NCBI GenBank assembly: GCA_965204375.1
Contig: OZ241986.1
Coordinates: forward strand, 1,920,001-1,984,000
Reading direction: 5' to 3'
From: Candidatus Latescibacterota bacterium
GTDB lineage: Bacteria > Latescibacterota > UBA2968
DNA length: 64,000 nt
The notes under the pieces are model-generated. The model was not told the DNA's origin and made no database searches. It worked only from the letters and a program-made list of their open reading frames with translations. This document shows, in pieces, positions 1-64,000 of the stretch. How positions within the stretch are numbered: the stretch's first letter is position 1; each line of letters begins with the position of its first letter. Position numbers and translations under genes: made by a program.

Positions 1-502
1 TGCCATTTGGATGAATAGCATCGTCAAAAAATACGCCAGGAGACCTGTGTAATTGGCTCACGATCACGCGTTCTGAACCGTTGATGACAAATGTACCTTC
101 ATCGGTCATCAACGGCAATTCGCCTAAGAACACTGTCTGCTCGACGATATCTTTAACGCGAAATTCGCCATTTCCCTGCTTTTCTCGAGAAATCAGACGA
201 AGCGTTGAACGCAGAGGCACGGCATAGGTCGTACCGCGTTCGAGACATTCTTGCACATCGTATTTGGGAGTTCCAACGGAATAATCGACAAACTCTAAAG
301 AATAGAGATTGTGGGCGTCTGTGATCGGGAAGATACCTTGGAAGACCGCCTGGAGGCCTTGTTTCTCGCGTACTCCAGGCGGTATATCCTTCTGTAAAAA
401 CCAGTCATAAGAATCGAGCTGGATATCCAGCAGATTCGGCATTTCGATTGCAGACGTGAGAGTTCCGTACGATTTCCGGTCAATAAATCCTCTATCTGCC
501 AA
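1..502 (-). CDS. rpoB: DNA-directed RNA polymerase beta subunit (5' part; runs off window)
   Basis: Manual translation: TTG start at 502 after AGGAG; MADRGFIDRKSYG...MPNLLDIQLDSYDWFLQ...VFLGELPLMTDEGTFVINGSERVIVSQLHRSPGVFF; lies downstream of rplL. Confidence 0.97.
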   Translation of the reverse strand, partial: MADRGFIDRKSYGTLTSAIEMPNLLDIQLDSYDWFLQKDIPPGVREKQGLQAVFQGIFPITDAHNLYSLEFVDYSVGTPKYDVQECLERGTTYAVPLRSTLRLISREKQGNGEFRVKDIVEQTVFLGELPLMTDEGTFVINGSERVIVSQLHRSPGVFFDDAIHPNG

Positions 503-575
503 GGGCTCACGCTCCTGTGCTGGAAGGCTAACGGTCAGTTACGGATTTGTATTGCTGCACAAACTTACAACAACC

Positions 576-950
576 CTACTTGAGTTCCACCACCGCACCG
601 GCTTCTTCCAGTTCTGCCTTGATCTGTTCGGCTTCTTCTTTTTCCACGCCTTCTTTAACGGTATTGGGGGCCCCATCAACCAGAGCTTTGGCTTCTCTGA
701 GCCCCAACGAGGTAAGGCTGCGAACAACCTTGATCACCTGGATTTTTTTGTCTCCAGAAGACGACAAAATCACATCAAATTCTGTCTGCTCTTCAACAGC
801 GGGAGCAGCATCACCGCCACCGCCACCAGGTGCTGCAACAACTGCTGCCTGTGCAGTCACACCAAATTTTTCCTCAAGTGCTTTGACCAATTCGGCCAAC
901 TCGAGCACCGAGAGTTTTTCAATTTCGCTAATGATAGATTCAACAGCCAT
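576..950 (-). CDS. rplL: 50S ribosomal protein L7/L12
   Basis: [21 protein letters not shown]...[10 protein letters not shown]...[10 protein letters not shown]...[14 protein letters not shown]; start moved to ATG 950. Confidence 0.98.
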
Positions 951-995
951 AAATATACCTCCGTCCAGCAATGAATTGGGTGGGTAATAAGCGGG

Positions 996-1529
996 CTATT
1001 CGCCGCCTTCTTCCTTTCTTTTTTCCGCAACAGCTTGAAGTGTACCAACGAGTTTTTGCAAAATGCCATTCAGCGTAAAGGCAAGGCCGCTTATCGGGCT
1101 TTGTATTGCAGATACCATCTGGCCCAGCAGAACATCGCGCGAAGGGATTTCGGCCAGTCGCTCAATCTGGTCTGCAATAAAGACCTCGCCATCGATATAC
1201 CCGGCTTTAATCGCGGGCTTGCCATCGGTTTCTTCAGCAAATTTGGTCAAGACACGAGCTGGTGCTACGGGATCTCCATCGGCGCAAACAAGCCCTGTGG
1301 GGCCGCGGAACACATCGTCGAGCCCCTCAACTCCGGCTTGTTTAACCGCCAGTTTAGCCAACCGATTTTTTATTACGAGATAAGAAACAGACTCTTCGCG
1401 GAGTTGCTTGCGCAACAGGGTAAATGAAGGAACGTCTAACCCCGTAAAATCAGTTAAATACAACCCTTTGGCTCGTTTTAAGATATCTGTCAACTCTGCG
1501 ACAGTAGCCTCTTTTTCAGCAGTCGGCAT
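996..1529 (-). CDS. rplJ: 50S ribosomal protein L10
   Basis: DFTGLDV...LRKQLRE...VIKNRLAKLA...GPTGL...LAEIPSRDVLL; position between rplA and rplL. Confidence 0.97.
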   Translation of the reverse strand: MPTAEKEATVAELTDILKRAKGLYLTDFTGLDVPSFTLLRKQLREESVSYLVIKNRLAKLAVKQAGVEGLDDVFRGPTGLVCADGDPVAPARVLTKFAEETDGKPAIKAGYIDGEVFIADQIERLAEIPSRDVLLGQMVSAIQSPISGLAFTLNGILQKLVGTLQAVAEKRKEEGGE

Positions 1530-1546
1530 TTCTGTACCTTCCTTAA

Positions 1547-2248
1547 TCAATTGGCCGCCAGTGCCGTGCGGTCCAGGCGTATCCCCGGTCCCATTGTGGT
1601 AGATAATGTGACCGAACGCATGTATTGTCCTTTTGTAGAAGATGGACGCGCTCTGATAATTGCATCGATCAATACCTGAGCATTCTCCTGAAGACGCTGT
1701 GCATCAAAAGACGCTTTGCCTACAGGCGTATGCACATTGGACGTTCTATCGACCCGATATTCTACACGCCCCGCTTTGGCTTCCTGCACAGCACGAGCCG
1801 CATCGGGTGTCACCGTGCCACTCTTGGGATTGGGCATCAGGCCTCGAGGGCCAAGAATGCGTCCCAATCGCCCGACCTGTCCCATCATGTCGGGCGTGGC
1901 AATCGCCACATCAAAATCTGTCCATCCGTCATTGATCTTTTCCACCAGGTCTTCGGCACCTACAAAATCTGCTCCCACTGTTTCGGCAGCAGCGGCAGGC
2001 TCACCTCTGGCAAAAACTGCAACGCGCACGGATTTGCCCAGCCCGTGTGGCAAGACTACTGTGCCGCGAACGAGTTGGTCGGATTGTCGCGGATCAACGC
2101 CCAGTCGGAACGAGAGCTCAACTGTTTCGTCAAATTTCCGAGTGGGCATTTTTTTTAAGATATCAACGGCTTCTGCCAGACCGTAATGCGTTTGGCGGTC
2201 AAAAAGCGCGGCCGCTTGTTTATAGCGTTTGGATTGCCCTCGTGCCAT
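1547..2248 (-). CDS. rplA: 50S ribosomal protein L1
   Basis: KFDETVEL...[24 protein letters not shown]...[20 protein letters not shown]. Confidence 0.99.
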
Positions 2249-2260
2249 ATATACCTCCGG

Positions 2261-2686
2261 TCAATTGTTGACGGTCAGACCCATACTGCGAGCCGTTCCC
2301 GCAATCATGCGCTTGGCTGCCTCAATGCTACCCGCGTTGAGGTCTTGAACTTTCATTTCTGCAATTTCCTGGAGTTGAGCATCGGTCACGGACCCCACTT
2401 TGTCCCGATTGGATTCCGGCGACCCTTTGGCAATCCCCGCTGCTCTCTTGAGCAACACGGCTGCAGGCGGACTCTTCAACTCAAAAGTAAAGCTCCTATC
2501 TGCATAAACAGTAATAATCGCGGGAATTATCAAACCCTGTTTATCCTGAGTTTGTGCATTAAAAGCTTTGCAAAACTCCATAATATTGACGCCGTGCTGT
2601 CCCAAAGCTGGACCAACCGGCGGTGTGGGCGTCGCCTGTCCAGCGGGAATTTGTAACTTGATTGTTGTGAGAATTTTTCTTGCCAT
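2261..2686 (-). CDS. rplK: 50S ribosomal protein L11
   Basis: [35 protein letters not shown]...IAGTARSMG. Confidence 0.99.
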
Positions 2687-2698
2687 TAAAGCCTCTCG

Positions 2699-3235
2699 TT
2701 ATCGCGATTCGACTGCTTCTTCAACCTGTAAAACATCTAATTCCACGGGTGTGTTGCGCCCAAAGATGCTAACCATCACTTTGATCTTGCTCTTTTCTGG
2801 ATTGATGTCATCAACCAGGCCAATAAAATCGCTGAATGGACCATCGATCACCTTGACCCGGTCGCCCACTTGATAGGGCACATCAGAAGTTTCCTCAACC
2901 GGACGACGCTCAATTTGTCCCAAAATGCGGTTCACTTCTTCTTCGCGCAGAGGTTGTGGTCTTCGACCAGGACCAACAAAACTCGTCACACCTGGCACAC
3001 TGGTAACAAAATATAGGGACTCTTTGTCCATATCCAGTTCAACCAAAAGATAACTGGGTAAAAATTTCTTGAGGGATGTCGTTTTCCGTCCATCCTTCAT
3101 CTCGACGACTTCCTCAGTAGGCACGATCACCCGACCAATTTTGTCGCCAACATCAATGTTTTCTTTGGCGGCTTCAATATAGCTCTTGACCTTATTTTCG
3201 TGCCCAGAATAGGTGTGGACAACGTACCATTTCAT
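2699..3235 (-). CDS. nusG: Transcription termination/antitermination factor NusG
   Basis: KWYVVHTYSGHENKVK...PGVTSFVG...GDRVKVIDGPF...VSIFGRNTPVEL (NGN + KOW). Confidence 0.98.
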   Translation of the reverse strand: MKWYVVHTYSGHENKVKSYIEAAKENIDVGDKIGRVIVPTEEVVEMKDGRKTTSLKKFLPSYLLVELDMDKESLYFVTSVPGVTSFVGPGRRPQPLREEEVNRILGQIERRPVEETSDVPYQVGDRVKVIDGPFSDFIGLVDDINPEKSKIKVMVSIFGRNTPVELDVLQVEEAVESR

Positions 3236-3263
3236 CGGTCGAAGACTCCCTAACAAAAATCCT

Positions 3264-3449
3264 TTAAATCAGGATAAACTCCATAATACTCGCCAAAAAA
3301 GTATCCACAATATAAATGAATCCGGCCAGTGCAAGTGACAATATAAGCACAATTGTAGTCGATGACTTGAGTTCGTCACGAGTAGGCCAGGTGACCTTTC
3401 CCATTTCAACGCGCACTTCGCCGATAAATTGACTGATTTTACCAAACAT
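3264..3449 (-). CDS. secE: Preprotein translocase subunit SecE
   Basis: FIGEVRVEMGKVTWPTRDEL plus one TM helix; between tRNA-Trp and nusG. Confidence 0.95.
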   Translation of the reverse strand: MFGKISQFIGEVRVEMGKVTWPTRDELKSSTTIVLILSLALAGFIYIVDTFLASIMEFILI

Positions 3450-3464
3450 AATAAAATAAAAAAA

Positions 3465-3540
3465 TGGCAGGCCAGGCAGGACTTGAACCCGCAACCGTCG
3501 GTTTTGGAGACCGATGCTCTACCAGTTGAGCTACTGACCT
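3465..3540 (-). tRNA. tRNA-Trp (CCA)
   Basis: AGGTCAGTAGCTCAACTGGTAGAGCATCGGTCTCCAAAACCGACGGTTGCGGGTTCAAGTCCTGCCTGGCCTGCCA; cloverleaf, encoded CCA. Confidence 0.97.
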
Positions 3541-3552
3541 ACCCAAAAACAA

Positions 3553-3628
<76 letters not shown>

Positions 3629-3653
3629 TTTGGGCAATCCCCACTTGAGGTTC

Positions 3654-3730
3654 TGGAGCGGGAAACGGGACTCGAACCCGCGACCCTCAGCTTGGAAGGC
3701 TGACGCTCTGGCCAACTGAGCTATTCCCGC
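3654..3730 (-). tRNA. tRNA-Gly (TCC)
   Basis: GCGGGAATAGCTCAGTTGGCCAGAGCGTCAGCCTTCCAAGCTGAGGGTCGCGGGTTCGAGTCCCGTTTCCCGCTCCA. Confidence 0.97.
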
Positions 3731-3806
3731 CCGGCTATGTATAAAAAACAACCCTTTTCTACAAAAGGGATCGGTATTGCCAAAAAATAATTTTCCGAGA
3801 ATGAAC

Positions 3807-3835
3807 AAAATATGAAAAAGACAGTCTCAGGTCAA
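3807..3835 (-). promoter_or_regulatory. sigma70-like promoter upstream of tRNA-Gly/Thr/Trp-secE
   Basis: TTGACC-N17-TATTTT on minus strand. Confidence 0.55.
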
Positions 3836-3950
3836 GAGAATTTTGTATAATTCAAACCCGTGATAGATATCAAAAAATGGGAAATCGGTGTTTTGTAATG
3901 CGGGCCTAACTTGCCCGCTGTGTCTTGGGGGAGGAAACTATTGGAGTTTT

Positions 3951-4036
3951 TGGTGGGGGGTGGCGGATTCGAACCACCGAAGGCATAAGCCAGCAGATTT
4001 ACAGTCTGCCCCAGTTGGCCGCTTTGGTAACCCCCC
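3951..4036 (-). tRNA. tRNA-Tyr (GTA)
   Basis: GGGGGGTTACCAAAGCGGCCAACTGGGGCAGACTGTAAATCTGCTGGCTTATGCCTTCGGTGGTTCGAATCCGCCACCCCCCACCA; long variable arm. Confidence 0.96.
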
Positions 4037-4055
4037 AATCTATAACAGCTTGAAA

Positions 4056-4084
4056 AAAATACCAGAAGATATTTTGATAGTCAA
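4056..4084 (-). promoter_or_regulatory. sigma70-like promoter of tRNA-Tyr
   Basis: TTGACT-N17-TATTTT about 20 nt upstream of the tRNA. Confidence 0.6.
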
Positions 4085-4113
4085 GACCAAAATTGCTCAA
4101 CGCCAATTGCAGA

Positions 4114-4142
4114 TTGACAAATCTGCCTACCTTTGCTATTTT
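4114..4142 (+). promoter_or_regulatory. sigma70-like promoter of the sugar isomerase gene
   Basis: TTGACA-N17-TATTTT. Confidence 0.6.
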
Positions 4143-4200
4143 CCGAGTTCAATTTTCCGCATTCAACTTTCTATCAGATGTCTGGCGTGAAAGGAGTAAA

Positions 4201-5115
4201 ATGACCGACCCCATTCAAAACTATGCGCGTATTGGTATTGTTCACTTTATGGCCTATAAAGCTTGCCTTGGCGGCGAAGGTCCCATTTTGGAAACCCTGG
4301 AAAAAATCGCCCTTGATCCCTATTTCCAGGTCGTTGAAGTCACCCACATGAAAGACCCACAGGTGCGAGCACAAGCACGCGACTTGCTCAGTGCTGCCCA
4401 CATGGATGTGGCTTTTGGCGCACAACCCATTCTACTGGGCAACCAGTTCAATATCAATGCTCCTGATGTCGCCCACCGTCAAAGTGCTGTTGACGCTGTC
4501 AAAGCGGGAATCGACCAGGCCGAAGAACTCGGTGCTCCAGGCTGTGCCCTGCTTTCAGGCGCAGATCCGGGTTCCGAAGCCCGCGAAGAAGGTCTCGACC
4601 TGCTGGTAGATTCTTTGAGTCAACTCTGCGAGTATGCTGGCGAAAAGAATATGGATATTGTACTTGAAACCTTTGACCGCGTACCGTATGGCAAAAATTG
4701 TATTGTGGGACCTAACGCCCTCGCCGTTGAAGTCTCAAATCGTCTCAGACGTCAGTATCCCCACTTTGGCCTGATGCTCGATTTGAGCCATTTCCCACTT
4801 CAGGGTGAAAGCACGGCTTACGCCATCAACATCGCCCGGGACCACATCGTCCACATGCACATCGGAAATTGCGTAATGTCCAACCCCAATCACCCGGCCT
4901 ATGGCGATAATCATCCCCGCTTTGGCTGCGAAGATGGCGAAAACGACGTACCCGAAGTAGTGGAATGTCTCCGCGAACTGCTCAACATCGGTTATCTCGA
5001 CCCCGATAAGCGCCCCATCTTGAGCTTTGAAGTCGGCCCAATGGAAGGGGAATCCTCGGAAATCATTATCGCCAATGCCAAGCGCGTACTCGACGAGGCC
5101 TGGGCGCAAGTCTAA
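4201..5115 (+). CDS. Sugar phosphate isomerase/epimerase family (xylose isomerase-like TIM barrel)
   Basis: AGGAG RBS before ATG 4201; metal-ligand motifs VLETFD, LDLSHF, HMHIGN, LSFEV. Confidence 0.8.
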   Translation: MTDPIQNYARIGIVHFMAYKACLGGEGPILETLEKIALDPYFQVVEVTHMKDPQVRAQARDLLSAAHMDVAFGAQPILLGNQFNINAPDVAHRQSAVDAVKAGIDQAEELGAPGCALLSGADPGSEAREEGLDLLVDSLSQLCEYAGEKNMDIVLETFDRVPYGKNCIVGPNALAVEVSNRLRRQYPHFGLMLDLSHFPLQGESTAYAINIARDHIVHMHIGNCVMSNPNHPAYGDNHPRFGCEDGENDVPEVVECLRELLNIGYLDPDKRPILSFEVGPMEGESSEIIIANAKRVLDEAWAQV

Positions 5116-5124
5116 AAGCGCAAG

Positions 5125-5214
5125 CGAATCTACGATAGTAGTTGGGTGGTTGGGCGGGGTTCGTCTATGAACTGGCCTGAGAGGCGGCCAGTTGTACACC
5201 GCTCCGTCTATTCG
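5125..5214. repeat. Modular TCTA-jointed palindromic element, copy 1
   Basis: CGAA-TCTA-[A]-TCTA-[B hairpin AACTGGCC/GGCCAGTT]-TCTA-TTCG; related copy at 51801-51905. Confidence 0.8.
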
Positions 5215-5218
5215 TGCT

Positions 5219-5259
5219 ATAGTCGGACTTTCCCGAAAGAGAAGGCCCGACTATTTTTT
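5219..5259 (+). terminator. Intrinsic terminator
   Basis: ATAGTCGG...GAAA...CCGACTAT stem followed by a T run, between convergent genes. Confidence 0.7.
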
Positions 5260-5272
5260 AATCGCGAAATAC

Positions 5273-6019
5273 TCAATTCCAATATTCACTTCGTGCAGGC
5301 GGTCCAGGCTTTAATGTCCTGCGGATCAACAGACCCAAAACTCGGGTGAACACCACCAACAAAAAAAAATTAAACATCGAAGCAAGTATCAAACCCACCC
5401 AGGACAAGTGTTCCAATATCAAACTGCCGAGCAGAGATATCCCAAACAGACCCAAACACGCCTGAATGTAATCGATCCGAACAATCTGGCGCAAATCCCG
5501 CCAAACAGGCCCTGGTTCAAATGCCATCCACACGCGCCCTTCGGCAGCAAATCGCGTAAATACAATGGGGAAAAAAACGTAAAAAAAGATAATCGTGAAT
5601 AGCAGCAACAGCGCCGATGTCCCGGCCTCTTCTACAGAACTCGGCATCAGACCCAATACCGAAACCACCATTGCAAAACCCGCAATTCCAATGACACTAT
5701 ATCCCAGGACAATGAGGAACAACCAGAAACCCGCCACCCCGTAAGCCCACCAATTGCTCCAAGAAGGCAAGTTAAGCGATTCAGTACCGTTGAGTGCATC
5801 GACAAAAATTCGGTATAAGTAACCCCAGGCAATGAACAATAATCCAAAGGTTACAACCAGCAACACACCCGCCATCTCAAGTCCAATTTGCCCGGTGAGA
5901 ATCAGCACCAGAACCAGTGTGGGCAGCAAATTTAAGACGCCACCCGGGATAATTTTTTGCCACCAGCCAGGCGTCTGAAACAGGGTGCGGAGTGTATTAA
6001 ATAAAATAATGCCAAACAT
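5273..6019 (-). CDS. DUF4013-like multi-pass membrane protein
   Basis: WWQKIIPGG...WGYLYRI...LNLPSWSNW pattern and several hydrophobic helices; start uncertain (6019 or 6061). Confidence 0.6.
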   Translation of the reverse strand: MFGIILFNTLRTLFQTPGWWQKIIPGGVLNLLPTLVLVLILTGQIGLEMAGVLLVVTFGLLFIAWGYLYRIFVDALNGTESLNLPSWSNWWAYGVAGFWLFLIVLGYSVIGIAGFAMVVSVLGLMPSSVEEAGTSALLLLFTIIFFYVFFPIVFTRFAAEGRVWMAFEPGPVWRDLRQIVRIDYIQACLGLFGISLLGSLILEHLSWVGLILASMFNFFLLVVFTRVLGLLIRRTLKPGPPARSEYWN

Positions 6020-6032
6020 AGCTTTCCACTGG

Positions 6033-7226
6033 TCAGACTGCGTCAAGTGCCCGTCCGACATCGGCAATAATATCCTCGGTGTCTTCAATGCCTACGGCAT
6101 AGCGCACCAACTCATCGGCAATCCCAATTGCCAATCGGTCTTCGCGCGCCAATTCGTAATACGAAATAGATGCGGGATGCGAAACGAGGCTCTCCACACC
6201 TCCCAGACTGGCCCCGATACACGGGATTTGCAAGCGGTCAATAAAAGCCAGTGTACCTGCCTCATCAGCATCTAAATCAAAACTCACCAGCCCGCCAAAT
6301 CCACGCATCTGCGCTTTGGCAACATCGTGGTGTGGATGGCTTTCCAAACCCGGATAATACACGCGCTTTACCCGATCGTGCTTTTCCAAAAACTGCGCCA
6401 ATAGTAGCGCCGTTTCATTTTGCTTACCCATTCGCAGTGGAAAAGTCTTGATCCCCCGGATCAGCAAATAAGCGCAATGCGGATCGATCACCCCTCCCAA
6501 AATACCTCGATAGTCGCGAATCGCACCAACAAGGGGCGCATTGCCCAGCACAGCACCAGCCATCAAATCGTTGTGCCCCCCCAAATACTTGGTCGCCGAA
6601 TGAATGACCAGATCAACGCCAAATTCGAGCGGACGCTGGTTTAAGGGCGTGGCAAATGTGCTGTCAATAATCGTCTTAATCCGATGCCTTCTTCCAATGT
6701 CAACCAGCTTTTCCAGATCGATCACATTGAGGTGTGGATTTGTCGGAGACTCGGAAATAATCACCCGCGTGTTATCTCTGATTGCGCCTTCCAATTCGGC
6801 GTAATCACCCGCGTGAACAAATGAGGTCTCAATACTAAATTTTTTTAACACCATCTGACAAAATTGTGCGGTCTTGCGATAGCAGTCATCCATAATCACC
6901 GCGTGGTTTCCGGTTGATAGCATGCCCAGTAGCGTAGTCGTCACAGCACTCATACCCGACGAAAATAAAATAGCGGCCTCTGCGCCTTCCAATTCGGCGA
7001 GCTTGGATTCTGCAGCATGCTGTGTTGGATTGCCGTAGCGCCCATAGTCAATCTGCGGGTTTTGACCATCTACAAACGCTTTAACAGCATGCGTATCTTC
7101 AAATACATAAGTCGATGTCTGCGCAATGGGCACTGTCAGAGATTTTCCCCAGTGTCCCCTTTCTTCACCTGCATGAACCGCCTGTGTTCCCGAACAGGGC
7201 GCGTGCGTTTCGCACTTTTCAGACAT
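6033..7226 (-). CDS. metB: PLP-dependent cystathionine gamma-synthase (plant-like, Cys/Met metabolism family)
   Basis: YGRYGNPT, ESPTNP, IDSTFATP, HSATKYLGGHND (PLP Lys), SLGGVESL; DCYRKT motif; GGAG RBS; SAM-II leader upstream. Confidence 0.8.
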   Translation of the reverse strand: MSEKCETHAPCSGTQAVHAGEERGHWGKSLTVPIAQTSTYVFEDTHAVKAFVDGQNPQIDYGRYGNPTQHAAESKLAELEGAEAAILFSSGMSAVTTTLLGMLSTGNHAVIMDDCYRKTAQFCQMVLKKFSIETSFVHAGDYAELEGAIRDNTRVIISESPTNPHLNVIDLEKLVDIGRRHRIKTIIDSTFATPLNQRPLEFGVDLVIHSATKYLGGHNDLMAGAVLGNAPLVGAIRDYRGILGGVIDPHCAYLLIRGIKTFPLRMGKQNETALLLAQFLEKHDRVKRVYYPGLESHPHHDVAKAQMRGFGGLVSFDLDADEAGTLAFIDRLQIPCIGASLGGVESLVSHPASISYYELAREDRLAIGIADELVRYAVGIEDTEDIIADVGRALDAV

Positions 7227-7237
7227 GCGCCATCTCC

Positions 7238-7266
7238 AAAAAAAAGCGGAGCCACAAAAGCCCCGC
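7238..7266 (-). terminator. Terminator-like hairpin 2 in metB leader, abutting the RBS
   Basis: GCGGGGC-TTTTGTG-GCTCCGC-T8-GGAG on minus strand. Confidence 0.65.
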
Positions 7267-7275
7267 GCAGTACGC

Positions 7276-7304
7276 AAAAAAACCGGACTAAAAAGCCCGG
7301 TTTT
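7276..7304 (-). terminator. Terminator hairpin 1 in metB leader
   Basis: AAAACCGGGCT-TTTT-AGTCCGGTTTTTTT on minus strand, directly after the riboswitch. Confidence 0.7.
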
Positions 7305-7312
7305 GGGAATAA

Positions 7313-7361
7313 CTTTTTAGCGACTTGTTTAAAGTGGCTGCAATATGCCGCAAATCACCAC
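7313..7361 (-). ncRNA. SAM-II (SAM-alpha) riboswitch aptamer
   Basis: GTGGTGATTTGCGGCATATTGCAGCCACTTTAAACAAGTCGCTAAAAAG matches the recalled SAM-II consensus (GUGG/CCAC stem, UGAUUUG/CAAGUCG pseudoknot, GCUAAA tail); upstream of a Met-pathway gene. Confidence 0.85.
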
Positions 7362-7411
7362 TTGCCATAGCTGTATTCTGGGAATGTAAACAAAACCCCC
7401 AACCATGTCAA

Positions 7412-8761
7412 CTATCGATTGGCTTCAATCCGATCAAAAATCGCCTTTTTTACCGCATCGGCTTCGGGAGGCAACACAACGGGTTCATTGCGGTAATGTG
7501 AGCTGACACCCCAATCCTGTAACTGATCCCGATGATAGCCCATCTTAAACTCGCTAAACTTCAAACCATGAGCCGTTGAAATCACGATCACCCGATCACT
7601 TTTCTGAATCACACCCCTGTCAACCAACTTGAACAATGCTGCGAAAGCCACCCCGGTATGCGGGCAAGCAAACAAACCCGTGCGGTCGGCACGCGCAGCC
7701 GCATCGGCCAATTCCTCCTCGCTGGCTTGCTCTACGACACCACCGAATATTTTAAGCGTTTGGATCGCTTTTTCCCGACTCACCGGATTGCCGATCTGGA
7801 TCGCACTCGCCAATGTCGGCTGTGCCTGAATCGGTTCAAAACTATCAAAATTCTTTTCAAAACTACGGTAGAGCGGGTTTGCCCTATCGGCCTGAGCAAC
7901 CGCAATGCGCGGCAACCGGTCAATTAAACCAAGGGCTTCCATTTCGAGAAAACCCTTACCGAGCGCACTCACATTGCCCAGATTTCCACCGGGAATCACA
8001 ACCCAATCTGGAACTTCCCAATCAAATTGTTGCACCAATTCGATGCTGATTGTTTTTTGTCCCTCTACCCGCAGCGAATTCATCGAATTGGCCAAATAGA
8101 TATTTTCCTCATGGCAAATTTCCTGTACGAGCCTCATACATCCATCAAAATCGGTCTCCAAACTCAACACCAGCGCACCATTGGCCAGAGGTTGCAAAAG
8201 TTGTGCGGTCGAGATTTTGTCCCTCGGCAAAAAAACCACCGATTGTATGCCCGCCGCCGCACAATACGCAGCCAATGCCGCCGAGGTATCCCCAGTAGAT
8301 GCACACGCAACCGCCGGAATACGCGTCCCTTCAAACAGCATCTGTTTCACCATGGATACCAGAACCGTCATGCCCAAATCTTTGAACGATCCCGTATGGC
8401 TGTTACCGCATTGCTTAACCCACAAATCCTCAACGCCAATTTCTCGGCCCAAACGCTCGGCCCAAAACAGATTGCTACCCCCTTCGTACATCGACACCAC
8501 ATTGTCTTCGTGAACTACGGGGCAGACCAGTTCTTTTTTCCCCCATACAGAACTGCCATAAGGCCATTTTGTCGTCATATAACGCTTATCAAATAACCCG
8601 CGCCAATAACTGCCCGACTTGCGTTTGAGCATCTCCATATCGTGCGCCACTTCGAGCAATCCCCCACAGGTCGGACATGCGTAAATCACATCTGTCAACG
8701 CATATCGCCCTTCGCATCCGCGAAAACACTGAAACCAAGCATTGTAAGTTGTATCGTTCAT
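7412..8761 (-). CDS. thrC: Threonine synthase (plant-type, N-terminal Cys-rich extension)
   Basis: [16 protein letters not shown] (PLP Lys), [46 protein letters not shown]. Confidence 0.92.
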
Positions 8762-8834
8762 ATTTTCGTTACGCATTATGACAAAACTCAGCACAAATGC
8801 ACTAAACTCGCCAACACTTCCACATATCACAGAA

Positions 8835-9095
8835 TTATTTCAATGGAGCTATTTTGCCGGGATCCTCTAAATCTTGCGCTCGTTCCCAAGCTGCCCGCAA
8901 TTCCGCTTGATGCAAAGACGCCCAGCGAAGCACAAGTCGTTGCTCTCTTGTTGGCAAGAAGCCTTTTAGTACTTCAAGAGTTTCAATTCCAATAACTGCC
9001 TGGTTATCACCATACAGTGCGTGAAAATGCGCTGGCGGATGTTCTCTAAAATGAATTTGGATGATAATTCCGTAAAAGCGACAAAGTTCAGGCAT
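8835..9095 (-). CDS. DUF4160 domain protein (putative TA component)
   Basis: [29 protein letters not shown]...[17 protein letters not shown]. Confidence 0.85.
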
Positions 9096-9372
9096 TCTCA
9101 ATCGCAACTTGTGCGCCCGACATTACTTCGTCCACAGACTTGCCCGTGAGTTCCATATATAGCGCGTCAGAACAAATATCCAGATCATCGCCCCAGGCTA
9201 TTGCACCCCCATCTGCTACGCGCGCAATCTCGAAGAATGCGCGATCATTCCAAGCAGCAAATACGCCACGCCCAGCCATATCTGATAAGTCTATCTCTCC
9301 CTCGATTCCGTCCGAATAGCGCACCCAGATGCAATAACCATCACGCGGTTCCACTGCAATTGGTCGTATCAT
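9088..9372 (-). CDS. DUF2442 domain protein (putative TA component)
   Basis: VEPRDGYCIWVRYSDG..GEIDL...AIAWGDDLDICSDALY; overlaps the DUF4160 start. Confidence 0.85.
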   Translation of the reverse strand: MIRPIAVEPRDGYCIWVRYSDGIEGEIDLSDMAGRGVFAAWNDRAFFEIARVADGGAIAWGDDLDICSDALYMELTGKSVDEVMSGAQVAIENA

Positions 9373-9477
9373 TGCACTTCTCCTTTTGCTACCGTTTCAA
9401 TTATCCTAACAAACAAAAGTGTAGCAACAACGCCATTTTGTCAACCGCATTTCAAAATATATCTCGGCTGACTGGAC

Positions 9478-9506
9478 TTGATTTATACGTCATTCTGACG
9501 TATAAT
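9478..9506 (+). promoter_or_regulatory. sigma70 promoter with overlapping palindromic operator
   Basis: TTGATT-N17-TATAAT; perfect 10-bp inverted repeat TTATACGTCA-ttc-TGACGTATAA at 9483-9505. Confidence 0.75.
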
Positions 9507-9556
9507 TTAAGAATGGAAAGAGTCCTATTTGATTCACTTCGAGGAGATCAATAAAC

Positions 9557-9964
9557 ATGACCACTAAAGAACAATATGGAACTTCTGAACTGGAGAGGGA
9601 CTTTGGACAGTTGACATTTGGAAATGCTCTGGCGAGCGATCGAACAGGAAAAGAAAAAAGCCAGAGAGCGTTTGCTGATTTCTTAGACATTTCGCCTCAA
9701 AGCCTTTGTGATATAGAAAAAGAAAGAAGAATCCCGAGTCCCAGCAGGGCAGCCAAAATTGCCAGACAACTCGGCGAGCCAGAAAGCTTCTGGGTACAGC
9801 TTGCGTTACAGGATATGCTTCGAAAAGAAAACTTGAACCTCGTTGTTTCCATACTCGCGGAAGACTATCTGGACCAAGAGGCGAAACAAGGTAAACGTGC
9901 GGATTTCGAAAAAGTCTTAAAGGCCGTGCCACACGTCGAACCAGCAGAACATGACCGGATCTAA
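9557..9964 (+). CDS. XRE/HigA-like HTH antitoxin, apparently chimeric
   Basis: SQRAFADFLDISPQSLCDIEKERRIPS HTH; C-terminal AEDYLDQEAKQGKRADFEKVLKAVPHVEPAEHDRI resembles tails of RHH/HicB-like antitoxins. Confidence 0.75.
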   Translation: MTTKEQYGTSELERDFGQLTFGNALASDRTGKEKSQRAFADFLDISPQSLCDIEKERRIPSPSRAAKIARQLGEPESFWVQLALQDMLRKENLNLVVSILAEDYLDQEAKQGKRADFEKVLKAVPHVEPAEHDRI

Positions 9965-10007
9965 ATTCAGGCCACCTCCCTGGTTGCCCACACAGATAGA
10001 TCTATAT

Positions 10008-11147
10008 TCATGACGTTTCTTTGCCAAAGCTTCTGCCAAAAATCAGAAAATCGCCAAATCCAATCGTGCCATCTTCATCCAGATCGTACTTCGCGTCATA
10101 TTGCTCATCGCCGTGGTCTAATCCAAACTGGCTTGCAAAGAGCAAAAAGTCACTCAAATCAACCCGCCCATCGCCATTAAAGTCCGGCGTAAGGACTTGT
10201 AACTTTAACTCAACGCGCACATCCATGGCTACTTTCTCAATTTGCGCTGTCCGACCAAGGTCGGCACGCATCAACCGTATCGCCGTATCCGAAAATGTAC
10301 CCTTCGTGCGAAAGCGAATCGTACCCAGCAGACCGCTGTTGGCTGTTATTTGACTGCCCAAAGCCACAAGACTGATCCTGACAAAGCCTGGATTTGTGCT
10401 CTGCTCCGTCAGGGTCTGAACATTGGGCAATACATCGCTGGCCTCAAAGCCCTCATAGACAACAAGGCTCTCATCGTATTCAAATCGAATAGAGACACCA
10501 TTTGCATTCCGAATATTTGTGCCAAAGATCTGAATGGCGACAATCTCATCTGTAGATACAGCGATAGAGGTAACCGCTTGATCACCAGCACTATCATCTA
10601 CATCCAAAGACAGGAAAAAGTTGGGAGGGGTAAGTGCGCCTTGTAACACAATACGAATATTCGCCCTTGCAGATGGGGATACCAAACCAGAGCCGTATGC
10701 AAGGTAGGCATTCACCAACCATATCGCCGTATCTGAAAACGTACCCTTCATGCGAAAACGAATTGTGCCCACCAGACCGCTTTGAGCCGTAGCCCCGTCA
10801 TCATAAGAACTAAAACTAATCTCGACAATGCCTGGCCTCCGCGATGTGAATGGGGAGTCAGGGAACACATCACCGGCATCAATGCTCTCATAGACAACGA
10901 GATTCGCATCGTATTCAAAGCGCACAACAAGGCCGCGCACAACAAGGCCATTCGCATTTCGAATATCTTGACAAAATATCTGAATGGCGACAATCTGATC
11001 AGCCGACACATTGACAGAGGTAACTGCCTGGTCACCTGCCCAACCATCCACATCCAGCGAAAGGGAAAAGCTATTTTGTGCCGAAAGAGATAGCGGATAC
11101 ACCAAAAGGGCGAGTATTGATAAAGTTGACAGAATCAGGTTACGCAT
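10008..11147 (-). CDS. Secreted protein with two cohesin-like repeats and a C-terminal dockerin/EF-hand pair
   Basis: Signal peptide MRNLILS...LSA; two repeats starting FSLSLDVDG.AGDQAVTS / FFLSLDVDDSAGDQAVTS; DFNGDGRVDLSDF and DLDEDGTIGFGDF loops. Confidence 0.75.
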   Translation of the reverse strand: MRNLILSTLSILALLVYPLSLSAQNSFSLSLDVDGWAGDQAVTSVNVSADQIVAIQIFCQDIRNANGLVVRGLVVRFEYDANLVVYESIDAGDVFPDSPFTSRRPGIVEISFSSYDDGATAQSGLVGTIRFRMKGTFSDTAIWLVNAYLAYGSGLVSPSARANIRIVLQGALTPPNFFLSLDVDDSAGDQAVTSIAVSTDEIVAIQIFGTNIRNANGVSIRFEYDESLVVYEGFEASDVLPNVQTLTEQSTNPGFVRISLVALGSQITANSGLLGTIRFRTKGTFSDTAIRLMRADLGRTAQIEKVAMDVRVELKLQVLTPDFNGDGRVDLSDFLLFASQFGLDHGDEQYDAKYDLDEDGTIGFGDFLIFGRSFGKETS

Positions 11148-11306
11148 CGGGATTTCCTTTCGTTTCTTGGCGCACGGCGTCCCACATTGTATTCTCCTCT
11201 CAATGCCTCTCAGGTCAATTATCCAAGACAAACGAGACAAACGTCCTGTTTGATCGCTCTCAGGCACTTAAAACGATTGCTTTCAAGAAGAGAATCGGGA
11301 GATCGT

Positions 11307-14300
11307 CTAAGCCTCTAAGAGAGATTTAACCCACTTGTCAATGGAAATCCCGTTCTCCCATAGTTTTGTAGAGACCCCATAACGAAGCAGTTTCTCATTG
11401 TGCAAGCGTACGGGATTACTACTGGCAAGTTTGTCCACCCCCTCATACACCTTAAAAATATCATTGCCTATATTGGTAACAATTTTTGCGGACTGTTTGA
11501 CTTCAGCCAATTCCCATGATTCTGGTATCTCTTGCCCTCGCAGGTCAATAACGCATAGTACGAAACGATCTGAGTCATCCGAGGCAGTCCGAGCTTGAAG
11601 CGGGGTAAGTCGAACATCGCCGGTTGTAGTAGTTTTTACTTCCAGAAAATAGCTCCCGACCTTAAAACTGAATAACTCATCATCCAAACTGCTATCCGCC
11701 TGGCCTGGTAATACTTCGTAGTCATAACCTCTATCTACAAGTTGGAGATCAAGATCGTGTAATTGGATAACTTCAGCCAACATTGCTTGCACAGCAAGGC
11801 CAAAACTACGATTGTGTTCGCGTATTTCTGCTTGGCGATTTCGTTTTTTAAGTTCCTCGCTAATTTCCTGAATCTCGTCAGGTTCTGCCTCTGATAAAAG
11901 TCTTACTACTTCCGGATTTTCGACCGCAGCCTTTACCACATCCAAATTTGTAACGGCGGATTTAGCCAAAGTTGGATCCTGAAGTAATTTCACCAAATTG
12001 CTCTCAATCTCGGGATCCAAGTTTTCAGTCATGAGGGTGAGTTGCTTGAACCCAAAAACACGATGTAGTAAGTCTATTCCGTAGGGATTGTTCTGCAACC
12101 AAGATGGATTGAGAAGTCCCCGTAAATTAGCTTCATTGGCCGGTACTGGTGCAAAACCTTTTTCCTCCGATTCCTCCGAACGTTGAACGGGCACCCACGC
12201 TCGCACTTTAAGTTCAAAAGGCCAAGTAGCTCCACGAAGCTTCAATGACACTGACTCACCTGAACGATTGCCACTAACTTCCTTAATTCTTCGCCAGCTT
12301 TGATCCTCTCTTGCGGCTACATTAAGAACAAAATCCAGCAACCGCTTTGCAAGCTCTGTATCCTGCCCACAACGATTCACTATATCAGTCGAGAGAAACG
12401 CAATCTGTCCAAAATTTTCATTCCTGACTGTTACCTCCTCATCCTCTTGGCTATCAAGGGCCATCGCCTTTAGCAAGTTTAGATTTTCGTTTCTATCAAG
12501 GGACCTGGTCGCCTTATATAAAGGTCCTCCTATTACAAGACCGGCTGCAATAAGAGGAGTAAGCACGCCATTAAGATCCTTATCATTACAGTAATGATCA
12601 GAAAGCAAACGGTTCTTTGTGTAAAGATCAACATAAGGTTGTGCTGATTGAGGCCAATGCAAAACTGGAGACAGAATTTGTTGACTGCCCGTAAGCCGTA
12701 TTATCTTATTGGCTGCGGTCAACAAAGGACATTTGCGAAGTAGTGGGACATTATCATCCTTTCCAGCCAAGTATATTGCCAGACGCGCAGATGCACGTAG
12801 AGCAGGCAAATCGGTTTCCTCGCTGCCGTCCCGTAAGCACTTATCCAATTCGCAAAGTATATTATCTACTGCTTTTGTTTCGGTGTAAGACTCGCCAAGT
12901 TTTTTAAAAATAAAACCCTTTGCAGATTCGTAACCAGGTTCGTTTAAAGCTTCAACAACGTTTTTGTGCAAAAGTTTGGAACGGAGGTCTATTCCTATAT
13001 CATTGGCAATATCCTTAATCTTCTCCGGAATGTCTTCATCAATGCGAAGGTCACTCAGACGGCGCAATTGGGAATGCTGGTTTGGCACAAGGCCCGCAAC
13101 TAAGGGCTCTACATTAACACTCTTCGGAAGATCAGCAATCAAACGGAACAAATCGGCAAGCCACTTGAAAGAGCCTTCGCTAATGGGCAGGTCTGTAATA
13201 TCCTGACCCTTTTTCTTGACCCAATCTGTCAACTCTGTGAGACCGAATCGTGTGACTGGCAACCCCATCTCTTCCCATTGACGGGCTATCTCATCCCAAT
13301 CTTGAGCAAGTGTCTTGTCAGGTAAATAAAGGCCTGTGACTCGAGAGGCAAGTTGGTAGATGGCATTGTAATCAACCGCATTTTGCCCTTCCGAGTCGGT
13401 TGCTGGAACTAAAAATGTGACGTTTTTACCATCGTCTTGTAGGGCTGGCAATAAACCACCTTTAGTATCTATAATTGGTTTGGCAGCAGTTACTTTCCCG
13501 ATTTCCGAAATAACATTCTTCCACCATTCTAGTTCATCGCTTCCTTCACCGCCTAATGTGCGTTTGGGAATGGCGAGGTGAGCAAGTTTATGGGCATCAC
13601 GCCACCGTGATTTCACAGCGTCCTGGATAAGTGTAGGAAACGCCTCCATTGCGGTAGAGATCAAGTCACGGTCATTCGGAGTCATCGCAATAACTTCGCG
13701 CTCCTGTTTTGGATCAAAACTGCCATCCAGCACAACGTTGAAAGGCAAAAAGTCAGTTTCAACGATGGGGAACTTAACAAAAATTCTTGGAAAGTCATCC
13801 GCGGGCAATACCACCCTATACCGATTGCTATCACAATTCTCTAAAACGACGAGCAAAGCTGACTGGGCATTCTGGCTGCTTATGCGGAGTGCCGTAAGTT
13901 GTCGAGTAGTTTCATCTGGGGAAACCGTAACCTCAGTTAGCTTTAGTACAAAGCCATCTATCATTTTGTCAGTCGTATTTGCTGGCTTAAAAAATGTAGC
14001 CCCCTGTGGACGCACAATGCGAACTTGACCAAGTTTTTCACAGGTTACATAGAGATATGGAAGCACCTGTTCCAAACGGTCCAGTCCCCGTTGTGCAACT
14101 TCACAATCAGCATCAGAATAGGTAAACAACGCTGTAGGATTTTTAGCTATACATGGCTCTGGCAAAGACTGTGCCTTGCCAATTGCCTCATTAGCCTGTT
14201 CTATGTTCTCCGCAATTGCATCTTCGTCTCCATCACGGTTAAGTTCTATACGGAATCTTTCGTGGTCTTTCTCTATCTTGAGAACTCCATGCACATCGAC

Positions 14301-14663
14301 ATGCGTTGATAGCGCATGTGTTACCAGAAACCCCGTACCGAAGCGTCCCGTTGTCTCCTCATCGTCAAAATCTTTACTGGAACCTCCGGACAACAGCGCA
14401 GCTAATTCTTCGGTTGTGAAGGGCTTTCCCGTATGGGAAACGAGCAAATCATTGTCTTTGAAGATAAAACTAATTTTTACGCGTTTGTCACCGTCACGCG
14501 GTCCGGCGTCGTGGGCATTTTGAATAAGCTCAAACGGCCATCGGACACCTGCACTGGGCATATTCTGCGCCGCATCTACTTTGGTGCGGATAGTGCGTGC
14601 GTCATTTCGGTTTCGTTGATGCTTACTTGCCTCCTCGTATTCTGCACGGGCAGTTTCGCTCAT
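11307..14663 (-). CDS. Sacsin-like GHKL ATPase with C-terminal DUF3883 (NOV-C) PD-(D/E)xK nuclease-like domain
   Basis: N-terminal FELIQNAHDA, SHTGKPFT, GGSSK, TGRFGTGF; C-terminal GYDYEV...FLEVKTT...RLTPLQ...FVLCVIDL. Confidence 0.75.
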   Translation of the reverse strand: MSETARAEYEEASKHQRNRNDARTIRTKVDAAQNMPSAGVRWPFELIQNAHDAGPRDGDKRVKISFIFKDNDLLVSHTGKPFTTEELAALLSGGSSKDFDDEETTGRFGTGFLVTHALSTHVDVHGVLKIEKDHERFRIELNRDGDEDAIAENIEQANEAIGKAQSLPEPCIAKNPTALFTYSDADCEVAQRGLDRLEQVLPYLYVTCEKLGQVRIVRPQGATFFKPANTTDKMIDGFVLKLTEVTVSPDETTRQLTALRISSQNAQSALLVVLENCDSNRYRVVLPADDFPRIFVKFPIVETDFLPFNVVLDGSFDPKQEREVIAMTPNDRDLISTAMEAFPTLIQDAVKSRWRDAHKLAHLAIPKRTLGGEGSDELEWWKNVISEIGKVTAAKPIIDTKGGLLPALQDDGKNVTFLVPATDSEGQNAVDYNAIYQLASRVTGLYLPDKTLAQDWDEIARQWEEMGLPVTRFGLTELTDWVKKKGQDITDLPISEGSFKWLADLFRLIADLPKSVNVEPLVAGLVPNQHSQLRRLSDLRIDEDIPEKIKDIANDIGIDLRSKLLHKNVVEALNEPGYESAKGFIFKKLGESYTETKAVDNILCELDKCLRDGSEETDLPALRASARLAIYLAGKDDNVPLLRKCPLLTAANKIIRLTGSQQILSPVLHWPQSAQPYVDLYTKNRLLSDHYCNDKDLNGVLTPLIAAGLVIGGPLYKATRSLDRNENLNLLKAMALDSQEDEEVTVRNENFGQIAFLSTDIVNRCGQDTELAKRLLDFVLNVAAREDQSWRRIKEVSGNRSGESVSLKLRGATWPFELKVRAWVPVQRSEESEEKGFAPVPANEANLRGLLNPSWLQNNPYGIDLLHRVFGFKQLTLMTENLDPEIESNLVKLLQDPTLAKSAVTNLDVVKAAVENPEVVRLLSEAEPDEIQEISEELKKRNRQAEIREHNRSFGLAVQAMLAEVIQLHDLDLQLVDRGYDYEVLPGQADSSLDDELFSFKVGSYFLEVKTTTTGDVRLTPLQARTASDDSDRFVLCVIDLRGQEIPESWELAEVKQSAKIVTNIGNDIFKVYEGVDKLASSNPVRLHNEKLLRYGVSTKLWENGISIDKWVKSLLEA

Positions 14664-14732
14664 TATAGCCTCCTAAAAATATCGTGAAAATTTTAAATAT
14701 CTAATCAATCGAATTTCTGCGAGATTCCATTG

Positions 14733-15035
14733 TCATTTCACCACCCCCTTCTGCCGACCACGGCGTAGGGTGCGTTTTTGATCTGCGGGGTTTGAGGGAT
14801 AGGCGGTGATGACACATCCGTTGCGTATCACGACCTTGCGATTTGCAAGGCGGCTCAACGTTTGTATCTCTCGCTTTCGAGTCTCGATCTCGCGGATGGC
14901 ATCCTGGTTGCACATAAGCCATGTCTCGTCGTCAATCTGCGTTCCGCACGCGAGAATAATTGGAATATCTGACTTGCGAATGCCTCGCTGTTGCATGCGT
15001 GTCCTGGCGTGTCGGCTATAAATGAGATTACTCAT
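14733..15035 (-). CDS. DUF4258 domain protein (RelE-like fold, putative toxin)
   Basis: YSRHARTRMQQRGI....I...L..G and C-terminal VVIRNGCVITAY; ATGA overlap with the upstream XRE gene. Confidence 0.75.
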   Translation of the reverse strand: MSNLIYSRHARTRMQQRGIRKSDIPIILACGTQIDDETWLMCNQDAIREIETRKREIQTLSRLANRKVVIRNGCVITAYPSNPADQKRTLRRGRQKGVVK

Positions 15036-16081
15036 TGGTCGTCTCCTCCTTTTTCAGTTTTGGACCTGGTTTTAGAAGCATTCTCAAACCACTCCCTTAT
15101 ATCGTCTCCTTTCGGCGACGTGGCTATAAACTTTGCGGCTAAGTTCTCTTGCTCCTTCTCAGGAATTTCCTTGAAGATGTCCAGCACCTTGTCTTCAAGC
15201 CACTTCGCACGATCCTCGCCTGCATCTTCTGCCATCAATTTCTCAGGGATATCTGAGAGCCGCGCACAACCAGTTTCAAGGCATACTTTGGCTATAGAGG
15301 ATCCGTTAGTAATATGGTCAATTTCTTCGCTACAGATGTCGTAGTGAGGAAACTTGAAATCTGATGCGATACTGAGAACGCCGCCATCTACATCAACGAC
15401 GCTGGGGATGGCGAGTTCATCTGCCAACTTTCGCAATTCATCTGCCAACTTTCGCAAATAGTGGGTAAATGGATTTTCTGTGGAGGGATCAAAGGGCGCA
15501 CCTATAAAATCATTATTCAGATATTTGCCGAACAGATCGGCCTTGTCGATGGAATCTGCTTCCGACCCGGCAACACCTCCGCACATGTGATCAACCATCT
15601 CATAAAAAGGAGGTAGGCTCAGCCAAGATACGTCAATTTGATACAAACGATCGTACGTTTCCTCTATCTCTTGCAATTTCTTGCGCCGCTGGGCGAGACT
15701 ACCCTCGGCCAGAAGCACAAAAAAGAGCGGTGCCATGTTGATGATCTCGGTGGCATTGACACCATATCGGCGTTTGATAAGGTCGTAGGCGAGTCGGGTC
15801 TTTGGTGCAATCTGCGCGCCGATCGGGACGCGATCAAGATTGTCGGTGAGCGTATCATCGGACTCGGGAAGTGGCAAATCGCCTGTGAGCACACCTGGTT
15901 CAACGCTGAGTGCTTTGGCCAGGCGGTTCAGCGTGTCCTCTCGGGTTTTTTGGGATCGATGAGGTTCTTGTTCCAAACGTTGGATTGTGCGTACGGTGAT
16001 GCCAGATCGTTTTTCAAGTTGTGGACGTGTAAATCCTTTCTTTTCGCGCACGGTGCGAAGGCGATCAGGATTGATTTTCAT
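15032..16081 (-). CDS. XRE-family HTH regulator with long unknown C-terminal domain
   Basis: RLRTVREKKGFTRPQLEKRSGITVRTIQRLE...LNRLAKALSVEPGVL; GGAG RBS. Confidence 0.8.
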   Translation of the reverse strand: MKINPDRLRTVREKKGFTRPQLEKRSGITVRTIQRLEQEPHRSQKTREDTLNRLAKALSVEPGVLTGDLPLPESDDTLTDNLDRVPIGAQIAPKTRLAYDLIKRRYGVNATEIINMAPLFFVLLAEGSLAQRRKKLQEIEETYDRLYQIDVSWLSLPPFYEMVDHMCGGVAGSEADSIDKADLFGKYLNNDFIGAPFDPSTENPFTHYLRKLADELRKLADELAIPSVVDVDGGVLSIASDFKFPHYDICSEEIDHITNGSSIAKVCLETGCARLSDIPEKLMAEDAGEDRAKWLEDKVLDIFKEIPEKEQENLAAKFIATSPKGDDIREWFENASKTRSKTEKGGDDQ

Positions 16082-16210
16082 GGCAAAACTCCTTAGCTTG
16101 AGTTTTCATAATGAGACTGCTTAAATGCGATACACCAAAACATATCTTTTTTAGAAAAATTTTTCAACAGAAATAAAGAGAAAAATCCTGAATAAATTAT
16201 TTATATAAAT

Positions 16211-16231
16211 GACATAAAGAACAAATATGTC
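16211..16231. promoter_or_regulatory. Candidate operator upstream of XRE gene
   Basis: Inverted repeat GACATA-N9-TATGTC in an AT-rich upstream region. Confidence 0.35.
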
Positions 16232-16368
16232 CTTATCTTGTCTCAGGGAATATATTTAACGCCCCATTAAAGCGTGTCAAAGAAGACAAACGCGGACATT
16301 TTGATGTTTTGTATCCCTCGCCCGTTCCCCGCGGATGTGGCGTGGGTTTGACCAATGTCGCCAGTTAC

Positions 16369-16406
16369 AAAAAAATACCGCCCTCCCGATATTGGAAGAG
16401 CGGCAC
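16369..16406 (-). terminator. Intrinsic terminator after the Bat operon and small gene pair
   Basis: TGCCGCTCTTCC...GGGAGGGCGGTA stem (with G-U pairs) + T7 on minus strand. Confidence 0.7.
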
Positions 16407-16520
16407 TGAATGGGCCGGTGTGGTGGACCGACGCTTGTATTCTTCAAATCTCAAAACATCTCTTTTAATCCATGTGCTACGTCTATTGCGGCGAGTAATA
16501 GGATAGCCATAACCGCACGT

Positions 16521-16751
16521 TCAAGTTGATTCCACCAGTGCTTCTTTGGCTCTACGAGGCAATTCGACGAGGATAAAATAAGACGCTGGATATAAATAAT
16601 CTTCCCGCGATTCATCTACGACTCTCAAATATCCTTCTCGGGTCGCTTCTGCATCAGGCAAAATCTGGTAGATCTTTCGCATCTCCAGATCATCGCAATC
16701 CCTGTTCTCGATACACAGCGCGAATTGAGATTCTGATAGGTTCTTTTTCAT
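16521..16751 (-). CDS. Small conserved hypothetical protein (acidic partner of a TA-like pair)
   Basis: FALCIEN...LEMRKIYQILPD..A...GYLRVVDES.EDYLYPASYF; starts 1 nt after the partner's stop. Confidence 0.7.
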   Translation of the reverse strand: MKKNLSESQFALCIENRDCDDLEMRKIYQILPDAEATREGYLRVVDESREDYLYPASYFILVELPRRAKEALVEST

Positions 16752-16752
16752 T

Positions 16753-16989
16753 TTACCACTCCAGGAATCGTTTGATCTTCATCTTTCTTCGGCCAATTCC
16801 ATGCGCCTCATACCAATGGATCTCTGCTCGGCGGATACTGCCATTGCTCAAGCGAATACGGGCAATACCTTTGCGTTTCAGCCACCGGCCAGCCCCATAT
16901 TGCCTGCGAAGCCGCATAATCTCACGGATTTGTCCGCCTACAGCAATCGTTTCAATAGGCTCAATCGCGCCTATAATTTCAAAGTGCAT
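16753..16989 (-). CDS. Small basic conserved hypothetical protein (TA-like pair)
   Basis: IETIAVG..IRE..RLRRQYG.GRW.KRKG...AEIHWYEAHGIGRRKMKIK. Confidence 0.7.
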   Translation of the reverse strand: MHFEIIGAIEPIETIAVGGQIREIMRLRRQYGAGRWLKRKGIARIRLSNGSIRRAEIHWYEAHGIGRRKMKIKRFLEW

Positions 16990-17007
16990 TGAAAAACCAT
17001 CTCCGCC

Positions 17008-17775
17008 TCAAATCCGCTCCAACGCACGCGCCTCAACCCAGCCGCCGAGACCCGATCGCAAGCGCACCAGCAACCACCCACCTTCAACCCGTTCAATCTC
17101 GACCTTCGTGCCCTCGTGCAGTGCGAACACCTGTAAAAAATCGGAGCCAGGCCCGCTGCGGCCAATAGCCTCATCTACCAAAATGATAGCTTTGGGAATG
17201 CTGTGTTGATGCGCCTTAAACGCCAGCATAGCTGTACTGCTCAAAAGTCCGCCTGCAAAAACCACCAGCAACCCACCCCACAGCAAGCGCCGGACCGGCA
17301 CAAAAATCCAACACACCGCTACACCACCCATTAAAAAAACAAACACACAAACCATAACTGCCAGCGCATCGAGGGTAAAAAACGCAAAAATCGCTTGCAA
17401 AATCCGCGTCAAAATATTGACCTCATCTTCGCTTTCTCGATCTATCTTCAGGGCATTAGCAAACTGCAAATTCGTCAGAACATCCCGATCATCCGGCATC
17501 AAATTCAAAGCGCGTTCATAAGATAAAATCGCACGCCCGAGTTGCGCGTTTTTAAAATACGCATTGCCCAGATTATAATATACCTCGCCGTTGTTCAGCC
17601 CCTGTGCGATAACGCGCTCATAAGCCGAAATCGCCGCATCAAAATCCCCGGCGCGATAGTGTTCATTGCCCCGATTGTACAGCGCGACAAGAGCTTCTGA
17701 GGCCAATACCGCATCCACGCCAAGTATCGCAACTGCGACAACGGGGTATAACAACCGTACTATCACCGTCCTCAT
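17008..17775 (-). CDS. batE: BatE-like TPR + SH3 membrane protein
   Basis: YYNLGNAYFK..QLGRAILSYERAL..PDDRDVLTNL; two TM helices; RSGPG....VFALHEGTKVEI...GWV. Confidence 0.8.
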   Translation of the reverse strand: MRTVIVRLLYPVVAVAILGVDAVLASEALVALYNRGNEHYRAGDFDAAISAYERVIAQGLNNGEVYYNLGNAYFKNAQLGRAILSYERALNLMPDDRDVLTNLQFANALKIDRESEDEVNILTRILQAIFAFFTLDALAVMVCVFVFLMGGVAVCWIFVPVRRLLWGGLLVVFAGGLLSSTAMLAFKAHQHSIPKAIILVDEAIGRSGPGSDFLQVFALHEGTKVEIERVEGGWLLVRLRSGLGGWVEARALERI

Positions 17776-17777
17776 GA

Positions 17778-19622
17778 CTAAATACACCGCTCCAGCGCAC
17801 CGATCAAATCTTCGGTCTGCGCGAACAAAGCCTGCATCTGTTCTGCCGAAATCTGCCCCGGCGCAAACCGCGCCTGATCGCATTGACCAAATACGTCTTG
17901 AACGCCTGCAATCACCTGTGCATCTACACCGCTTTCCGCCAGCACAGCACCAATCTGGTCCGCCGTTAAACCCGCCGCTGCGCGATTGGTTCGATCTGCG
18001 AAAAACTGTGCCAAAGACCTGTGAACTTCACCGTGAAAACCCGCGCTATCGCCCGCCTCCATTAACCCTTTAGCCTTGCCCAAACGCCGCTGTACTTCCG
18101 AGCGCGAACGCCTTCTGCGCGCATAAGCCACATCGCCTTCTAAACGCACGCGATGACGTCGATAAGCATAAGCACCGGCCACTCCCAAAACGGGAACCAG
18201 TTGCAAAAGCCAAAACCCACTGCGCTGATAAAGTAACAAGCCCTGATCGGCCAAATGCATCCGGTCAGGTTTGATATACCGGATATCGCTCCCCAATGCA
18301 CGCACTTCTTCACCTATCAACCCATCAACCGGCTGCGGCATCTGTTCACCCGGCGTCACATGCAAAGTAATCGGTTTGGTCTGCGCGGTTTTATACCGCT
18401 TCTGCACAGGATCAAAATAGGCCAGTGTAAAAGGCGGCAATATCACCTGCCCTATTTTATGTGGAATCGCCACATACTCAAAAGTTTTTTGTCCGCTTAT
18501 GCGCGTGCCACGCTTTCGCGTTTCCAAATTCGTCTTGGGATCATAAAACTTAAAACCCGACCGCTCCGGACGAACAGGCTCGTTAATCGCGTGCAAATTT
18601 CCCGCCCCCTGCACCACTATCTTCACCGCAACGGGATCACCGGCTTTCACCGTACCTGGAATCGCCTCAGCGCGCATCTCAAATTGCCCAACGGTGCCGC
18701 CAAACCCCTTCGGCGCACCAGCGGGCAACGGCTTCACCTCAATTTCAATATCGCCTGACCGCACCGTCACTTGCTGCGTATCAAATGTATTAAATGGATC
18801 AAAATCGAACAGACTGCGCGGCCGTCGCCCCGCAACAATTTCGCAATTCACCTCAAGTTGCTCCAGGGTGTGCTTACCTGCCGTTGTCGGAAATAGCACC
18901 AAACGCTTGAGCAACGCCGTATTAAACGCGCGCCCATCGACAACCTCCCGCTGCATATTCAAACGCTGGGCATCAAACACAGTCTCTGCCCAAAATCCGG
19001 TAAACGTCGGCACATGGCCGTATTGCACATTTCGCAAATCATAGCGCGTAAACAATTTATAGGTCACCCCCACCTGTTCCCCCACATAAACCGCTCGTTT
19101 TTCGGGAATCGTCTGCAAAAACAAATTTTGTTCAATCTCCTGAATCTCTGACTGTCCCATTGACCGTCCCGTTGATGGCGCAGGGCGCGTCTGAGGGCGA
19201 CCACTTCTTTTCACTACCTCAACGCGCACCTGATCAGACCGAATCGTCTTATCTTCATGGATCAACTGTGCCGGACCGAGCACATAAGTGCCAGCTCTCT
19301 GTGCGCGAAAAGAGAAATGATATGTCGTCGTGCGCTTTGTAGTCATCGTACCATTGACAATGTTGACGGACATCGACGTAGAAGACGTACTCCCCGTCAA
19401 TTGCAACCCGTCAGGCGTGGGAACCTGGGGTGCAGACACACTCCCCATCTGTGCGGCCTCCACCTCCACAGTGAACTGAATCAGATCGCCAACTTCGACC
19501 CGAGTGCGATTCACCGAAGCCTGCATAGACACATCCTGTGCATCAACCCCCTGTGCCCATAATAGAGCAAACAAAACACCGCACAAAAATATCCATCTCT
19601 CCCTACCACGCATTGCCGTCAT
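17778..19622 (-). CDS. batD: BatD family protein
   Basis: ASVNRTRVEVGD, VYVGEQV, VKPLP..AP.GF.G.VGQF, GAGNL, YFDP...Y, DIRYIK; position in Bat cluster. Confidence 0.85.
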   Translation of the reverse strand: MTAMRGRERWIFLCGVLFALLWAQGVDAQDVSMQASVNRTRVEVGDLIQFTVEVEAAQMGSVSAPQVPTPDGLQLTGSTSSTSMSVNIVNGTMTTKRTTTYHFSFRAQRAGTYVLGPAQLIHEDKTIRSDQVRVEVVKRSGRPQTRPAPSTGRSMGQSEIQEIEQNLFLQTIPEKRAVYVGEQVGVTYKLFTRYDLRNVQYGHVPTFTGFWAETVFDAQRLNMQREVVDGRAFNTALLKRLVLFPTTAGKHTLEQLEVNCEIVAGRRPRSLFDFDPFNTFDTQQVTVRSGDIEIEVKPLPAGAPKGFGGTVGQFEMRAEAIPGTVKAGDPVAVKIVVQGAGNLHAINEPVRPERSGFKFYDPKTNLETRKRGTRISGQKTFEYVAIPHKIGQVILPPFTLAYFDPVQKRYKTAQTKPITLHVTPGEQMPQPVDGLIGEEVRALGSDIRYIKPDRMHLADQGLLLYQRSGFWLLQLVPVLGVAGAYAYRRHRVRLEGDVAYARRRRSRSEVQRRLGKAKGLMEAGDSAGFHGEVHRSLAQFFADRTNRAAAGLTADQIGAVLAESGVDAQVIAGVQDVFGQCDQARFAPGQISAEQMQALFAQTEDLIGALERCI

Positions 19623-20349
19623 ATCTCCTGCCTCGCAACTTCAATTTGCGTCGCTTTTGGGATTCTTCCTCTCGCGCCTTCATCGCATTGAGAATCCGCG
19701 CCGCCTCCTCGGGCGTCATCTCTCTGGGATCGGGCTGTTCGCCCTGCTGTTGTTTTTGCTGATCCTGCTGATCTTGCTGATTCTGTTGATCCTGCTGATC
19801 TTGCTGATTCTGTTGATCCTGCTGATCCTGGTTATCCTGATTATCCTGATTATCCTGTTGATCTTGTTGATCCTGGTTATCCTGTTGATCTTGTTGATCC
19901 TGATTCTGATTTTTATCCTGCTGATTCTGATCCAGTTTTTCCAGTGCCAATTCTAAATTTATTTTGGCGTCTATATCATCCGAATTCAGTTCCAATGATT
20001 TTTTATAAGCCCCTACAGCTTCCTGGAACTTCTCTTGCCGAAACAGCGCATTGCCCAAATTGTAATGTGCCGCAGCAGACATATCCGGAGGAGTGCCTTC
20101 GGTGGCACGCCCCATCTCCTGCAAAGCCTCGGCATATTTCCCCTGCTTGTAGAGCGCATCGCCAGCATTAAAATGCAACTCCGGTCGCGTGCGCGCCTCT
20201 TGTTGCGCTTCCAAATACCGACGCAACGCCGCTTCGTACTCCCCCTTTTCAAATAGAGCATTGCCCTCTTCATTCTTTTTTGCCACGGGATCGAGAAATG
20301 TCCACCCCAAAAATGGCAACATCAGCAAGACATATAAAAATCGCTTCAT
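19603..20349 (-). CDS. batC: BatC-like TPR protein with Q/D/N-rich linker
   Basis: HYNLGNALF..EKFQEAVGAYKKSL..NS.D.DAKINLELAL; QDQQDN repeats; MTPEEAARIL..M...E tail. Confidence 0.85.
   Translation of the reverse strand: MKRFLYVLLMLPFLGWTFLDPVAKKNEEGNALFEKGEYEAALRRYLEAQQEARTRPELHFNAGDALYKQGKYAEALQEMGRATEGTPPDMSAAAHYNLGNALFRQEKFQEAVGAYKKSLELNSDDIDAKINLELALEKLDQNQQDKNQNQDQQDQQDNQDQQDQQDNQDNQDNQDQQDQQNQQDQQDQQNQQDQQDQQKQQQGEQPDPREMTPEEAARILNAMKAREEESQKRRKLKLRGRRYDGNAW
19747..19932 (-). repeat. Degenerate 9-nt tandem repeats encoding (QD/QN/QQ)n
   Basis: Units such as GATCCTGCT/GATCTTGTT; exact 27-nt duplication at 19761-19814. Confidence 0.9.
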
Positions 20350-20366
20350 AACCTCACGTCCATAGT

Positions 20367-21392
20367 CTAAGTCTCAAATCGTCCGCGCCACACTTCTTCA
20401 CTGCGTCGCCGATCCGATAACAGGGCTTCGCTCACAAAACACAACAGCGCGAAAGCCAACGGCCATTGAAACCTGTGAATATACTGTGCGTAACGCTGCG
20501 TACCCAAATCGCGTTTCTCCATCTCTGCAATCCGTTCATGCACCGCCTGCAATCCAATCCCCCCACCGCTGGCGCGCACATATAATCCATCGGTCACACG
20601 CGCAATCTCCTTCAAAGTTGCTTCATCCAAACGCGTCTTGACAATTTTGCCCTCAGCATCCTTCAAATAATCTACCCTATTGCCATCGCGGACCGGAATC
20701 AACTCACCTTCCGCAGTCCCCACACCCACAGCAAAAATTCGTACATCCTCCTCCGCTGCCGCTCGCGCTGCTGCAATGGGATCACCCCCGTGATTTTCAC
20801 CATCCGTAATCAAAATGAGCGCTTTGTATTTCCCATTGCGCGACCCAAATCCTCGAATGGCGGCGCGAATCGCTTCGGCAACCGCTGTACCCTGCTCTGA
20901 AATCAATGTGACATCTGCCTGTCCCAAAAACATCTTTGCCGCGCCATAGTCCAGCGTAAGCGGACAGAGTACATGGCTATAACCGGCAAAAGCCACCAGG
21001 CCGATGCGGTCGCCTTCAAGGCGATCGATCAACCCCTCAATTTCAAAACGCGCACGATCCAGCCTGTTGGGTTTAATATCCTCAGCCAACATACTCAACG
21101 AAGTATCCAGAACAATTACCAGATCTACGCCACGACGATGAATCAATTCCAATTCGGTGCCAAACTGCGGTTGCACCAGTGCCAGAATCAGAAAAACAAA
21201 CCCGATACACATCAGCGCGGATTTTATGCCTTGCCGCATGCGACTGACACCCGAAGCGAGTTTATCCATCAACTCGGGAGCACCAAACGCATACAGTGCC
21301 CTGCGCTTGCGCCGAAAAGCCCACCAGTAAAAAAGCGCGAAAACCGGCACGCATAATAGGAAATAAAAAGCCTGTGGATCGCCAAATCGCAT
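20367..21392 (-). CDS. batB: BatB-like vWA domain protein
   Basis: LDTSLSMLAEDIKPNRL (MIDAS), DRIGLVAFAG, PLTLDY, LITDGENH. Confidence 0.88.
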   Translation of the reverse strand: MRFGDPQAFYFLLCVPVFALFYWWAFRRKRRALYAFGAPELMDKLASGVSRMRQGIKSALMCIGFVFLILALVQPQFGTELELIHRRGVDLVIVLDTSLSMLAEDIKPNRLDRARFEIEGLIDRLEGDRIGLVAFAGYSHVLCPLTLDYGAAKMFLGQADVTLISEQGTAVAEAIRAAIRGFGSRNGKYKALILITDGENHGGDPIAAARAAAEEDVRIFAVGVGTAEGELIPVRDGNRVDYLKDAEGKIVKTRLDEATLKEIARVTDGLYVRASGGGIGLQAVHERIAEMEKRDLGTQRYAQYIHRFQWPLAFALLCFVSEALLSDRRRSEEVWRGRFET

Positions 21393-22391
21393 CTAAGGCA
21401 ACCTCCGAAATCGCGTATTGCCCAGTATCAATTCTAATAATAGTAACGCCAACCCTGGATAGAGAAACAGGTGAAACAATTCGCGATAATCCACATACTC
21501 GCGCACTTTGATCTCGGTCTTTTCCATTTCGCCAATCTCAGCGTATATCTCCTCCAGCTTTTCTTCACTCGTCGCTCTAAAATATCTCCCACCCGTTGCA
21601 TCCGCCACTTTTTTAAGCGTTTCTTCATCAATCTCAACTTTGACCGGCACAAATCGCTTGCCAAAAACCCCATCAACCTCCTGCATAATCGTTCCCCTGC
21701 TACCCGCACCAATCGCATAAATACGAATACCCACAGCCTCTGCTGCGCGCGCTGCGGTCATCGGGTCAATCTCACCGCGATTATTCTTCCCATCGGTCAA
21801 CAAAATAATCACCTTACTCTTAGCCTCAGATTCTCGCAAACGATTCACCGCAGTTGCGATCCCCAAACCAATCGCAGTGCCATCCCAGTCCTTGGTGGCA
21901 ATTTCAACACCTTCGAGAAAACTCAAAAATACGCCGTAATCCAGCGTAAGCGGACATTGCGTATAGGCTTCTGCGGCAAAGACCACAAGCCCCAGGCGAT
22001 CATTGGCACGCCCCTGTGCAAATTGCGCCACCACCTCTTTACACACTTCCAACCGCGTCTTGCGCTGGTCCGCCAGATCTTTGGCCTCCATACTGCTCGA
22101 AACATCAATCGCCAGCGCAATATCAATACCCTGGCTCAAAATTTCTCGGCCCTCACGCCCCGACTGCGGCCGCGCCATCGCCGCGATGAGCAAAGCCAGA
22201 GCCACACAGCGAAACGCGATCAAACTGTGCCGCAACTTTAAAAAAAAGGACGGGCCAATACGCCGAAAAAGGCGCGTATCGGAAAAACGAATGCGCCCCG
22301 ACTTGCGCCTTTCGCGCCCAATATAGCGATAGATGAGCACCGGAATAAACAACAGGAGCAGTAACCACTCTGGATTGGCAAAACGCATCAC
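21393..22391 (-). CDS. batA: BatA-like vWA domain protein
   Basis: FANPEWLLLL, ARPQ, IDVSSSM, GTAIGLGIATAVNRL, SKVIILLTDGKNNRG, TGGRYFRA. Confidence 0.9.
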   Translation of the reverse strand: MMRFANPEWLLLLLFIPVLIYRYIGRERRKSGRIRFSDTRLFRRIGPSFFLKLRHSLIAFRCVALALLIAAMARPQSGREGREILSQGIDIALAIDVSSSMEAKDLADQRKTRLEVCKEVVAQFAQGRANDRLGLVVFAAEAYTQCPLTLDYGVFLSFLEGVEIATKDWDGTAIGLGIATAVNRLRESEAKSKVIILLTDGKNNRGEIDPMTAARAAEAVGIRIYAIGAGSRGTIMQEVDGVFGKRFVPVKVEIDEETLKKVADATGGRYFRATSEEKLEEIYAEIGEMEKTEIKVREYVDYRELFHLFLYPGLALLLLELILGNTRFRRLP

Positions 22392-23305
22392 TCGGCTACC
22401 TCCTGTGTCACAGAAGGTGTAACCAGAATGCTCACAATGTCGCGCACACCATCCATCGCCTCGTGCGCCATGTAATCACGCGGTGCAAATTTGGCAAACT
22501 TGACCCGATCTGCTTCATTCAAAAAACCTTCTATAGCCATTACCAATTGATCGTCAAATGCTTGGGCGCGCAAATCCCGCCCAATCTCAAACGTCGTACG
22601 CTCCACTGCATGTACGGGGGTTTTGGCTTCCAAACACCGTCTCAAAACAGCCGACAATAGAGAATAATACTGCCGGTAATTTTCCCGCTCTATCAGCCCC
22701 AACTGCCCCACCCTGTCCAATTCCTCTAACCAGTTGACAGGCGGCGGTGGCAACTCGACTTCCGGGCGATGCCTGCGTCGATAAACATACCAGACCAACC
22801 CTGCAAGCAATAGAATTAGCCCACCAACCGCCAGCCAAAACCACGCGGGGATCTGTGCTACAATAACCCTGGGAGGCTTCACATCGCGAATATCCGTTGT
22901 GCCTTCTGGCCTTACACTCTGCACCAGCACATCAATGGGTTGCGACGTGATTTTTCCAGAATCGCCCTCTGCATCAACAAAATGCAAGGAAACGGGTGGC
23001 ACGCGGAACGCGCCCACCTGATAAATCGCCAGCACAATGTCTTGCGTTTCCCTCACCCGTCCATTTTCGAGTTGCTCTGTTTCAACCCCACCCGTGTGCC
23101 GAATTTCGAATGGCCGGGGAAAATCTTTTCCATACGAGATTTCCGCCTTATCATCAGTCCCGCGATGGACGCGCAGACGCAAAACAAAAGGGTCGCCAAT
23201 TGTAATGGTATCGCGGTCAACCCCCGTCAAAAATTCTACCGCTGCATCGGTCGGAACCGTTTGTATCCCGGTCCACATTGCGAATAAAAAATAAATCGCA
23301 CGCAT
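22388..23305 (-). CDS. Bat-cluster membrane protein (Ig-like domain + TM + DUF4381-like tail)
   Basis: DRDTITIGD, DIRDVKPP, TM helix, YYSLLS..LR..LE...AVERTT.E, ADRVKFAK. Confidence 0.7.
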   Translation of the reverse strand: MRAIYFLFAMWTGIQTVPTDAAVEFLTGVDRDTITIGDPFVLRLRVHRGTDDKAEISYGKDFPRPFEIRHTGGVETEQLENGRVRETQDIVLAIYQVGAFRVPPVSLHFVDAEGDSGKITSQPIDVLVQSVRPEGTTDIRDVKPPRVIVAQIPAWFWLAVGGLILLLAGLVWYVYRRRHRPEVELPPPPVNWLEELDRVGQLGLIERENYRQYYSLLSAVLRRCLEAKTPVHAVERTTFEIGRDLRAQAFDDQLVMAIEGFLNEADRVKFAKFAPRDYMAHEAMDGVRDIVSILVTPSVTQEVAE

Positions 23306-23314
23306 TACCGTCCA

Positions 23315-24682
23315 TTATGCTCCATCTTGTATCGCGCCCGAAGTCCAATTGAGTTGCAACCACGACATCACCGAATACGGCAACACAACCACCTCGCGGT
23401 GTGTTTTGGCCGTACCGTACCAAAAATTGTTGGCATGCCCGATGATTAGCTCTTGCACCAGTGTTTCGCTCCGCCACAGAGAAACCGTCAACACGGGATC
23501 ATCCAAACTATCCGCGGCAGATTTATCCACTTGATCGGGAAACTCGGCAACGACCAGATTGTGAACGCGATCTATCAAATCTTCAACGTCGGCGTCCCCT
23601 TTGACAACGCGCCCATCCCCCATTACCATCTGCCACGAGCCATCGTCATTCTTTGCGCAATTCACCACGCTGTCTCGATATGCCAACCGCACGCGATCAA
23701 CACCCGTGCGATCAAATTCAAAAACGCGCTTGTAACGCAATCGACTCAATGGTATATCCAGAGATTCTGCGAGCAATTGTTCGACGATAAACACCTGTGG
23801 CCGACTCATTACGCGCCCATACCACAGTTTCTGCCGATTATCGGGAACGCACTTACCCAGCAACAGTGTATTGGACATTTCATTGTCTTTTAAATGCAAT
23901 ACAACTTTGTAATCCGGATCGTCGAACCCGTAAATTGTGGGGTCATCCACCGCTTCTTTGTAAAAAGATGCAACGCGCTCATCTTTCAACTGTCCCAACA
24001 ATGTCAAAATCTCGCGCGCATCAGCTCGCTCTTTTATCGGCTGAATGAGATGCCACTCCAACCCATCCCGCACGACCTCATAGACGCCTCCAGGCGTTTG
24101 GAAATACGCTCGCGAAACCAGATCGGGATCAAAGGAAAACGCCCGCGTATCGCGCAATGCCATCAGCGGACGATTAAACCGCGCGCGATATTGTTTTTTT
24201 GTTAACACGACCTTGTTTCCGCCCGACCATGTAAAATAGCACCCCAGCTTAGAGGGAATATCATTGCCGAAAAACAACCACATGGGGTCGCCCGATACCG
24301 GTTCAAATCGCACCTCAACCACGGGCGGATCCAGCCCAAAATCAGCGAGATTAGTTCCTGCGTAATCGCCTTCATCAACCACAACTCGACCGCGTTCAAC
24401 AATCTGTGCGATCTCAATCATACCCTCAAATTCTATCCAATCTGCAGGCACTTTCAGCGGCGCGATCAACGTCCATTCATTGCCGCGCTTCTCAGCGACA
24501 AAGTGCCCGTATTCATTGGTCAATGTCAACCGCGCAACGCGGTGCCGATGAACTTCAATAAACGCATTTTTCGCCTCACTCTCGCGTTGTTCCTCTGCCA
24601 TGCGAGGACGTTCATATAAAAAGACAAACCCCACCAGCCCCAAAAGCAAAACCGCCAGAATCGCTGTCACTTTTATACCCAA
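23315..24682 (-). CDS. DUF4340 domain protein
   Basis: N-terminal TM; repeated W.L..P....AD and (F/Y)G(L/F)D.P motifs; follows GldG-like gene. Confidence 0.75.
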   Translation of the reverse strand: MGIKVTAILAVLLLGLVGFVFLYERPRMAEEQRESEAKNAFIEVHRHRVARLTLTNEYGHFVAEKRGNEWTLIAPLKVPADWIEFEGMIEIAQIVERGRVVVDEGDYAGTNLADFGLDPPVVEVRFEPVSGDPMWLFFGNDIPSKLGCYFTWSGGNKVVLTKKQYRARFNRPLMALRDTRAFSFDPDLVSRAYFQTPGGVYEVVRDGLEWHLIQPIKERADAREILTLLGQLKDERVASFYKEAVDDPTIYGFDDPDYKVVLHLKDNEMSNTLLLGKCVPDNRQKLWYGRVMSRPQVFIVEQLLAESLDIPLSRLRYKRVFEFDRTGVDRVRLAYRDSVVNCAKNDDGSWQMVMGDGRVVKGDADVEDLIDRVHNLVVAEFPDQVDKSAADSLDDPVLTVSLWRSETLVQELIIGHANNFWYGTAKTHREVVVLPYSVMSWLQLNWTSGAIQDGA

Positions 24683-24784
24683 AATTCGTTCCTCAGTAGC
24701 CAGTTGTTGGTTGTCAGTGGTTAGTTACCTCTCCCAACCAGCCCCTCTGCTTTCATCTGCCTCATCTGCGTCATCTGCGGATTC

Positions 24785-26173
24785 TCACCGCCTGCGCCAC
24801 CAGACCAGCACCCCCGCGACAATCGGGACGCCTGGCAACACCAGCCAATACACCCACCGAATCCAAAATTCATCGCCCGGATTCAATGTCAGCGGGCGAA
24901 AAAGCGTACTTTTGGGCCGAATCGTAATTTTATCACGCGCCCTGAGCAACCAATTCGCTGCATTCATAAACAAGTCGCCATTGCCCGCCACTTCCACAAA
25001 GCGATTGCTCGCAAAATCTGAATCGCCAAATACCACAATCCGCGCCCGCGCGCCACGCCGATCATCACCCGCCTTTGCAGCAATAGTGGTCGGGCCTTCC
25101 ACGACCATCGCCAGCCACAACGGTCCCGGGCGGTCTGTACCCGATGTGTATTGTACCGCCTCTTTGTCTTTAGCGGAAACAGCATCCAAATTGGTCTCAC
25201 TCCAACTGTTCGGCGAAGACAGCACCAGCGAAGAAACATCAGCACCAGGCAAAGATCCCACGCGTTCCATCGAGCGCGTCAGCGGATAAAACGTCTGCAA
25301 TCCCGAATGCTTATCCGTAATGGGATGTTTACTATAATGTGTCGTCACGGGAACCGAAAAATCAGCCCCCGGCAGCACCTGGCTTTTATCAACCACAAAA
25401 TCATTTCGCAGGCCAATAGACCACTTGTGCAACAGCGGCTCAAGCCCTGTATCGATGAGAGGATCCAACAAAAAGAACGCCGCCCCACCCTGATTGAGAT
25501 ACGTCGCTACAATATCGATCTCTGCTGGCAAAAACGGGCGTTTTGGCCCCGCGACAATCAGCGCGTCACAATCTTTTGGCACGCGCTGTGATTGCGCCAG
25601 CACCAGAGATGGACGCACATCGTGGTTGCCTTCGATGAGCAACTGCTTGATCCCGGAAAACCCCTGCTCCGATTGATCGTCGGGATGCGCCTCATCGTGT
25701 CCCCCCACAAAATATACCACCTGCCGCTCTTCACTCATCAAACGCGCAATGCCGTTGGTCAGCGCCTTTTCAGACGTTTCCTGAATCCGCTCTTCCCGAT
25801 TGCCATATTCGATCACCGAAACACCATATCGGGTTACGGTATAGCGCCGGGCCTCAATCGGTTCCCGGTCTGGATCGACAAACCGGTACGCAAAACGCCT
25901 CGAATGATAGGCGTACTGTTTGAGCAAATGCTCGTAATCGAGCTGCTCTGCTTCGCGAAAAAACGCCACGACATTGACATCCTCAGACAAATTTTCCAAA
26001 AGAGAAATCGTTTGGGGCGATAGCGTATAAAGACCGCGAGCCGTCAGATCAAAGCGCGCGTGATACCGCGTGGTCAAAAAATTAACCACCGCCAGAATAC
26101 CCAGCGTGATCAACACTGCTACAAGGGCATTAGACCCGTATTTCAATAGTCGAGGTGATAAAAATTTGGGCAT
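24785..26173 (-). CDS. GldG-like ABC-transporter auxiliary protein
   Basis: RFDLT....YTLSPQT, FVDPDREP, VYFVGGHDE, IVAGPK, VVFGDSDFASN, GNGDLFMNAANWL, C-terminal TM + WWRRR. Confidence 0.85.
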   Translation of the reverse strand: MPKFLSPRLLKYGSNALVAVLITLGILAVVNFLTTRYHARFDLTARGLYTLSPQTISLLENLSEDVNVVAFFREAEQLDYEHLLKQYAYHSRRFAYRFVDPDREPIEARRYTVTRYGVSVIEYGNREERIQETSEKALTNGIARLMSEERQVVYFVGGHDEAHPDDQSEQGFSGIKQLLIEGNHDVRPSLVLAQSQRVPKDCDALIVAGPKRPFLPAEIDIVATYLNQGGAAFFLLDPLIDTGLEPLLHKWSIGLRNDFVVDKSQVLPGADFSVPVTTHYSKHPITDKHSGLQTFYPLTRSMERVGSLPGADVSSLVLSSPNSWSETNLDAVSAKDKEAVQYTSGTDRPGPLWLAMVVEGPTTIAAKAGDDRRGARARIVVFGDSDFASNRFVEVAGNGDLFMNAANWLLRARDKITIRPKSTLFRPLTLNPGDEFWIRWVYWLVLPGVPIVAGVLVWWRRR

Positions 26174-26177
26174 AAAC

Positions 26178-27380
26178 TTATCCTCTATCTCTCCCCCGAG
26201 TAATCAAGTATTCGGCTACTGCGCGTGCGACAATACACTCTTCGTCGGTTTGGACAATCAGAACGGCAACCTCGCTATTAGATGTCGATATCATGCCATC
26301 TGCGGGAGGATCGGCATTTGCGGTCTCGTCGAGATGAACGCCCAGGTATTCAAGACCGATGCAGACGCGTCGGCGCACATTTGCCCCGCGCTCGCCAATG
26401 CCCCCGGCAAAAGCAATCGCATCTAAACCACCCAGTGCAGCAGAGCAAGCTCCGATTTCTCTTTTGATCCCATAACAAAACGCCTCCAGAGCGAGGCGTG
26501 CGCGTGCGTGCCCCTTTTGAGCGGCTTCTTCGAGATCGCGCACATCGCCGCTAATACCCGAAATGCCGAGCAAACCGCTTTCTTCTGATAGGATGCGGCT
26601 CATCTCGCTTGTCGATAAATTTTCGCGGTCCATTATATAGGGAATAATGAACGGATCAATAGTTCCAATGCGCGTGCTATTGATAATGCCTGTTTGAGGC
26701 GAGAAGCCCATCGAGGTGTCTATGGATTGACCACTGCGCACCGCGCACAAAGAGGCACTCCCGCCGAGATGGCAGGATACCATGCGGAGATCCTCGCGGT
26801 TGAGTATTTGCGCCGTGCGTTGCGAAACGTAGCGATGAGACGCGCCGTGGAAACCGTATTTGCGAACCCCGTATTTTTCATACCAGTCGTAGGGGACGCT
26901 GTAAATATAGGCATAATCGGGTATGTTGACGTGGAAGGCAGCTTCAAAAAGTCCAATCAGGGGCAGGTGGGGCGCACATTGCTCGAAAATGCGAATCGCC
27001 TGGATATAGGGCGGGTTATGGGCAGGCGCGAGGCTATTGTAGTCCGCCATGCGCTGCAAAACGTCTTCAGTGAGAAGATAAGTACCCGCTTTTCCGCGCA
27101 TGTGAACAGTCTTGAATCCAACGGCATCGAGGTCAGACAAGTCAGAGAGCACACCGGTGCGCGCATCTGTCAGACGCACAATAACATCGCGTACAGCAGA
27201 TGGATAATCCGGCAAGTGTTGTTCGGTTTCAACTGTGTATTCGCCAATCTGATGGGCAACGGGAGAAGACGAATCGCCGATGCGTTCGAGACGACCTTCG
27301 GCGAGTACCGCTTCATCGGTCATGTCAAACAGGCGATATTTAAATGACGTAGAGCCTGCGTTTGCAATGAGGATTTTCAT
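26178..27380 (-). CDS. ackA: Acetate/propionate kinase
   Basis: ILIANAGSTSFKYRLF, LAPAHNP, RKYGFHGASH, CHLGGSAS, DTSMGFSP, AGGIGE, TDEE. Confidence 0.93.
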   Translation of the reverse strand: MKILIANAGSTSFKYRLFDMTDEAVLAEGRLERIGDSSSPVAHQIGEYTVETEQHLPDYPSAVRDVIVRLTDARTGVLSDLSDLDAVGFKTVHMRGKAGTYLLTEDVLQRMADYNSLAPAHNPPYIQAIRIFEQCAPHLPLIGLFEAAFHVNIPDYAYIYSVPYDWYEKYGVRKYGFHGASHRYVSQRTAQILNREDLRMVSCHLGGSASLCAVRSGQSIDTSMGFSPQTGIINSTRIGTIDPFIIPYIMDRENLSTSEMSRILSEESGLLGISGISGDVRDLEEAAQKGHARARLALEAFCYGIKREIGACSAALGGLDAIAFAGGIGERGANVRRRVCIGLEYLGVHLDETANADPPADGMISTSNSEVAVLIVQTDEECIVARAVAEYLITRGRDRG

Positions 27381-28600
27381 GGTCTAACTGTTTCAAGCCT
27401 CTGAAGGGGCTTATCGGCAATGGGCAGATGAACGAGCGATGAAGTCACAGCCAGGAGAATAGCGGCAATCCAAATGAGGTCGTAAGACCCCGTTGCATCA
27501 TACACGCGCCCGGCCAGCCACACGCCCAAAAAACTGCCGATCTGGTGGCTGAAAAAAACAATACCATACAGCGTGGAAAGATAGCGCGACCCAAAAATCT
27601 GCGCGACAGTGCCACTCGTCAGCGGAACAGTTGCAAGCCATAAGAACCCGATCAGACTGCCAAACACAAGGGCCGACGTATTTGTAACGGGTATGAACAG
27701 AAAGCCACTAATGACAAGCCCACGCCCCAAATAGAGCAAACTCAAGAGATATTTTTTGCGATATCGGTCGCCGAGCTGCCCTGAAAGATAAGACCCAAAA
27801 ATATTAAAAAGGCCAATCAGCGATAACGCCGTTGCCCCAACCATCTTTGAAAGGCCGTAATCGGTCAAAAATGCGGGCAGGTGCGTGGCGATAAATGCCA
27901 CGTGAAATCCACACACAAAAAATCCCGCATTGAGCAACCAGTACCCCGAATGACCGCGCGCTTGAAGAAGTGCTTGCAACAGACTGCCATCGTCGGATTC
28001 AACGGTATTAGGGGACACTTCTCGCCCGCGCTGTGGAATCCCAATAGCGAGAAAAGCACTCGCCCCCGCAACCAGCGCAATAAAAGCGAATGAAGATTGC
28101 CAGCCCAAATCAGAGAGAAGCCATTGCACACCCGGCACAATTGCAAACGTTCCAAAAGAACCCGCGGCAGTAATAAGCCCAAAAAACGAGGCGCGTTTTT
28201 CCGGCGCAACAACCTGAGCGACCGCACCGAGGACCACCACATAAGAAATGCTGCTAAGCGCAATGCCCATGAGCACACCGAGCACGGTGTACAGACCAGG
28301 AGGCGTGCTCACAGAAGACAAAAGAAAAAAACAGACGGCATAGAGCAACGCGCCGCCAGCGACAACCCATCGCGGTCCAAAACGATCTGCAACAATGCCC
28401 AGGATAGGCAAACCAAAAATGAGGTTTTGCCACGCGATAGCCAAGCTAAAAACCTCGCGTCCAATGCCGAGATCCCGGCTGATCGGTGACAAAAAAAGGC
28501 CAAAGGATTGGCGAATGCCCATGCTGACAAACACAATCACGGCACTGCAAAATATGACAATAGTCGCTTTGCGATTGGGCACTTTCCGATCCCACCTCAT
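27377..28600 (-). CDS. MFS transporter
   Basis: GIRQSFGLF, GIVADRFGPR, GFFVCGFH, TVPLTSG, FSHQIGSFLG; about 12 TM helices. Confidence 0.9.
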   Translation of the reverse strand: MRWDRKVPNRKATIVIFCSAVIVFVSMGIRQSFGLFLSPISRDLGIGREVFSLAIAWQNLIFGLPILGIVADRFGPRWVVAGGALLYAVCFFLLSSVSTPPGLYTVLGVLMGIALSSISYVVVLGAVAQVVAPEKRASFFGLITAAGSFGTFAIVPGVQWLLSDLGWQSSFAFIALVAGASAFLAIGIPQRGREVSPNTVESDDGSLLQALLQARGHSGYWLLNAGFFVCGFHVAFIATHLPAFLTDYGLSKMVGATALSLIGLFNIFGSYLSGQLGDRYRKKYLLSLLYLGRGLVISGFLFIPVTNTSALVFGSLIGFLWLATVPLTSGTVAQIFGSRYLSTLYGIVFFSHQIGSFLGVWLAGRVYDATGSYDLIWIAAILLAVTSSLVHLPIADKPLQRLETVRP

Positions 28601-29895
28601 CTATGAACTACTGTCCCATATTCATTCGGAATCGGCCCGTCGTATTCCCAGGTTTCCCAGGGCGTATCCCGATGCGATTCCCGAACGATGGCTCGAATTT
28701 TCGAAACAATATCTGGATATTCGGCTGCGAGATCATTTTGTTCGCCAATATCCGTCGCCAAATCATAGAGTTCAACAACGCCTTCGGGATTGGTATGCCC
28801 CTCGGGTAAATACGCTTTCCAATCACCCAGACGAACAGCACTGACCCCGCGCCGCTCCCAGTAGAGAAATTCGTGCGCTTGTTGGGTATCACTGCCCAGG
28901 AGTGCGGGCAACATAGAAATGCCATCAACCGGTTCCTCGATAGACGCATCAGCCAATTCGCAGAACGTGGGCAACATATCCTGAAAACCCGAATAATGTG
29001 TGCTCACAGTACCGGGTTGAATCGTTCCCGGCCACCGTGCGACAAAGGGCACGCGGATACCACCTTCATAGAGGCTCCCCTTTTTTGCGCGAAGGGCACC
29101 AGCCGCGTTGAAGTGTCCAAGCGTATTGCCACTGCCGTGGGGACCGTTATCGCTCGTGAAGATAACAAGCGTATTTTCGGCAATGCCAAGCGCGTCGAGC
29201 ATATCCAAAAGCGTGCCAATATCGCGGTCCATACGCGTAATCATAGCCGCCTGTGTTTTCTGATTTTCTGTCCAGGGTTTGTCTTTGTAAATATCGAGAG
29301 ATGGAATTTCGAATCTGGTGTGTGGAATGGTATAGGCCAAATAAAGGAAAAAGGGGTTAGATTTCTGATCGCGCACAAATTGCAAAGCCTCAGCCGTGAG
29401 CAGATCGTGTGAATACGATTCGCCGTAGAGCATAATTTTCTGATCGTTGCGCCAGAGGTGCTGAGGATAATACGTGTGGGCTTCGCGCTGGCAATTGTAC
29501 CCAAAAAAGTGATCGAACCCCTGATTGTTGGGATCGCCTTCCGATCCCGGGTACCCCAATCCCCATTTGCCAATGCAAGCAGTGGCATAACCGCCCTTTT
29601 TGAGCAATTTGGCAACCGTCTGCGTCTCCCCGGGAATGGGCACATTGCCCTCAATGGGCAAAGCGCGATTGTCCCGCACATAACAATGTCCCGTATGCAG
29701 ACCCGTCATGAGCACACACCGCGAGGGCGCACACACCGAAGACCCGGCATAGTGATCCGTAAACCGAATGCCCTCTGCTGCAATGCGATCAATATTGGGC
29801 GTATAAATAAACTCCTGTCCAAAACAACCCAGGTCGCCATAGCCGAGATCGTCTGAGAGGATGTAGATAATATTGGGTAGAGAATTTTTAGACAT
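28597..29895 (-). CDS. Arylsulfatase (formylglycine-dependent), no signal peptide
   Basis: PNIIYILSDDLGYGDLG, CAPSRCVLMTG (CxPxR), GKWGLG, SDNG, KGSLYEGGIRVP. Confidence 0.93.
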   Translation of the reverse strand: MSKNSLPNIIYILSDDLGYGDLGCFGQEFIYTPNIDRIAAEGIRFTDHYAGSSVCAPSRCVLMTGLHTGHCYVRDNRALPIEGNVPIPGETQTVAKLLKKGGYATACIGKWGLGYPGSEGDPNNQGFDHFFGYNCQREAHTYYPQHLWRNDQKIMLYGESYSHDLLTAEALQFVRDQKSNPFFLYLAYTIPHTRFEIPSLDIYKDKPWTENQKTQAAMITRMDRDIGTLLDMLDALGIAENTLVIFTSDNGPHGSGNTLGHFNAAGALRAKKGSLYEGGIRVPFVARWPGTIQPGTVSTHYSGFQDMLPTFCELADASIEEPVDGISMLPALLGSDTQQAHEFLYWERRGVSAVRLGDWKAYLPEGHTNPEGVVELYDLATDIGEQNDLAAEYPDIVSKIRAIVRESHRDTPWETWEYDGPIPNEYGTVVHR

Positions 29896-29920
29896 GAATT
29901 ATGGCCTAACCTTGTTCTAA

Positions 29921-30849
29921 GAAGCTGTTTTAAAACCCTGGCGTTTAAGCAAGTCTGTTAATTAAGAGATAAATCATACCGATGTGAATAAAGGCTTCAC
30001 TGTTGTCCGTTAAGCGTTCATAATCCTTTGACAGTCGGCGGAAATTGAATAACCAAGCAAAGGTGCGTTCAATGACCCAACGGCGTTTGACTATTTGAAA
30101 GCCTTCCCCTTTTGGGGTAACGACCTCAAGATCAATCTTATGTGTTTGTTTTCTATCAGCGACCCATTCCTTGAGGTCTTCGCCGCGATATCCGCCATCA
30201 ACCCACAGCTTGCGTAAGCGTGTCACGCCTGTTTCAAAATACTGATTGAGCACCTTTTTGAGGCCATCACGATCTTGGAGATTAGCCGGTGAGACATAGG
30301 TGCTGATGACCAGTCCGAGGGTATCGACAAGCAGATGGCGTTTTCGTCCATTGATCTTCTTTCCCGCATCGTAACCCTTTGAGTCTGCTTGTGTTGCTGT
30401 CTTAACACTTTGGCTGTCAATACAGCCTGCTGATGCGTCAGGCTTGCGCCCTTGCCGTTTGCGCTCCCTACGTGAGAGTGCTTGTTGCACCTGCTGAAAG
30501 ATGTCTTGCTCGCGCCATTTGTTGAAATAGCCATACACGGTTTGCCAACAGCCAAAGGTATGAGGCAGCATGCGCCATTGGCAGCCCGTCTTCGTCAGAT
30601 ACAGGATGCCATCAAACACGCGTCGCAAATTGGCAGGTGGACGTCCGGGACCTCCTTTTTGCCATTTGCGTTTGGGCAACAAGGGGATCAGCAGTTGCCA
30701 TTGCGCTTGGGTGACATTTGTCGGATATTGTCTTGGCGTATTCATCGCATGTCCTTTCTTTTTAAGGTTTTTGGATACCCTAAATTTGGACTGATGAATA
30801 CGCTTTTTCAACTCTTTTTTTTATTTCTCCATAATTTTAAAACAGCTTC
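29921..30849 (-). mobile_element. Complete IS5-family insertion sequence (IS1031-like), 929 bp
   Basis: Perfect 15-bp terminal inverted repeats GAAGCTGTTTTAAAA (29921-29935) and TTTTAAAACAGCTTC (30835-30849); TAA target duplication at 29918-29920 and 30850-30852. Confidence 0.93.
29945..30745 (-). CDS. IS5 family transposase
   Basis: YPTNVT..QW, GILY..KTGCQWRMLP, IDSQSVKT, GYDAGKKINGRKRHLLVDTLG, VDGGY, RWVIERTFAW..FRRLSKDYE. Confidence 0.95.
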   Translation of the reverse strand: MNTPRQYPTNVTQAQWQLLIPLLPKRKWQKGGPGRPPANLRRVFDGILYLTKTGCQWRMLPHTFGCWQTVYGYFNKWREQDIFQQVQQALSRRERKRQGRKPDASAGCIDSQSVKTATQADSKGYDAGKKINGRKRHLLVDTLGLVISTYVSPANLQDRDGLKKVLNQYFETGVTRLRKLWVDGGYRGEDLKEWVADRKQTHKIDLEVVTPKGEGFQIVKRRWVIERTFAWLFNFRRLSKDYERLTDNSEAFIHIGMIYLLINRLA

Positions 30850-31251
30850 TAACTGACTCAGAAACATCTGCGGTGTCATAATCTGAATACCGCGAAACGG
30901 ATGAAGAATAAGCAGATCATTGTCTCCACTGATAAGGTGTGTAGCCCCACCACTAACAGCCAATTCCAGAAATTTGTTATCCTTCGGATCTCGACATTCG
31001 AGTACAATCTCTGTCACTCGAATCCATTCAGCTTTTCCGATCAGTGTCGCGAGAAATTCTAAACGCTGGACTTCCTTTACATATCTTTCAAAGCGCTGGC
31101 GGCGCAGTACTTCATTGAGTTCGTCAACAGTTGCCTCAGAAATTAATACTTTTCCCTCATCTTGAGCACGATCAAAAGCTCGCCGTGGGACAGAATGGGG
31201 CAAAAGCACAGCACTGACGATTACGCTCGTATCGAAAACGGCCCGTATCAC
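30808..31251 (-). CDS. PIN-domain TA toxin, C-terminus supplied by the IS end
   Basis: AVFDTSVIVSA, CRDPKDNKFLELA, LISGDNDLL.LHPF.GI.I.TP. Confidence 0.9.
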   Translation of the reverse strand: MIRAVFDTSVIVSAVLLPHSVPRRAFDRAQDEGKVLISEATVDELNEVLRRQRFERYVKEVQRLEFLATLIGKAEWIRVTEIVLECRDPKDNKFLELAVSGGATHLISGDNDLLILHPFRGIQIMTPQMFLSQLEAVLKLWRNKKKS

Positions 31252-31466
31252 ACATCCTCCAACAAAGACGCCAAACGTTCCGGAGTCAATCCACGAGCCT
31301 GCGCCTGTTGTCCAATTTCATCCATCACAGCTTTCAAAGATCGCCGAGGACTGAGCGTGAGGTCCTGGAGACAAAGGCGCAAAAGGTATTGCTCTTGAGG
31401 TGACATCTCAGCATAAGCTTTTGCGACTTCTTCATCAACCTGGATCGAGATTGTTGCCATAGCCAT
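31248..31466 (-). CDS. Putative antitoxin of the PIN toxin
   Basis: ISIQVDEEVAKAY...MDEIGQQAQARGLTPE.L..LL; GTGA overlap with the toxin. Confidence 0.75.
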   Translation of the reverse strand: MAMATISIQVDEEVAKAYAEMSPQEQYLLRLCLQDLTLSPRRSLKAVMDEIGQQAQARGLTPERLASLLEDV

Positions 31467-31579
31467 ATCAATATCCTCCTGAAATCCACCATTTCTAAGA
31501 AAGTCATTATTTAGTATATATTATAGCACAACGCGAAATTCTGTCCATCTCGTTCATCCATATCGACAAGGAGCGCGCA

Positions 31580-31774
31580 TTGAAATCTCTAGCAGAAGAA
31601 CGTTTGCGAAATCCTCCGCCAGATAGTGCCATTGCACGAGCACGCGATTTTGGCATAGATCTCACACTGCTCATTGAACGATTGCAATTGACACCTGAAG
31701 AACGTGTATTCCGCCTGCAACAAGAGATGATGGCCTTTGATCAAATACGCGGCAAAGCAAAAAAAGTGGATTAG
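31580..31774 (+). CDS. Small hypothetical protein (GIDLTLL..RL.LTPEER type)
   Basis: AAGGAG RBS before TTG; the motif is recalled from genes beside nucleotidyltransferases. Confidence 0.55.
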   Translation: MKSLAEERLRNPPPDSAIARARDFGIDLTLLIERLQLTPEERVFRLQQEMMAFDQIRGKAKKVD

Positions 31775-32226
31775 GGATTCGCTTGCCTGTATGACTCATA
31801 AGCCGATCGCACGACCTCCCCAGATAGCTTGCCCCTGATGTCATAATTGCGCCGACCTGCCCAGTATTCAGCCCAATGTTCATCACTGGCCATCCAATTA
31901 TTCCAATAGAAGACACCATTTACTATTTCAGGATACTGAGCCATGGTATTGATCAACGCCTGGTAGATGTTGGCCTGGGTTTCTCGTCCGTCATCCAGCC
32001 CGTTGCCGTTCAAGTCGGTAAATACGAATCGCCGACCTTCTGCGATTGATGAATCACCTGGTCTTTGAGGTGATTCAACCACATCTATAACACCATATTC
32101 GGTAAACAAAATGGGACGTCCGGGATTTCTTTCCGTAAGAGGAATAAGCTGGTTTTGGAATATCTGACTATAACTCGCCTGGAAAATTTCGACACTTAGT
32201 ACCGTTGACGGACGCGAGTCCGTCAA
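31771..32226 (-). pseudogene. C-terminal fragment of a GH113-like TIM-barrel glycoside hydrolase
   Basis: RPILFTEYG (nucleophile-like), QANIYQA, GVFYWN; in-frame stops just upstream and no N-terminal half. Confidence 0.55.
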
Positions 32227-32355
32227 TTGAAAACGTGAAAGCTATCAGGGCAACAGGCGTGATCCACCTGCACAAGAATTCTATTTTCTTGCTGACCGAT
32301 ATATATGCGATCTTCACCATCCCCTCAATCCATTTATGATATCGATAAATGGAAT

Positions 32356-33180
32356 TTATTCCTTTAACTCTTCCATAACCCGACGGGTAATTTCCCCGAT
32401 GAGATCGTCCTGGGAAGTTTGGGCATCGGCTGTGCCGCCAGCACTCAACGTGCGAATCGTGGGAATACCGCCGTTGGTCTCAGGTTGTGTTGTAGGTGCA
32501 TCGGGGATATCGCACGCTGGATCGGGGCCGCGAAGCCCCATGCGGTTGCGAATAGCGACCAATTTTTCCACCTGTTCCGCATTGAGTTCGTTATACCCGC
32601 CGAGTTGTTGTGCCACAAAAAGTATTTTTGCAAAATGCTCCAGCGTCTCCATCTTGTAATAGGCATTCATCACATCGGTACCGATCGCAGTCGCACCGTG
32701 ATTTTCCAGCAAATAGGCGTCGTAATCTTTGACATATTGCCTGATCGGTTCAGATATTTCTGGTCCCCCCGGCGTACCGTATTCCACAATGGGTATGGCG
32801 CCGAGAGTAATAACCACCTCGGGCAGAACACACATAGTAAGGGGAACGCCTGCAACCGCAAAACCCGTAGCCGTTGGCGGATGTGCGTGTACCACAGCGC
32901 GCACATCGGGGCGCTCGCGATAGAGAAAAATGTGCATCCCAATTTCTGACGAAGGCCGCTTTTGCCCACTCACAAGCGTGCCATCCATGTCCGTAATACA
33001 GAGATCTTCGACCTTGAGAAATCCCTTGGACATACCCGTTGGCGTAGTGAGAATGCGGTCTTCTTCAATTCGGCATGAAATATTGCCATCATTAGAAGCG
33101 ACAAAGCCGCGTTCGTACACGCGACGCCCGGCTTCAACAATATCGAGTTTGGCCTGATGGAGATTCATTTTATGTCTCAT
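32356..33180 (-). CDS. Class II aldolase (fuculose/rhamnulose-1-phosphate type), BMC-targeted
   Basis: NDGNIS, TPTG.SKG, PSSE..MH, VHAHPP, LLENHGA; C-terminal amphipathic peptide DDLIGEITRRVMEELKE. Confidence 0.9.
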   Translation of the reverse strand: MRHKMNLHQAKLDIVEAGRRVYERGFVASNDGNISCRIEEDRILTTPTGMSKGFLKVEDLCITDMDGTLVSGQKRPSSEIGMHIFLYRERPDVRAVVHAHPPTATGFAVAGVPLTMCVLPEVVITLGAIPIVEYGTPGGPEISEPIRQYVKDYDAYLLENHGATAIGTDVMNAYYKMETLEHFAKILFVAQQLGGYNELNAEQVEKLVAIRNRMGLRGPDPACDIPDAPTTQPETNGGIPTIRTLSAGGTADAQTSQDDLIGEITRRVMEELKE

Positions 33181-33449
33181 CCCTTCATATTAATATCATC
33201 CACAACGCCGACGATAACGGAACGCACCGCAGGCAACTCCACATTGAGAACGAGACCCGCCGCGACGCCTTGCCGGATCACGAGGACAATTTCGCCGCGG
33301 CCAACGCCTGCGGCGTCAACTGCAAGAGCCGATGCACCGTCATCTTTGCCATCGGGCGTAATGGGCTGCACGACCATGAGCTTAGCGCTGTTGTAATCGC
33401 TGTGTTTAATAGTCGATGTGACGCTACCGAGAACGCGGGCCAGGAACAT
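33177..33449 (-). CDS. BMC vertex protein (EutN/CcmL, BMC-P)
   Basis: MFLARVLGSVTSTIKH...LMVVQP...AVDAAGVGRGEIVL...IVGVVD. Confidence 0.9.
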   Translation of the reverse strand: MFLARVLGSVTSTIKHSDYNSAKLMVVQPITPDGKDDGASALAVDAAGVGRGEIVLVIRQGVAAGLVLNVELPAVRSVIVGVVDDINMKG

Positions 33450-33519
33450 ATAGAATTTGGGATTCGGGATTTAGCTGCATTCTCCCCTTCTTCTAAGGAG
33501 AGCCGGAGGGTAGGCTACC

Positions 33520-33783
33520 TCATGCATCGACCTGATCGACAATGCCGACAACTGCCGCATCAACCGGGCCGTATTTATCGGGCAGGGCGTTGGGAGCTTC
33601 TCGTGAACCGACCCAGTAGATGGTTTCCCCATCGCTGGCATTGACCACATCAATAGCGACAAAAGCATCTCCTGCTTTATTGTGCTCGTGATCAATCGGT
33701 TCAACGACAAGCAGTCTAAAACCTTTGAGCGAGGCATCTTTGCGCGTCGCCCAAATTTTGCCAATGACGCGACCCAGGAACAT
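33520..33783 (-). CDS. BMC vertex protein (EutN/CcmL, BMC-P)
   Basis: MFLGRVIGKIWATRKD..L.G.RLLVV...VAIDVV.A..GE...GSREA...PVDAAVVGIVD; start moved to ATG 33783. Confidence 0.92.
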   Translation of the reverse strand: MFLGRVIGKIWATRKDASLKGFRLLVVEPIDHEHNKAGDAFVAIDVVNASDGETIYWVGSREAPNALPDKYGPVDAAVVGIVDQVDA

Positions 33784-33806
33784 TTTTACCTCGCGAGATA
33801 CGGGAC

Positions 33807-35243
33807 TTATACAATTCTGAAGTAGTCGATGAGGGCACAGCGGCGCTGGCGGGTAAATGTGCGGGCAGACGTGCAGCCTTCGCCAGTGGGTGTGGCAATA
33901 GAGAAAGACGTATAGCCCTCGCCACCTGCGCCCAATCCCGCAGATGACGCGCCGTTTTTCACAAAAATCGTACACTTGCACTGGCGAGCCATAACCGTCA
34001 TATTCTCGACATTTTTTGAGTGCATGACCGCCGTGTGGCGATACCCCTGTTCGGCCCGAATAGCCCAGTCAATTGCCCTGTGTACATCGGGTGTGCGAAC
34101 AATGGGGACAAACGGCATCATCTGCTCGTGTTGAACAAAATCGTGCTCATTTTCGACCTCGCCAATCAAAAGCTCTGTATCGGGCGAAATATTGAGACCA
34201 ATTTGAGCAGCAAGCACATGCGCGCTGCGACCGACGAGATCGCGATTGAGCATCCAATCGCCTTTTTCGTCGCGGGGAAACGCGATTTTGGTCAGTGCAT
34301 CAATTTGCGACCGATCGAGTTCCACACAATTATTTGACTTCAGGTGGCGCATCAGTTCATCGGCTACGGATTGAACGGCAAAAACTTCCTTTTCGCCAAT
34401 GCACAAAATATTATTGTCAAAACCGCCGCCTTCAATAATGCCGAGGGCAGCCTTTTCGATATCGGCAGTCTCATCTACGACCACAGGTGGATTGCCAGGC
34501 CCTGCTGCGATCACGCGCTTGGGCGCCTGCATGGCCGCCTTGACAACACCGCCACCGCCGGTGACGAGAACGAGATCAATGCCGGGATGCACAAAAAGGC
34601 TCTGCGCCGTTTCTATAGAAGGTTCGCGCACAGCAACGAGCAAATTCGGTGGACCGCCCGCACCGACAATGGCGCGATTGAGCATTTGCAAACCCAGAGC
34701 CGAAACATCTTTCGCACTCGGATGGGGCGCAAAAACCGCACTATTGCCCGCAGCGATAAAGCTAATTGCATTGTTGACCATCGTGGGCACCGGGTGCGTG
34801 GATGGCGTGACCGCTGCTATCACGCCAAAGGGCGCCATTTCAACAACCGTCAAACCATTGTCGCCCGTCCACGCCGTGGGCTGCAAATCTTCAACGCCAG
34901 GCGTGTGTTGTACAACAACCTCGAGTTTGCGAATTTTGTGCGGCACCTTGCCCATGCCGGTTTCTTCAACGGTTTTTTGCGCGATACCCTTTGAATGCGC
35001 CATAGAGTCTCTGCGAATTGCAACAATCAGATCGCGGCGTTGCTCCAGACTCATTGCTTCGAGGGCACGCTGGGCTTCTGAAGCCGCAGCAATAGCTTCT
35101 TCGAGATCGTCAAAAAGGCCATCGTCGCCTTTGTCTTCATAGCGAGCGGGCGGTGCAATAACCGCAGGAGCTTCGCGCTCAGCCACAAGGCGACGCACGA
35201 CCTGCTCAACCACCGATTGGATTTGAATTTCGTCTAAGTTCAT
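33807..35243 (-). CDS. CoA-acylating aldehyde dehydrogenase (EutE/PduP), BMC-targeted
   Basis: N-terminal peptide IQSVVEQVVRRL; PFGVIAAVTPSTHP, VTGGGGVV, AGPGNPPVVVDETAD, FDNNILCIGEKE, PTGEG.TSARTFTR. Confidence 0.93.
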   Translation of the reverse strand: MNLDEIQIQSVVEQVVRRLVAEREAPAVIAPPARYEDKGDDGLFDDLEEAIAAASEAQRALEAMSLEQRRDLIVAIRRDSMAHSKGIAQKTVEETGMGKVPHKIRKLEVVVQHTPGVEDLQPTAWTGDNGLTVVEMAPFGVIAAVTPSTHPVPTMVNNAISFIAAGNSAVFAPHPSAKDVSALGLQMLNRAIVGAGGPPNLLVAVREPSIETAQSLFVHPGIDLVLVTGGGGVVKAAMQAPKRVIAAGPGNPPVVVDETADIEKAALGIIEGGGFDNNILCIGEKEVFAVQSVADELMRHLKSNNCVELDRSQIDALTKIAFPRDEKGDWMLNRDLVGRSAHVLAAQIGLNISPDTELLIGEVENEHDFVQHEQMMPFVPIVRTPDVHRAIDWAIRAEQGYRHTAVMHSKNVENMTVMARQCKCTIFVKNGASSAGLGAGGEGYTSFSIATPTGEGCTSARTFTRQRRCALIDYFRIV

Positions 35244-35246
35244 ATC

Positions 35247-35537
35247 TCACTTCTGATAAACCGCTTCACCTTCGATTTCTGCCGTATCGATAATAGCGAC
35301 AATCACAGCATCGACAGGACGATCTTCAGTCACACTCGTCATACGGGCGGAACTCCCACTACAACAGAGCACGACTTCGCCATCGCCTGCACCAACAGCA
35401 TCTACGGCGACCAAAAAACTTTCTTTAAGTTCGAATGCGGGCAAATCGAGCGTTTGGACGATCTGGAGCTTAAAACCCGCCAAGCCGCTGTCTTTTTGGG
35501 TGGCAACCACCGTTCCCACCACCTTGCCGAGGGTCAT
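35247..35537 (-). CDS. BMC vertex protein (EutN/CcmL, BMC-P)
   Basis: GKVVGTVVATQKD..L.G.KL...VAVDAVGAG.GEVVL...GSSAR...PVDAVIVAIID. Confidence 0.93.
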   Translation of the reverse strand: MTLGKVVGTVVATQKDSGLAGFKLQIVQTLDLPAFELKESFLVAVDAVGAGDGEVVLCCSGSSARMTSVTEDRPVDAVIVAIIDTAEIEGEAVYQK

Positions 35538-35540
35538 AGT

Positions 35541-35825
35541 TTAGTCGTTTGAAGAGCCGATAGGCAGAATATTTTCAAGGCTACCATGTGGTCGCGGAAT
35601 GACGTGTACAGAAACGAGTTCGCCAATTTTGCCAGCAGCAGCAGCGCCGGCTTCCGTTGCGGCTTTAACGGCTGCCACATCGCCGCGCACAATAGCAGTG
35701 ACATATCCCGCGCCAATGCGTTCCCAATTGACAAATTGGACATTGGCGGCTTTGACCATCGCATCTGCAGCCTCAATCATAGCTACGAGACCTTTGGTTT
35801 CAATCATGCCGAGGGCTTCACCCAT
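35541..35825 (-). CDS. BMC hexamer shell protein (BMC-H, EutM/PduA-like)
   Basis: [26 protein letters not shown]...[10 protein letters not shown]...HVIPRPH. Confidence 0.96.
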
Positions 35826-35847
35826 GTTGTGTCCTCCTAAAAAATGA

Positions 35848-36120
35848 TCATTGATTACTAAAAATAATCGCTTCTACCTGTGGATCGAGATTTGGAATAA
35901 CGTGAGCGGCAACGAGATCCCCAACGCGCTCGGCAGCTTCTGTTCCCACTTCGATAGCTGCGCGAACCGCGCCCACATCGCCGCGCACGAGTGTGGTGGT
36001 ATATCCCGCACCGATTTTTTCGTACTTTTCAATTGCGACGGAAGCCATCTTGACCATCGCATCGGCAGCTTCTGTTGTGCCAATAACGCCGAGTGTTTCA
36101 ATCATACCAAGAGCATTCAT
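35848..36120 (-). CDS. BMC hexamer shell protein (BMC-H)
   Basis: ALGMIETLG.....EAADAMVK...[10 protein letters not shown]...HVIP. Confidence 0.93.
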
Positions 36121-36824
36121 TTTATCATAAACGCCGTATCGCCACAGACGAGATCGGCTGCGTTGGCATCGTCGGTATCCAAATGGAGTTCGGGCAAATA
36201 GCTTTCGTCAATTTTGAGGCGAACATTATCATATATAACGCCTTTTTCGCCTCCCACGCGCACCCTGACAGATTCCCGCCCTTGAAAGCCATAATCTATT
36301 ACATCAGATGGACGCAGGTGAATGTGGCGCGCAGCGCGAATAGCCGCGTTGACCGTGATCGACCCCCTGGGACCGATAAAAGTAACAGGTGGCGCATCTC
36401 TCAGGTCTCCCGAATCGCGCACAGGCGGATCAACGCCGATGTAGATGGCATCTGTTCGGGCGAGTTCAACCTGATTATAGTCGCGACTGGGACCGAGAAT
36501 CCGCACGCGCTCAATCGCGCGCAACCGGGGACCAACAACAGAGATGATTTCCTCGGCGGCAAAAGCGCCCGGCTGGTAGAGTTCGCGATAAGGCGTTAAG
36601 GTGTGACCCGCGCCAAAAAGGATCTCCAGAGTTTCGTCATCAACATGTGCATGCCGGGCAGATACACCTACGGAAATGGAAATTTCTTCGCCGTCTCCAC
36701 CGCGTATTTGATGCACGACTTCTCGTGCAATGCGGTCAATAGCATCGCTCTCCCCGATATTCTGTCCGAAAGAACAAAGACCGCAATCATCGCACACAGA
36801 GGCATTTTTTCGAATTGGAAGCAT
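36117..36824 (-). CDS. pduL: Phosphate propanoyltransferase (PduL-type phosphotransacylase)
   Basis: VGVSARHAH, LYQPG.FAAEE, VRILGP.R...QVELARTD, PPVRDSGDL, RHIH, ELHLDTDDANA. Confidence 0.92.
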   Translation of the reverse strand: MLPIRKNASVCDDCGLCSFGQNIGESDAIDRIAREVVHQIRGGDGEEISISVGVSARHAHVDDETLEILFGAGHTLTPYRELYQPGAFAAEEIISVVGPRLRAIERVRILGPSRDYNQVELARTDAIYIGVDPPVRDSGDLRDAPPVTFIGPRGSITVNAAIRAARHIHLRPSDVIDYGFQGRESVRVRVGGEKGVIYDNVRLKIDESYLPELHLDTDDANAADLVCGDTAFMIK

Positions 36825-36982
36825 CGCCGAAATTTGGTATCAGGTGCTGTTTACAAAAGGCGAAAAATAGCCCATGACTGCTGTAAAGTCAAGGTTAAAC
36901 ACGCTATAAAAAAGCACGATGCTTGACAAGTACCTCGCTTTGAACCAAATTCAGAGAAAATGTCTTATTTTCCCTAACCATC

Positions 36983-38602
36983 ATGAGAAATATACACTTG
37001 CTACTTAGATTATTCACGTGCATCCCGATATTTTTCTATTTCGCCAGTCCAGTGATAGGCGAAGATGCTTCGCCCGATGTCCCATTAAACCATCCCGTGT
37101 ATCCCCTGTTAGATCGTCTGAATGCGCGAGGTTGGATCGCCGTGCCCGATACACGGCCCTTAACCCGGATACAAGTTGCACAGATACTCTCCGACGTATC
37201 AAATCAATCTATGTCGGCAACCGAGCGCGGCCTCGTCAACCGATATATCGCAGAATTGGAAAATCGCGCGGCTTTTGCACGCGAACCCCGATGGACATGG
37301 CGCGACTCTGCGGCATCCCTCATTCTCGAACCACTGGTGCGACAACAGGTGATTGTGCGCAGGGGCGATGGATTTGTGAACGAGACTGCGTCGCAAACCT
37401 ATATTGGCGGTTCTGTGCGTGGACAATTCCACACATTGGGATTTTATGCACGCCACTTTGAGGCCCGCGAATGGAGCGACCAACCGCGCCTTCGTCGAGA
37501 AGATGTGCTGGCTCACCCCATTGAAGATGTGCAACTCAAGGGCAAAAAGGCGGACTTCCGCGAAAGCGCGTTTCAACTCGCCTGGGCAAATTCCTGGATG
37601 CGTATAGATGCGGGCAAGGGAAGCCTGAATTGGGGACCTGGACGCACGGGAAATTTATTAATCTCCGACAACGCGCCATCTTATGGTCTGTTTCGGTTGC
37701 AGGCATCCCACGGGCGATTGCGCTATACGCACATCGCTTCATCGCTGCGCGCGCGTCCTGGCTCAATCGACACAACGCGACGGTGGATCGACAATGGGCA
37801 TGTGCGTATTTTTTTGCGGCAAAAGCGACTGGCCGCGCATCGACTGGAGATTGCTTTCTCAAAGGTGCGAATTGGGTTGCACGAAGCCGTGGTATATGGT
37901 GACCGGGGATTTGAGCTGCTCTACGTTTTGCCGGTCGCAGTATTTGCAGGAACGCAAAATCACCTGGGAAATCGCGACAATCTCGTGATTGGAGCCGATA
38001 TATCGGCTCGCATCCGGACGGGACTGACACTTTACGGCGCATGGTTTTTCGACGATATGGTCAAATTTGACCCCGATGCATTTTCCAATCAATTTGCCTT
38101 TCAAGTGGGCGCGTTCTGGGTTGATCCGATGGGCTTGCGAGATACTGATGTGCGCGCCGAATACGTGCGCGTGGAGCCTTATGTGTACGCGCACAATTTT
38201 GACATCAATACGTATGAACACTACGACACCCTGTTGGGCTATCCAACCGGGCCAAATGCAGACCGCTATTTTGCACAAGTAACACACCGCTTTTCTCCGA
38301 ACCTGAATGCGTCTTTAACTTTTGCGAGAGAGCGGCAGGGTGAAAATCCAGTAAATCCAGATGGAACAATTGTCAATGTAGGAGGCAATGCACAACTGGG
38401 GCGTCGGCTACAGGATGCACCCACGCGAGACTTTATGTCGGGCGATGTGGAGACATACCAAAGAATAGGTGGCCGCGTGGAATTTACACCCGTGAGAAAT
38501 TGGACTTTGCAGGTGCAGTATCAACACCATCGCATTATAACACAGCAAAATCGGGCAACGGGGCATGAGTGGACAGCGACAATGGATGTGAACTTCTATT
38601 GA
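36983..38602 (+). CDS. Capsule assembly Wzi-family outer-membrane protein
   Basis: Signal peptide; HPVYPLLDRL..RG, TRP.TR, WGPG..G.L..SDNAP, LGYP.GPNAD; terminal aromatic residue. Confidence 0.75.
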   Translation: MRNIHLLLRLFTCIPIFFYFASPVIGEDASPDVPLNHPVYPLLDRLNARGWIAVPDTRPLTRIQVAQILSDVSNQSMSATERGLVNRYIAELENRAAFAREPRWTWRDSAASLILEPLVRQQVIVRRGDGFVNETASQTYIGGSVRGQFHTLGFYARHFEAREWSDQPRLRREDVLAHPIEDVQLKGKKADFRESAFQLAWANSWMRIDAGKGSLNWGPGRTGNLLISDNAPSYGLFRLQASHGRLRYTHIASSLRARPGSIDTTRRWIDNGHVRIFLRQKRLAAHRLEIAFSKVRIGLHEAVVYGDRGFELLYVLPVAVFAGTQNHLGNRDNLVIGADISARIRTGLTLYGAWFFDDMVKFDPDAFSNQFAFQVGAFWVDPMGLRDTDVRAEYVRVEPYVYAHNFDINTYEHYDTLLGYPTGPNADRYFAQVTHRFSPNLNASLTFARERQGENPVNPDGTIVNVGGNAQLGRRLQDAPTRDFMSGDVETYQRIGGRVEFTPVRNWTLQVQYQHHRIITQQNRATGHEWTATMDVNFY

Positions 38603-38615
38603 TCGGAAAAGAGAA

Positions 38616-39809
38616 ATGAGTCATCGCCAGTGCCTGTGGGGCCTTCTCGCATTCGCATTATTACTGCGCGTAGGCTTTGGGTTGACGCAATCCGATTTGA
38701 CCAATGCATCTGATGAGGTACATTGGGATCGCCTGGGGCAGGCTTATGTCGCGCTGGGCATTTTGCACCCCGATACTGGAATGTACCGCCCCCCATTATA
38801 CGGCTTATTTCTGGCGGGCATGTATCACACATTTGGTCATAACCTCGTCCTGGTGCGGATTGTCCAGGCCATCATGGGCACAATCACATGCTATCTCATC
38901 TATGTTCTGGGATGTAAAATGGGCAAGGTCGCAGTCGGTTTGTTCGCTGCGGGTCTGTTCGCTATTTATCCGTTATTTGTATTTTTTTCTGGCGTATTGA
39001 TGGCCGAAACCCTTCTGATTTTGTTGACGACTATTAGCTTTGTGTCTTGTATTCAATTCTGGCAAAAGAGCACCGTCACAATGGCGATGGTATTTGGCGG
39101 CATTGTGGGGCTGTCCGCACTTTGCAAGCCCGTTTTATTGCCCTGGCTGCCACCTGTCCTCTTTTTCTGGTGGCGAAAATCGCGTCTAACACCTGTACAA
39201 AAAACATCGCGTGTACTAACTGTAATTGGCGCACTCGGCCTGATTATTCTGCCGTGGACAGCGCGCAACCATATCATCTCAGGCGAATTTGTTCCCATCT
39301 CGACCAATTTGGGGATCAACTTGCTCGTGGGAGCACACCCCGAGGGACGCGGCGTTTACGATAATCACATCGATTATCTGACACTTTATCACACACTGGC
39401 CGACACATCTCAGGGTGCGGCCGCCGACCGCCGCGTCGCGGGCATTGTGATAGAGTGGATAATCGCGCAACCACTGCACTATCTGAGTTTGAGCATTGAC
39501 AAACTGCTCTATTTTTGGTGTCCCTGGATTCCGGGAGAGCCGCCATTATACAACGCAATTGCCGTGCTTTCCTGTACCCCACTCCTGATACTGGGGCTTG
39601 TCGGCACATTTAGCCAACGCCGAAGACCGGAAGGTCTGGCACTTATTCTCCTGATAATTTGCATGTCATTATTGCACATGGTATTCTTTGCCCATACGCG
39701 TTTTCGGCTACCCATTGACGCGGTTTTGTGCGCGTCTGCGGCCTGGGTATGTGTACAGTGGATCAACCGAATAGGACGCAAGCGTGATACTTCGAGAAGA
39801 CTTTTTTGA
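38616..39809 (+). CDS. ArnT/GT39-like membrane glycosyltransferase (GT-C)
   Basis: SDE..W..LG, YRPPLY..FLA, MAETL, PWTARN, STN.G.NL..G, RFRLP. Confidence 0.8.
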   Translation: MSHRQCLWGLLAFALLLRVGFGLTQSDLTNASDEVHWDRLGQAYVALGILHPDTGMYRPPLYGLFLAGMYHTFGHNLVLVRIVQAIMGTITCYLIYVLGCKMGKVAVGLFAAGLFAIYPLFVFFSGVLMAETLLILLTTISFVSCIQFWQKSTVTMAMVFGGIVGLSALCKPVLLPWLPPVLFFWWRKSRLTPVQKTSRVLTVIGALGLIILPWTARNHIISGEFVPISTNLGINLLVGAHPEGRGVYDNHIDYLTLYHTLADTSQGAAADRRVAGIVIEWIIAQPLHYLSLSIDKLLYFWCPWIPGEPPLYNAIAVLSCTPLLILGLVGTFSQRRRPEGLALILLIICMSLLHMVFFAHTRFRLPIDAVLCASAAWVCVQWINRIGRKRDTSRRLF

Positions 39810-41178
39810 CCCTGCAAAACCTCACCTGTTGTTCCTGGTGTGTTTGGGGCAGGTCCTGTTAATTGCACTACCATTTTTGGTAAATGACGCGCTTGCGGCG
39901 ATTCTTGTTCTGAGCTTGTTGTCGGCAATCGCGCTTTTTGGCTCTCTCACGCTGTCAGTGCTCTATTTGTGTTTCACCGCTGCGATTGTGCCTTCCTGGT
40001 TTTATGAAGACTACCTGATCTTGCCTCTGGACTTCAAATTCTATGAAGGTCTTCTCGTCGTGGTAATAGGCATTGCCTATCTCAACTATTTGTTGGAAGG
40101 CCGATGGAACTGGCGACGGCATACGTTTTTGGATCGACCAATGTGCGTATTGCTGGGGCTGGTCGTATTTTCATGCTTGTTGGGGTTGATCTACGGACAG
40201 TCAATCTCGCAAATGTTGCGCGATGTGCGCTATCCATTGTACTACACGTTGTTTTTTGTGGTGACGTGGTTTTTTGATGTGCGGCGGTTCTCCACATTCC
40301 TGCATTTATTTTTGCTCATCGCCGCAATTGTCGGCATCGAGTATTTGTTTGAATTTCTTTTGCAGGTCGATACAGACATTGCGGGCGGTTTTGTTCGGGT
40401 CGCACGGCTCGAAGGCATTGTGTTGCCGATGGGCATGCTCATTATTGCCGCTATTTTATTATTTGAAACGCGGACGTACAGGCGTGCCTGGGCGTGGAGC
40501 GCGATATTGCCCATCGGATTAGCTCTGGTTTTGACAATGGGCCGAGGCATGTGGATTTCGCTATTCGTCGGACTGGGTAGCTTGGCCGCATTGACCTTCT
40601 TGGATAAGCAGGCGGCACCTCGACGCATGTCGCGTCTTATTGTCGTGGCACTGGTCCCCCTGCTACTGCTGGCGATGGGTTATATTTTTCAGCAACAAAC
40701 CCGCGCTGCCGTTAGCGACATAGCACTGGACCGCGTGACGCGCAGCGTCGAAGCCGTAAGTGGGCGGTTGATATCTTATGGCAATGCACTGGAAAAAATT
40801 CGTCAACGTCCTTTGCTCGGCGGCGGACACGGTGAAACTGTGACATCTCTGGTGACATTTCCGCCGCCGCCAGAGATATTGACAGTGGGCGCAGTTGACA
40901 ATGTTTATCTGACAATTGGAATGCGAATGGGGCTGGTCGGCGTCGTGGCGTTTTTGTGGGTCTTTGGTTTTGCCCTCTGGCGTTCATATCTATTATTCCA
41001 GCAAAGTTCTGATACCCGCGTGCGTCTGTTTTGCGCGGCATTTATCGCCATTTACGCTGCCCTCCTCGTCTATGGCATGGCAGATGCAACCCTCTTTGCC
41101 AATCGGTTGATCTTTATCCATGCGACATTTTTGGGACTTATTGCGCGGCTGGTAGCAGAGGAAAAAAATAATGCCTGA
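39784..41178 (+). CDS. O-antigen ligase/polymerase family (Wzy_C)
   Basis: LTMGRGMW, R......A...I.QRPLLGGG.G, DNVYL....RMGLVG; multi-TM. Confidence 0.8.
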   Translation: MILREDFFDPAKPHLLFLVCLGQVLLIALPFLVNDALAAILVLSLLSAIALFGSLTLSVLYLCFTAAIVPSWFYEDYLILPLDFKFYEGLLVVVIGIAYLNYLLEGRWNWRRHTFLDRPMCVLLGLVVFSCLLGLIYGQSISQMLRDVRYPLYYTLFFVVTWFFDVRRFSTFLHLFLLIAAIVGIEYLFEFLLQVDTDIAGGFVRVARLEGIVLPMGMLIIAAILLFETRTYRRAWAWSAILPIGLALVLTMGRGMWISLFVGLGSLAALTFLDKQAAPRRMSRLIVVALVPLLLLAMGYIFQQQTRAAVSDIALDRVTRSVEAVSGRLISYGNALEKIRQRPLLGGGHGETVTSLVTFPPPPEILTVGAVDNVYLTIGMRMGLVGVVAFLWVFGFALWRSYLLFQQSSDTRVRLFCAAFIAIYAALLVYGMADATLFANRLIFIHATFLGLIARLVAEEKNNA

Positions 41179-42091
41179 ATGTGTGACAGCAATAGTGGTC
41201 AACTGGAATGCCGGAGAAAATCTGGCACAGTGCATTGCCGCATTAATCAATCAAGAAGGAATAGATCTCGATGTGGTCGTAGTCGATAACGCATCGTCTG
41301 ACAACAGCCTGGAGACATTGGAAACTTATGGTGATCGCGTGCGCGTGATTCAAACCGGCGCAAATCTGGGATTTGGGCGTGCCGTGAACCGCGGCGTAGC
41401 TGTCTCGCACAGCGCGATTGTCGTAGCCTTAAATCCCGATGTCGTGTTACAACCAGATGCGGTGAATACAATGGTCGAATTTTTGAACACACACGCCAAT
41501 GTGGGCATGGTGGGTCCGAAGCTTAAAGACGCGGATGGACGGGTGATCGCCTCTTGCGGTGAAGCACCCAGACTCAGAGATGAAATCTGTCGTAAATTCC
41601 TATTGCATCTAATATTTCCATTGCTTAAATTTCGGCGACGAAGGCCCTCCAAACCCGAAGCTGTCGTCTGGGTAACCGGAGCGTGTTTCGCGGTTCGTCG
41701 CCGCGCGCTGGATGCTGTCAACGGGTTGGACGAGGCCATTTTTATGTATTACGAAGATGTAGATCTCGGCCTGTGCATCAACAGTGCTGGCTGGCAGGTC
41801 ATGTATTTGCCCCACGCCGAAGGCATACACATCGGGGGCGAAAGTTCCAAACAGGCATTGACGCGGATGCTCGTGGTCAGTGAAGCGTCTTATGCCTATT
41901 TTATTGCCAAACACCTGGGGCAATGGGCCGCGCGCTTGCTCAGGCTCCTCCGTCCCATTGAAATGACATTGCGAACATTGCTCTGGGGAAGTGTATTTTT
42001 ACTCGCCTACAGCCGTCGCACAGAGGCGCGAGCGCGTTTGCGGGCTTACTGGTTTATCCTAACTCACGGTGCTGTGGAGGAAGGTCCATGA
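41171..42091 (+). CDS. GT2 glycosyltransferase (rhamnosyltransferase-like)
   Basis: IVVNWN, VVDNASSD, NLGFGRAVNRG, LNPD, WVTGAC, DEAIFMYYEDVDL. Confidence 0.92.
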   Translation: MPECVTAIVVNWNAGENLAQCIAALINQEGIDLDVVVVDNASSDNSLETLETYGDRVRVIQTGANLGFGRAVNRGVAVSHSAIVVALNPDVVLQPDAVNTMVEFLNTHANVGMVGPKLKDADGRVIASCGEAPRLRDEICRKFLLHLIFPLLKFRRRRPSKPEAVVWVTGACFAVRRRALDAVNGLDEAIFMYYEDVDLGLCINSAGWQVMYLPHAEGIHIGGESSKQALTRMLVVSEASYAYFIAKHLGQWAARLLRLLRPIEMTLRTLLWGSVFLLAYSRRTEARARLRAYWFILTHGAVEEGP

Positions 42092-43200
42092 TTCCCATTT
42101 TTCGTCCCTGGTTTGACGACGCAGAAGTCGAAGCTGTCCGCGAGGTATTGATGTCCGGTTGGGTTGGTCCCGGGGAAAAAGTCGAAGAACTCGAAACGCG
42201 ATTTGCCCATTATGTGGGGGCACAACACGCGGTATCTCTCAACTCGTGCTCTGCAGCCCTTCTATTGGCTTTGAAGATACTGGATGTAGAGGGAGGCGAG
42301 GTCATTACCACACCGCTGACCTTTGTCTCGACCAATCACGCAATTTTGCAAAACGGAGCCACGCCAGTGTTTTGCGACATCGATCCCGAAACACTCAATA
42401 TCGATCCAAAAGCAATTGCCGCTAAAATCACGGCACGCACCCGAGCGATTATGGTGGTGCATTTTGCCGGGCACCCTTGCGACATGGATGAGATTCTATC
42501 CCTCGCAAACCAGCGCGGAATCCCGGTTATAGAAGACGCCGCCCATGCCAGCGGCGCGCGTTACAAAGATCGGATGATCGGCGGTGTAGGCACAGTGACG
42601 TGTTTTAGTTTTGACGCACGCAAAAATTTGTCAACCTGTGACGGTGGAATGTTGACCACCAATAATTCAGACCTCGCCGAACGCGCGCGAAAATTGCGCT
42701 GGATGGGCATTTCGCGCGGCACTTATGATCGTTTTCGAAAAAATGGCGCAGAGCGCCGATGGGAATACGAAGTGGGCGAACTCGGCTATAAATGCTATAT
42801 GAACGATCTCAATGCGGCAATTGGGCTGGTGCAATTGGGCAAATTGGAGTCAGCCAATGCACAACGTCGAGAGATTTTTTTGGAATACGGACGTGCATTT
42901 GCCGCCCTCGACTGGATGCAAACACCTGTAGAAAAACCCCATGTTCGCAGTGCAATGCACGCTTATGTGGCACGCGTGTCCCAACGCGATGAATTGATAG
43001 ATCATCTGGGGCAACACAACATCGATGCGGGCGTACACTACAAACCCTGCCATTTATTTGAAGTGTACAAACCCTATCGCACAGACTTGCCTGTCACCGA
43101 TGCCGTGTGGCGCGATCTGATCACGCTGCCCCTATTTCCAAGCATGACCGAAAACGAAATTGGACAAGTCATCGCAGCAGTAAAGAAGTTTGAAGTCTGA
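42088..43200 (+). CDS. DegT/DnrJ/EryC1/StrS sugar aminotransferase
   Basis: SGWVGPG..V..LE, TTPLTFVST, VHFAGHPCDMD, IEDAAHA, FSFDARKNL..DGGML. Confidence 0.93.
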   Translation: MIPIFRPWFDDAEVEAVREVLMSGWVGPGEKVEELETRFAHYVGAQHAVSLNSCSAALLLALKILDVEGGEVITTPLTFVSTNHAILQNGATPVFCDIDPETLNIDPKAIAAKITARTRAIMVVHFAGHPCDMDEILSLANQRGIPVIEDAAHASGARYKDRMIGGVGTVTCFSFDARKNLSTCDGGMLTTNNSDLAERARKLRWMGISRGTYDRFRKNGAERRWEYEVGELGYKCYMNDLNAAIGLVQLGKLESANAQRREIFLEYGRAFAALDWMQTPVEKPHVRSAMHAYVARVSQRDELIDHLGQHNIDAGVHYKPCHLFEVYKPYRTDLPVTDAVWRDLITLPLFPSMTENEIGQVIAAVKKFEV

Positions 43201-43255
43201 AGTTTGAAATCCACCCTTCACCGCCCGAGACTGTTGCCTCACCCTTCACACTTCT

Positions 43256-44848
43256 ATGACGCCTGTTATCTTATTCGGTATTACCGCGGTTTTAGCGGCT
43301 TTATTCACGGCGGTTGTGCGTATAATTGCGCGCCGTTTTGCTGCACCCGACGCGCCTGTTTCAACTCTGGGCGGTACAGCTTTGCTGGCCGCTCTTTTTT
43401 GTGGCTTTTGGTTTTTGCCCCAGCCCCCTTTGGGCCTCGTCATCGGTGCTGTAGGAATGGCACTCATCGGCATTTTAGACGACTGGAAGCCTTTTGCACC
43501 GCTGCACAAATTTGCGTTGACCCTTGTAGCTGCAGGCATTGCCGCCTGGCTCGGCCCGCGTATCCATCTCACAAATATTATCTGGATAGATGGATCCCTG
43601 ACTGCGTTGTGGATGGTCTGGATGTGCCATGCATTCAATGTTCTGGACATGGAAGACGGTCTTTCCTCAGGTAGTGGAACCATTGCTTCGCTGAGTTTGT
43701 GGGTGATAAATGCAGGCGATTGGGCACTCGTAACAGCGGGTGCACTCACGGGGTATTTGCTACACAATTTTCATCCCGCCCGCATCCTGATGGGCGACAC
43801 CGGAAGCCTGTTAATTGGCTTTTTGCTCAGTAGTATGGCTGTAGTTGTCGCAAATCATATTGGCGGTCTCCTGGGCGTTATCGGACCTTTGATCGCCTTG
43901 GGATTACCCATCTTTGAAGCAGTATTTATCAGTGCGGTCCGATTTGCCAAAGGCCGGTCCATTGTCCGACCCAGCCGGGATCACGTTGCACAGCGGTTGG
44001 TACAATGGGGACTACCAGTGCGTGCAGCAGTCGCTCTGATGTGGCTGACAGGCGTAATTTTGGGTACTCTGGCTCTCGTGTTCGCGTTAGGACATTGGAT
44101 TAGTTTGGTTGGCGTTGCGTGCCTCGCCATTGGTGCGTGGAAGGGATTGTCGCGTGTAGATATGGAAAGCGATGGATGCGATGGACGCCCGGTCGGCCTA
44201 TTTGGCAAAAACTGGTTGATTCACCGCATAATGCGTCAGACAATGGACGAAGTAAAGGAGATGGTGAATGGAAAATTGCTGGATGTGGGGTGTGGCAATA
44301 AACCCTATGCCAGTATTTTTGAGGCACCCGAGCAACAATACATCGGTCTGGAAAAAGGGCGCGAACGATATGAACGCGCCGACGTGTGGGGCGATGTATT
44401 GGCCCTCCCCTTCCGCGATGGAACTTGCGGTACCGTGTTGTGCAATCAGGTCCTGGAACATGTGCCGCAGCCCCAATTGGCGATTGACGAAATGGCGCGC
44501 GTATTGCGACCGGGTGGCTATTTAATTCTCACCGCACCCCATATTTGGGGCTTGCACGAAGTCCCCCACGATTATTTTCGCTTTACGCCCTATGGCTTGC
44601 GCCATCTCGCTGAGAAATCGGGCCTGACGGTCCATACAACGCGCGCACTTGCGGGATTTTGGGTCACAGCCGGGACGCGATTCTGTTATTATCTGGCGCG
44701 TTTTGAACGCGGTCCTCTAATCCCCTTTGTGCGCATTGGATTTTTTATCGTCCAACTCGGTGCTCTATTTTTAGATCGCTTGCACCGCGTGGAGAGCGAG
44801 GCGTGGAATTTTTTGCTCATCGCACAAAAGGACTTATCCCATGAGTGA
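43256..44848 (+). CDS. MraY/WecA-like polyprenyl-phosphate sugar-1-phosphate transferase fused to a class I SAM methyltransferase
   Basis: GILDD, FNVLDMEDGL, NFHPARILMGDTGS, DHVAQRL; then LLDVGCGNKPY, LPFRD, QVLEHV, RVLRPGG, HEVPHDYFRFT. Confidence 0.85.
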   Translation: MTPVILFGITAVLAALFTAVVRIIARRFAAPDAPVSTLGGTALLAALFCGFWFLPQPPLGLVIGAVGMALIGILDDWKPFAPLHKFALTLVAAGIAAWLGPRIHLTNIIWIDGSLTALWMVWMCHAFNVLDMEDGLSSGSGTIASLSLWVINAGDWALVTAGALTGYLLHNFHPARILMGDTGSLLIGFLLSSMAVVVANHIGGLLGVIGPLIALGLPIFEAVFISAVRFAKGRSIVRPSRDHVAQRLVQWGLPVRAAVALMWLTGVILGTLALVFALGHWISLVGVACLAIGAWKGLSRVDMESDGCDGRPVGLFGKNWLIHRIMRQTMDEVKEMVNGKLLDVGCGNKPYASIFEAPEQQYIGLEKGRERYERADVWGDVLALPFRDGTCGTVLCNQVLEHVPQPQLAIDEMARVLRPGGYLILTAPHIWGLHEVPHDYFRFTPYGLRHLAEKSGLTVHTTRALAGFWVTAGTRFCYYLARFERGPLIPFVRIGFFIVQLGALFLDRLHRVESEAWNFLLIAQKDLSHE

Positions 44849-46964
44849 TTTTATCGCGTCCATCAAAGCCGATTTTAATAAGTGGGCCCCAGTTATACAC
44901 CAGGCGATTGTGAAGCACTATTTCACATCTATCATCATACTGGTCATCTTATTTGCATTTATCCTTCGATATTTCCAACTAAACGTCGGTTTGCCCTATT
45001 TGTATTTCTGGGATGAACCACTCACGGCCAGCAACGCGCTTCAGATGATAAAAACGGGGGATTACAACCCCCATTTTTTTAAGTACGGTTCTCTGATGAT
45101 TTATTTGAACCTGCTGATCGATCAGTTATACCGTATTTATCTCACAGGCGACTTGGCAAGCGTAGCAAATATACGCATTGAAGCCGACACCGGTTGGCAC
45201 TGGACGATATCTCATCCGAGCTTTTATTTTTGGAATCGTTTTTTGACCGCCACAATGGGCACCGCAACAGTATTTATCACATATTTAATTAGCAGGTCGA
45301 TATGCAACAGATGGACGGGCATCATATCGGCCTTTTTTTTGTCTATTCTCCCGATCCACATAGTTCATTCGGGTTTTGTAACAATGGACGCGCCAGTCGC
45401 CCTGTTTGTCTCGTTTGTCGCCCTATTCTCCATTTTGTTTATCGCAGAAAAAGAAATCATCTATTTCATATTGAGTTTAATATGTGTCGGATTTGCCACA
45501 GCGACAAAATACAATTCGGGCCTGGTAATTTTGCTCCCCATTGCATCGCTAATTTGGATGTCTTATCGGGATGGAATCCCGCGCCAAAAATTTTATTGGC
45601 TCGCGCTCGCGGTTCCATGCCTGCCTGCAGTGACCTTCTTTCTCTCTATGCCCTATGCAATTCTCGACTTCCCAAATTTTATTAAGGATGTCTTACACCA
45701 GATTAATTACTACAAAACCACGGGACACCCCGGCGCAACAATCAACCTTGGATGGGATTATTTTGCATTTCAGATGCGAGAATTTTACCAAAACATTGGG
45801 CTGATAGGCACCATCCTGTTTGCAATCGGTCTGGCAGGAACAATTTCCCGGCCCGCATTGCTCCTGATCTTATTATTCCCTGTGAGTTATCTTGTATTTA
45901 TGAGCGGTATGACCGTCAACTTTCACAGAAATTTTATACAGGTGTATCCATTTATCGCCATCTTTACCGGTGTTGCATTTTACAATCTGCAGGCGGCATT
46001 GAAGCGCTTTTATCCAAACCTCAAAAAGCCAATTCCGATTATATGTCTCGCAGCCGCGCTCGTTTTACTGCCGCGAGCTTATGACGCCTATCAAACGGGC
46101 AGGGTATTGCACAACACCAGAGATACCAGAAGCACAGTCATAGATACGCTCAACGCAATGGAAGATGTACAAGAAGTCGTCTTTGCCAGAGAACTACGGG
46201 TTCACGAACAAGACCTCGACAGATTAAAATACGACTATGCGATACAGCCCATCGAAATAATGAGCGCAGAACAAAATAGGGATGGCGTACACTATGTCTT
46301 GCCAGCCAAAATATCTCAGATTTACACTTATCACCAGGAGGAAATACAGACCAAACAAGCAATCATCGACAAAATCCCTGGCGAACATATTCTGCAATAC
46401 ATCAACAACAATTACATCGGTCAAAATATTGGAAAGGATTACATCAAACAAAATGCCGCAACCATGCTCGATGTATTTTCCACGAGTCCCTCGCTGATCA
46501 TCGCAAATCAGATACCGCACGAACCGTTGCATCCCAGCACTATTGCATTTGACACCTGCAAGCTATCTCCCACAGGCGTACAAATCAACATCCGCAATAC
46601 CGCAACACTCCGCGATGGCGTCATAACAACCCCGGCTTACGACCTGAAACGCGGGAAATACCTGTTCACATTTCAAGCAAATAAACCTGCGGCACCAGAA
46701 CGCTCCCAGAGCTTTATTTTTGGAGAATACGAAGCAAGCATCACCGTAAAACGCCTGAGTGCATTCCGCGAACAGGCGAGCATCAGAGTTTCGATCTTTG
46801 CGGACCAGACACTCTTAATACAACAAATATTCATCCCCCCAAAGAACTTCGCTCAAATGGACGCCTTTTTTTCGATCGAAAAAAACCAGCGCGTTTCAGT
46901 CAAAATAGAAAATCTCCATCCTGTAGAAACAACGGTTAAGCAACTGAAAATTTTGGCTTTGTAA
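44841..46964 (+). CDS. ArnT/PMT-like membrane glycosyltransferase with soluble C-terminal domain
   Basis: GLPY...WDEP, YNPHFFKYGS, HS.F.T.D, ATKYN, PYAILD. Confidence 0.8.
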   Translation: MSDFIASIKADFNKWAPVIHQAIVKHYFTSIIILVILFAFILRYFQLNVGLPYLYFWDEPLTASNALQMIKTGDYNPHFFKYGSLMIYLNLLIDQLYRIYLTGDLASVANIRIEADTGWHWTISHPSFYFWNRFLTATMGTATVFITYLISRSICNRWTGIISAFFLSILPIHIVHSGFVTMDAPVALFVSFVALFSILFIAEKEIIYFILSLICVGFATATKYNSGLVILLPIASLIWMSYRDGIPRQKFYWLALAVPCLPAVTFFLSMPYAILDFPNFIKDVLHQINYYKTTGHPGATINLGWDYFAFQMREFYQNIGLIGTILFAIGLAGTISRPALLLILLFPVSYLVFMSGMTVNFHRNFIQVYPFIAIFTGVAFYNLQAALKRFYPNLKKPIPIICLAAALVLLPRAYDAYQTGRVLHNTRDTRSTVIDTLNAMEDVQEVVFARELRVHEQDLDRLKYDYAIQPIEIMSAEQNRDGVHYVLPAKISQIYTYHQEEIQTKQAIIDKIPGEHILQYINNNYIGQNIGKDYIKQNAATMLDVFSTSPSLIIANQIPHEPLHPSTIAFDTCKLSPTGVQINIRNTATLRDGVITTPAYDLKRGKYLFTFQANKPAAPERSQSFIFGEYEASITVKRLSAFREQASIRVSIFADQTLLIQQIFIPPKNFAQMDAFFSIEKNQRVSVKIENLHPVETTVKQLKILAL

Positions 46965-46992
46965 AATTTTCAAACTGTTGTAAAAATTCACA
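46960..46992 (+). promoter_or_regulatory. Candidate enhancer-binding-protein sites
   Basis: Tandem TGTAAAATTTTCAAA and TGTAAAAATTCACA about 90-120 bp upstream of a sigma54 motif. Confidence 0.45.
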
Positions 46993-47078
46993 CCTGTGCC
47001 ATAGCGTCACATATCCCGCCTTTTTTATATTGATTATATCCTATTGTAATTAAACAACTTAAAATAATTCATCCCAAT

Positions 47079-47094
47079 TGGCACGCTATTTGCA
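47079..47094 (+). promoter_or_regulatory. sigma54 (-24/-12) promoter
   Basis: TGGCAC-GCTAT-TTGCA, an exact match to TGGCAC-N5-TTGCW, 45 nt before the COG3014 gene. Confidence 0.8.
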
Positions 47095-47138
47095 TAACAC
47101 TTTTACCGCACGCAAAAACCTCAACGGAGAAAAGTGCG

Positions 47139-48497
47139 GTGAAAACAATTTACTACACAGTGCTTTTGCTAACCGTCTCGCTACACGGCTGCACCACCTA
47201 TTCTCACTTTTCGGGCGACTTTCGCACGAGCCTGCGCGCGCGCAACTACGAAGACGCCCGTGCAAAAATCAAAAAGTCAAAAAAAAGAGGCAACCAATTG
47301 CTCTATCTCCTCGAAAATGGCCTCCTCACCCACTATCAGGGCCACTACGAAACATCCAACCGCTATTTTGCCGAAGCCGAGCGGCTGTCAGATCGGCTCT
47401 ATACCCGCTCGGTTTCCCGAGAAGCCGCCGCATTTTTGACCAACGACGCCATACGCAACTACCGCGGCGACAGCTTTGAAATGGTCGCCGTTCACTACTA
47501 TCGTGCGCTGAATTACTGGTACCTGGGCCTCCCTGAAGACGCCCTTGTCGAATGCCGAAAAGCCAATTTGAAACTCGACCAATACGCCATTCACAATGGA
47601 CAGGCAAGTTACAAAAATGACGCCTTCATTCACTACATCACCGGCCTGTTCTACGAAGCTACCGGCGAATTCAACGACGCCCGCGTCTCCTATCAACACG
47701 CCCAAGACGCCTATTCATACTACAAAAAAAAGTTCCACACTGCTCCACCTCAAACCATCGCCGAAGACCTCAATCATGTAGATGCCATTCTCAACGGTGA
47801 GGGCGCCGACATGCGCTTTGCCTCGCTCAACATCCTGCCCTTTGTACCGCCTGTGGGCAATGGCGAACTCGTGATCTTTTCTGAAATCGGCTTTATCCCC
47901 CGCAAAGTGCAAGAGGAAATAGATCTCCCCATTTACGAAGAAGACATCAAACACAGCAAGGACGACAAAGTATCTTCCATCGCTACTGAAATCTCACGCC
48001 GTCGCCACCGCGTATATCCCATTCGCGACGTCGAATACTGGTTGCGCGTCGTCCTTCCCAAATACGAAGCCATCGCCCCGCGCACAAAACGCATTCGTAT
48101 CCGTACAGGGAACCACGCGGTCCAAACGCAGATCGCCCAAAATTACGCCGCGATAGCAAAAACATCGCTCCAGGATCACTACCCGAGGATTATGATCAGA
48201 ACAATTGCACGCGGGCTTGTGAAATACATAGCCCACCGAGAGGCCAAAGACGAAAATGAAATCCTCGGTTTCTTCGTCAACCTGTTCAACATCTCAACCG
48301 AAATCGCCGACACGCGCAGTTGGGTCTCATTGCCCCACAATATTCAAATCGGCCGCCTCGAACTGCCACCCGGCATCCACACCATCACACTCGAAGCACT
48401 CGACGCCAACGGCCGCATTATCGAAACCGAAACATTTACCAACATCGAAATCAAACCCGGTCAACGCACGTTCTTGAATCACAGAGTTTACCAATAA
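47139..48497 (+). CDS. COG3014-like TPR lipoprotein
   Basis: Lipobox LHGC; LLYLLE.G, SN.YF..AE, Y.G..FE, ALNY...G..EDALVE.RK, ADTRSW.SLP..IQ. Confidence 0.8.
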   Translation: MKTIYYTVLLLTVSLHGCTTYSHFSGDFRTSLRARNYEDARAKIKKSKKRGNQLLYLLENGLLTHYQGHYETSNRYFAEAERLSDRLYTRSVSREAAAFLTNDAIRNYRGDSFEMVAVHYYRALNYWYLGLPEDALVECRKANLKLDQYAIHNGQASYKNDAFIHYITGLFYEATGEFNDARVSYQHAQDAYSYYKKKFHTAPPQTIAEDLNHVDAILNGEGADMRFASLNILPFVPPVGNGELVIFSEIGFIPRKVQEEIDLPIYEEDIKHSKDDKVSSIATEISRRRHRVYPIRDVEYWLRVVLPKYEAIAPRTKRIRIRTGNHAVQTQIAQNYAAIAKTSLQDHYPRIMIRTIARGLVKYIAHREAKDENEILGFFVNLFNISTEIADTRSWVSLPHNIQIGRLELPPGIHTITLEALDANGRIIETETFTNIEIKPGQRTFLNHRVYQ

Positions 48498-48516
48498 TTC
48501 CACAAGGAGGAACACA

Positions 48517-49329
48517 ATGAAAATTTCACATCAAAGCCTTATGTTATTCATCGCTCTCAGCCTGTTGGTTTCAACAGCAAACGCGGCGAAACCAGACCTT
48601 CCGCCCACGCGGGGCATTGTTGTCAACCTCGTCGAATGGGACGGCGGAGAATTGCCCGCGGTTTATGAACGCACGGACCAACTTCCCTTCACCCGTGAGG
48701 ACCTGTTGCAATTGGTACAAAGCGACTTCAAACCCGACCAAATCGCACAGATGGTTTCCGAGCGACGATATGCGGGCGATGCGTCTGCCGAAGGGCTGAT
48801 CGCACTGAAGAAAGACGGTATCGAGTCCGTCGTGATACAGGCCATCTCCAAACACGCGCTCGCGCCCAACCAATCGCTCAACCTCACCGTTTACCTGACC
48901 TTTGACGGCATTTCTCAAACGGCGCGCCATCGCTTTCTCTACGTCATAATTCCCGACGGCGAGATCCAGCGCGTCTTCACTGCGGACTTAAACACCGTGC
49001 TCGCCGGGCAATGGAGGCAGGACACCCTGATCGACGCCACAGACCCGTTGCTCCCGCGAAAAATCAGGCGCGTCACCTTCTCGGGAACAATCCCACTAAA
49101 AACACACGGCAGCAAAACTGTTCGGATATTCACATCCTCGCGCCCGGGCATCCATCAAATCGACGAAATACCGGCGATAGACCTCTCGCGGGTTCAAACA
49201 TATCAAATGGACTATCCAGTCAGTTCACCCATTCAAGACTGCCGCGCCTATATCCGCTATAAACAGGATGTCGTGCTGCCGAACAAATGGCACATGATTG
49301 ACACGCGGATGGAATGCGAGTGGCGATAA
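48517..49329 (+). CDS. Secreted hypothetical protein
   Basis: AAGGAGG RBS; signal peptide ending ANA; helical module FTREDLLQL...DASAEGLIALKKDG....VIQA. Confidence 0.7.
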   Translation: MKISHQSLMLFIALSLLVSTANAAKPDLPPTRGIVVNLVEWDGGELPAVYERTDQLPFTREDLLQLVQSDFKPDQIAQMVSERRYAGDASAEGLIALKKDGIESVVIQAISKHALAPNQSLNLTVYLTFDGISQTARHRFLYVIIPDGEIQRVFTADLNTVLAGQWRQDTLIDATDPLLPRKIRRVTFSGTIPLKTHGSKTVRIFTSSRPGIHQIDEIPAIDLSRVQTYQMDYPVSSPIQDCRAYIRYKQDVVLPNKWHMIDTRMECEWR

Positions 49330-49364
49330 GACACGCCTTTCACCTCTCAACAAGGAGACAGACC

Positions 49365-49952
49365 ATGAAACTCATCACCTATGCAGCAATCGTCCTGATC
49401 GGCCTCACAACCGGATGTGCCGGTCCCAGAGCCTTTACAAAAGGGACTTATGAAGATCCCAAAACCATCGCCTTGCTCGACGACCGCTTTAACGAAAACG
49501 ACATGCAACTCATCGCCAAAAAAGTCGTCAATTCAATTCTCGAAGCACCGTTGAACAGGCCCGAACCCGCCATCATGCTCGGCAAAATGCGCAATCGCAC
49601 CACTGAACACATCGACATGGTAGCTCTCTCCGATAAAATCAAAACCGCATTGATCCAGAGCGGCAAAGTGCGCTTTGTCGATGTAACCAACCGCAAAGAC
49701 ATCGCCACAGAATACGAATATCAACAATCGGGCTACGTCGATCTCACACAGGCCAAAGCACCGGGTAAACAGACCGGATCAGACATGATCCTCACGGGCA
49801 CACTCAGCGCGAATGTACAGGAAGTGGGCAAAGACAAACTCATCTACTACAAAGCCACCTTCCAACTGACTGACCTGACCACATCTGAAATTATATGGAC
49901 AGACGAAAAAGAAATCCGCAAAGCCTACAAAAAGCGCAGCATAGGATTGTAA
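49365..49952 (+). CDS. lpoB: Penicillin-binding protein activator LpoB-like lipoprotein
   Basis: Lipobox TTGC; NENDMQL.A, MRNRT.EHID, IKTALIQSGKVRFV, EYEYQ, GKQTG.D, IIWTDEKEIRK. Confidence 0.75.
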   Translation: MKLITYAAIVLIGLTTGCAGPRAFTKGTYEDPKTIALLDDRFNENDMQLIAKKVVNSILEAPLNRPEPAIMLGKMRNRTTEHIDMVALSDKIKTALIQSGKVRFVDVTNRKDIATEYEYQQSGYVDLTQAKAPGKQTGSDMILTGTLSANVQEVGKDKLIYYKATFQLTDLTTSEIIWTDEKEIRKAYKKRSIGL

Positions 49953-50085
49953 TTGCGCTGGAGACCTGAGATTATTAGGTTGGAATTACGAATTGGGAAC
50001 TGAGCAGTAAAAATTAAGGGTTGGGCGGTTGGGTATCCTGCACATCCTTCCATCCTTTAATCCTGATCCAGAAAGGAGCAAAACC

Positions 50086-50631
50086 ATGAAACACCTGTTA
50101 TTCACACTCGCAATCGCCCTGCTTTTGGGGAGCAGTGCCAGCGCGCAAACGGGTCGAACTGATGGGGCAGAAGAAAGCGAATTTGGCAAAGGGGGATACC
50201 CTTTTGGAGGCCCGAACCATCGCGTCTATCTCAACACCGCCTTTGGCTCTGGATTTTTTGACCTGACGGACGTCAACAAAACGCGCACGGGGTTTCTCTA
50301 CGGGATTGAACTCGGCGTCGAAATGGACCAGTGGCTCGGCATTCAGGCGGGCTATAATTATCTTTCCGACCGCGACATGTCCATCTTCAGCCTCGGCTCG
50401 CGTTTCGCCTACGCCTTTGACCCCTTTGTGTACCACGTCTCACTCAATGCCGGGCTATACGCGCCCAATGAAGGCAGTCGCAACTTTGGTCTGGCACCTG
50501 GCGCTGGCATAGACATCGTCCTCCACAAACGGGTGCGTATCGGACTCGACTACAAACACGACTTTATCTTCACCGACAACCGCATCACCGACATGGATCG
50601 GATCTACGCGGGTCTCAAATTCTTCTTTTAA
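50086..50631 (+). CDS. Outer-membrane beta-barrel protein (OmpA-like, 8-stranded)
   Basis: AAGGAG RBS, signal peptide, alternating hydrophobic strands, C-terminal YAGLKFFF. Confidence 0.75.
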   Translation: MKHLLFTLAIALLLGSSASAQTGRTDGAEESEFGKGGYPFGGPNHRVYLNTAFGSGFFDLTDVNKTRTGFLYGIELGVEMDQWLGIQAGYNYLSDRDMSIFSLGSRFAYAFDPFVYHVSLNAGLYAPNEGSRNFGLAPGAGIDIVLHKRVRIGLDYKHDFIFTDNRITDMDRIYAGLKFFF

Positions 50632-50678
50632 ACGCGGATGAAGCAGATGACGCGGATAGACGCGGACTAAAAAATGCA

Positions 50679-50710
50679 AAAGGCGAGAGGCTAATTAGCC
50701 TCTCGCCTTT
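50679..50710. terminator. Bidirectional terminator (perfect 32-bp palindrome)
   Basis: AAAGGCGAGAGGCTAATTAGCCTCTCGCCTTT between convergent genes. Confidence 0.8.
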
Positions 50711-50746
50711 CTTCGTGTTTCTTGGTGTTTCTTCGTGGATCGTCAC

Positions 50747-51763
50747 CTATCCAAACACATCACTCGCGACAAAAGCCATACCCAGTGCAGCGGCAGAATC
50801 GCCACCGCACGCCCATTCAAACTGCGTTGAGACAGCCTGCGTATCAAAGGGATTTTCGAGATATATCGGCCATGACCCATTCTCAAATCCCTCAATCACC
50901 CACGCCATATACCGATCGCGAAAAGAAGCTTCTGAAAGCCCCCCACCAATCACCACAAGCCCAGGATCGAATAACCGCACCCAATTCGCGATTGCATAAC
51001 CCAGAATAAATGCCTGCTCCTTAAAAAGCGACACAGCGAGTGGATCGTCATTTTCCGCGTAATCGCGGAGTTGATACGCCTTTTCCTCTATCGACGCATC
51101 AGACGCATTCAGCGCGTGATCCTTCCATTTCTCCCCCGCCAATTCAATCCCAAGCCTGCGTCTCAATGCCATAAGCGACACCCAGGCCTCCGCACATCCC
51201 GTCAGCCCACACGAACAAGCAGGCAACTCCCCATCCACCTCCCGAAACGGAACCGAAGCATGCCCCACTTCCAGCGCGAGACCATTTGCCCCCTCGTAAA
51301 TCTGCCCACCGGGCAAAACCAATCCACCGCCCAAACCCGTTCCAGGCGCGACGAGCAGAAGGCCCGCATCGGAATCCGGACGCGCCGCGTATTCCCCTGC
51401 TGCCGCTGCATTGCCGTCATTTGTCATATACACGGGCACACCCGCACGCGCAGAAAACTCACCGCGAATATTTGTTCCCACCCAATCCGCACCCAGATTG
51501 GCCTGCACCCGAATCACGCCACTGCTACTCGGCGCGGGCACATCCAGCCCAATACCCGCAATATCCGATTGACGCCTCCCTGCGCGATCAGTCAATAACG
51601 ACAAAGCTTCCTCGAGCTGTGCAAACGTAGCCTCATACCCATCCTTAACGCGACTGGGCACCTCCACCATATCGCCCAATAAATTGCCAGCAGCATCGAC
51701 GAGAATGGACTTCACACTCGTCCCACCAATATCCAAACCCGCAAAACAGCGCGTATCGCTCAT
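50747..51763 (-). CDS. ROK family sugar kinase
   Basis: GLDIGGT, NDGNAAA.GE, GTGLGGG, EVGH, CSCG..GCAE zinc motif; no HTH. Confidence 0.9.
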   Translation of the reverse strand: MSDTRCFAGLDIGGTSVKSILVDAAGNLLGDMVEVPSRVKDGYEATFAQLEEALSLLTDRAGRRQSDIAGIGLDVPAPSSSGVIRVQANLGADWVGTNIRGEFSARAGVPVYMTNDGNAAAAGEYAARPDSDAGLLLVAPGTGLGGGLVLPGGQIYEGANGLALEVGHASVPFREVDGELPACSCGLTGCAEAWVSLMALRRRLGIELAGEKWKDHALNASDASIEEKAYQLRDYAENDDPLAVSLFKEQAFILGYAIANWVRLFDPGLVVIGGGLSEASFRDRYMAWVIEGFENGSWPIYLENPFDTQAVSTQFEWACGGDSAAALGMAFVASDVFG

Positions 51764-51800
51764 AACCTTCTTCCGTAAAAAGTAAAAAAAACCATATCAG

Positions 51801-51905
51801 GACGAATCTACGGGACGGTGTACAACTGACCGCCTCTCAGGTCAGTTCATCTACGATGGAGTTCGCTCTGACTTGGGGTAGCGGGACAGGGTTCGTCTAT
51901 TCGTC
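51801..51905. repeat. Modular TCTA-jointed palindromic element, copy 2
   Basis: GACGAA-TCTA-[B inverted]-TCTA-[A']-TCTA-TTCGTC; overlaps the 3' end of 51847..53073. Confidence 0.8.
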
Positions 51906-53073
51906 TAATCACAAACAACTGACGCGTTCCATTTCTGGAAATCGATGGAAAAAGCACCTGATCACTCGTGCGATTCCAGCAGGGCGCGGGATCGCTCCTC
52001 AAATCCCCCGATATCCACTCCTCCTGATCGTATCGCCGAGTTCGCACCCATGCCCCGTCAGCCATGCGATACATCACATAAACTGTTCCGCGCTTTGGTC
52101 CCGAACCATTGATAATCCACTTACCATCTGGAGAAAACGCATTGTCTCCGCCAGGCTCTGGAAAAACAGACTGATCCCCCAGGGTCCGTGCAATTTTCTG
52201 CTCATCGGTATCGTACACCACCAGATCATCTGCATTGTGACCGAGAATCTCATGCCCTTCCAACCACTCGGGATGACCGCCAATAAAAACCTTCTGGATG
52301 GTCAAATCACTCCCATCGGGATTTACGGTAAAAGGCACATTGAGCCGCGCTTCGCGCTTATTGAACTTGCCCCGTGCATAAAAATAAATCCGATCATCAT
52401 CCCGGTTCCACAGCGTATGATTGATAAACATCTCCTTGCTCTCAACTCCCGGATGGTAATCCCGCAACGCATCTCCCAACTGGGCAAAAGATACAATCAG
52501 CTCTTTCTCTTCCGTATTCACATCAACCTTAAAAATCCCATCGTCCTCGGGATGTGCAACCCCTTCGGTCCAATCCGCCGCGCCGAGATACCCAGTCACC
52601 AACCGCAGACGCGCCATGCGCGCGTAGTTTAATCCCAAAAAATAGCCGCCATTTTGCGCCACACCGCTGTTGCCAAACGACGTATCTTCATAGCGATATT
52701 CGCGGATCCTTTTCCCCCTGGAAATATCGAACAAAACCGTGAAAACTTGCTGCGTCTCCAGATCGCGATCATTAAAGAAAAATTGCGTCTCAGGCGATTC
52801 GGGATTCCAATAAAACATCGTGCCCTGCTGCGGATTCCATCCCTGTGACTGATCAACCACCTGGATTGCATGCTCATTCTCAGTATCAATCAAAATCACA
52901 TCCGCTGCCTCACCAGGTCCGGGCATATGGTCCTGAAAACCATTCTGCAACGCGACGATATAACGACCGCTCTGATTCCAGGGAATGGTTTGCGATTGAC
53001 CGATATACCCAAAAAAGTGATGTTTGGGACCATACGTGATCTGCTCAACTTCAAGCTCAAAAGAATCTGCCAA
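51847..53073 (-). CDS. Beta-propeller protein (oligogalacturonate-lyase/TolB-like), function unknown
   Basis: HHFFGY....PW, WN.QQG, FFNDR, NH..WN.D, GHPEW, FSPDGKW, DLR.DP.P.WNR, SRNGTRQLF. Confidence 0.55.
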   Translation of the reverse strand: MADSFELEVEQITYGPKHHFFGYIGQSQTIPWNQSGRYIVALQNGFQDHMPGPGEAADVILIDTENEHAIQVVDQSQGWNPQQGTMFYWNPESPETQFFFNDRDLETQQVFTVLFDISRGKRIREYRYEDTSFGNSGVAQNGGYFLGLNYARMARLRLVTGYLGAADWTEGVAHPEDDGIFKVDVNTEEKELIVSFAQLGDALRDYHPGVESKEMFINHTLWNRDDDRIYFYARGKFNKREARLNVPFTVNPDGSDLTIQKVFIGGHPEWLEGHEILGHNADDLVVYDTDEQKIARTLGDQSVFPEPGGDNAFSPDGKWIINGSGPKRGTVYVMYRMADGAWVRTRRYDQEEWISGDLRSDPAPCWNRTSDQVLFPSISRNGTRQLFVIRRIDEPCPATPSQSELHRR

Positions 53074-53099
53074 TTTATTCTCCTCGTGAATTTTACGAA

Positions 53100-54725
53100 C
53101 TAAATCCCTATCGCATATCCATCGCGCCTCGGATCTGCACCGCCCATCAGCGCACCCGATTCAGCATCCACCACAATACCCTGCGCGCCCCCGCAAACGG
53201 CGGAATAATCGGGCAACACCTTCACATCGTGCCCATGTGCTTTCAGTGCGCGCCGAACAGACTTCGACATCCGCCTTTCAATGGACACCTGCGTACCTGC
53301 ACTCTCAATGCGGAACCGGGGTGCTTCAATCGCCGCCTGTATATTCATGCCGTAATCCAGCACATTGGTCAAAAATTGCACCGATGTTTGTTGAATCCCC
53401 CAGCTTCCCGGCGTACCCAGCGCGGAAAAAAGCGCGCCATCTCGAAATACCAGCATCGGCGACAGGCACATATCCACTTTTTTGTGAGGCGTAATACAAT
53501 TTGGGCTTTCGGGCACAAGATCGCCCCACCGAATAAAATTGTTCAAAAACATACCCGTATCGCCCATCATCACCCCCGACCCAAACCCCGACCCCAAACT
53601 CTGAGTTATAGCCACGGCATTGCCATCGCCATCGACCACATCGAAATGCGTCGTGCATTCATTGCGCCATGCCGCTGGATCACCCGGTTCAATCTCGCCC
53701 GGCAATTTCGTCGCTGGATACCACTCGCCCCGATGCACACCCGCGCGATTTCCAATCAGCTTTCGGCGTTCTTCCGCATACCCCTTTGCCAGCAATCCTT
53801 CAACCGGAGCCTGCGGGGCTGCAGCGTATTCTATCCGATCTGCATTGCCCAATTTCACGGCTTCGATGAACAGGTGTACTGCCTGCTCTGAATGGTGTTC
53901 CATCTCTGCCAGATCGTATCCCTCCAGCATATTGAGCGTCTCGAGAATCTGAAATCCCGCGCTCGGTGGTGGCGGGCAAAACACCTCATAGCCGCGATAG
54001 GTCGTCGCTATCGGATCAACCCATTCGGGTTCAAAATCCGCCAGATCGCGCTCGGACAACCAGCCCCCTTCCGCCTGAATATATTCCGCCATTTCGCGCG
54101 CGAGGTCGCCGCGATAAAAAACCTCTGCTCCCCCTTCGGCAACCCGCCGAAACGTCCGCGCCAAATCCTTTTGAATGAGAATTTCACCCGGCAGAGGTCC
54201 GCGCCCACGCGACAGAATAACGCTTACAGCCCTGTCGTTCATCTTCCCACCACTATTCATCGATTGACTATTTTTCACCGTCACGGCATACCCGTTCTCC
54301 GCCAGATCAATCGCAGGTGCAAATACATCTGCTGGCGTCATCGTGCCATAGCGTTCCAACAATTCCAACCAGCCACCACAAGCACCCGGCGTCAAACACG
54401 AACGCGACCCAGCATCTTTATCCGCCGGTCCATCAAACAACTCCGCACGCGCCTGATGCGGTGTTCGGCCACAATAATCCAGGACGCGCCTGTGGTCGTT
54501 TTTTGCATCGTACACAATCGCATACCCCACCCCCGCAATACCAGACATATAGGGTTCAACAACATTGAGCGCGGCAGCAACCGCGACCGCAGCATCAAAC
54601 GCATTGCCCCCTTCAAGCAACATCCGCACGCCAGATAGCGCAGCTTGAGGATGCGCGCACGCCACCATACCACGCGTACCCGTAACCGTTGGTCTATGTG
54701 TCACACCATGTGCTGAAAAAGCCAT
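53100..54725 (-). CDS. ggt: Gamma-glutamyltransferase family protein
   Basis: GGNAFDAAVA, VVEP.MSGIAG, FYRG..A, PPPSAG, catalytic TTHF.VVD.DGNAV, GTPG, GGADPRRDG. Confidence 0.9.
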   Translation of the reverse strand: MAFSAHGVTHRPTVTGTRGMVACAHPQAALSGVRMLLEGGNAFDAAVAVAAALNVVEPYMSGIAGVGYAIVYDAKNDHRRVLDYCGRTPHQARAELFDGPADKDAGSRSCLTPGACGGWLELLERYGTMTPADVFAPAIDLAENGYAVTVKNSQSMNSGGKMNDRAVSVILSRGRGPLPGEILIQKDLARTFRRVAEGGAEVFYRGDLAREMAEYIQAEGGWLSERDLADFEPEWVDPIATTYRGYEVFCPPPPSAGFQILETLNMLEGYDLAEMEHHSEQAVHLFIEAVKLGNADRIEYAAAPQAPVEGLLAKGYAEERRKLIGNRAGVHRGEWYPATKLPGEIEPGDPAAWRNECTTHFDVVDGDGNAVAITQSLGSGFGSGVMMGDTGMFLNNFIRWGDLVPESPNCITPHKKVDMCLSPMLVFRDGALFSALGTPGSWGIQQTSVQFLTNVLDYGMNIQAAIEAPRFRIESAGTQVSIERRMSKSVRRALKAHGHDVKVLPDYSAVCGGAQGIVVDAESGALMGGADPRRDGYAIGI

Positions 54726-54845
54726 AACACTGCTCCTGAGAATTGTTTTAAGTAGCCATTCAAATCTTTGTGGATTTAAGCATTCTACAATGGTATTCTG
54801 AACAAATGGAAGCGGCGTCAAAAATCGACCTAACGCTATCCTCCC

Positions 54846-54879
54846 TGTCATTGCGGCATGGTTTTGAGCCGCAATCCAG
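54846..54879. repeat. REP-like palindrome
   Basis: TGTC-ATTGCGGC-N10-GCCGCAAT-CCAG; single copy in the window. Confidence 0.4.
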
Positions 54880-54939
54880 TTTTTTGTCCAGAAATATCAG
54901 GGGCGACTACTTACCTGTTCGAGTGCATTTTAAGTCAAT

Positions 54940-55164
54940 TTATTTTGCCTTAATAAACTCATCAACGGTAAGTTCTATATCCTGTGCGATTTGTCGCAAC
55001 AGGACTGGCGAAATATCTCTTCCTTTATGAAATGGAACGGTCGTTGCTCGTCCATCTACATGACGATATTGTTTGTGTGAACCTCGTTGGCGAACTTCTC
55101 GAAACTGCAATCTTTTAAGCAGCCGATCCACTTCCCGAGGCTTAAGTACTGGTATTTTAGGCAT
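54940..55164 (-). CDS. hicA: HicA family toxin
   Basis: F.EVRQRGSHKQYRH.DGR.TTVPFH...I...LLRQI. Confidence 0.92.
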   Translation of the reverse strand: MPKIPVLKPREVDRLLKRLQFREVRQRGSHKQYRHVDGRATTVPFHKGRDISPVLLRQIAQDIELTVDEFIKAK

Positions 55165-55370
55165 TAAGAGGTCACTATTTGTTGAGTGCCAAAAAACTCA
55201 GAATTGAGATATGGTTCACCATCCTCAAGAAGCATTTCGATCACCTCTATCAGGTTCTTATTAAGCTCATCTAATGTCTCGCCTTGAGAATGGGCACCGG
55301 CAAAACCGGGCACATAACCTACATATAACCCGGTATCCTTACAAAATTCCACAATAGCTGTAAAACGCAT
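55164..55370 (-). CDS. hicB: HicB family antitoxin (short form)
   Basis: YVGYVPGF.GAHSQGETLDEL..NL.EVI.MLLE; TAATG overlap with hicA. Confidence 0.92.
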   Translation of the reverse strand: MRFTAIVEFCKDTGLYVGYVPGFAGAHSQGETLDELNKNLIEVIEMLLEDGEPYLNSEFFGTQQIVTS

Positions 55371-55417
55371 TTTTCACCTCGCTTAATTTATAGTGCCTAT
55401 TCCGATGCGACGACTTG

Positions 55418-56191
55418 TTATTCAGATGGGACCTCGATTCGAAATTCACGATCAACCTTTCTCGCTTGAACGCATGGGATATTGCGCTCCTGGCATAGAG
55501 TCTCAATCTTGGATTTGAACTGATCTTCTATTTTTATTCCAAGAATAACACGCGAAATTGGCCCCGGCAATGGACATTCTTGATCACCTTCCTCCGTTAT
55601 TAAACGCCATTCTTTCTCGTATGCCCATTCCCAGGATTTGGTTTTCATCATACTTTTGAACGTCGTACCATCCTTTTTAAGCAACATCTGCTCAAAATCA
55701 ATTATTGGATAATGCCTATCATATTGCACGGGCGAACAAATACCTATATCGCCAAGACAATTATCTGCGGCACGGGTAAACTCAAAGCAAACCCCTGTGT
55801 GTCCTTTTGCATAATGTGACCACATAAGTGTCGAATTATATTCCTCTGACAGACATAAGACTCCAGAGTTTTTGTTTTCTTGAATAAATTGCTGAGTTTC
55901 TATTTGTATTCGATCCCGTTCTTCAGGGATAAATTTCCCATCGTCGTCAAAATTCGAGTCCACGTATTGGACAATATGAGGAGGCCATTGGTCGCGTTCA
56001 CCATACCCTTGGTAAAGAGACTTCAAGAAACCTTCTTCAGTTATGTATTTTTCAATTTCCAAGTCACAATCAAATGGGTCATTGAATCGTTCTGGTTTTG
56101 CAGCCCAAAGGCAACTGTTGTGCAAGATATCCAACGTATAGCAGTTTGGTGGTTTGTACATGTAAAGCTTCGTGATACGTGGATAGTACAT
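55418..56191 (-). CDS. DUF2971 domain protein
   Basis: LYMY, FNDPFD, VLCLSE..NS.LMWSHYA.GHTGVCFEF, V.Y, TKS.EWAYEKEWR, VILG. Confidence 0.88.
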   Translation of the reverse strand: MYYPRITKLYMYKPPNCYTLDILHNSCLWAAKPERFNDPFDCDLEIEKYITEEGFLKSLYQGYGERDQWPPHIVQYVDSNFDDDGKFIPEERDRIQIETQQFIQENKNSGVLCLSEEYNSTLMWSHYAKGHTGVCFEFTRAADNCLGDIGICSPVQYDRHYPIIDFEQMLLKKDGTTFKSMMKTKSWEWAYEKEWRLITEEGDQECPLPGPISRVILGIKIEDQFKSKIETLCQERNIPCVQARKVDREFRIEVPSE

Positions 56192-56231
56192 CCGCTATGT
56201 CTCCTAAATATTTTTTGAATACACTCAATTT

Positions 56232-57641
56232 CTATCTGAGCTTGCGCTCTTCCACTTCGATAATTTCCAGTTGCGCCTCTATTGCTGCGTAGTAATTAGG
56301 CAGTGGCTCAACCTCATACAACACCTCAACACCATGCTCCTGGCAGTTAGCGAACAGGATCATACCCCCCTCACTCGGCTCATCCACATCCTGCACCTTC
56401 TCTCGAAGGTGGACATAGAAATCTCTCAATGCTACACGCTCGGTCTCCAGTTCCTCAGATGCCATTCTATAAAACGTGGTCTTTGCACTCGGGAACAACA
56501 TTCGTTTGAATAATCCTTCCTCGGCTACCTCTCTGTGGCAAGTTATTGAACGCAACTCGAAAAACTCGACCATTGCATCTACAACATTCTGGTACAGATA
56601 CAAAAATTCGTCCCGGAAATTAGTAGCGAGACCCTGAAGTTCCTTAACAGCCCTTCGTAGATGCCGGCCCTTGACCCATCCGCTAATTCCCTTTCCTGTA
56701 AAGACACCGATTAAGCTACCTACCATGGTAGTCACAGCCGGTATAATAACAGCGGATGCGCCCCCAGTCGCAGGTACTAAAGCTAGTCCTACGCTAAGAC
56801 CAACCGTTTTTCCGACCCAGCCACCACCACCGACAGCAGCAGTGTCAAGTGCGGTATGTTCCGCTGCTGTCTTCTTGTCGAGATCGCCTTTACGAAATTT
56901 ATGGTAATTTTTACGTCCGCTGATAAGCAGCGTTGTGATGAACGGGATGCTATCAACTAAATCGAGTCCATCTCCGAGGGCATTTATACCTTCAAACGTA
57001 GCATTAGTGCTATGAAATGCTTCTTGAGAAGAGAGATCAGGATTGATTATAACTCGAGGGTTGTCGCGAAATGCATCGGCCATTTCCCGATTAGTGATTA
57101 CGTCAATATCTGGATGCTCGTCAAGATGCTCCTGAATGTACCTTGGGTCATCTGTAACCTTGACGTTGTATGGCTTTCCATCTATTATATGGTCCACTCC
57201 CTCTGCAGTACCAGACTCGGGTGTTTCAACATTATGTCCCCTCTCGCTGTAGTAATCGGCCACCATCTCCTCGCCTGTATAGCCCTTATATTTATGGATC
57301 ATGGACCGCCAAGCTGCTTCTCCAGGCTCAGACCTGATGATCTTGCTTTCCATGAAGTCTATGAGATCACCAAGATTTTGGAAGTCTTTTGCATGGTGCA
57401 GATGATCCATTCCCTGCAGAGCTTGGGGATTCAGTTTCATAGTGTTGTAGAGCACATCGAATACGCTCACACCAGTCACAACTGCGCCATCTAATCCCAA
57501 CTCTCTCGCTACACGCTTCCGCAATGGTTCATCAACCTTGAGTGTCTTTGCGAGAAAGGTCCGCTGGCGTGAACGATGGTAGTATGAAGCTGTGCTGAGC
57601 GAGATAGCCGCAACAGCAATACAGATGATTATAAATTCCAT
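56232..57641 (-). CDS. Membrane-anchored protein with PD-(D/E)xK-like segment and glycine-rich hydrophobic hairpin
   Basis: N-terminal TM; KGYTGEE...GVDHIIDG..YNVK; GGGGWVG..VG..VG.A...TGG....A...GSLIG..TG; helical C-terminus. Confidence 0.6.
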   Translation of the reverse strand: MEFIIICIAVAAISLSTASYYHRSRQRTFLAKTLKVDEPLRKRVARELGLDGAVVTGVSVFDVLYNTMKLNPQALQGMDHLHHAKDFQNLGDLIDFMESKIIRSEPGEAAWRSMIHKYKGYTGEEMVADYYSERGHNVETPESGTAEGVDHIIDGKPYNVKVTDDPRYIQEHLDEHPDIDVITNREMADAFRDNPRVIINPDLSSQEAFHSTNATFEGINALGDGLDLVDSIPFITTLLISGRKNYHKFRKGDLDKKTAAEHTALDTAAVGGGGWVGKTVGLSVGLALVPATGGASAVIIPAVTTMVGSLIGVFTGKGISGWVKGRHLRRAVKELQGLATNFRDEFLYLYQNVVDAMVEFFELRSITCHREVAEEGLFKRMLFPSAKTTFYRMASEELETERVALRDFYVHLREKVQDVDEPSEGGMILFANCQEHGVEVLYEVEPLPNYYAAIEAQLEIIEVEERKLR

Positions 57642-57729
57642 AACGCGCTTTCTTTTTTATTAAACTGGCACTTAGCGAACAGAATCAGGCCACCTTTCCT
57701 CGGAAACCCGATACTTTATGATCGTTGTA

Positions 57730-58608
57730 TCAGTTGCGATTTAGCCCTCTATCCCGTGTACGAAGAATATTCTTCCACCATTGCTCTCGTTCTCGGATCA
57801 CATCGACTGACGTGTGAGCTTGACGATGTTCCAACAGCGCAAATTGGAAATATTTACGGCAATAGTCTATGCCGCATTCCTGTACCAACTCTTGCAACGC
57901 AACGTTACCGCCATGGCCTGTGTCAACGTAGTCATTCCAACGTTGCCATATACCCATATCCCCATAGGCTGCCCCCACATACTGCTCGTCAGTTTTCTTA
58001 TCGCTAATGAGGTACACACCCTTCACACTTGCCAAGGCCGCCCTCCAATCGGGTCGGTCATTCCGAACGAGCGTCTCAAGCTCGGCAAAGGAGAGATCGA
58101 TATTCTCATAACCTGGGAATGATCGTCCTGAATACGGCTCGCGCAGAATCTCGTGAACTTTAAGGATGGGGTCGTAATTGGGCAATTGTTCAGGCAGTTC
58201 TCGATCCGGGAATAGAAGTTGCGCGTTTTGCTCGACATCGTAGTGATTTTCGAAATTCACTCGTCTGGTCCTTGCACGATACGATGAGTGCAGTTTTAGC
58301 CGTCCAATGAAGTTTTGACCTTGTTCCGTCAATTCGACTACGTATTGATTCCCCTGGTCCTCAAGTACCTCAAAGACCCCCCCGAACAGCCAGATATCCG
58401 TCTCATGATAGAACTGCATGAGCGAGAAGATAAACCGTCGGTTGAATCCTGCCGTTTGGGGCCGGTACTCTTGCCAGCTATGCCATATTTGGGGATCGCT
58501 TACCCAGGCGTCTAGGGGTTGAATTTTAATTTTACGATTATACGTAGCGAAATGGACTTTGTAATTTTCCACATTCTCAATTTGCCATATATCTCTCAGG
58601 AGAATCAT
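57730..58608 (-). CDS. GIY-YIG nuclease family protein
   Basis: KGVYLISD...EQYVGAAYG..GIWQRW..Y..TGHGGN, FQFALLE, RE.WWK..L.TR..GLN.N. Confidence 0.9.
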   Translation of the reverse strand: MILLRDIWQIENVENYKVHFATYNRKIKIQPLDAWVSDPQIWHSWQEYRPQTAGFNRRFIFSLMQFYHETDIWLFGGVFEVLEDQGNQYVVELTEQGQNFIGRLKLHSSYRARTRRVNFENHYDVEQNAQLLFPDRELPEQLPNYDPILKVHEILREPYSGRSFPGYENIDLSFAELETLVRNDRPDWRAALASVKGVYLISDKKTDEQYVGAAYGDMGIWQRWNDYVDTGHGGNVALQELVQECGIDYCRKYFQFALLEHRQAHTSVDVIREREQWWKNILRTRDRGLNRN

Positions 58609-58817
58609 ACCTGATTCCTTTCATCTAATTTCAAGCTGTTACTCAATATACTGAATTAAAATCAGAATAATCTACATCCAGCAGAGCAAATTGGCAACCG
58701 TAGAGTCATAGCGATTATTGTTCAGAATTTATTGCCCCATTTGCCCCACCAACGTATATTGCCCCATCCGCTATCACATACATCCACAGTTTGAATCAAA
58801 TTTGAGAAAGAAAACTT

Positions 58818-59930
58818 ATGGACCCCGTACAACTCACGCGCGAATTTGTATCCTTCAACTCGACCAGCTACTTGCCCAACGTCGATTGCTCAAATGCCAT
58901 GGCAGAAAGAATGCGCGAAGCTGGCCTCGCGGTTGAACGCATTCCCTACACAGACCCCAACGGCGTGCCCAAACTAAACCTCGTCGGCAAAAAAGGAAAT
59001 GGCACTGGTGGCCTTGCCCTGATGGGCCACAACGATGTCGTACCCGCCGAAGGCTGGGCGTGGGACCCCTATGAAGTCATCGAAAAGGGATCGCGAATCT
59101 ACGGACGCGGCGTAGCCGACATGAAAGGTTCTGTCGCCTGCATGATCGCCACGGCAAGCCATTTCTCCACTGACGAACTCAAACAACCCATCTACGTGGT
59201 CGTCACTGGAGATGAAGAAATCAACTGTGGAGGCGCCGATATCGTCGCCCAAAAATCCGAGGTATTAAAAGAATCCAACGTGCGCTACGGCATTATTGGC
59301 GAACCGACCTTGCTCGACGTGGTACACGCCCACAAAGGCTCGGTCAAAATCACCGTCACAGCCACGGGAAAAGCCACACACAGCAGCACGGGAACAGGCA
59401 TCAACGCCAATCACAAGCTCATCCCTTTCCTCAACGACATGCTCGCCATAGACCAAGAACTTAAAACCGACGAAAAATACCTCAACCACGCCTTCACACC
59501 CCCACACGCCACCCTCAACACCGTCATACACGGGGGTGAACAAGCATCGAACATTACCACCCCAGAAAGCGGGGCAACCCTCAACATGCGCCCCATGCCG
59601 GGACAGGATTTCGCACCCCTGCTCGACAAAATCAGAACACTGGCAGAAGAACGCGAGGTACATGTCGATATATACGACGGCCTCGCCCCACTCCACACAC
59701 CAGTGGAATCCCGCATCGTGCAAGAAGCCCTCTCCGTCACAAATAAGAGCGAACCCAAAACCGTAGCTTACGGCACTGACGGCATGATCTTTGGCAAAAC
59801 CATGGAACTCGTCGTACTCGGTCCCGGCAATATCCAGCAGGCGCATACCATTGACGAATGGATCGAAATCGAACAACTTCACCAGGCTGTAGATACCTTC
59901 TCGGAAATGGTTCGGCGGTTTTGTAGTTAG
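58818..59930 (+). CDS. M20 family metallopeptidase (ArgE/DapE-like)
   Basis: GHNDVVP, YGRG.ADMKG, DEE, IIGEPT, HKG, G.ATHSS, YGTDG, GPGNI.QAHT.DEW. Confidence 0.9.
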   Translation: MDPVQLTREFVSFNSTSYLPNVDCSNAMAERMREAGLAVERIPYTDPNGVPKLNLVGKKGNGTGGLALMGHNDVVPAEGWAWDPYEVIEKGSRIYGRGVADMKGSVACMIATASHFSTDELKQPIYVVVTGDEEINCGGADIVAQKSEVLKESNVRYGIIGEPTLLDVVHAHKGSVKITVTATGKATHSSTGTGINANHKLIPFLNDMLAIDQELKTDEKYLNHAFTPPHATLNTVIHGGEQASNITTPESGATLNMRPMPGQDFAPLLDKIRTLAEEREVHVDIYDGLAPLHTPVESRIVQEALSVTNKSEPKTVAYGTDGMIFGKTMELVVLGPGNIQQAHTIDEWIEIEQLHQAVDTFSEMVRRFCS

Positions 59931-59967
59931 GCGTAAGGAGCAATATTTAGCATTGGGAGGATATTCG

Positions 59968-61911
59968 ATGAAAGTAAGCACAATTCTTGATCAGATAGAT
60001 ATGGGGGTACTGGCACTGCCCGAGTTTCAGCGGGGTTATGTCTGGAATCGCGAGCAGGTGCGTGAATTCGTGAATTCAATGTATCAAAGGCACCCTGTTG
60101 GAAGCTTGCTGGTGTGGGAAACTGAGACCGTAAATGCAAAGTCGCGCGGAGATGCTCCTTTACCATCTGGCACAGTCAAACTGATTCTCGATGGACAGCA
60201 GAGGATAACCTCTCTTTACGGCATCATCCGTGGCGAATCTCCAACCTTCTTTGATGGCAATGAGAGTGCCTTCACAGGACTTTATTTTAATATTGAGGAA
60301 GAAATTTTTGAGTTCTATGGACCTGTTAAAATGCGAGATAATCCCCTATGGATCAGTGTTACTGATCTAATGAAAAAGGGAATAGGCCAATATTTTAGCC
60401 TCTTGAGCAAAGCTGAACTAAGTCAAAAAGCTGAAGAATACAACAACCGGTTGAACGCCGTAGCAAATATCAAGGACATTGATCTACATGTCGAAGAGGT
60501 CACAGGTAAAGACAAAGATATTGACGTAGTAGTGGACATCTTCAACAAAGTAAACAGCCAGGGGACACGCCTCTCCAAGGGGGATCTGGCACTTGCAAAG
60601 GTATGTGCTGAGTGGCCTAGAGCTAGGCCCGAGATGAAGATCAGACTGAAAAAATGGAACTCTGTTGGATTGCATTTCAAGCTAGACTGGCTATTGCGAT
60701 GTATCAATACGATAACTACTGGAAAAGCCATGTTCGATGCTTTGGAAAATGTATCTCCCTCTGGATTTAAGGATGGACTTGAACAAGCTGAAAAATATAT
60801 TGACTATTTGCTCAACCTGATATCTTCGCGTCTTGGACTCGACCATGATCGAGTTATAGGTAGTAAATACGCTTTCCCACTTATGGCCAAATACTTGAAT
60901 CAACGCGGTGGGAACATTAGAGATTCCCGAGAACAAGATCGGTTACTATTTTGGTACATCCACACGCTGCTTTGGGGCCGTTACTCTGGCTCGACGGAAA
61001 CAACATTAAATCAAGATCTAGAAGCCATCGAAGACATTGATAATGGACTGAACCGATTGATAAAACTACTCCGTAGGAATCGTGGAAATCTTAATATTAA
61101 TCCCTCCGATTTTAGAGGCTGGAGCGTAGGTGCACGTTTTTACCCCATACTTTATATGCTTATGAGAGTCCAGCACGCTCGTGACTGGGAGACCAGCATT
61201 GAACTATCAGACCATATGCTCGGACGTGGCAACAGCCTTCAGCTTCACCACATTTTTCCCAAATCCCTGCTGTATGACCGTGGATATTCTAGGCCGCAGG
61301 TGAACCAGATCGCGAACTTCACTTTCCTAACTCAGGAAACCAACATGAAAGTTTTTAATCAGGATCCGGCTATCTACCTCGATAGATACGCCATGGAAAA
61401 ACCCGGTGTGTTAGAGTCGCACTGGATCCCCATAGACTCTGAGTTGTGGAAACTGGACAATTATCTCGCGTTTCTCGAAGCACGCAGGAAACTTCTCGCA
61501 GAAGCAGCTAATCACTTTCTCCGCTCTCTGGAGTCAGGTTCTCTCTCAGGGCTTCATACAGAAAAAAGAACACTGGAACATGAAGGGCCTGTTGGCGGAA
61601 TCATCAGTTCAGATGAAGAACAGGTACTACTTGATATGAATATCTGGATTGTAGAACAGGGGCTTCCGGAAGGCGAGTTTAGCTATGAATTGGTAGATGA
61701 AAATACAGGCGAGTTAAAGGCTATTTTGGATTTAGCGTGGCCACAAGGCATACAAGAAGGATATAGCCAGCCAGTCGTCTTGTTAATTGATGAAGATTTA
61801 GAAGTCGAAAAAATGGTCAACGAAGCTGGATATAGATTCTTTACGTCACCGGAAGATTTCAGATCCTATGTACAGAATGAGATACTGGCCCTTCACCAAG
61901 CAGCAGACTGA
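59968..61911 (+). CDS. GmrSD-like DUF262 + HNH protein with extra C-terminal domain
   Basis: LPEFQRGYVW, PVGSLL.W, LDGQQRITSL, IF..VNS.GT.L; HHIFPKS...NQIANF..L....N; C-terminal LDLAWP. Confidence 0.85.
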   Translation: MKVSTILDQIDMGVLALPEFQRGYVWNREQVREFVNSMYQRHPVGSLLVWETETVNAKSRGDAPLPSGTVKLILDGQQRITSLYGIIRGESPTFFDGNESAFTGLYFNIEEEIFEFYGPVKMRDNPLWISVTDLMKKGIGQYFSLLSKAELSQKAEEYNNRLNAVANIKDIDLHVEEVTGKDKDIDVVVDIFNKVNSQGTRLSKGDLALAKVCAEWPRARPEMKIRLKKWNSVGLHFKLDWLLRCINTITTGKAMFDALENVSPSGFKDGLEQAEKYIDYLLNLISSRLGLDHDRVIGSKYAFPLMAKYLNQRGGNIRDSREQDRLLFWYIHTLLWGRYSGSTETTLNQDLEAIEDIDNGLNRLIKLLRRNRGNLNINPSDFRGWSVGARFYPILYMLMRVQHARDWETSIELSDHMLGRGNSLQLHHIFPKSLLYDRGYSRPQVNQIANFTFLTQETNMKVFNQDPAIYLDRYAMEKPGVLESHWIPIDSELWKLDNYLAFLEARRKLLAEAANHFLRSLESGSLSGLHTEKRTLEHEGPVGGIISSDEEQVLLDMNIWIVEQGLPEGEFSYELVDENTGELKAILDLAWPQGIQEGYSQPVVLLIDEDLEVEKMVNEAGYRFFTSPEDFRSYVQNEILALHQAAD

Positions 61912-62004
61912 AGTTAGAAATGTTAATAGTATTGGTAATCAACCATTTATCCTTAACTTATAAGCATTGGAGAACCACTATAGCCTTTTGACTTCGTATC
62001 CAAT

Positions 62005-62039
62005 AAAAAGCCCCGTGATTTTTTAATCACGGGGCTTTT
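62005..62039. terminator. Bidirectional intrinsic terminator
   Basis: AAAAAGCCCCGTGATT-TTTT-AATCACGGGGCTTTT. Confidence 0.85.
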
Positions 62040-62064
62040 AGTTTAATCGGCAGACCTTAGTATT

Positions 62065-62442
62065 TCAACCTTTGAGCCACGCCGCCAGATTATCGTTGTA
62101 AATTCGCACTATCTGTGGAATATAAAAGGCATCAACCAACACCCAGATGGTCGAAATAAGAAACATGATAAATCCAAACCCAAAGCTAACGGCAAATGGG
62201 TCGTCTGTTTGTGAGGATGAGTTATCCCTGAGTGATGACTCATCCATGGAGATTGCAGAGACGAACATCAGAAAAAGCGACATAATTGTGATGGTCAGAA
62301 TCGCTGCACCCGTCCCCTTTTTTTGCAGGTAGAACCTGTGTCCGCCAAATAGGCCAAGGAAAAACCAGAATAGATAAGCGATCCCGACAGACTTCTTGGA
62401 GGAATCGTAATGCATCATCTTTTCAACATCCGTATCAGACAT
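62065..62442 (-). CDS. TM2 domain membrane protein
   Basis: KKSVGIAYLFWFFLG.FGGHRFYL...W.L.DAF.IP..VR.YN. Confidence 0.9.
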   Translation of the reverse strand: MSDTDVEKMMHYDSSKKSVGIAYLFWFFLGLFGGHRFYLQKKGTGAAILTITIMSLFLMFVSAISMDESSLRDNSSSQTDDPFAVSFGFGFIMFLISTIWVLVDAFYIPQIVRIYNDNLAAWLKG

Positions 62443-62473
62443 AATACGCACCTCTTGCAGGTTTCCTTTCTAT

Positions 62474-62737
62474 CTATCCTGAGCGAGGCCCAAAGTGACG
62501 AGCATACCGGGATCCAACACGCCTTGTCCATATTTGTGCATCAAATCTGCGGGCAAGAAGCCTGTCTGATGCAGCCAGTTCGTCCTGATCAACCTCATAT
62601 TCCCCCATCTCGATGTCAATAACCACAAATTTACCTTCATCGGCAGGTTTAAAATGAGGACTTATGTCTCGGTCATAAATCTCATCGCCACGTCGCGCGA
62701 ACTCTTCTTTGCTGTACCGAGATTTTGATACGGACAT
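62474..62737 (-). CDS. Small conserved hypothetical protein
   Basis: RYSKEEFARRGDEIY...GKFV.IDIE.GEYEVD.DELAASDRL..R..DAQIW..RVG; AAGGAAG RBS. Confidence 0.7.
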   Translation of the reverse strand: MSVSKSRYSKEEFARRGDEIYDRDISPHFKPADEGKFVVIDIEMGEYEVDQDELAASDRLLARRFDAQIWTRRVGSRYARHFGPRSG

Positions 62738-62777
62738 ATAATTCTTCCTTGGTCTTGCACCAACTGGTATTTTTTAC

Positions 62778-63518
62778 TCATCTGATGAAGACGCCAATAT
62801 TCAATGGGATATACCTTGTATTATAATCTTCGTCCATTATCAGATTATATCTCACGGCGATAAAGATGCCGAATCTATCAGTCAAATTTAGCCGTATTCC
62901 ACCACCAAAATTAAGCCCAAATCGACTCGTATTTTCAGACGGTATCACTCTCAGGATGCTATCATCCCTTATACTGGGATAAAAATTTACCCATATAATA
63001 CCAGATGAAGAACTTCTAAACCAACTCACACCACCTATGAGATATGGGACAACTTTTAAATCAGACGCCCCGGGATTCACCATAAAATTTAGAGATATAG
63101 CCAGAACATTCAAAGATGGCCCGCGAATTGAGGCATTTGTCAACTCTTGTGATAGTAATGCCCCACCCTCCTCTCGAATCCTGCTAATCGTTCTGTCTCC
63201 ATCGAAAGGATGTGTAGTATAGTGCAGATTTCCGTGTAGGGCCACTCTCTGGCGTGCATCTAAAAAATATCCAAAACCAACTCCTATATTAAATCCCGTT
63301 TTATAGTGATCAAGAAATTCACCGGGTTTATCGCGGATGAGAAAACGCCCACTGGGGGTTTCAATTTTAAACTCTGGAGTTCGAAGCTTAGTATCTCGAG
63401 CAGAAAGAATGGAAATTCCCCCGTTAAAGAACGCAATGATTTTAGACTGAGCATGAGCAGACACAGGAACCAGGAAATAGATACCGCAAAATACTGCGAA
63501 AAATTTCATAAGGCGCAT
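62778..63518 (-). CDS. Outer-membrane beta-barrel protein
   Basis: Signal peptide ending AHA; GFNIGVGFGY, VPYLIGG, FGLNFGGG, YIPLNIGV. Confidence 0.75.
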   Translation of the reverse strand: MRLMKFFAVFCGIYFLVPVSAHAQSKIIAFFNGGISILSARDTKLRTPEFKIETPSGRFLIRDKPGEFLDHYKTGFNIGVGFGYFLDARQRVALHGNLHYTTHPFDGDRTISRIREEGGALLSQELTNASIRGPSLNVLAISLNFMVNPGASDLKVVPYLIGGVSWFRSSSSGIIWVNFYPSIRDDSILRVIPSENTSRFGLNFGGGIRLNLTDRFGIFIAVRYNLIMDEDYNTRYIPLNIGVFIR

Positions 63519-63551
63519 CTTAGATTTCTTTTTTCCAGCGGACCATCGCCA

Positions 63552-63818
63552 TTACCCCCCCGCAATCGACGTCACGAAATGAACCTCGCTATCGGGGGGG
63601 ATCTGTGTCCGCAAACCCTCTTCGGTGACAACGCCGTCAATCGCAACAGCCAGTCCCGGTGCAATCCGATAATCCTCGTACACCACCCGATCTTTAATCC
63701 CGGGAAATTGTGCATCCAGATTTTCGATTACCTCGCGCAGGGTATTGCCACCAACAATCACCTTCTCCTGGCCATCGGTCAATTTGCGCATCAGCGAAGG
63801 AATCCACACTTCAGGCAT
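63552..63818 (-). CDS. MoaD/ThiS family sulfur carrier
   Basis: V.IPS.MRKLT.G, L...FPG...R, C-terminal IAGG; AGGAG RBS. Confidence 0.9.
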   Translation of the reverse strand: MPEVWIPSLMRKLTDGQEKVIVGGNTLREVIENLDAQFPGIKDRVVYEDYRIAPGLAVAIDGVVTEEGLRTQIPPDSEVHFVTSIAGG

Positions 63819-63845
63819 GTCAAAACTCCTATTTCTCTGGTCCTC

Positions 63846-64000
63846 TCAGGCCGAGCCGTTCCCACCATTTTTATCCCACCAGGCTTCCAACACGCGAGGA
63901 GGCGACATAGGCAACTCGGTCAGACGCAGGCCAATAGCATCGTAAATCGCATTGGCAACCGCTGCTGTGGGTGGCACAATCGGCACCTCTCCCACTCCGC
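63846..64000 (-). CDS. Xanthine dehydrogenase-family molybdopterin-binding subunit (3' end only)
   Basis: Manual translation: GVGEVPIVPPTAAVANAIYDAIGLRLTELPMSPPRVLEAW...*. Confidence 0.88.
   Translation of the reverse strand, partial: GVGEVPIVPPTAAVANAIYDAIGLRLTELPMSPPRVLEAWWDKNGGNGSA

Follow-up and report, generated by a model that had tools for sequence, protein, structure and literature searches.

A conserved threonine synthase, SAM-II riboswitch and cystathionine gamma-synthase locus in Latescibacterota, and its possible relation to the plant methionine branch point

A gene for a long-form threonine synthase (thrC), a SAM-II riboswitch and a gene for a pyridoxal phosphate (PLP) enzyme of the cystathionine gamma-synthase (CGS) family lie one after the other on a single strand in the genome of a Candidatus Latescibacterota bacterium (contig OZ241986.1), at positions 6033..8761 of the 64,000-nt stretch of DNA that was analysed, referred to below as the window. 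The locus is real and conserved. Its arrangement hints, without amounting to proof, that some bacteria may split the synthesis of threonine and methionine at the intermediate used by plants. In textbooks, O-phosphohomoserine-dependent transsulfuration and SAM-activated threonine synthase (TS) are plant features. They are presented as such in PMC4523565 and PMC6957218, where bacteria are described as using O-acyl-homoserines, and a full-text literature search, with most subscription journals outside its scope, found no description of a bacterial O-phosphohomoserine-dependent CGS or of a thrC-CGS operon.

Organisation of the locus

All elements are read on the minus strand, in the order thrC (8761-7412), promoter-like site, SAM-II aptamer, two terminator hairpins and CGS-family gene (7226-6033). 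The succession of thrC, SAM-II aptamer and CGS on one strand had been proposed in an earlier, sequence-only reading of this DNA, and it is borne out by the list of open reading frames (7412..8830 for thrC and 6033..7277 for the CGS-family gene, both on the minus strand) and by an Rfam match between both genes. The strings quoted in that reading for the CGS (DCYRKT, DSTFATPLNQ and the HPASISYYELAREDRLAIGI tail) are all found in the CGS translation, and those quoted for the TS in the TS translation. The reading was silent on the minus strand, as well as on the promoter-like site and the two terminator hairpins that flank the aptamer.

The thrC gene (7412..8761, minus strand) encodes a long-form TS of 449 aa when read from the ATG at 8761, with alternative starts at 8776 (ATG) and 8830 (GTG); its assignment draws on TIGR00260, Pfam PALP and the alignment with Arabidopsis TS. 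The CGS-family gene (6033..7226, minus strand) encodes a PLP enzyme of 397 aa from the ATG at 7226, a start supported by homologues of 395-400 aa that align from residue 1, and it is assigned through PF01053, tobacco CGS and phylogenetic trees.

The two enzymes and their relatives

The TS passes the NCBIfam model TIGR00260 (thrC) with 223.4 bits against a cut-off of 167.1, and Pfam PALP is also matched. Among solved structures its top match is Arabidopsis TS (1e5x/2c2b, 557.7 bits), with residues 10-438 aligned to residues 46-472 and the N-terminal domain alignable, and the runner-up is a bacterial TS with 183.4 bits. A Cys4 motif (C12, C16, C29, C32), found in the N-terminus of the bacterial TS family and absent from the Arabidopsis TS sequence, is conserved in 112-120 of 121 rows in an alignment composed of the window TS and 120 bacterial homologues. 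According to PMC6957218, plant TS is activated by SAM and microbial TS is not. Activation of the window TS by SAM, suggested by analogy with the plant enzyme, is rather doubtful, and it is less likely than the use of O-phosphohomoserine by both enzymes of the locus.

The CGS-family enzyme matches Pfam PF01053 with 441 bits and reaches no equivalog cut-off in NCBIfam, where its best match is PRK08249 (396 bits against 600); naming the enzyme from NCBIfam was rejected on this ground. Its top solved structure is tobacco CGS (1qgn, 384.6 bits), followed by methionine gamma-lyase (MGL, 317.6 bits) and E. coli MetB (247.1 bits), with the solved bacterial CGS structures at 247-302 bits and the solved sulfhydrylases at 238-268 bits. 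The earlier description of both enzymes as plant-like is thus in agreement with the structure scores, in which plant TS and plant CGS come first.

For comparison of the CGS, 80 related loci were divided into group A (26 loci) and group B (54 loci), the window being counted separately; the window CGS falls in group A. In the trees it belongs to a superclade with plant and algal CGSs (support 99/98) that excludes the MGL-, CGL- and MetB-like representatives. The bacterial rows of groups A and B form a clade of 49 (99/92) with the eukaryote clade outside, and the Latescibacterota CGSs are sister to group B (95/90). The plant affinity proposed from the sequence therefore holds for membership of the superclade, and does not extend to a sister relationship with plant CGS. 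Group B, which comprises Planctomycetota, Hydrogenedentota, Desulfobacterota and others, has CGSs that are 52-57% identical to that of the window and score similarly against tobacco CGS.

The lysine of SATKYLGGH and the tyrosine of DCYRKT in the window CGS align with K261 and Y163 of tobacco CGS, which PMC8428831 names as the catalytic lysine (Lys261) and the PLP-stacking tyrosine, along with Arg423 and Asn211. After the PLP-stacking tyrosine, the window enzyme has Arg-Lys, whereas the outgroup representatives (MGL-, CGL- and MetB-like included) mostly have Gly-Gly. The second of these residues, K118, aligns with tobacco K165, which is reportedly the exposed lysine binding the distal phosphate of the plant substrate (Steegborn et al. 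1999). The MGL-, CGL- and MetB-like representatives have Gly at the equivalent position, which is Lys or Arg in 27/27 group-A and 52/54 group-B sequences; since nearly all of group B shares it, the residue cannot tell the bacterial groups apart. The tyrosine motif reads Y-R-[KR]-T-[RA]-Q in group A and Y-K-[KR]-T-L-E in group B, and the two groups differ consistently at three positions only (117 R/K, 221 L/I and 315 S/T). None of these has a known role, and the idea of telling the two groups apart by a sequence signature was rejected. No plant-type N-terminal (MTO1) extension is present in the 397-aa protein, the alignment of which begins at tobacco residue 56; the plant representative P0134 (544 aa) is extended N-terminally by about 150 residues.

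Conservation of the gene neighbourhood

In 15 of the 26 group-A loci, as in the window, the gene that immediately precedes the CGS gene on its strand is a plant-like thrC; no group-B locus has this arrangement (0/54). Such thrC-CGS pairs occur in further Latescibacterota and in Methylomirabilota, and also in single metagenome-assembled genomes (MAGs) labelled Binatia and Deltaproteobacteria. A scan of all 26 group-A loci likewise places a SAM riboswitch directly upstream of the CGS gene in 15 (six SAM-II and nine SAM-I), their hosts being Latescibacterota, Chloroflexota and a Myxococcales MAG; none precedes a group-B CGS (0/54). Within the nine thrC-linked group-A loci that lack a riboswitch, the candidate CGS start lies at most 2 nt past the thrC stop codon or overlaps thrC in eight, as in the TGATG overlap of both genes in L067, and is found 54 nt downstream in L063. 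These junctions suggest that thrC and CGS are nearly always translationally coupled wherever the riboswitch is absent. Away from the core Latescibacterota, the thrC-linked loci gave no riboswitch at the gathering score, and their junctions are too tight to accommodate one.

Other group-A neighbours include genes for AdoMet synthetase, MTHFR and aspartate kinase. Neither metX nor metA was found in the 64-kb window or in the 26 group-A loci (flanks up to 6 kb on each side), and the 64 kb hold no gene for homoserine kinase, no metC and no further methionine gene. A Pfam scan covered 131 neighbouring ORFs, namely the representatives of 58 clusters with at least two members and 73 singletons at +1/-1, leaving out 81 singletons at +2/-2 and those at +3/-3. 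It found no homoserine kinase, homoserine dehydrogenase or MetA among these 131 ORFs; the only candidate for homoserine activation was one cluster of three alpha/beta-hydrolase ORFs, which proved to be MetX.

The MetX-containing neighbourhoods belong to group B, in which metX is near the CGS gene in 3/54 loci. In L009, the CGS gene stands about 60 nt in front of metX on the same strand (metX 528.9 bits, cut-off 331), the one case out of 54 in which both are adjacent and in the same orientation, and in L054 and L065 metX lies within three genes on the other strand.

The SAM-II riboswitch and its expression platform

The SAM-II aptamer (SAM_alpha, RF00521; 7296..7371, minus strand) is matched by Rfam with 44.7 bits (gathering score 36), over the whole model (1-79 of 79) and with E = 7.9e-07 for the entire 64 kb. 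It is the sole riboswitch match in the window, and the element named in the sequence-only reading is hence recovered by the covariance model for its class. Because the same aptamer occupies the equivalent place in six of the seven orthologous Latescibacterota loci (L001-L006, 39.7-46.2 bits), it is not a chance match. The aptamer sits about 70 nt 5' of the CGS start, on the same strand, and is preceded by a sigma-70-type promoter-like site (TTGACA, 17 nt, TACATT; 7383..7411, minus strand) that starts one base past the thrC stop codon. This site is the best match (10/12 positions) of a promoter scan that was not above chance (4 found, 4.1 expected), and TTGACA-17-TAnAnT lies just 5' of the aptamer in 7/7 aptamer-bearing sequences (window and L001-L006). 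The RF00521 model annotates the P1 hairpin only; the conserved 3' strand GCUAAAAAG is present in the window aptamer, and the pseudoknot and SAM binding are predicted.

Between the aptamer and the CGS gene, two terminator hairpins can be recognised. Hairpin 1 (7276..7304, with the hairpin proper at 7300-7283, minus strand), read from the sequence as AAAA, CCGGGCU-UUUU-AGUCCGG and U7, forms an 11-pair stem in every full-length fold. It is missing from the list of the terminator scan, presumably because its A and U tracts pair and consume the tail, and it occurs in the window and L001 only among the seven aptamer-bearing sequences. Hairpin 2 (7238..7266, hairpin proper 7266-7246, minus strand; GCGGGGC-UUUUGUG-GCUCCGC, U8) was found by the terminator scan, with 8 pairs of which 6 are G-C, and its end abuts the Shine-Dalgarno sequence. 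The latter, GGAG at 7237-7234, together with the CGS ATG at 7226-7224, was read from the sequence and makes up 7224..7237 on the minus strand. A hairpin with a U-run is present at the place of hairpin 2 in 7/7 sequences, with stems that vary between loci.

Given the distance of about 70 nt between the aptamer and the start codon, control by transcription termination is most likely, rather than masking of the ribosome-binding site. The proposed antiterminator half is the aptamer 3' strand itself (7313..7321, minus strand), which in 7/7 sequences complements GCUUUUU[AG]G in the downstream terminator over 9-12 nt, with duplex energies of -10.3 to -15.5 kcal/mol; in the window, the complementary segment is the 5' arm and loop of hairpin 1 (7296-7288). 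With SAM bound, GCUAAAAAG would be held in the pseudoknot, the terminator would form and no CGS would be made, while in the absence of SAM it would pair with GCUUUUUAG of the nascent terminator and allow read-through into the CGS gene. When transcripts are truncated after the terminator loop, minimum-free-energy folding yields the antiterminator pairing in 6/7 sequences; no full-length minimum-free-energy fold contains it. A thermodynamic antiterminator was rejected, as full-length folds retain the terminator whether the aptamer strand is free or not, and the antiterminator is thus tenable only as a kinetic, co-transcriptional model. Since there is no terminator between thrC and the riboswitch, the terminators of the CGS leader probably also end thrC transcripts at high SAM, and permit a thrC-CGS message at low SAM.

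Substrate of the CGS and the branch point

On the favoured reading, the locus encodes both enzymes that carry homoserine-derived carbon onwards, thrC to threonine and the CGS-family enzyme to methionine. That the CGS acts in methionine synthesis is supported by the SAM riboswitches predicted upstream of it in 15/26 group-A loci. If this CGS takes O-phosphohomoserine, the substrate of thrC, the two enzymes would be rivals for it at a single branch point, as they are in plants. An operon of thrC and CGS alone is most easily explained if both draw on O-phosphohomoserine, and a plant-style branch point at this intermediate appears plausible, the balance tipping slightly towards it.

The strongest alternative is an ordinary acyl-homoserine pathway, with O-acetyl- or O-succinyl-homoserine supplied by a MetX or MetA whose gene would lie in another part of the genome; the adjacency of thrC would then be a mere clustering of aspartate-family genes, and the likeness to plants would reflect ancestry and not substrate. 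It falls short of an even chance and is nonetheless a serious contender. SAM riboswitches commonly precede acyl-homoserine-using methionine genes, so their presence here fits this alternative too, and metA and metZ are among the genes for which SAM-II has been described. The sister clade, group B, holds the one-strand CGS-metX pair of L009 and the two further loci with metX nearby, and the metX-linked enzyme of L009 is at least as plant-like as that of the window (405.8 against 384.6 bits with tobacco CGS). For this reason a best match to plant CGS among solved structures was rejected as a substrate test, and plant-likeness does not establish O-phosphohomoserine use. The three positions at which groups A and B consistently differ likewise provide no active-site signature that separates the window enzyme from this probably acetyl-homoserine-linked relative. 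Against the acyl-homoserine pathway, no metX was found in the window or, within flanks of up to 6 kb, in the 26 group-A loci, 15 of which have thrC adjacent instead; the abutting or overlapping starts in 8/9 riboswitch-free thrC-linked loci are hard to explain by loose clustering; and metX lies beside the CGS in the same orientation in just 1/54 group-B loci.

A further question concerns the second substrate, and its answer is compatible with either homoserine ester: the CGS-family enzyme could be a sulfhydrylase, converting activated homoserine and sulfide or a protein thiocarboxylate to homocysteine, with no need for a beta-lyase. The NCBIfam synthase, lyase and sulfhydrylase models score alike (330-396 bits), none at its equivalog cut-off, and no metC-like gene was found in the 64-kb window. 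The nearest characterised relative is, however, a true CGS (tobacco 1qgn), with solved sulfhydrylases far lower at 238-268 bits, and this assignment is improbable.

A bacterial route from O-phospho-L-homoserine through a ThrC-like enzyme reportedly exists (Hasebe et al. 2024), and the thrC-like gene might by extension encode a ThrC-family methionine enzyme that makes homocysteine from O-phosphohomoserine, like Streptomyces MetM, the locus then holding two alternative methionine routes. This is very improbable, as the score of the protein clears the thrC equivalog cut-off (223.4 against 167.1 bits) and its full-length alignment to a biochemically proven TS reaches 557.7 bits, no small sulfur-carrier gene was found beside thrC, and the riboswitch stands 3' of thrC, not 5'. 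A catabolic role of the CGS-family gene, as methionine gamma-lyase or cystathionine gamma-lyase, is disfavoured to the point of being hardly credible: MGL models are among its best NCBIfam matches (TIGR01328, 382.6 bits) and MGL structures come second in the PDB, but these models all stay far under their cut-offs (382.6 against 549.7), both MGL representatives, one passing the MGL cut-offs and one below them, fall in the outgroup of the tree, and a SAM off-switch has the wrong sign for degradation, yet SAM riboswitches precede the clade in 15/26 loci.

Beyond the shared use of O-phosphohomoserine, bacterial lineages might run the full plant logic, in which homoserine is activated by phosphorylation only, a long-form TS competes with CGS, and SAM both activates TS and shuts off CGS. 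This extended proposal is unlikely; it would concern Latescibacterota, Methylomirabilota, the relatives labelled Binatia and Deltaproteobacteria, and probably Chloroflexota. Where thrC and CGS are translationally coupled, the partition between threonine and methionine would then be purely allosteric.

Significance

A branch point at O-phosphohomoserine in these bacteria would represent a variant of methionine synthesis that could escape automated annotation, and would give the plant branch point a bacterial origin. Its compact enzymes, together with the riboswitch, could moreover be used to engineer the partition between threonine and methionine. The full plant logic, if true, would make the plant branch point an inherited bacterial invention instead of a plant peculiarity, and would include the first SAM-activated bacterial threonine synthase. 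Should the branch point not hold, the locus would still be a clear case of a non-proteobacterial SAM-II with a terminator platform.

Comparison with known systems

The alpha-proteobacterial SAM-II elements of metA, metZ and metX resemble that of the window in giving a full-model match above the gathering score and in forming the 5' leader of a methionine gene. PMC9373788 gives a prediction that the Sinorhizobium metZ element ends transcription once SAM is bound, and a terminator platform is therefore not new to the class. The window differs in its host, a member of Latescibacterota, in the regulated gene, a plant-clade CGS after thrC, in the tandem terminators that it shares with L001, and in the complementarity of the aptamer 3' strand to the terminator loop.

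With bacterial MetB, MetZ and MetY, which use O-succinyl- or O-acetyl-homoserine, the window CGS shares the PF01053 fold family, the PLP lysine and the committed step of methionine synthesis. Unlike them, it lies below all their NCBIfam cut-offs, scores 247-302 bits with the solved bacterial CGS structures as against 384.6 with tobacco CGS, and has Arg-Lys after the PLP-stacking tyrosine where outgroup representatives mostly have Gly-Gly. The group-B enzymes are sister to the Latescibacterota CGSs (95/90) and have comparable tobacco CGS scores, but their loci have no adjacent thrC and no SAM riboswitch (0/54 each), and metX is near in three.

In plants, the branch point consists of a homoserine kinase, a SAM-activated TS and an O-phosphohomoserine-dependent CGS under MTO1 control. 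The window departs from it in the use of a riboswitch with terminators in place of the MTO1 nascent peptide, in a CGS that lacks the plant N-terminal extension and is not sister to plant CGS, and in a TS that carries the N-terminal Cys4 motif. Both window enzymes nevertheless score best against plant structures, plant and algal CGSs have the same motifs as the window CGS around the PLP-stacking tyrosine, and the CGS step is predicted to be repressed by SAM at the RNA level, as it is in plants. Finally, the TS and CGS genes are physically coupled in these bacteria, as would be expected of competitors for one substrate.

Organisation and conservation of the thrC-CGS leader

The threonine synthase (TS) gene thrC and the gene of a cystathionine gamma-synthase (CGS) family protein both lie on the minus strand of the window, at 8761-7412 (449 aa) and 7226-6033 (397 aa), respectively. 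The ORF list also holds longer thrC reading frames, with starts at 8776 and 8830, and a longest CGS frame with a TTG start at 7277, inside the leader. All the peptide strings quoted in the sequence-only reading are found in the two translations. The leader opens with a promoter-like site, TTGACA-17-TACATT (7411-7383, minus), whose TTGACA begins 1 base past the thrC stop. It agrees at 10 of 12 positions and ranks first among the promoter-like matches of the region, in a scan that overall gave 4 sites against 4.1 expected from shuffles, i.e. not above shuffles. The first element after it is the SAM-II (SAM_alpha) aptamer that had been recognised by eye between the two genes. The covariance scan places it at 7371-7296, minus strand, with 44.7 bits against the Rfam gathering score of 36, a match that spans the complete model and is the sole riboswitch match in the 64-kb window. 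Two hairpins follow on the same strand: hairpin 1, CCGGGCU-UUUU-AGUCCGG with a U7 run (7300-7276, read from the leader sequence), and hairpin 2, GCGGGGC-UUUUGUG-GCUCCGC with a U8 run (7266-7238, from the scan), directly after which come GGAG and the CGS ATG.

Related loci were collected by a scan in which each species was represented by one genome and the query was an alignment of 19 CGS relatives. At least 600 stretches matched, 598 of them were confirmed, and the best 80 of these 598 were taken. The closest of the 80, L001, is 96% identical and lies on a complete chromosome of a Candidatus Latescibacterota MAG. The SAM-II aptamer stands at the identical place in six Latescibacterota loci, L001-L006 (39.7-46.2 bits). 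In all seven aptamer-bearing sequences (these six and the window), TTGACA-17-TAnAnT lies upstream of the aptamer and a hairpin plus U-run stands ahead of the ribosome-binding site, with terminator stems that vary from locus to locus. Promoter and terminator are thus supported by conservation, not by scan statistics. Tandem terminator hairpins behind the aptamer (7238-7304, minus) are seen in the window and in L001, and a single one in the other five. The stem of the extra hairpin (7300-7283) is bordered by A4 and U7 tracts, so that it could terminate both ways, as a possible bidirectional terminator.

Proposed read-out of the riboswitch

Since the aptamer ends about 70 nt ahead of the CGS start codon, with terminators between, transcription termination is the likely read-out of the SAM-II switch; this option is known for the class, a terminating SAM-II element having been predicted for metZ according to the abstract of PMC9373788. 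The conserved 3' strand of the aptamer, GCUAAAAAG (7321-7313), is complementary to the GCUUUUU[AG]G of the terminator in all seven sequences, and GCUAAAAAG and GCUUUUUAG form a complementary pair within the leader. GCUUUUU[AG]G covers the end of the terminator 5' arm plus the loop in 7/7 sequences, and in the window it is part of hairpin 1 (7296-7288). The duplex energies of this pairing range from -10.3 to -15.5 kcal/mol. It is present in six of seven folds of transcripts ending just past the loop, whereas the terminator wins every time in full-length folds, which makes the switch model a kinetic one: free of SAM, the unbound SAM-II strand would catch the nascent terminator, and with SAM bound it would be locked in the pseudoknot. 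As no terminator is seen between thrC and the promoter-like site, the riboswitch terminators would, at high SAM, probably end thrC transcripts too.

Phylogenetic position of the CGS-family protein

The CGS-family protein matches PF01053 with 441 bits and stays below every NCBIfam equivalog cut-off (best, PRK08249, 396 bits against 600); its close relatives are named "cystathionine gamma-synthase" or carry a generic PLP-enzyme name in public records. Tobacco CGS scores highest (384.6 bits) of the 88 distinct PDB sequences that were matched, ahead of methionine gamma-lyases (317.6 bits and lower), Helicobacter CGS (302 bits) and the MetB proteins of Mycobacterium (256.9 bits) and E. coli (247.1 bits).

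A FastTree of 217 rows was built from the window CGS, the CGS of the best 80 of 598 loci and 136 of the best 150 cluster representatives returned when 1.84 billion proteins were searched, 14 of the 150 being left out because their match to the window CGS covered 330 residues or fewer. In it, 116 rows form a superclade (support 100) where the two residues past the PLP-stacking tyrosine are mostly basic, as opposed to Gly-Gly in most other rows. The cluster representatives include a plant CGS, P0134 (809 bits against tobacco CGS), whose N-terminal extension holds a short motif known from the plant MTO1 region. The best 80 loci fall into group A (26 loci, the window's own group, with the thrC-linked ones) and group B (54 loci). 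IQ-TREE was then run on 75 selected rows, namely 22 of group A (the window, 20 of the 26 loci and the representative P0122), 15 of group B, 9 eukaryote-like, 19 other superclade rows and 10 outgroup rows. The superclade separates from the outgroup at 99/98, and the CGS therefore does not group with ordinary MetB, MetC or MGL. The eukaryote clade (100/100) and group B (100/99) are both recovered, and a 49-row clade unites all bacterial rows of groups A and B with 12 other representatives, with the eukaryotes outside (99/92). Within it, six Latescibacterota rows, the window among them, are the sister of group B (95/90). The earlier description of the CGS as plant-type thus stands in so far as the protein shares with plant CGS a superclade that excludes the outgroup, but it is nearer to group B than to the plant enzyme.

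Some cluster representatives have unusual architectures. P0121, P0123, P0126, P0213 and P0222 (~760-800 aa) show two matched stretches, i.e. two Cys/Met-PLP domains per chain, and in P0268 (715 aa) a cysteine-synthase-type PLP enzyme is apparently fused before the Cys/Met-PLP domain, as judged from the N-terminus only.

Gene context in groups A and B

Group A comes from Latescibacterota, Methylomirabilota, Chloroflexota and MAGs labelled Binatia, Deltaproteobacteria, Myxococcales and Gemmatimonadota; group B from Planctomycetota, Hydrogenedentota, Desulfobacterota, Fibrobacterota, Bacteroidales, Leptospirales and others. The former carries the motif Y-R-[KR]-T, the latter mostly Y-K-[KR]-T. 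A plant-like thrC immediately upstream on the same strand (tblastn with the window TS, E <= 1e-10) was found at 15/26 group-A loci and at 0/54 group-B loci. Besides L001, the pair lies on complete chromosomes at L002, L004, L005 and L058, and on long Methylomirabilota contigs at L063, L071 and L079. The 15 do not include L068 of group A, with a 45%-identical long-form TS on the opposite strand, and at L008 and L056, also of group A, less than 650 nt of upstream sequence is available, so that thrC could not show.

All loci were also scanned for SAM riboswitches, which stand immediately upstream of the CGS at 15/26 group-A loci (6 SAM-II, 9 SAM-I) and at none of the 54 of group B. The SAM-I (S-box) elements, at L007, L010, L021, L039, L041, L047, L056, L068 and L077, belong to eight Chloroflexota loci and one Myxococcales MAG and score 59.6-98.2 bits. 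One CGS clade is thus found, in different phyla, under SAM riboswitches of two unrelated classes. Only L008 and L025 among the 26 group-A loci have neither thrC nor a riboswitch. Where thrC is linked and the riboswitch missing, the candidate CGS start lies at most 2 nt past the thrC stop or overlaps thrC in eight of nine loci (TGATG at L067); at L063 it lies 54 nt downstream.

metX, called with NCBIfam (528.9 bits against a cut-off of 331), occurs within the locus in three of the 54 group-B cases, co-directional with and adjacent to the CGS only at L009; at L065 it is three genes off on the opposite strand. At the Hydrogenedentota locus L054 (948-2207 and 1-711, minus), metX stands beside a second Cys/Met-PLP paralogue, 33% identical, and the two are oriented divergently from the group-B CGS and from a gene with a homocysteine methyltransferase domain; two homocysteine routes may run in parallel there.

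Substrate of the CGS

Sequence alone cannot decide the substrate of the window CGS. The two-gene thrC-CGS unit, kept in Latescibacterota, Methylomirabilota and single MAGs labelled Binatia and Deltaproteobacteria and usually translationally coupled, is most simply explained by a common substrate. Two further observations count for O-phosphohomoserine: none of the 26 group-A loci has metX near the CGS, and the position aligned with tobacco Lys165, which according to Steegborn et al. 1999 reportedly binds the phosphate of the substrate, is basic throughout. Against it, that basic residue is also present in 52/54 group-B enzymes, only three positions differ consistently between the two groups, and the enzyme of metX-linked L009 scores 405.8 bits against tobacco CGS, above the window CGS. 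An acyl-homoserine made by a distant metX or metA keeps about a third of the probability. metX is absent from the 64-kb window, and no further methionine or threonine gene appears among the 52 window ORFs scanned with Pfam. The scan took in 49 of the 75 ORFs that reach 150 aa and three that do not, leaving out the 24 that overlap a longer ORF. On balance, use of O-phosphohomoserine by the window CGS, as the sequence-only reading had proposed, is mildly favoured.

The threonine synthase

With 223.4 bits, the TS lies above the cut-off (167.1) of the NCBIfam thrC equivalog. Among solved structures, Arabidopsis TS is its best match, with 557.7 bits over residues 10-438 against 46-472; the next solved TS gives 183.4 bits in an alignment that starts only at residue 79. 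The best 120 database relatives are each at least 70% identical, and the named minority of them is bacterial (Latescibacteria, Gemmatimonadetes, Nitrospirae, Entotheonella), so plant TS is better seen as belonging to a large long-form family of bacterial enzymes, a caveat to the term "plant-style".

At the N-terminus (TS residues 12-32, window 8666-8728), a Cys4 motif, C-x3-C, 12 residues, C-x2-C, resembles a zinc ribbon. Of 121 aligned rows (the window TS and 120 homologues), 112-120 retain it; the aligned Arabidopsis TS sequence does not have it. In Arabidopsis TS, four SAM molecules sit at the dimer interface, and microbial TS, in contrast to plant TS, is not SAM-activated, as stated in PMC6957218. 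The tight thrC-CGS operons make a partition at the enzyme level attractive, but the N-terminus, divergent and bearing the Cys4 motif, calls for caution, and SAM activation of the window TS is a tentative and rather improbable proposal.

Other genes in the window

Immediately downstream of the CGS is a DUF4013 membrane-protein gene (5273-6088, minus), whose longest frame runs 56 nt into the CGS 3' end. The family stands behind the CGS in five related loci (L005 being the one scanned), and the gene may therefore share the riboswitch-controlled transcript. Directly upstream of thrC, two small genes overlap (8835-9372, minus), one for a DUF4160 protein of 90 aa and one for a DUF2442 protein of 94 aa; they resemble a two-gene module, possibly toxin-antitoxin-like. 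Elsewhere lie a BatA/BatD-type aerotolerance-like operon with VWA and TPR proteins (17008-23305), an acetate kinase gene (26178-27380), an IS4/IS5-family DDE transposase gene (29945-30811), a microcompartment-type cluster of class II aldolase, EutN/CcmL vertex protein, aldehyde dehydrogenase and PTAC phosphotransacylase (32356-36824, minus) and a GmrSD-type restriction endonuclease gene (59953-61911; N-terminal domain 104 bits) that is a candidate for defence against modified DNA.

Comparison with known systems

A full-text literature search, in which subscription journals are thinly covered and earlier work may exist, returned no bacterial O-phosphohomoserine-dependent CGS, thrC-CGS operon or SAM-activated bacterial TS. 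Other bacterial routes start from O-phosphohomoserine: Streptomyces is said to use a ThrC-like MetM, distinct from the thrC-CGS pair, and a DUF39 route is proposed for Desulfovibrio in PMC4045070. Both differ from the locus described here. A SAM riboswitch before a methionine gene is ordinary; what sets this case apart is the link to thrC, the membership of the enzymes in the plant clade and the swapping of regulatory solutions across phyla around the same enzyme, be it SAM-II, SAM-I or direct translational coupling.
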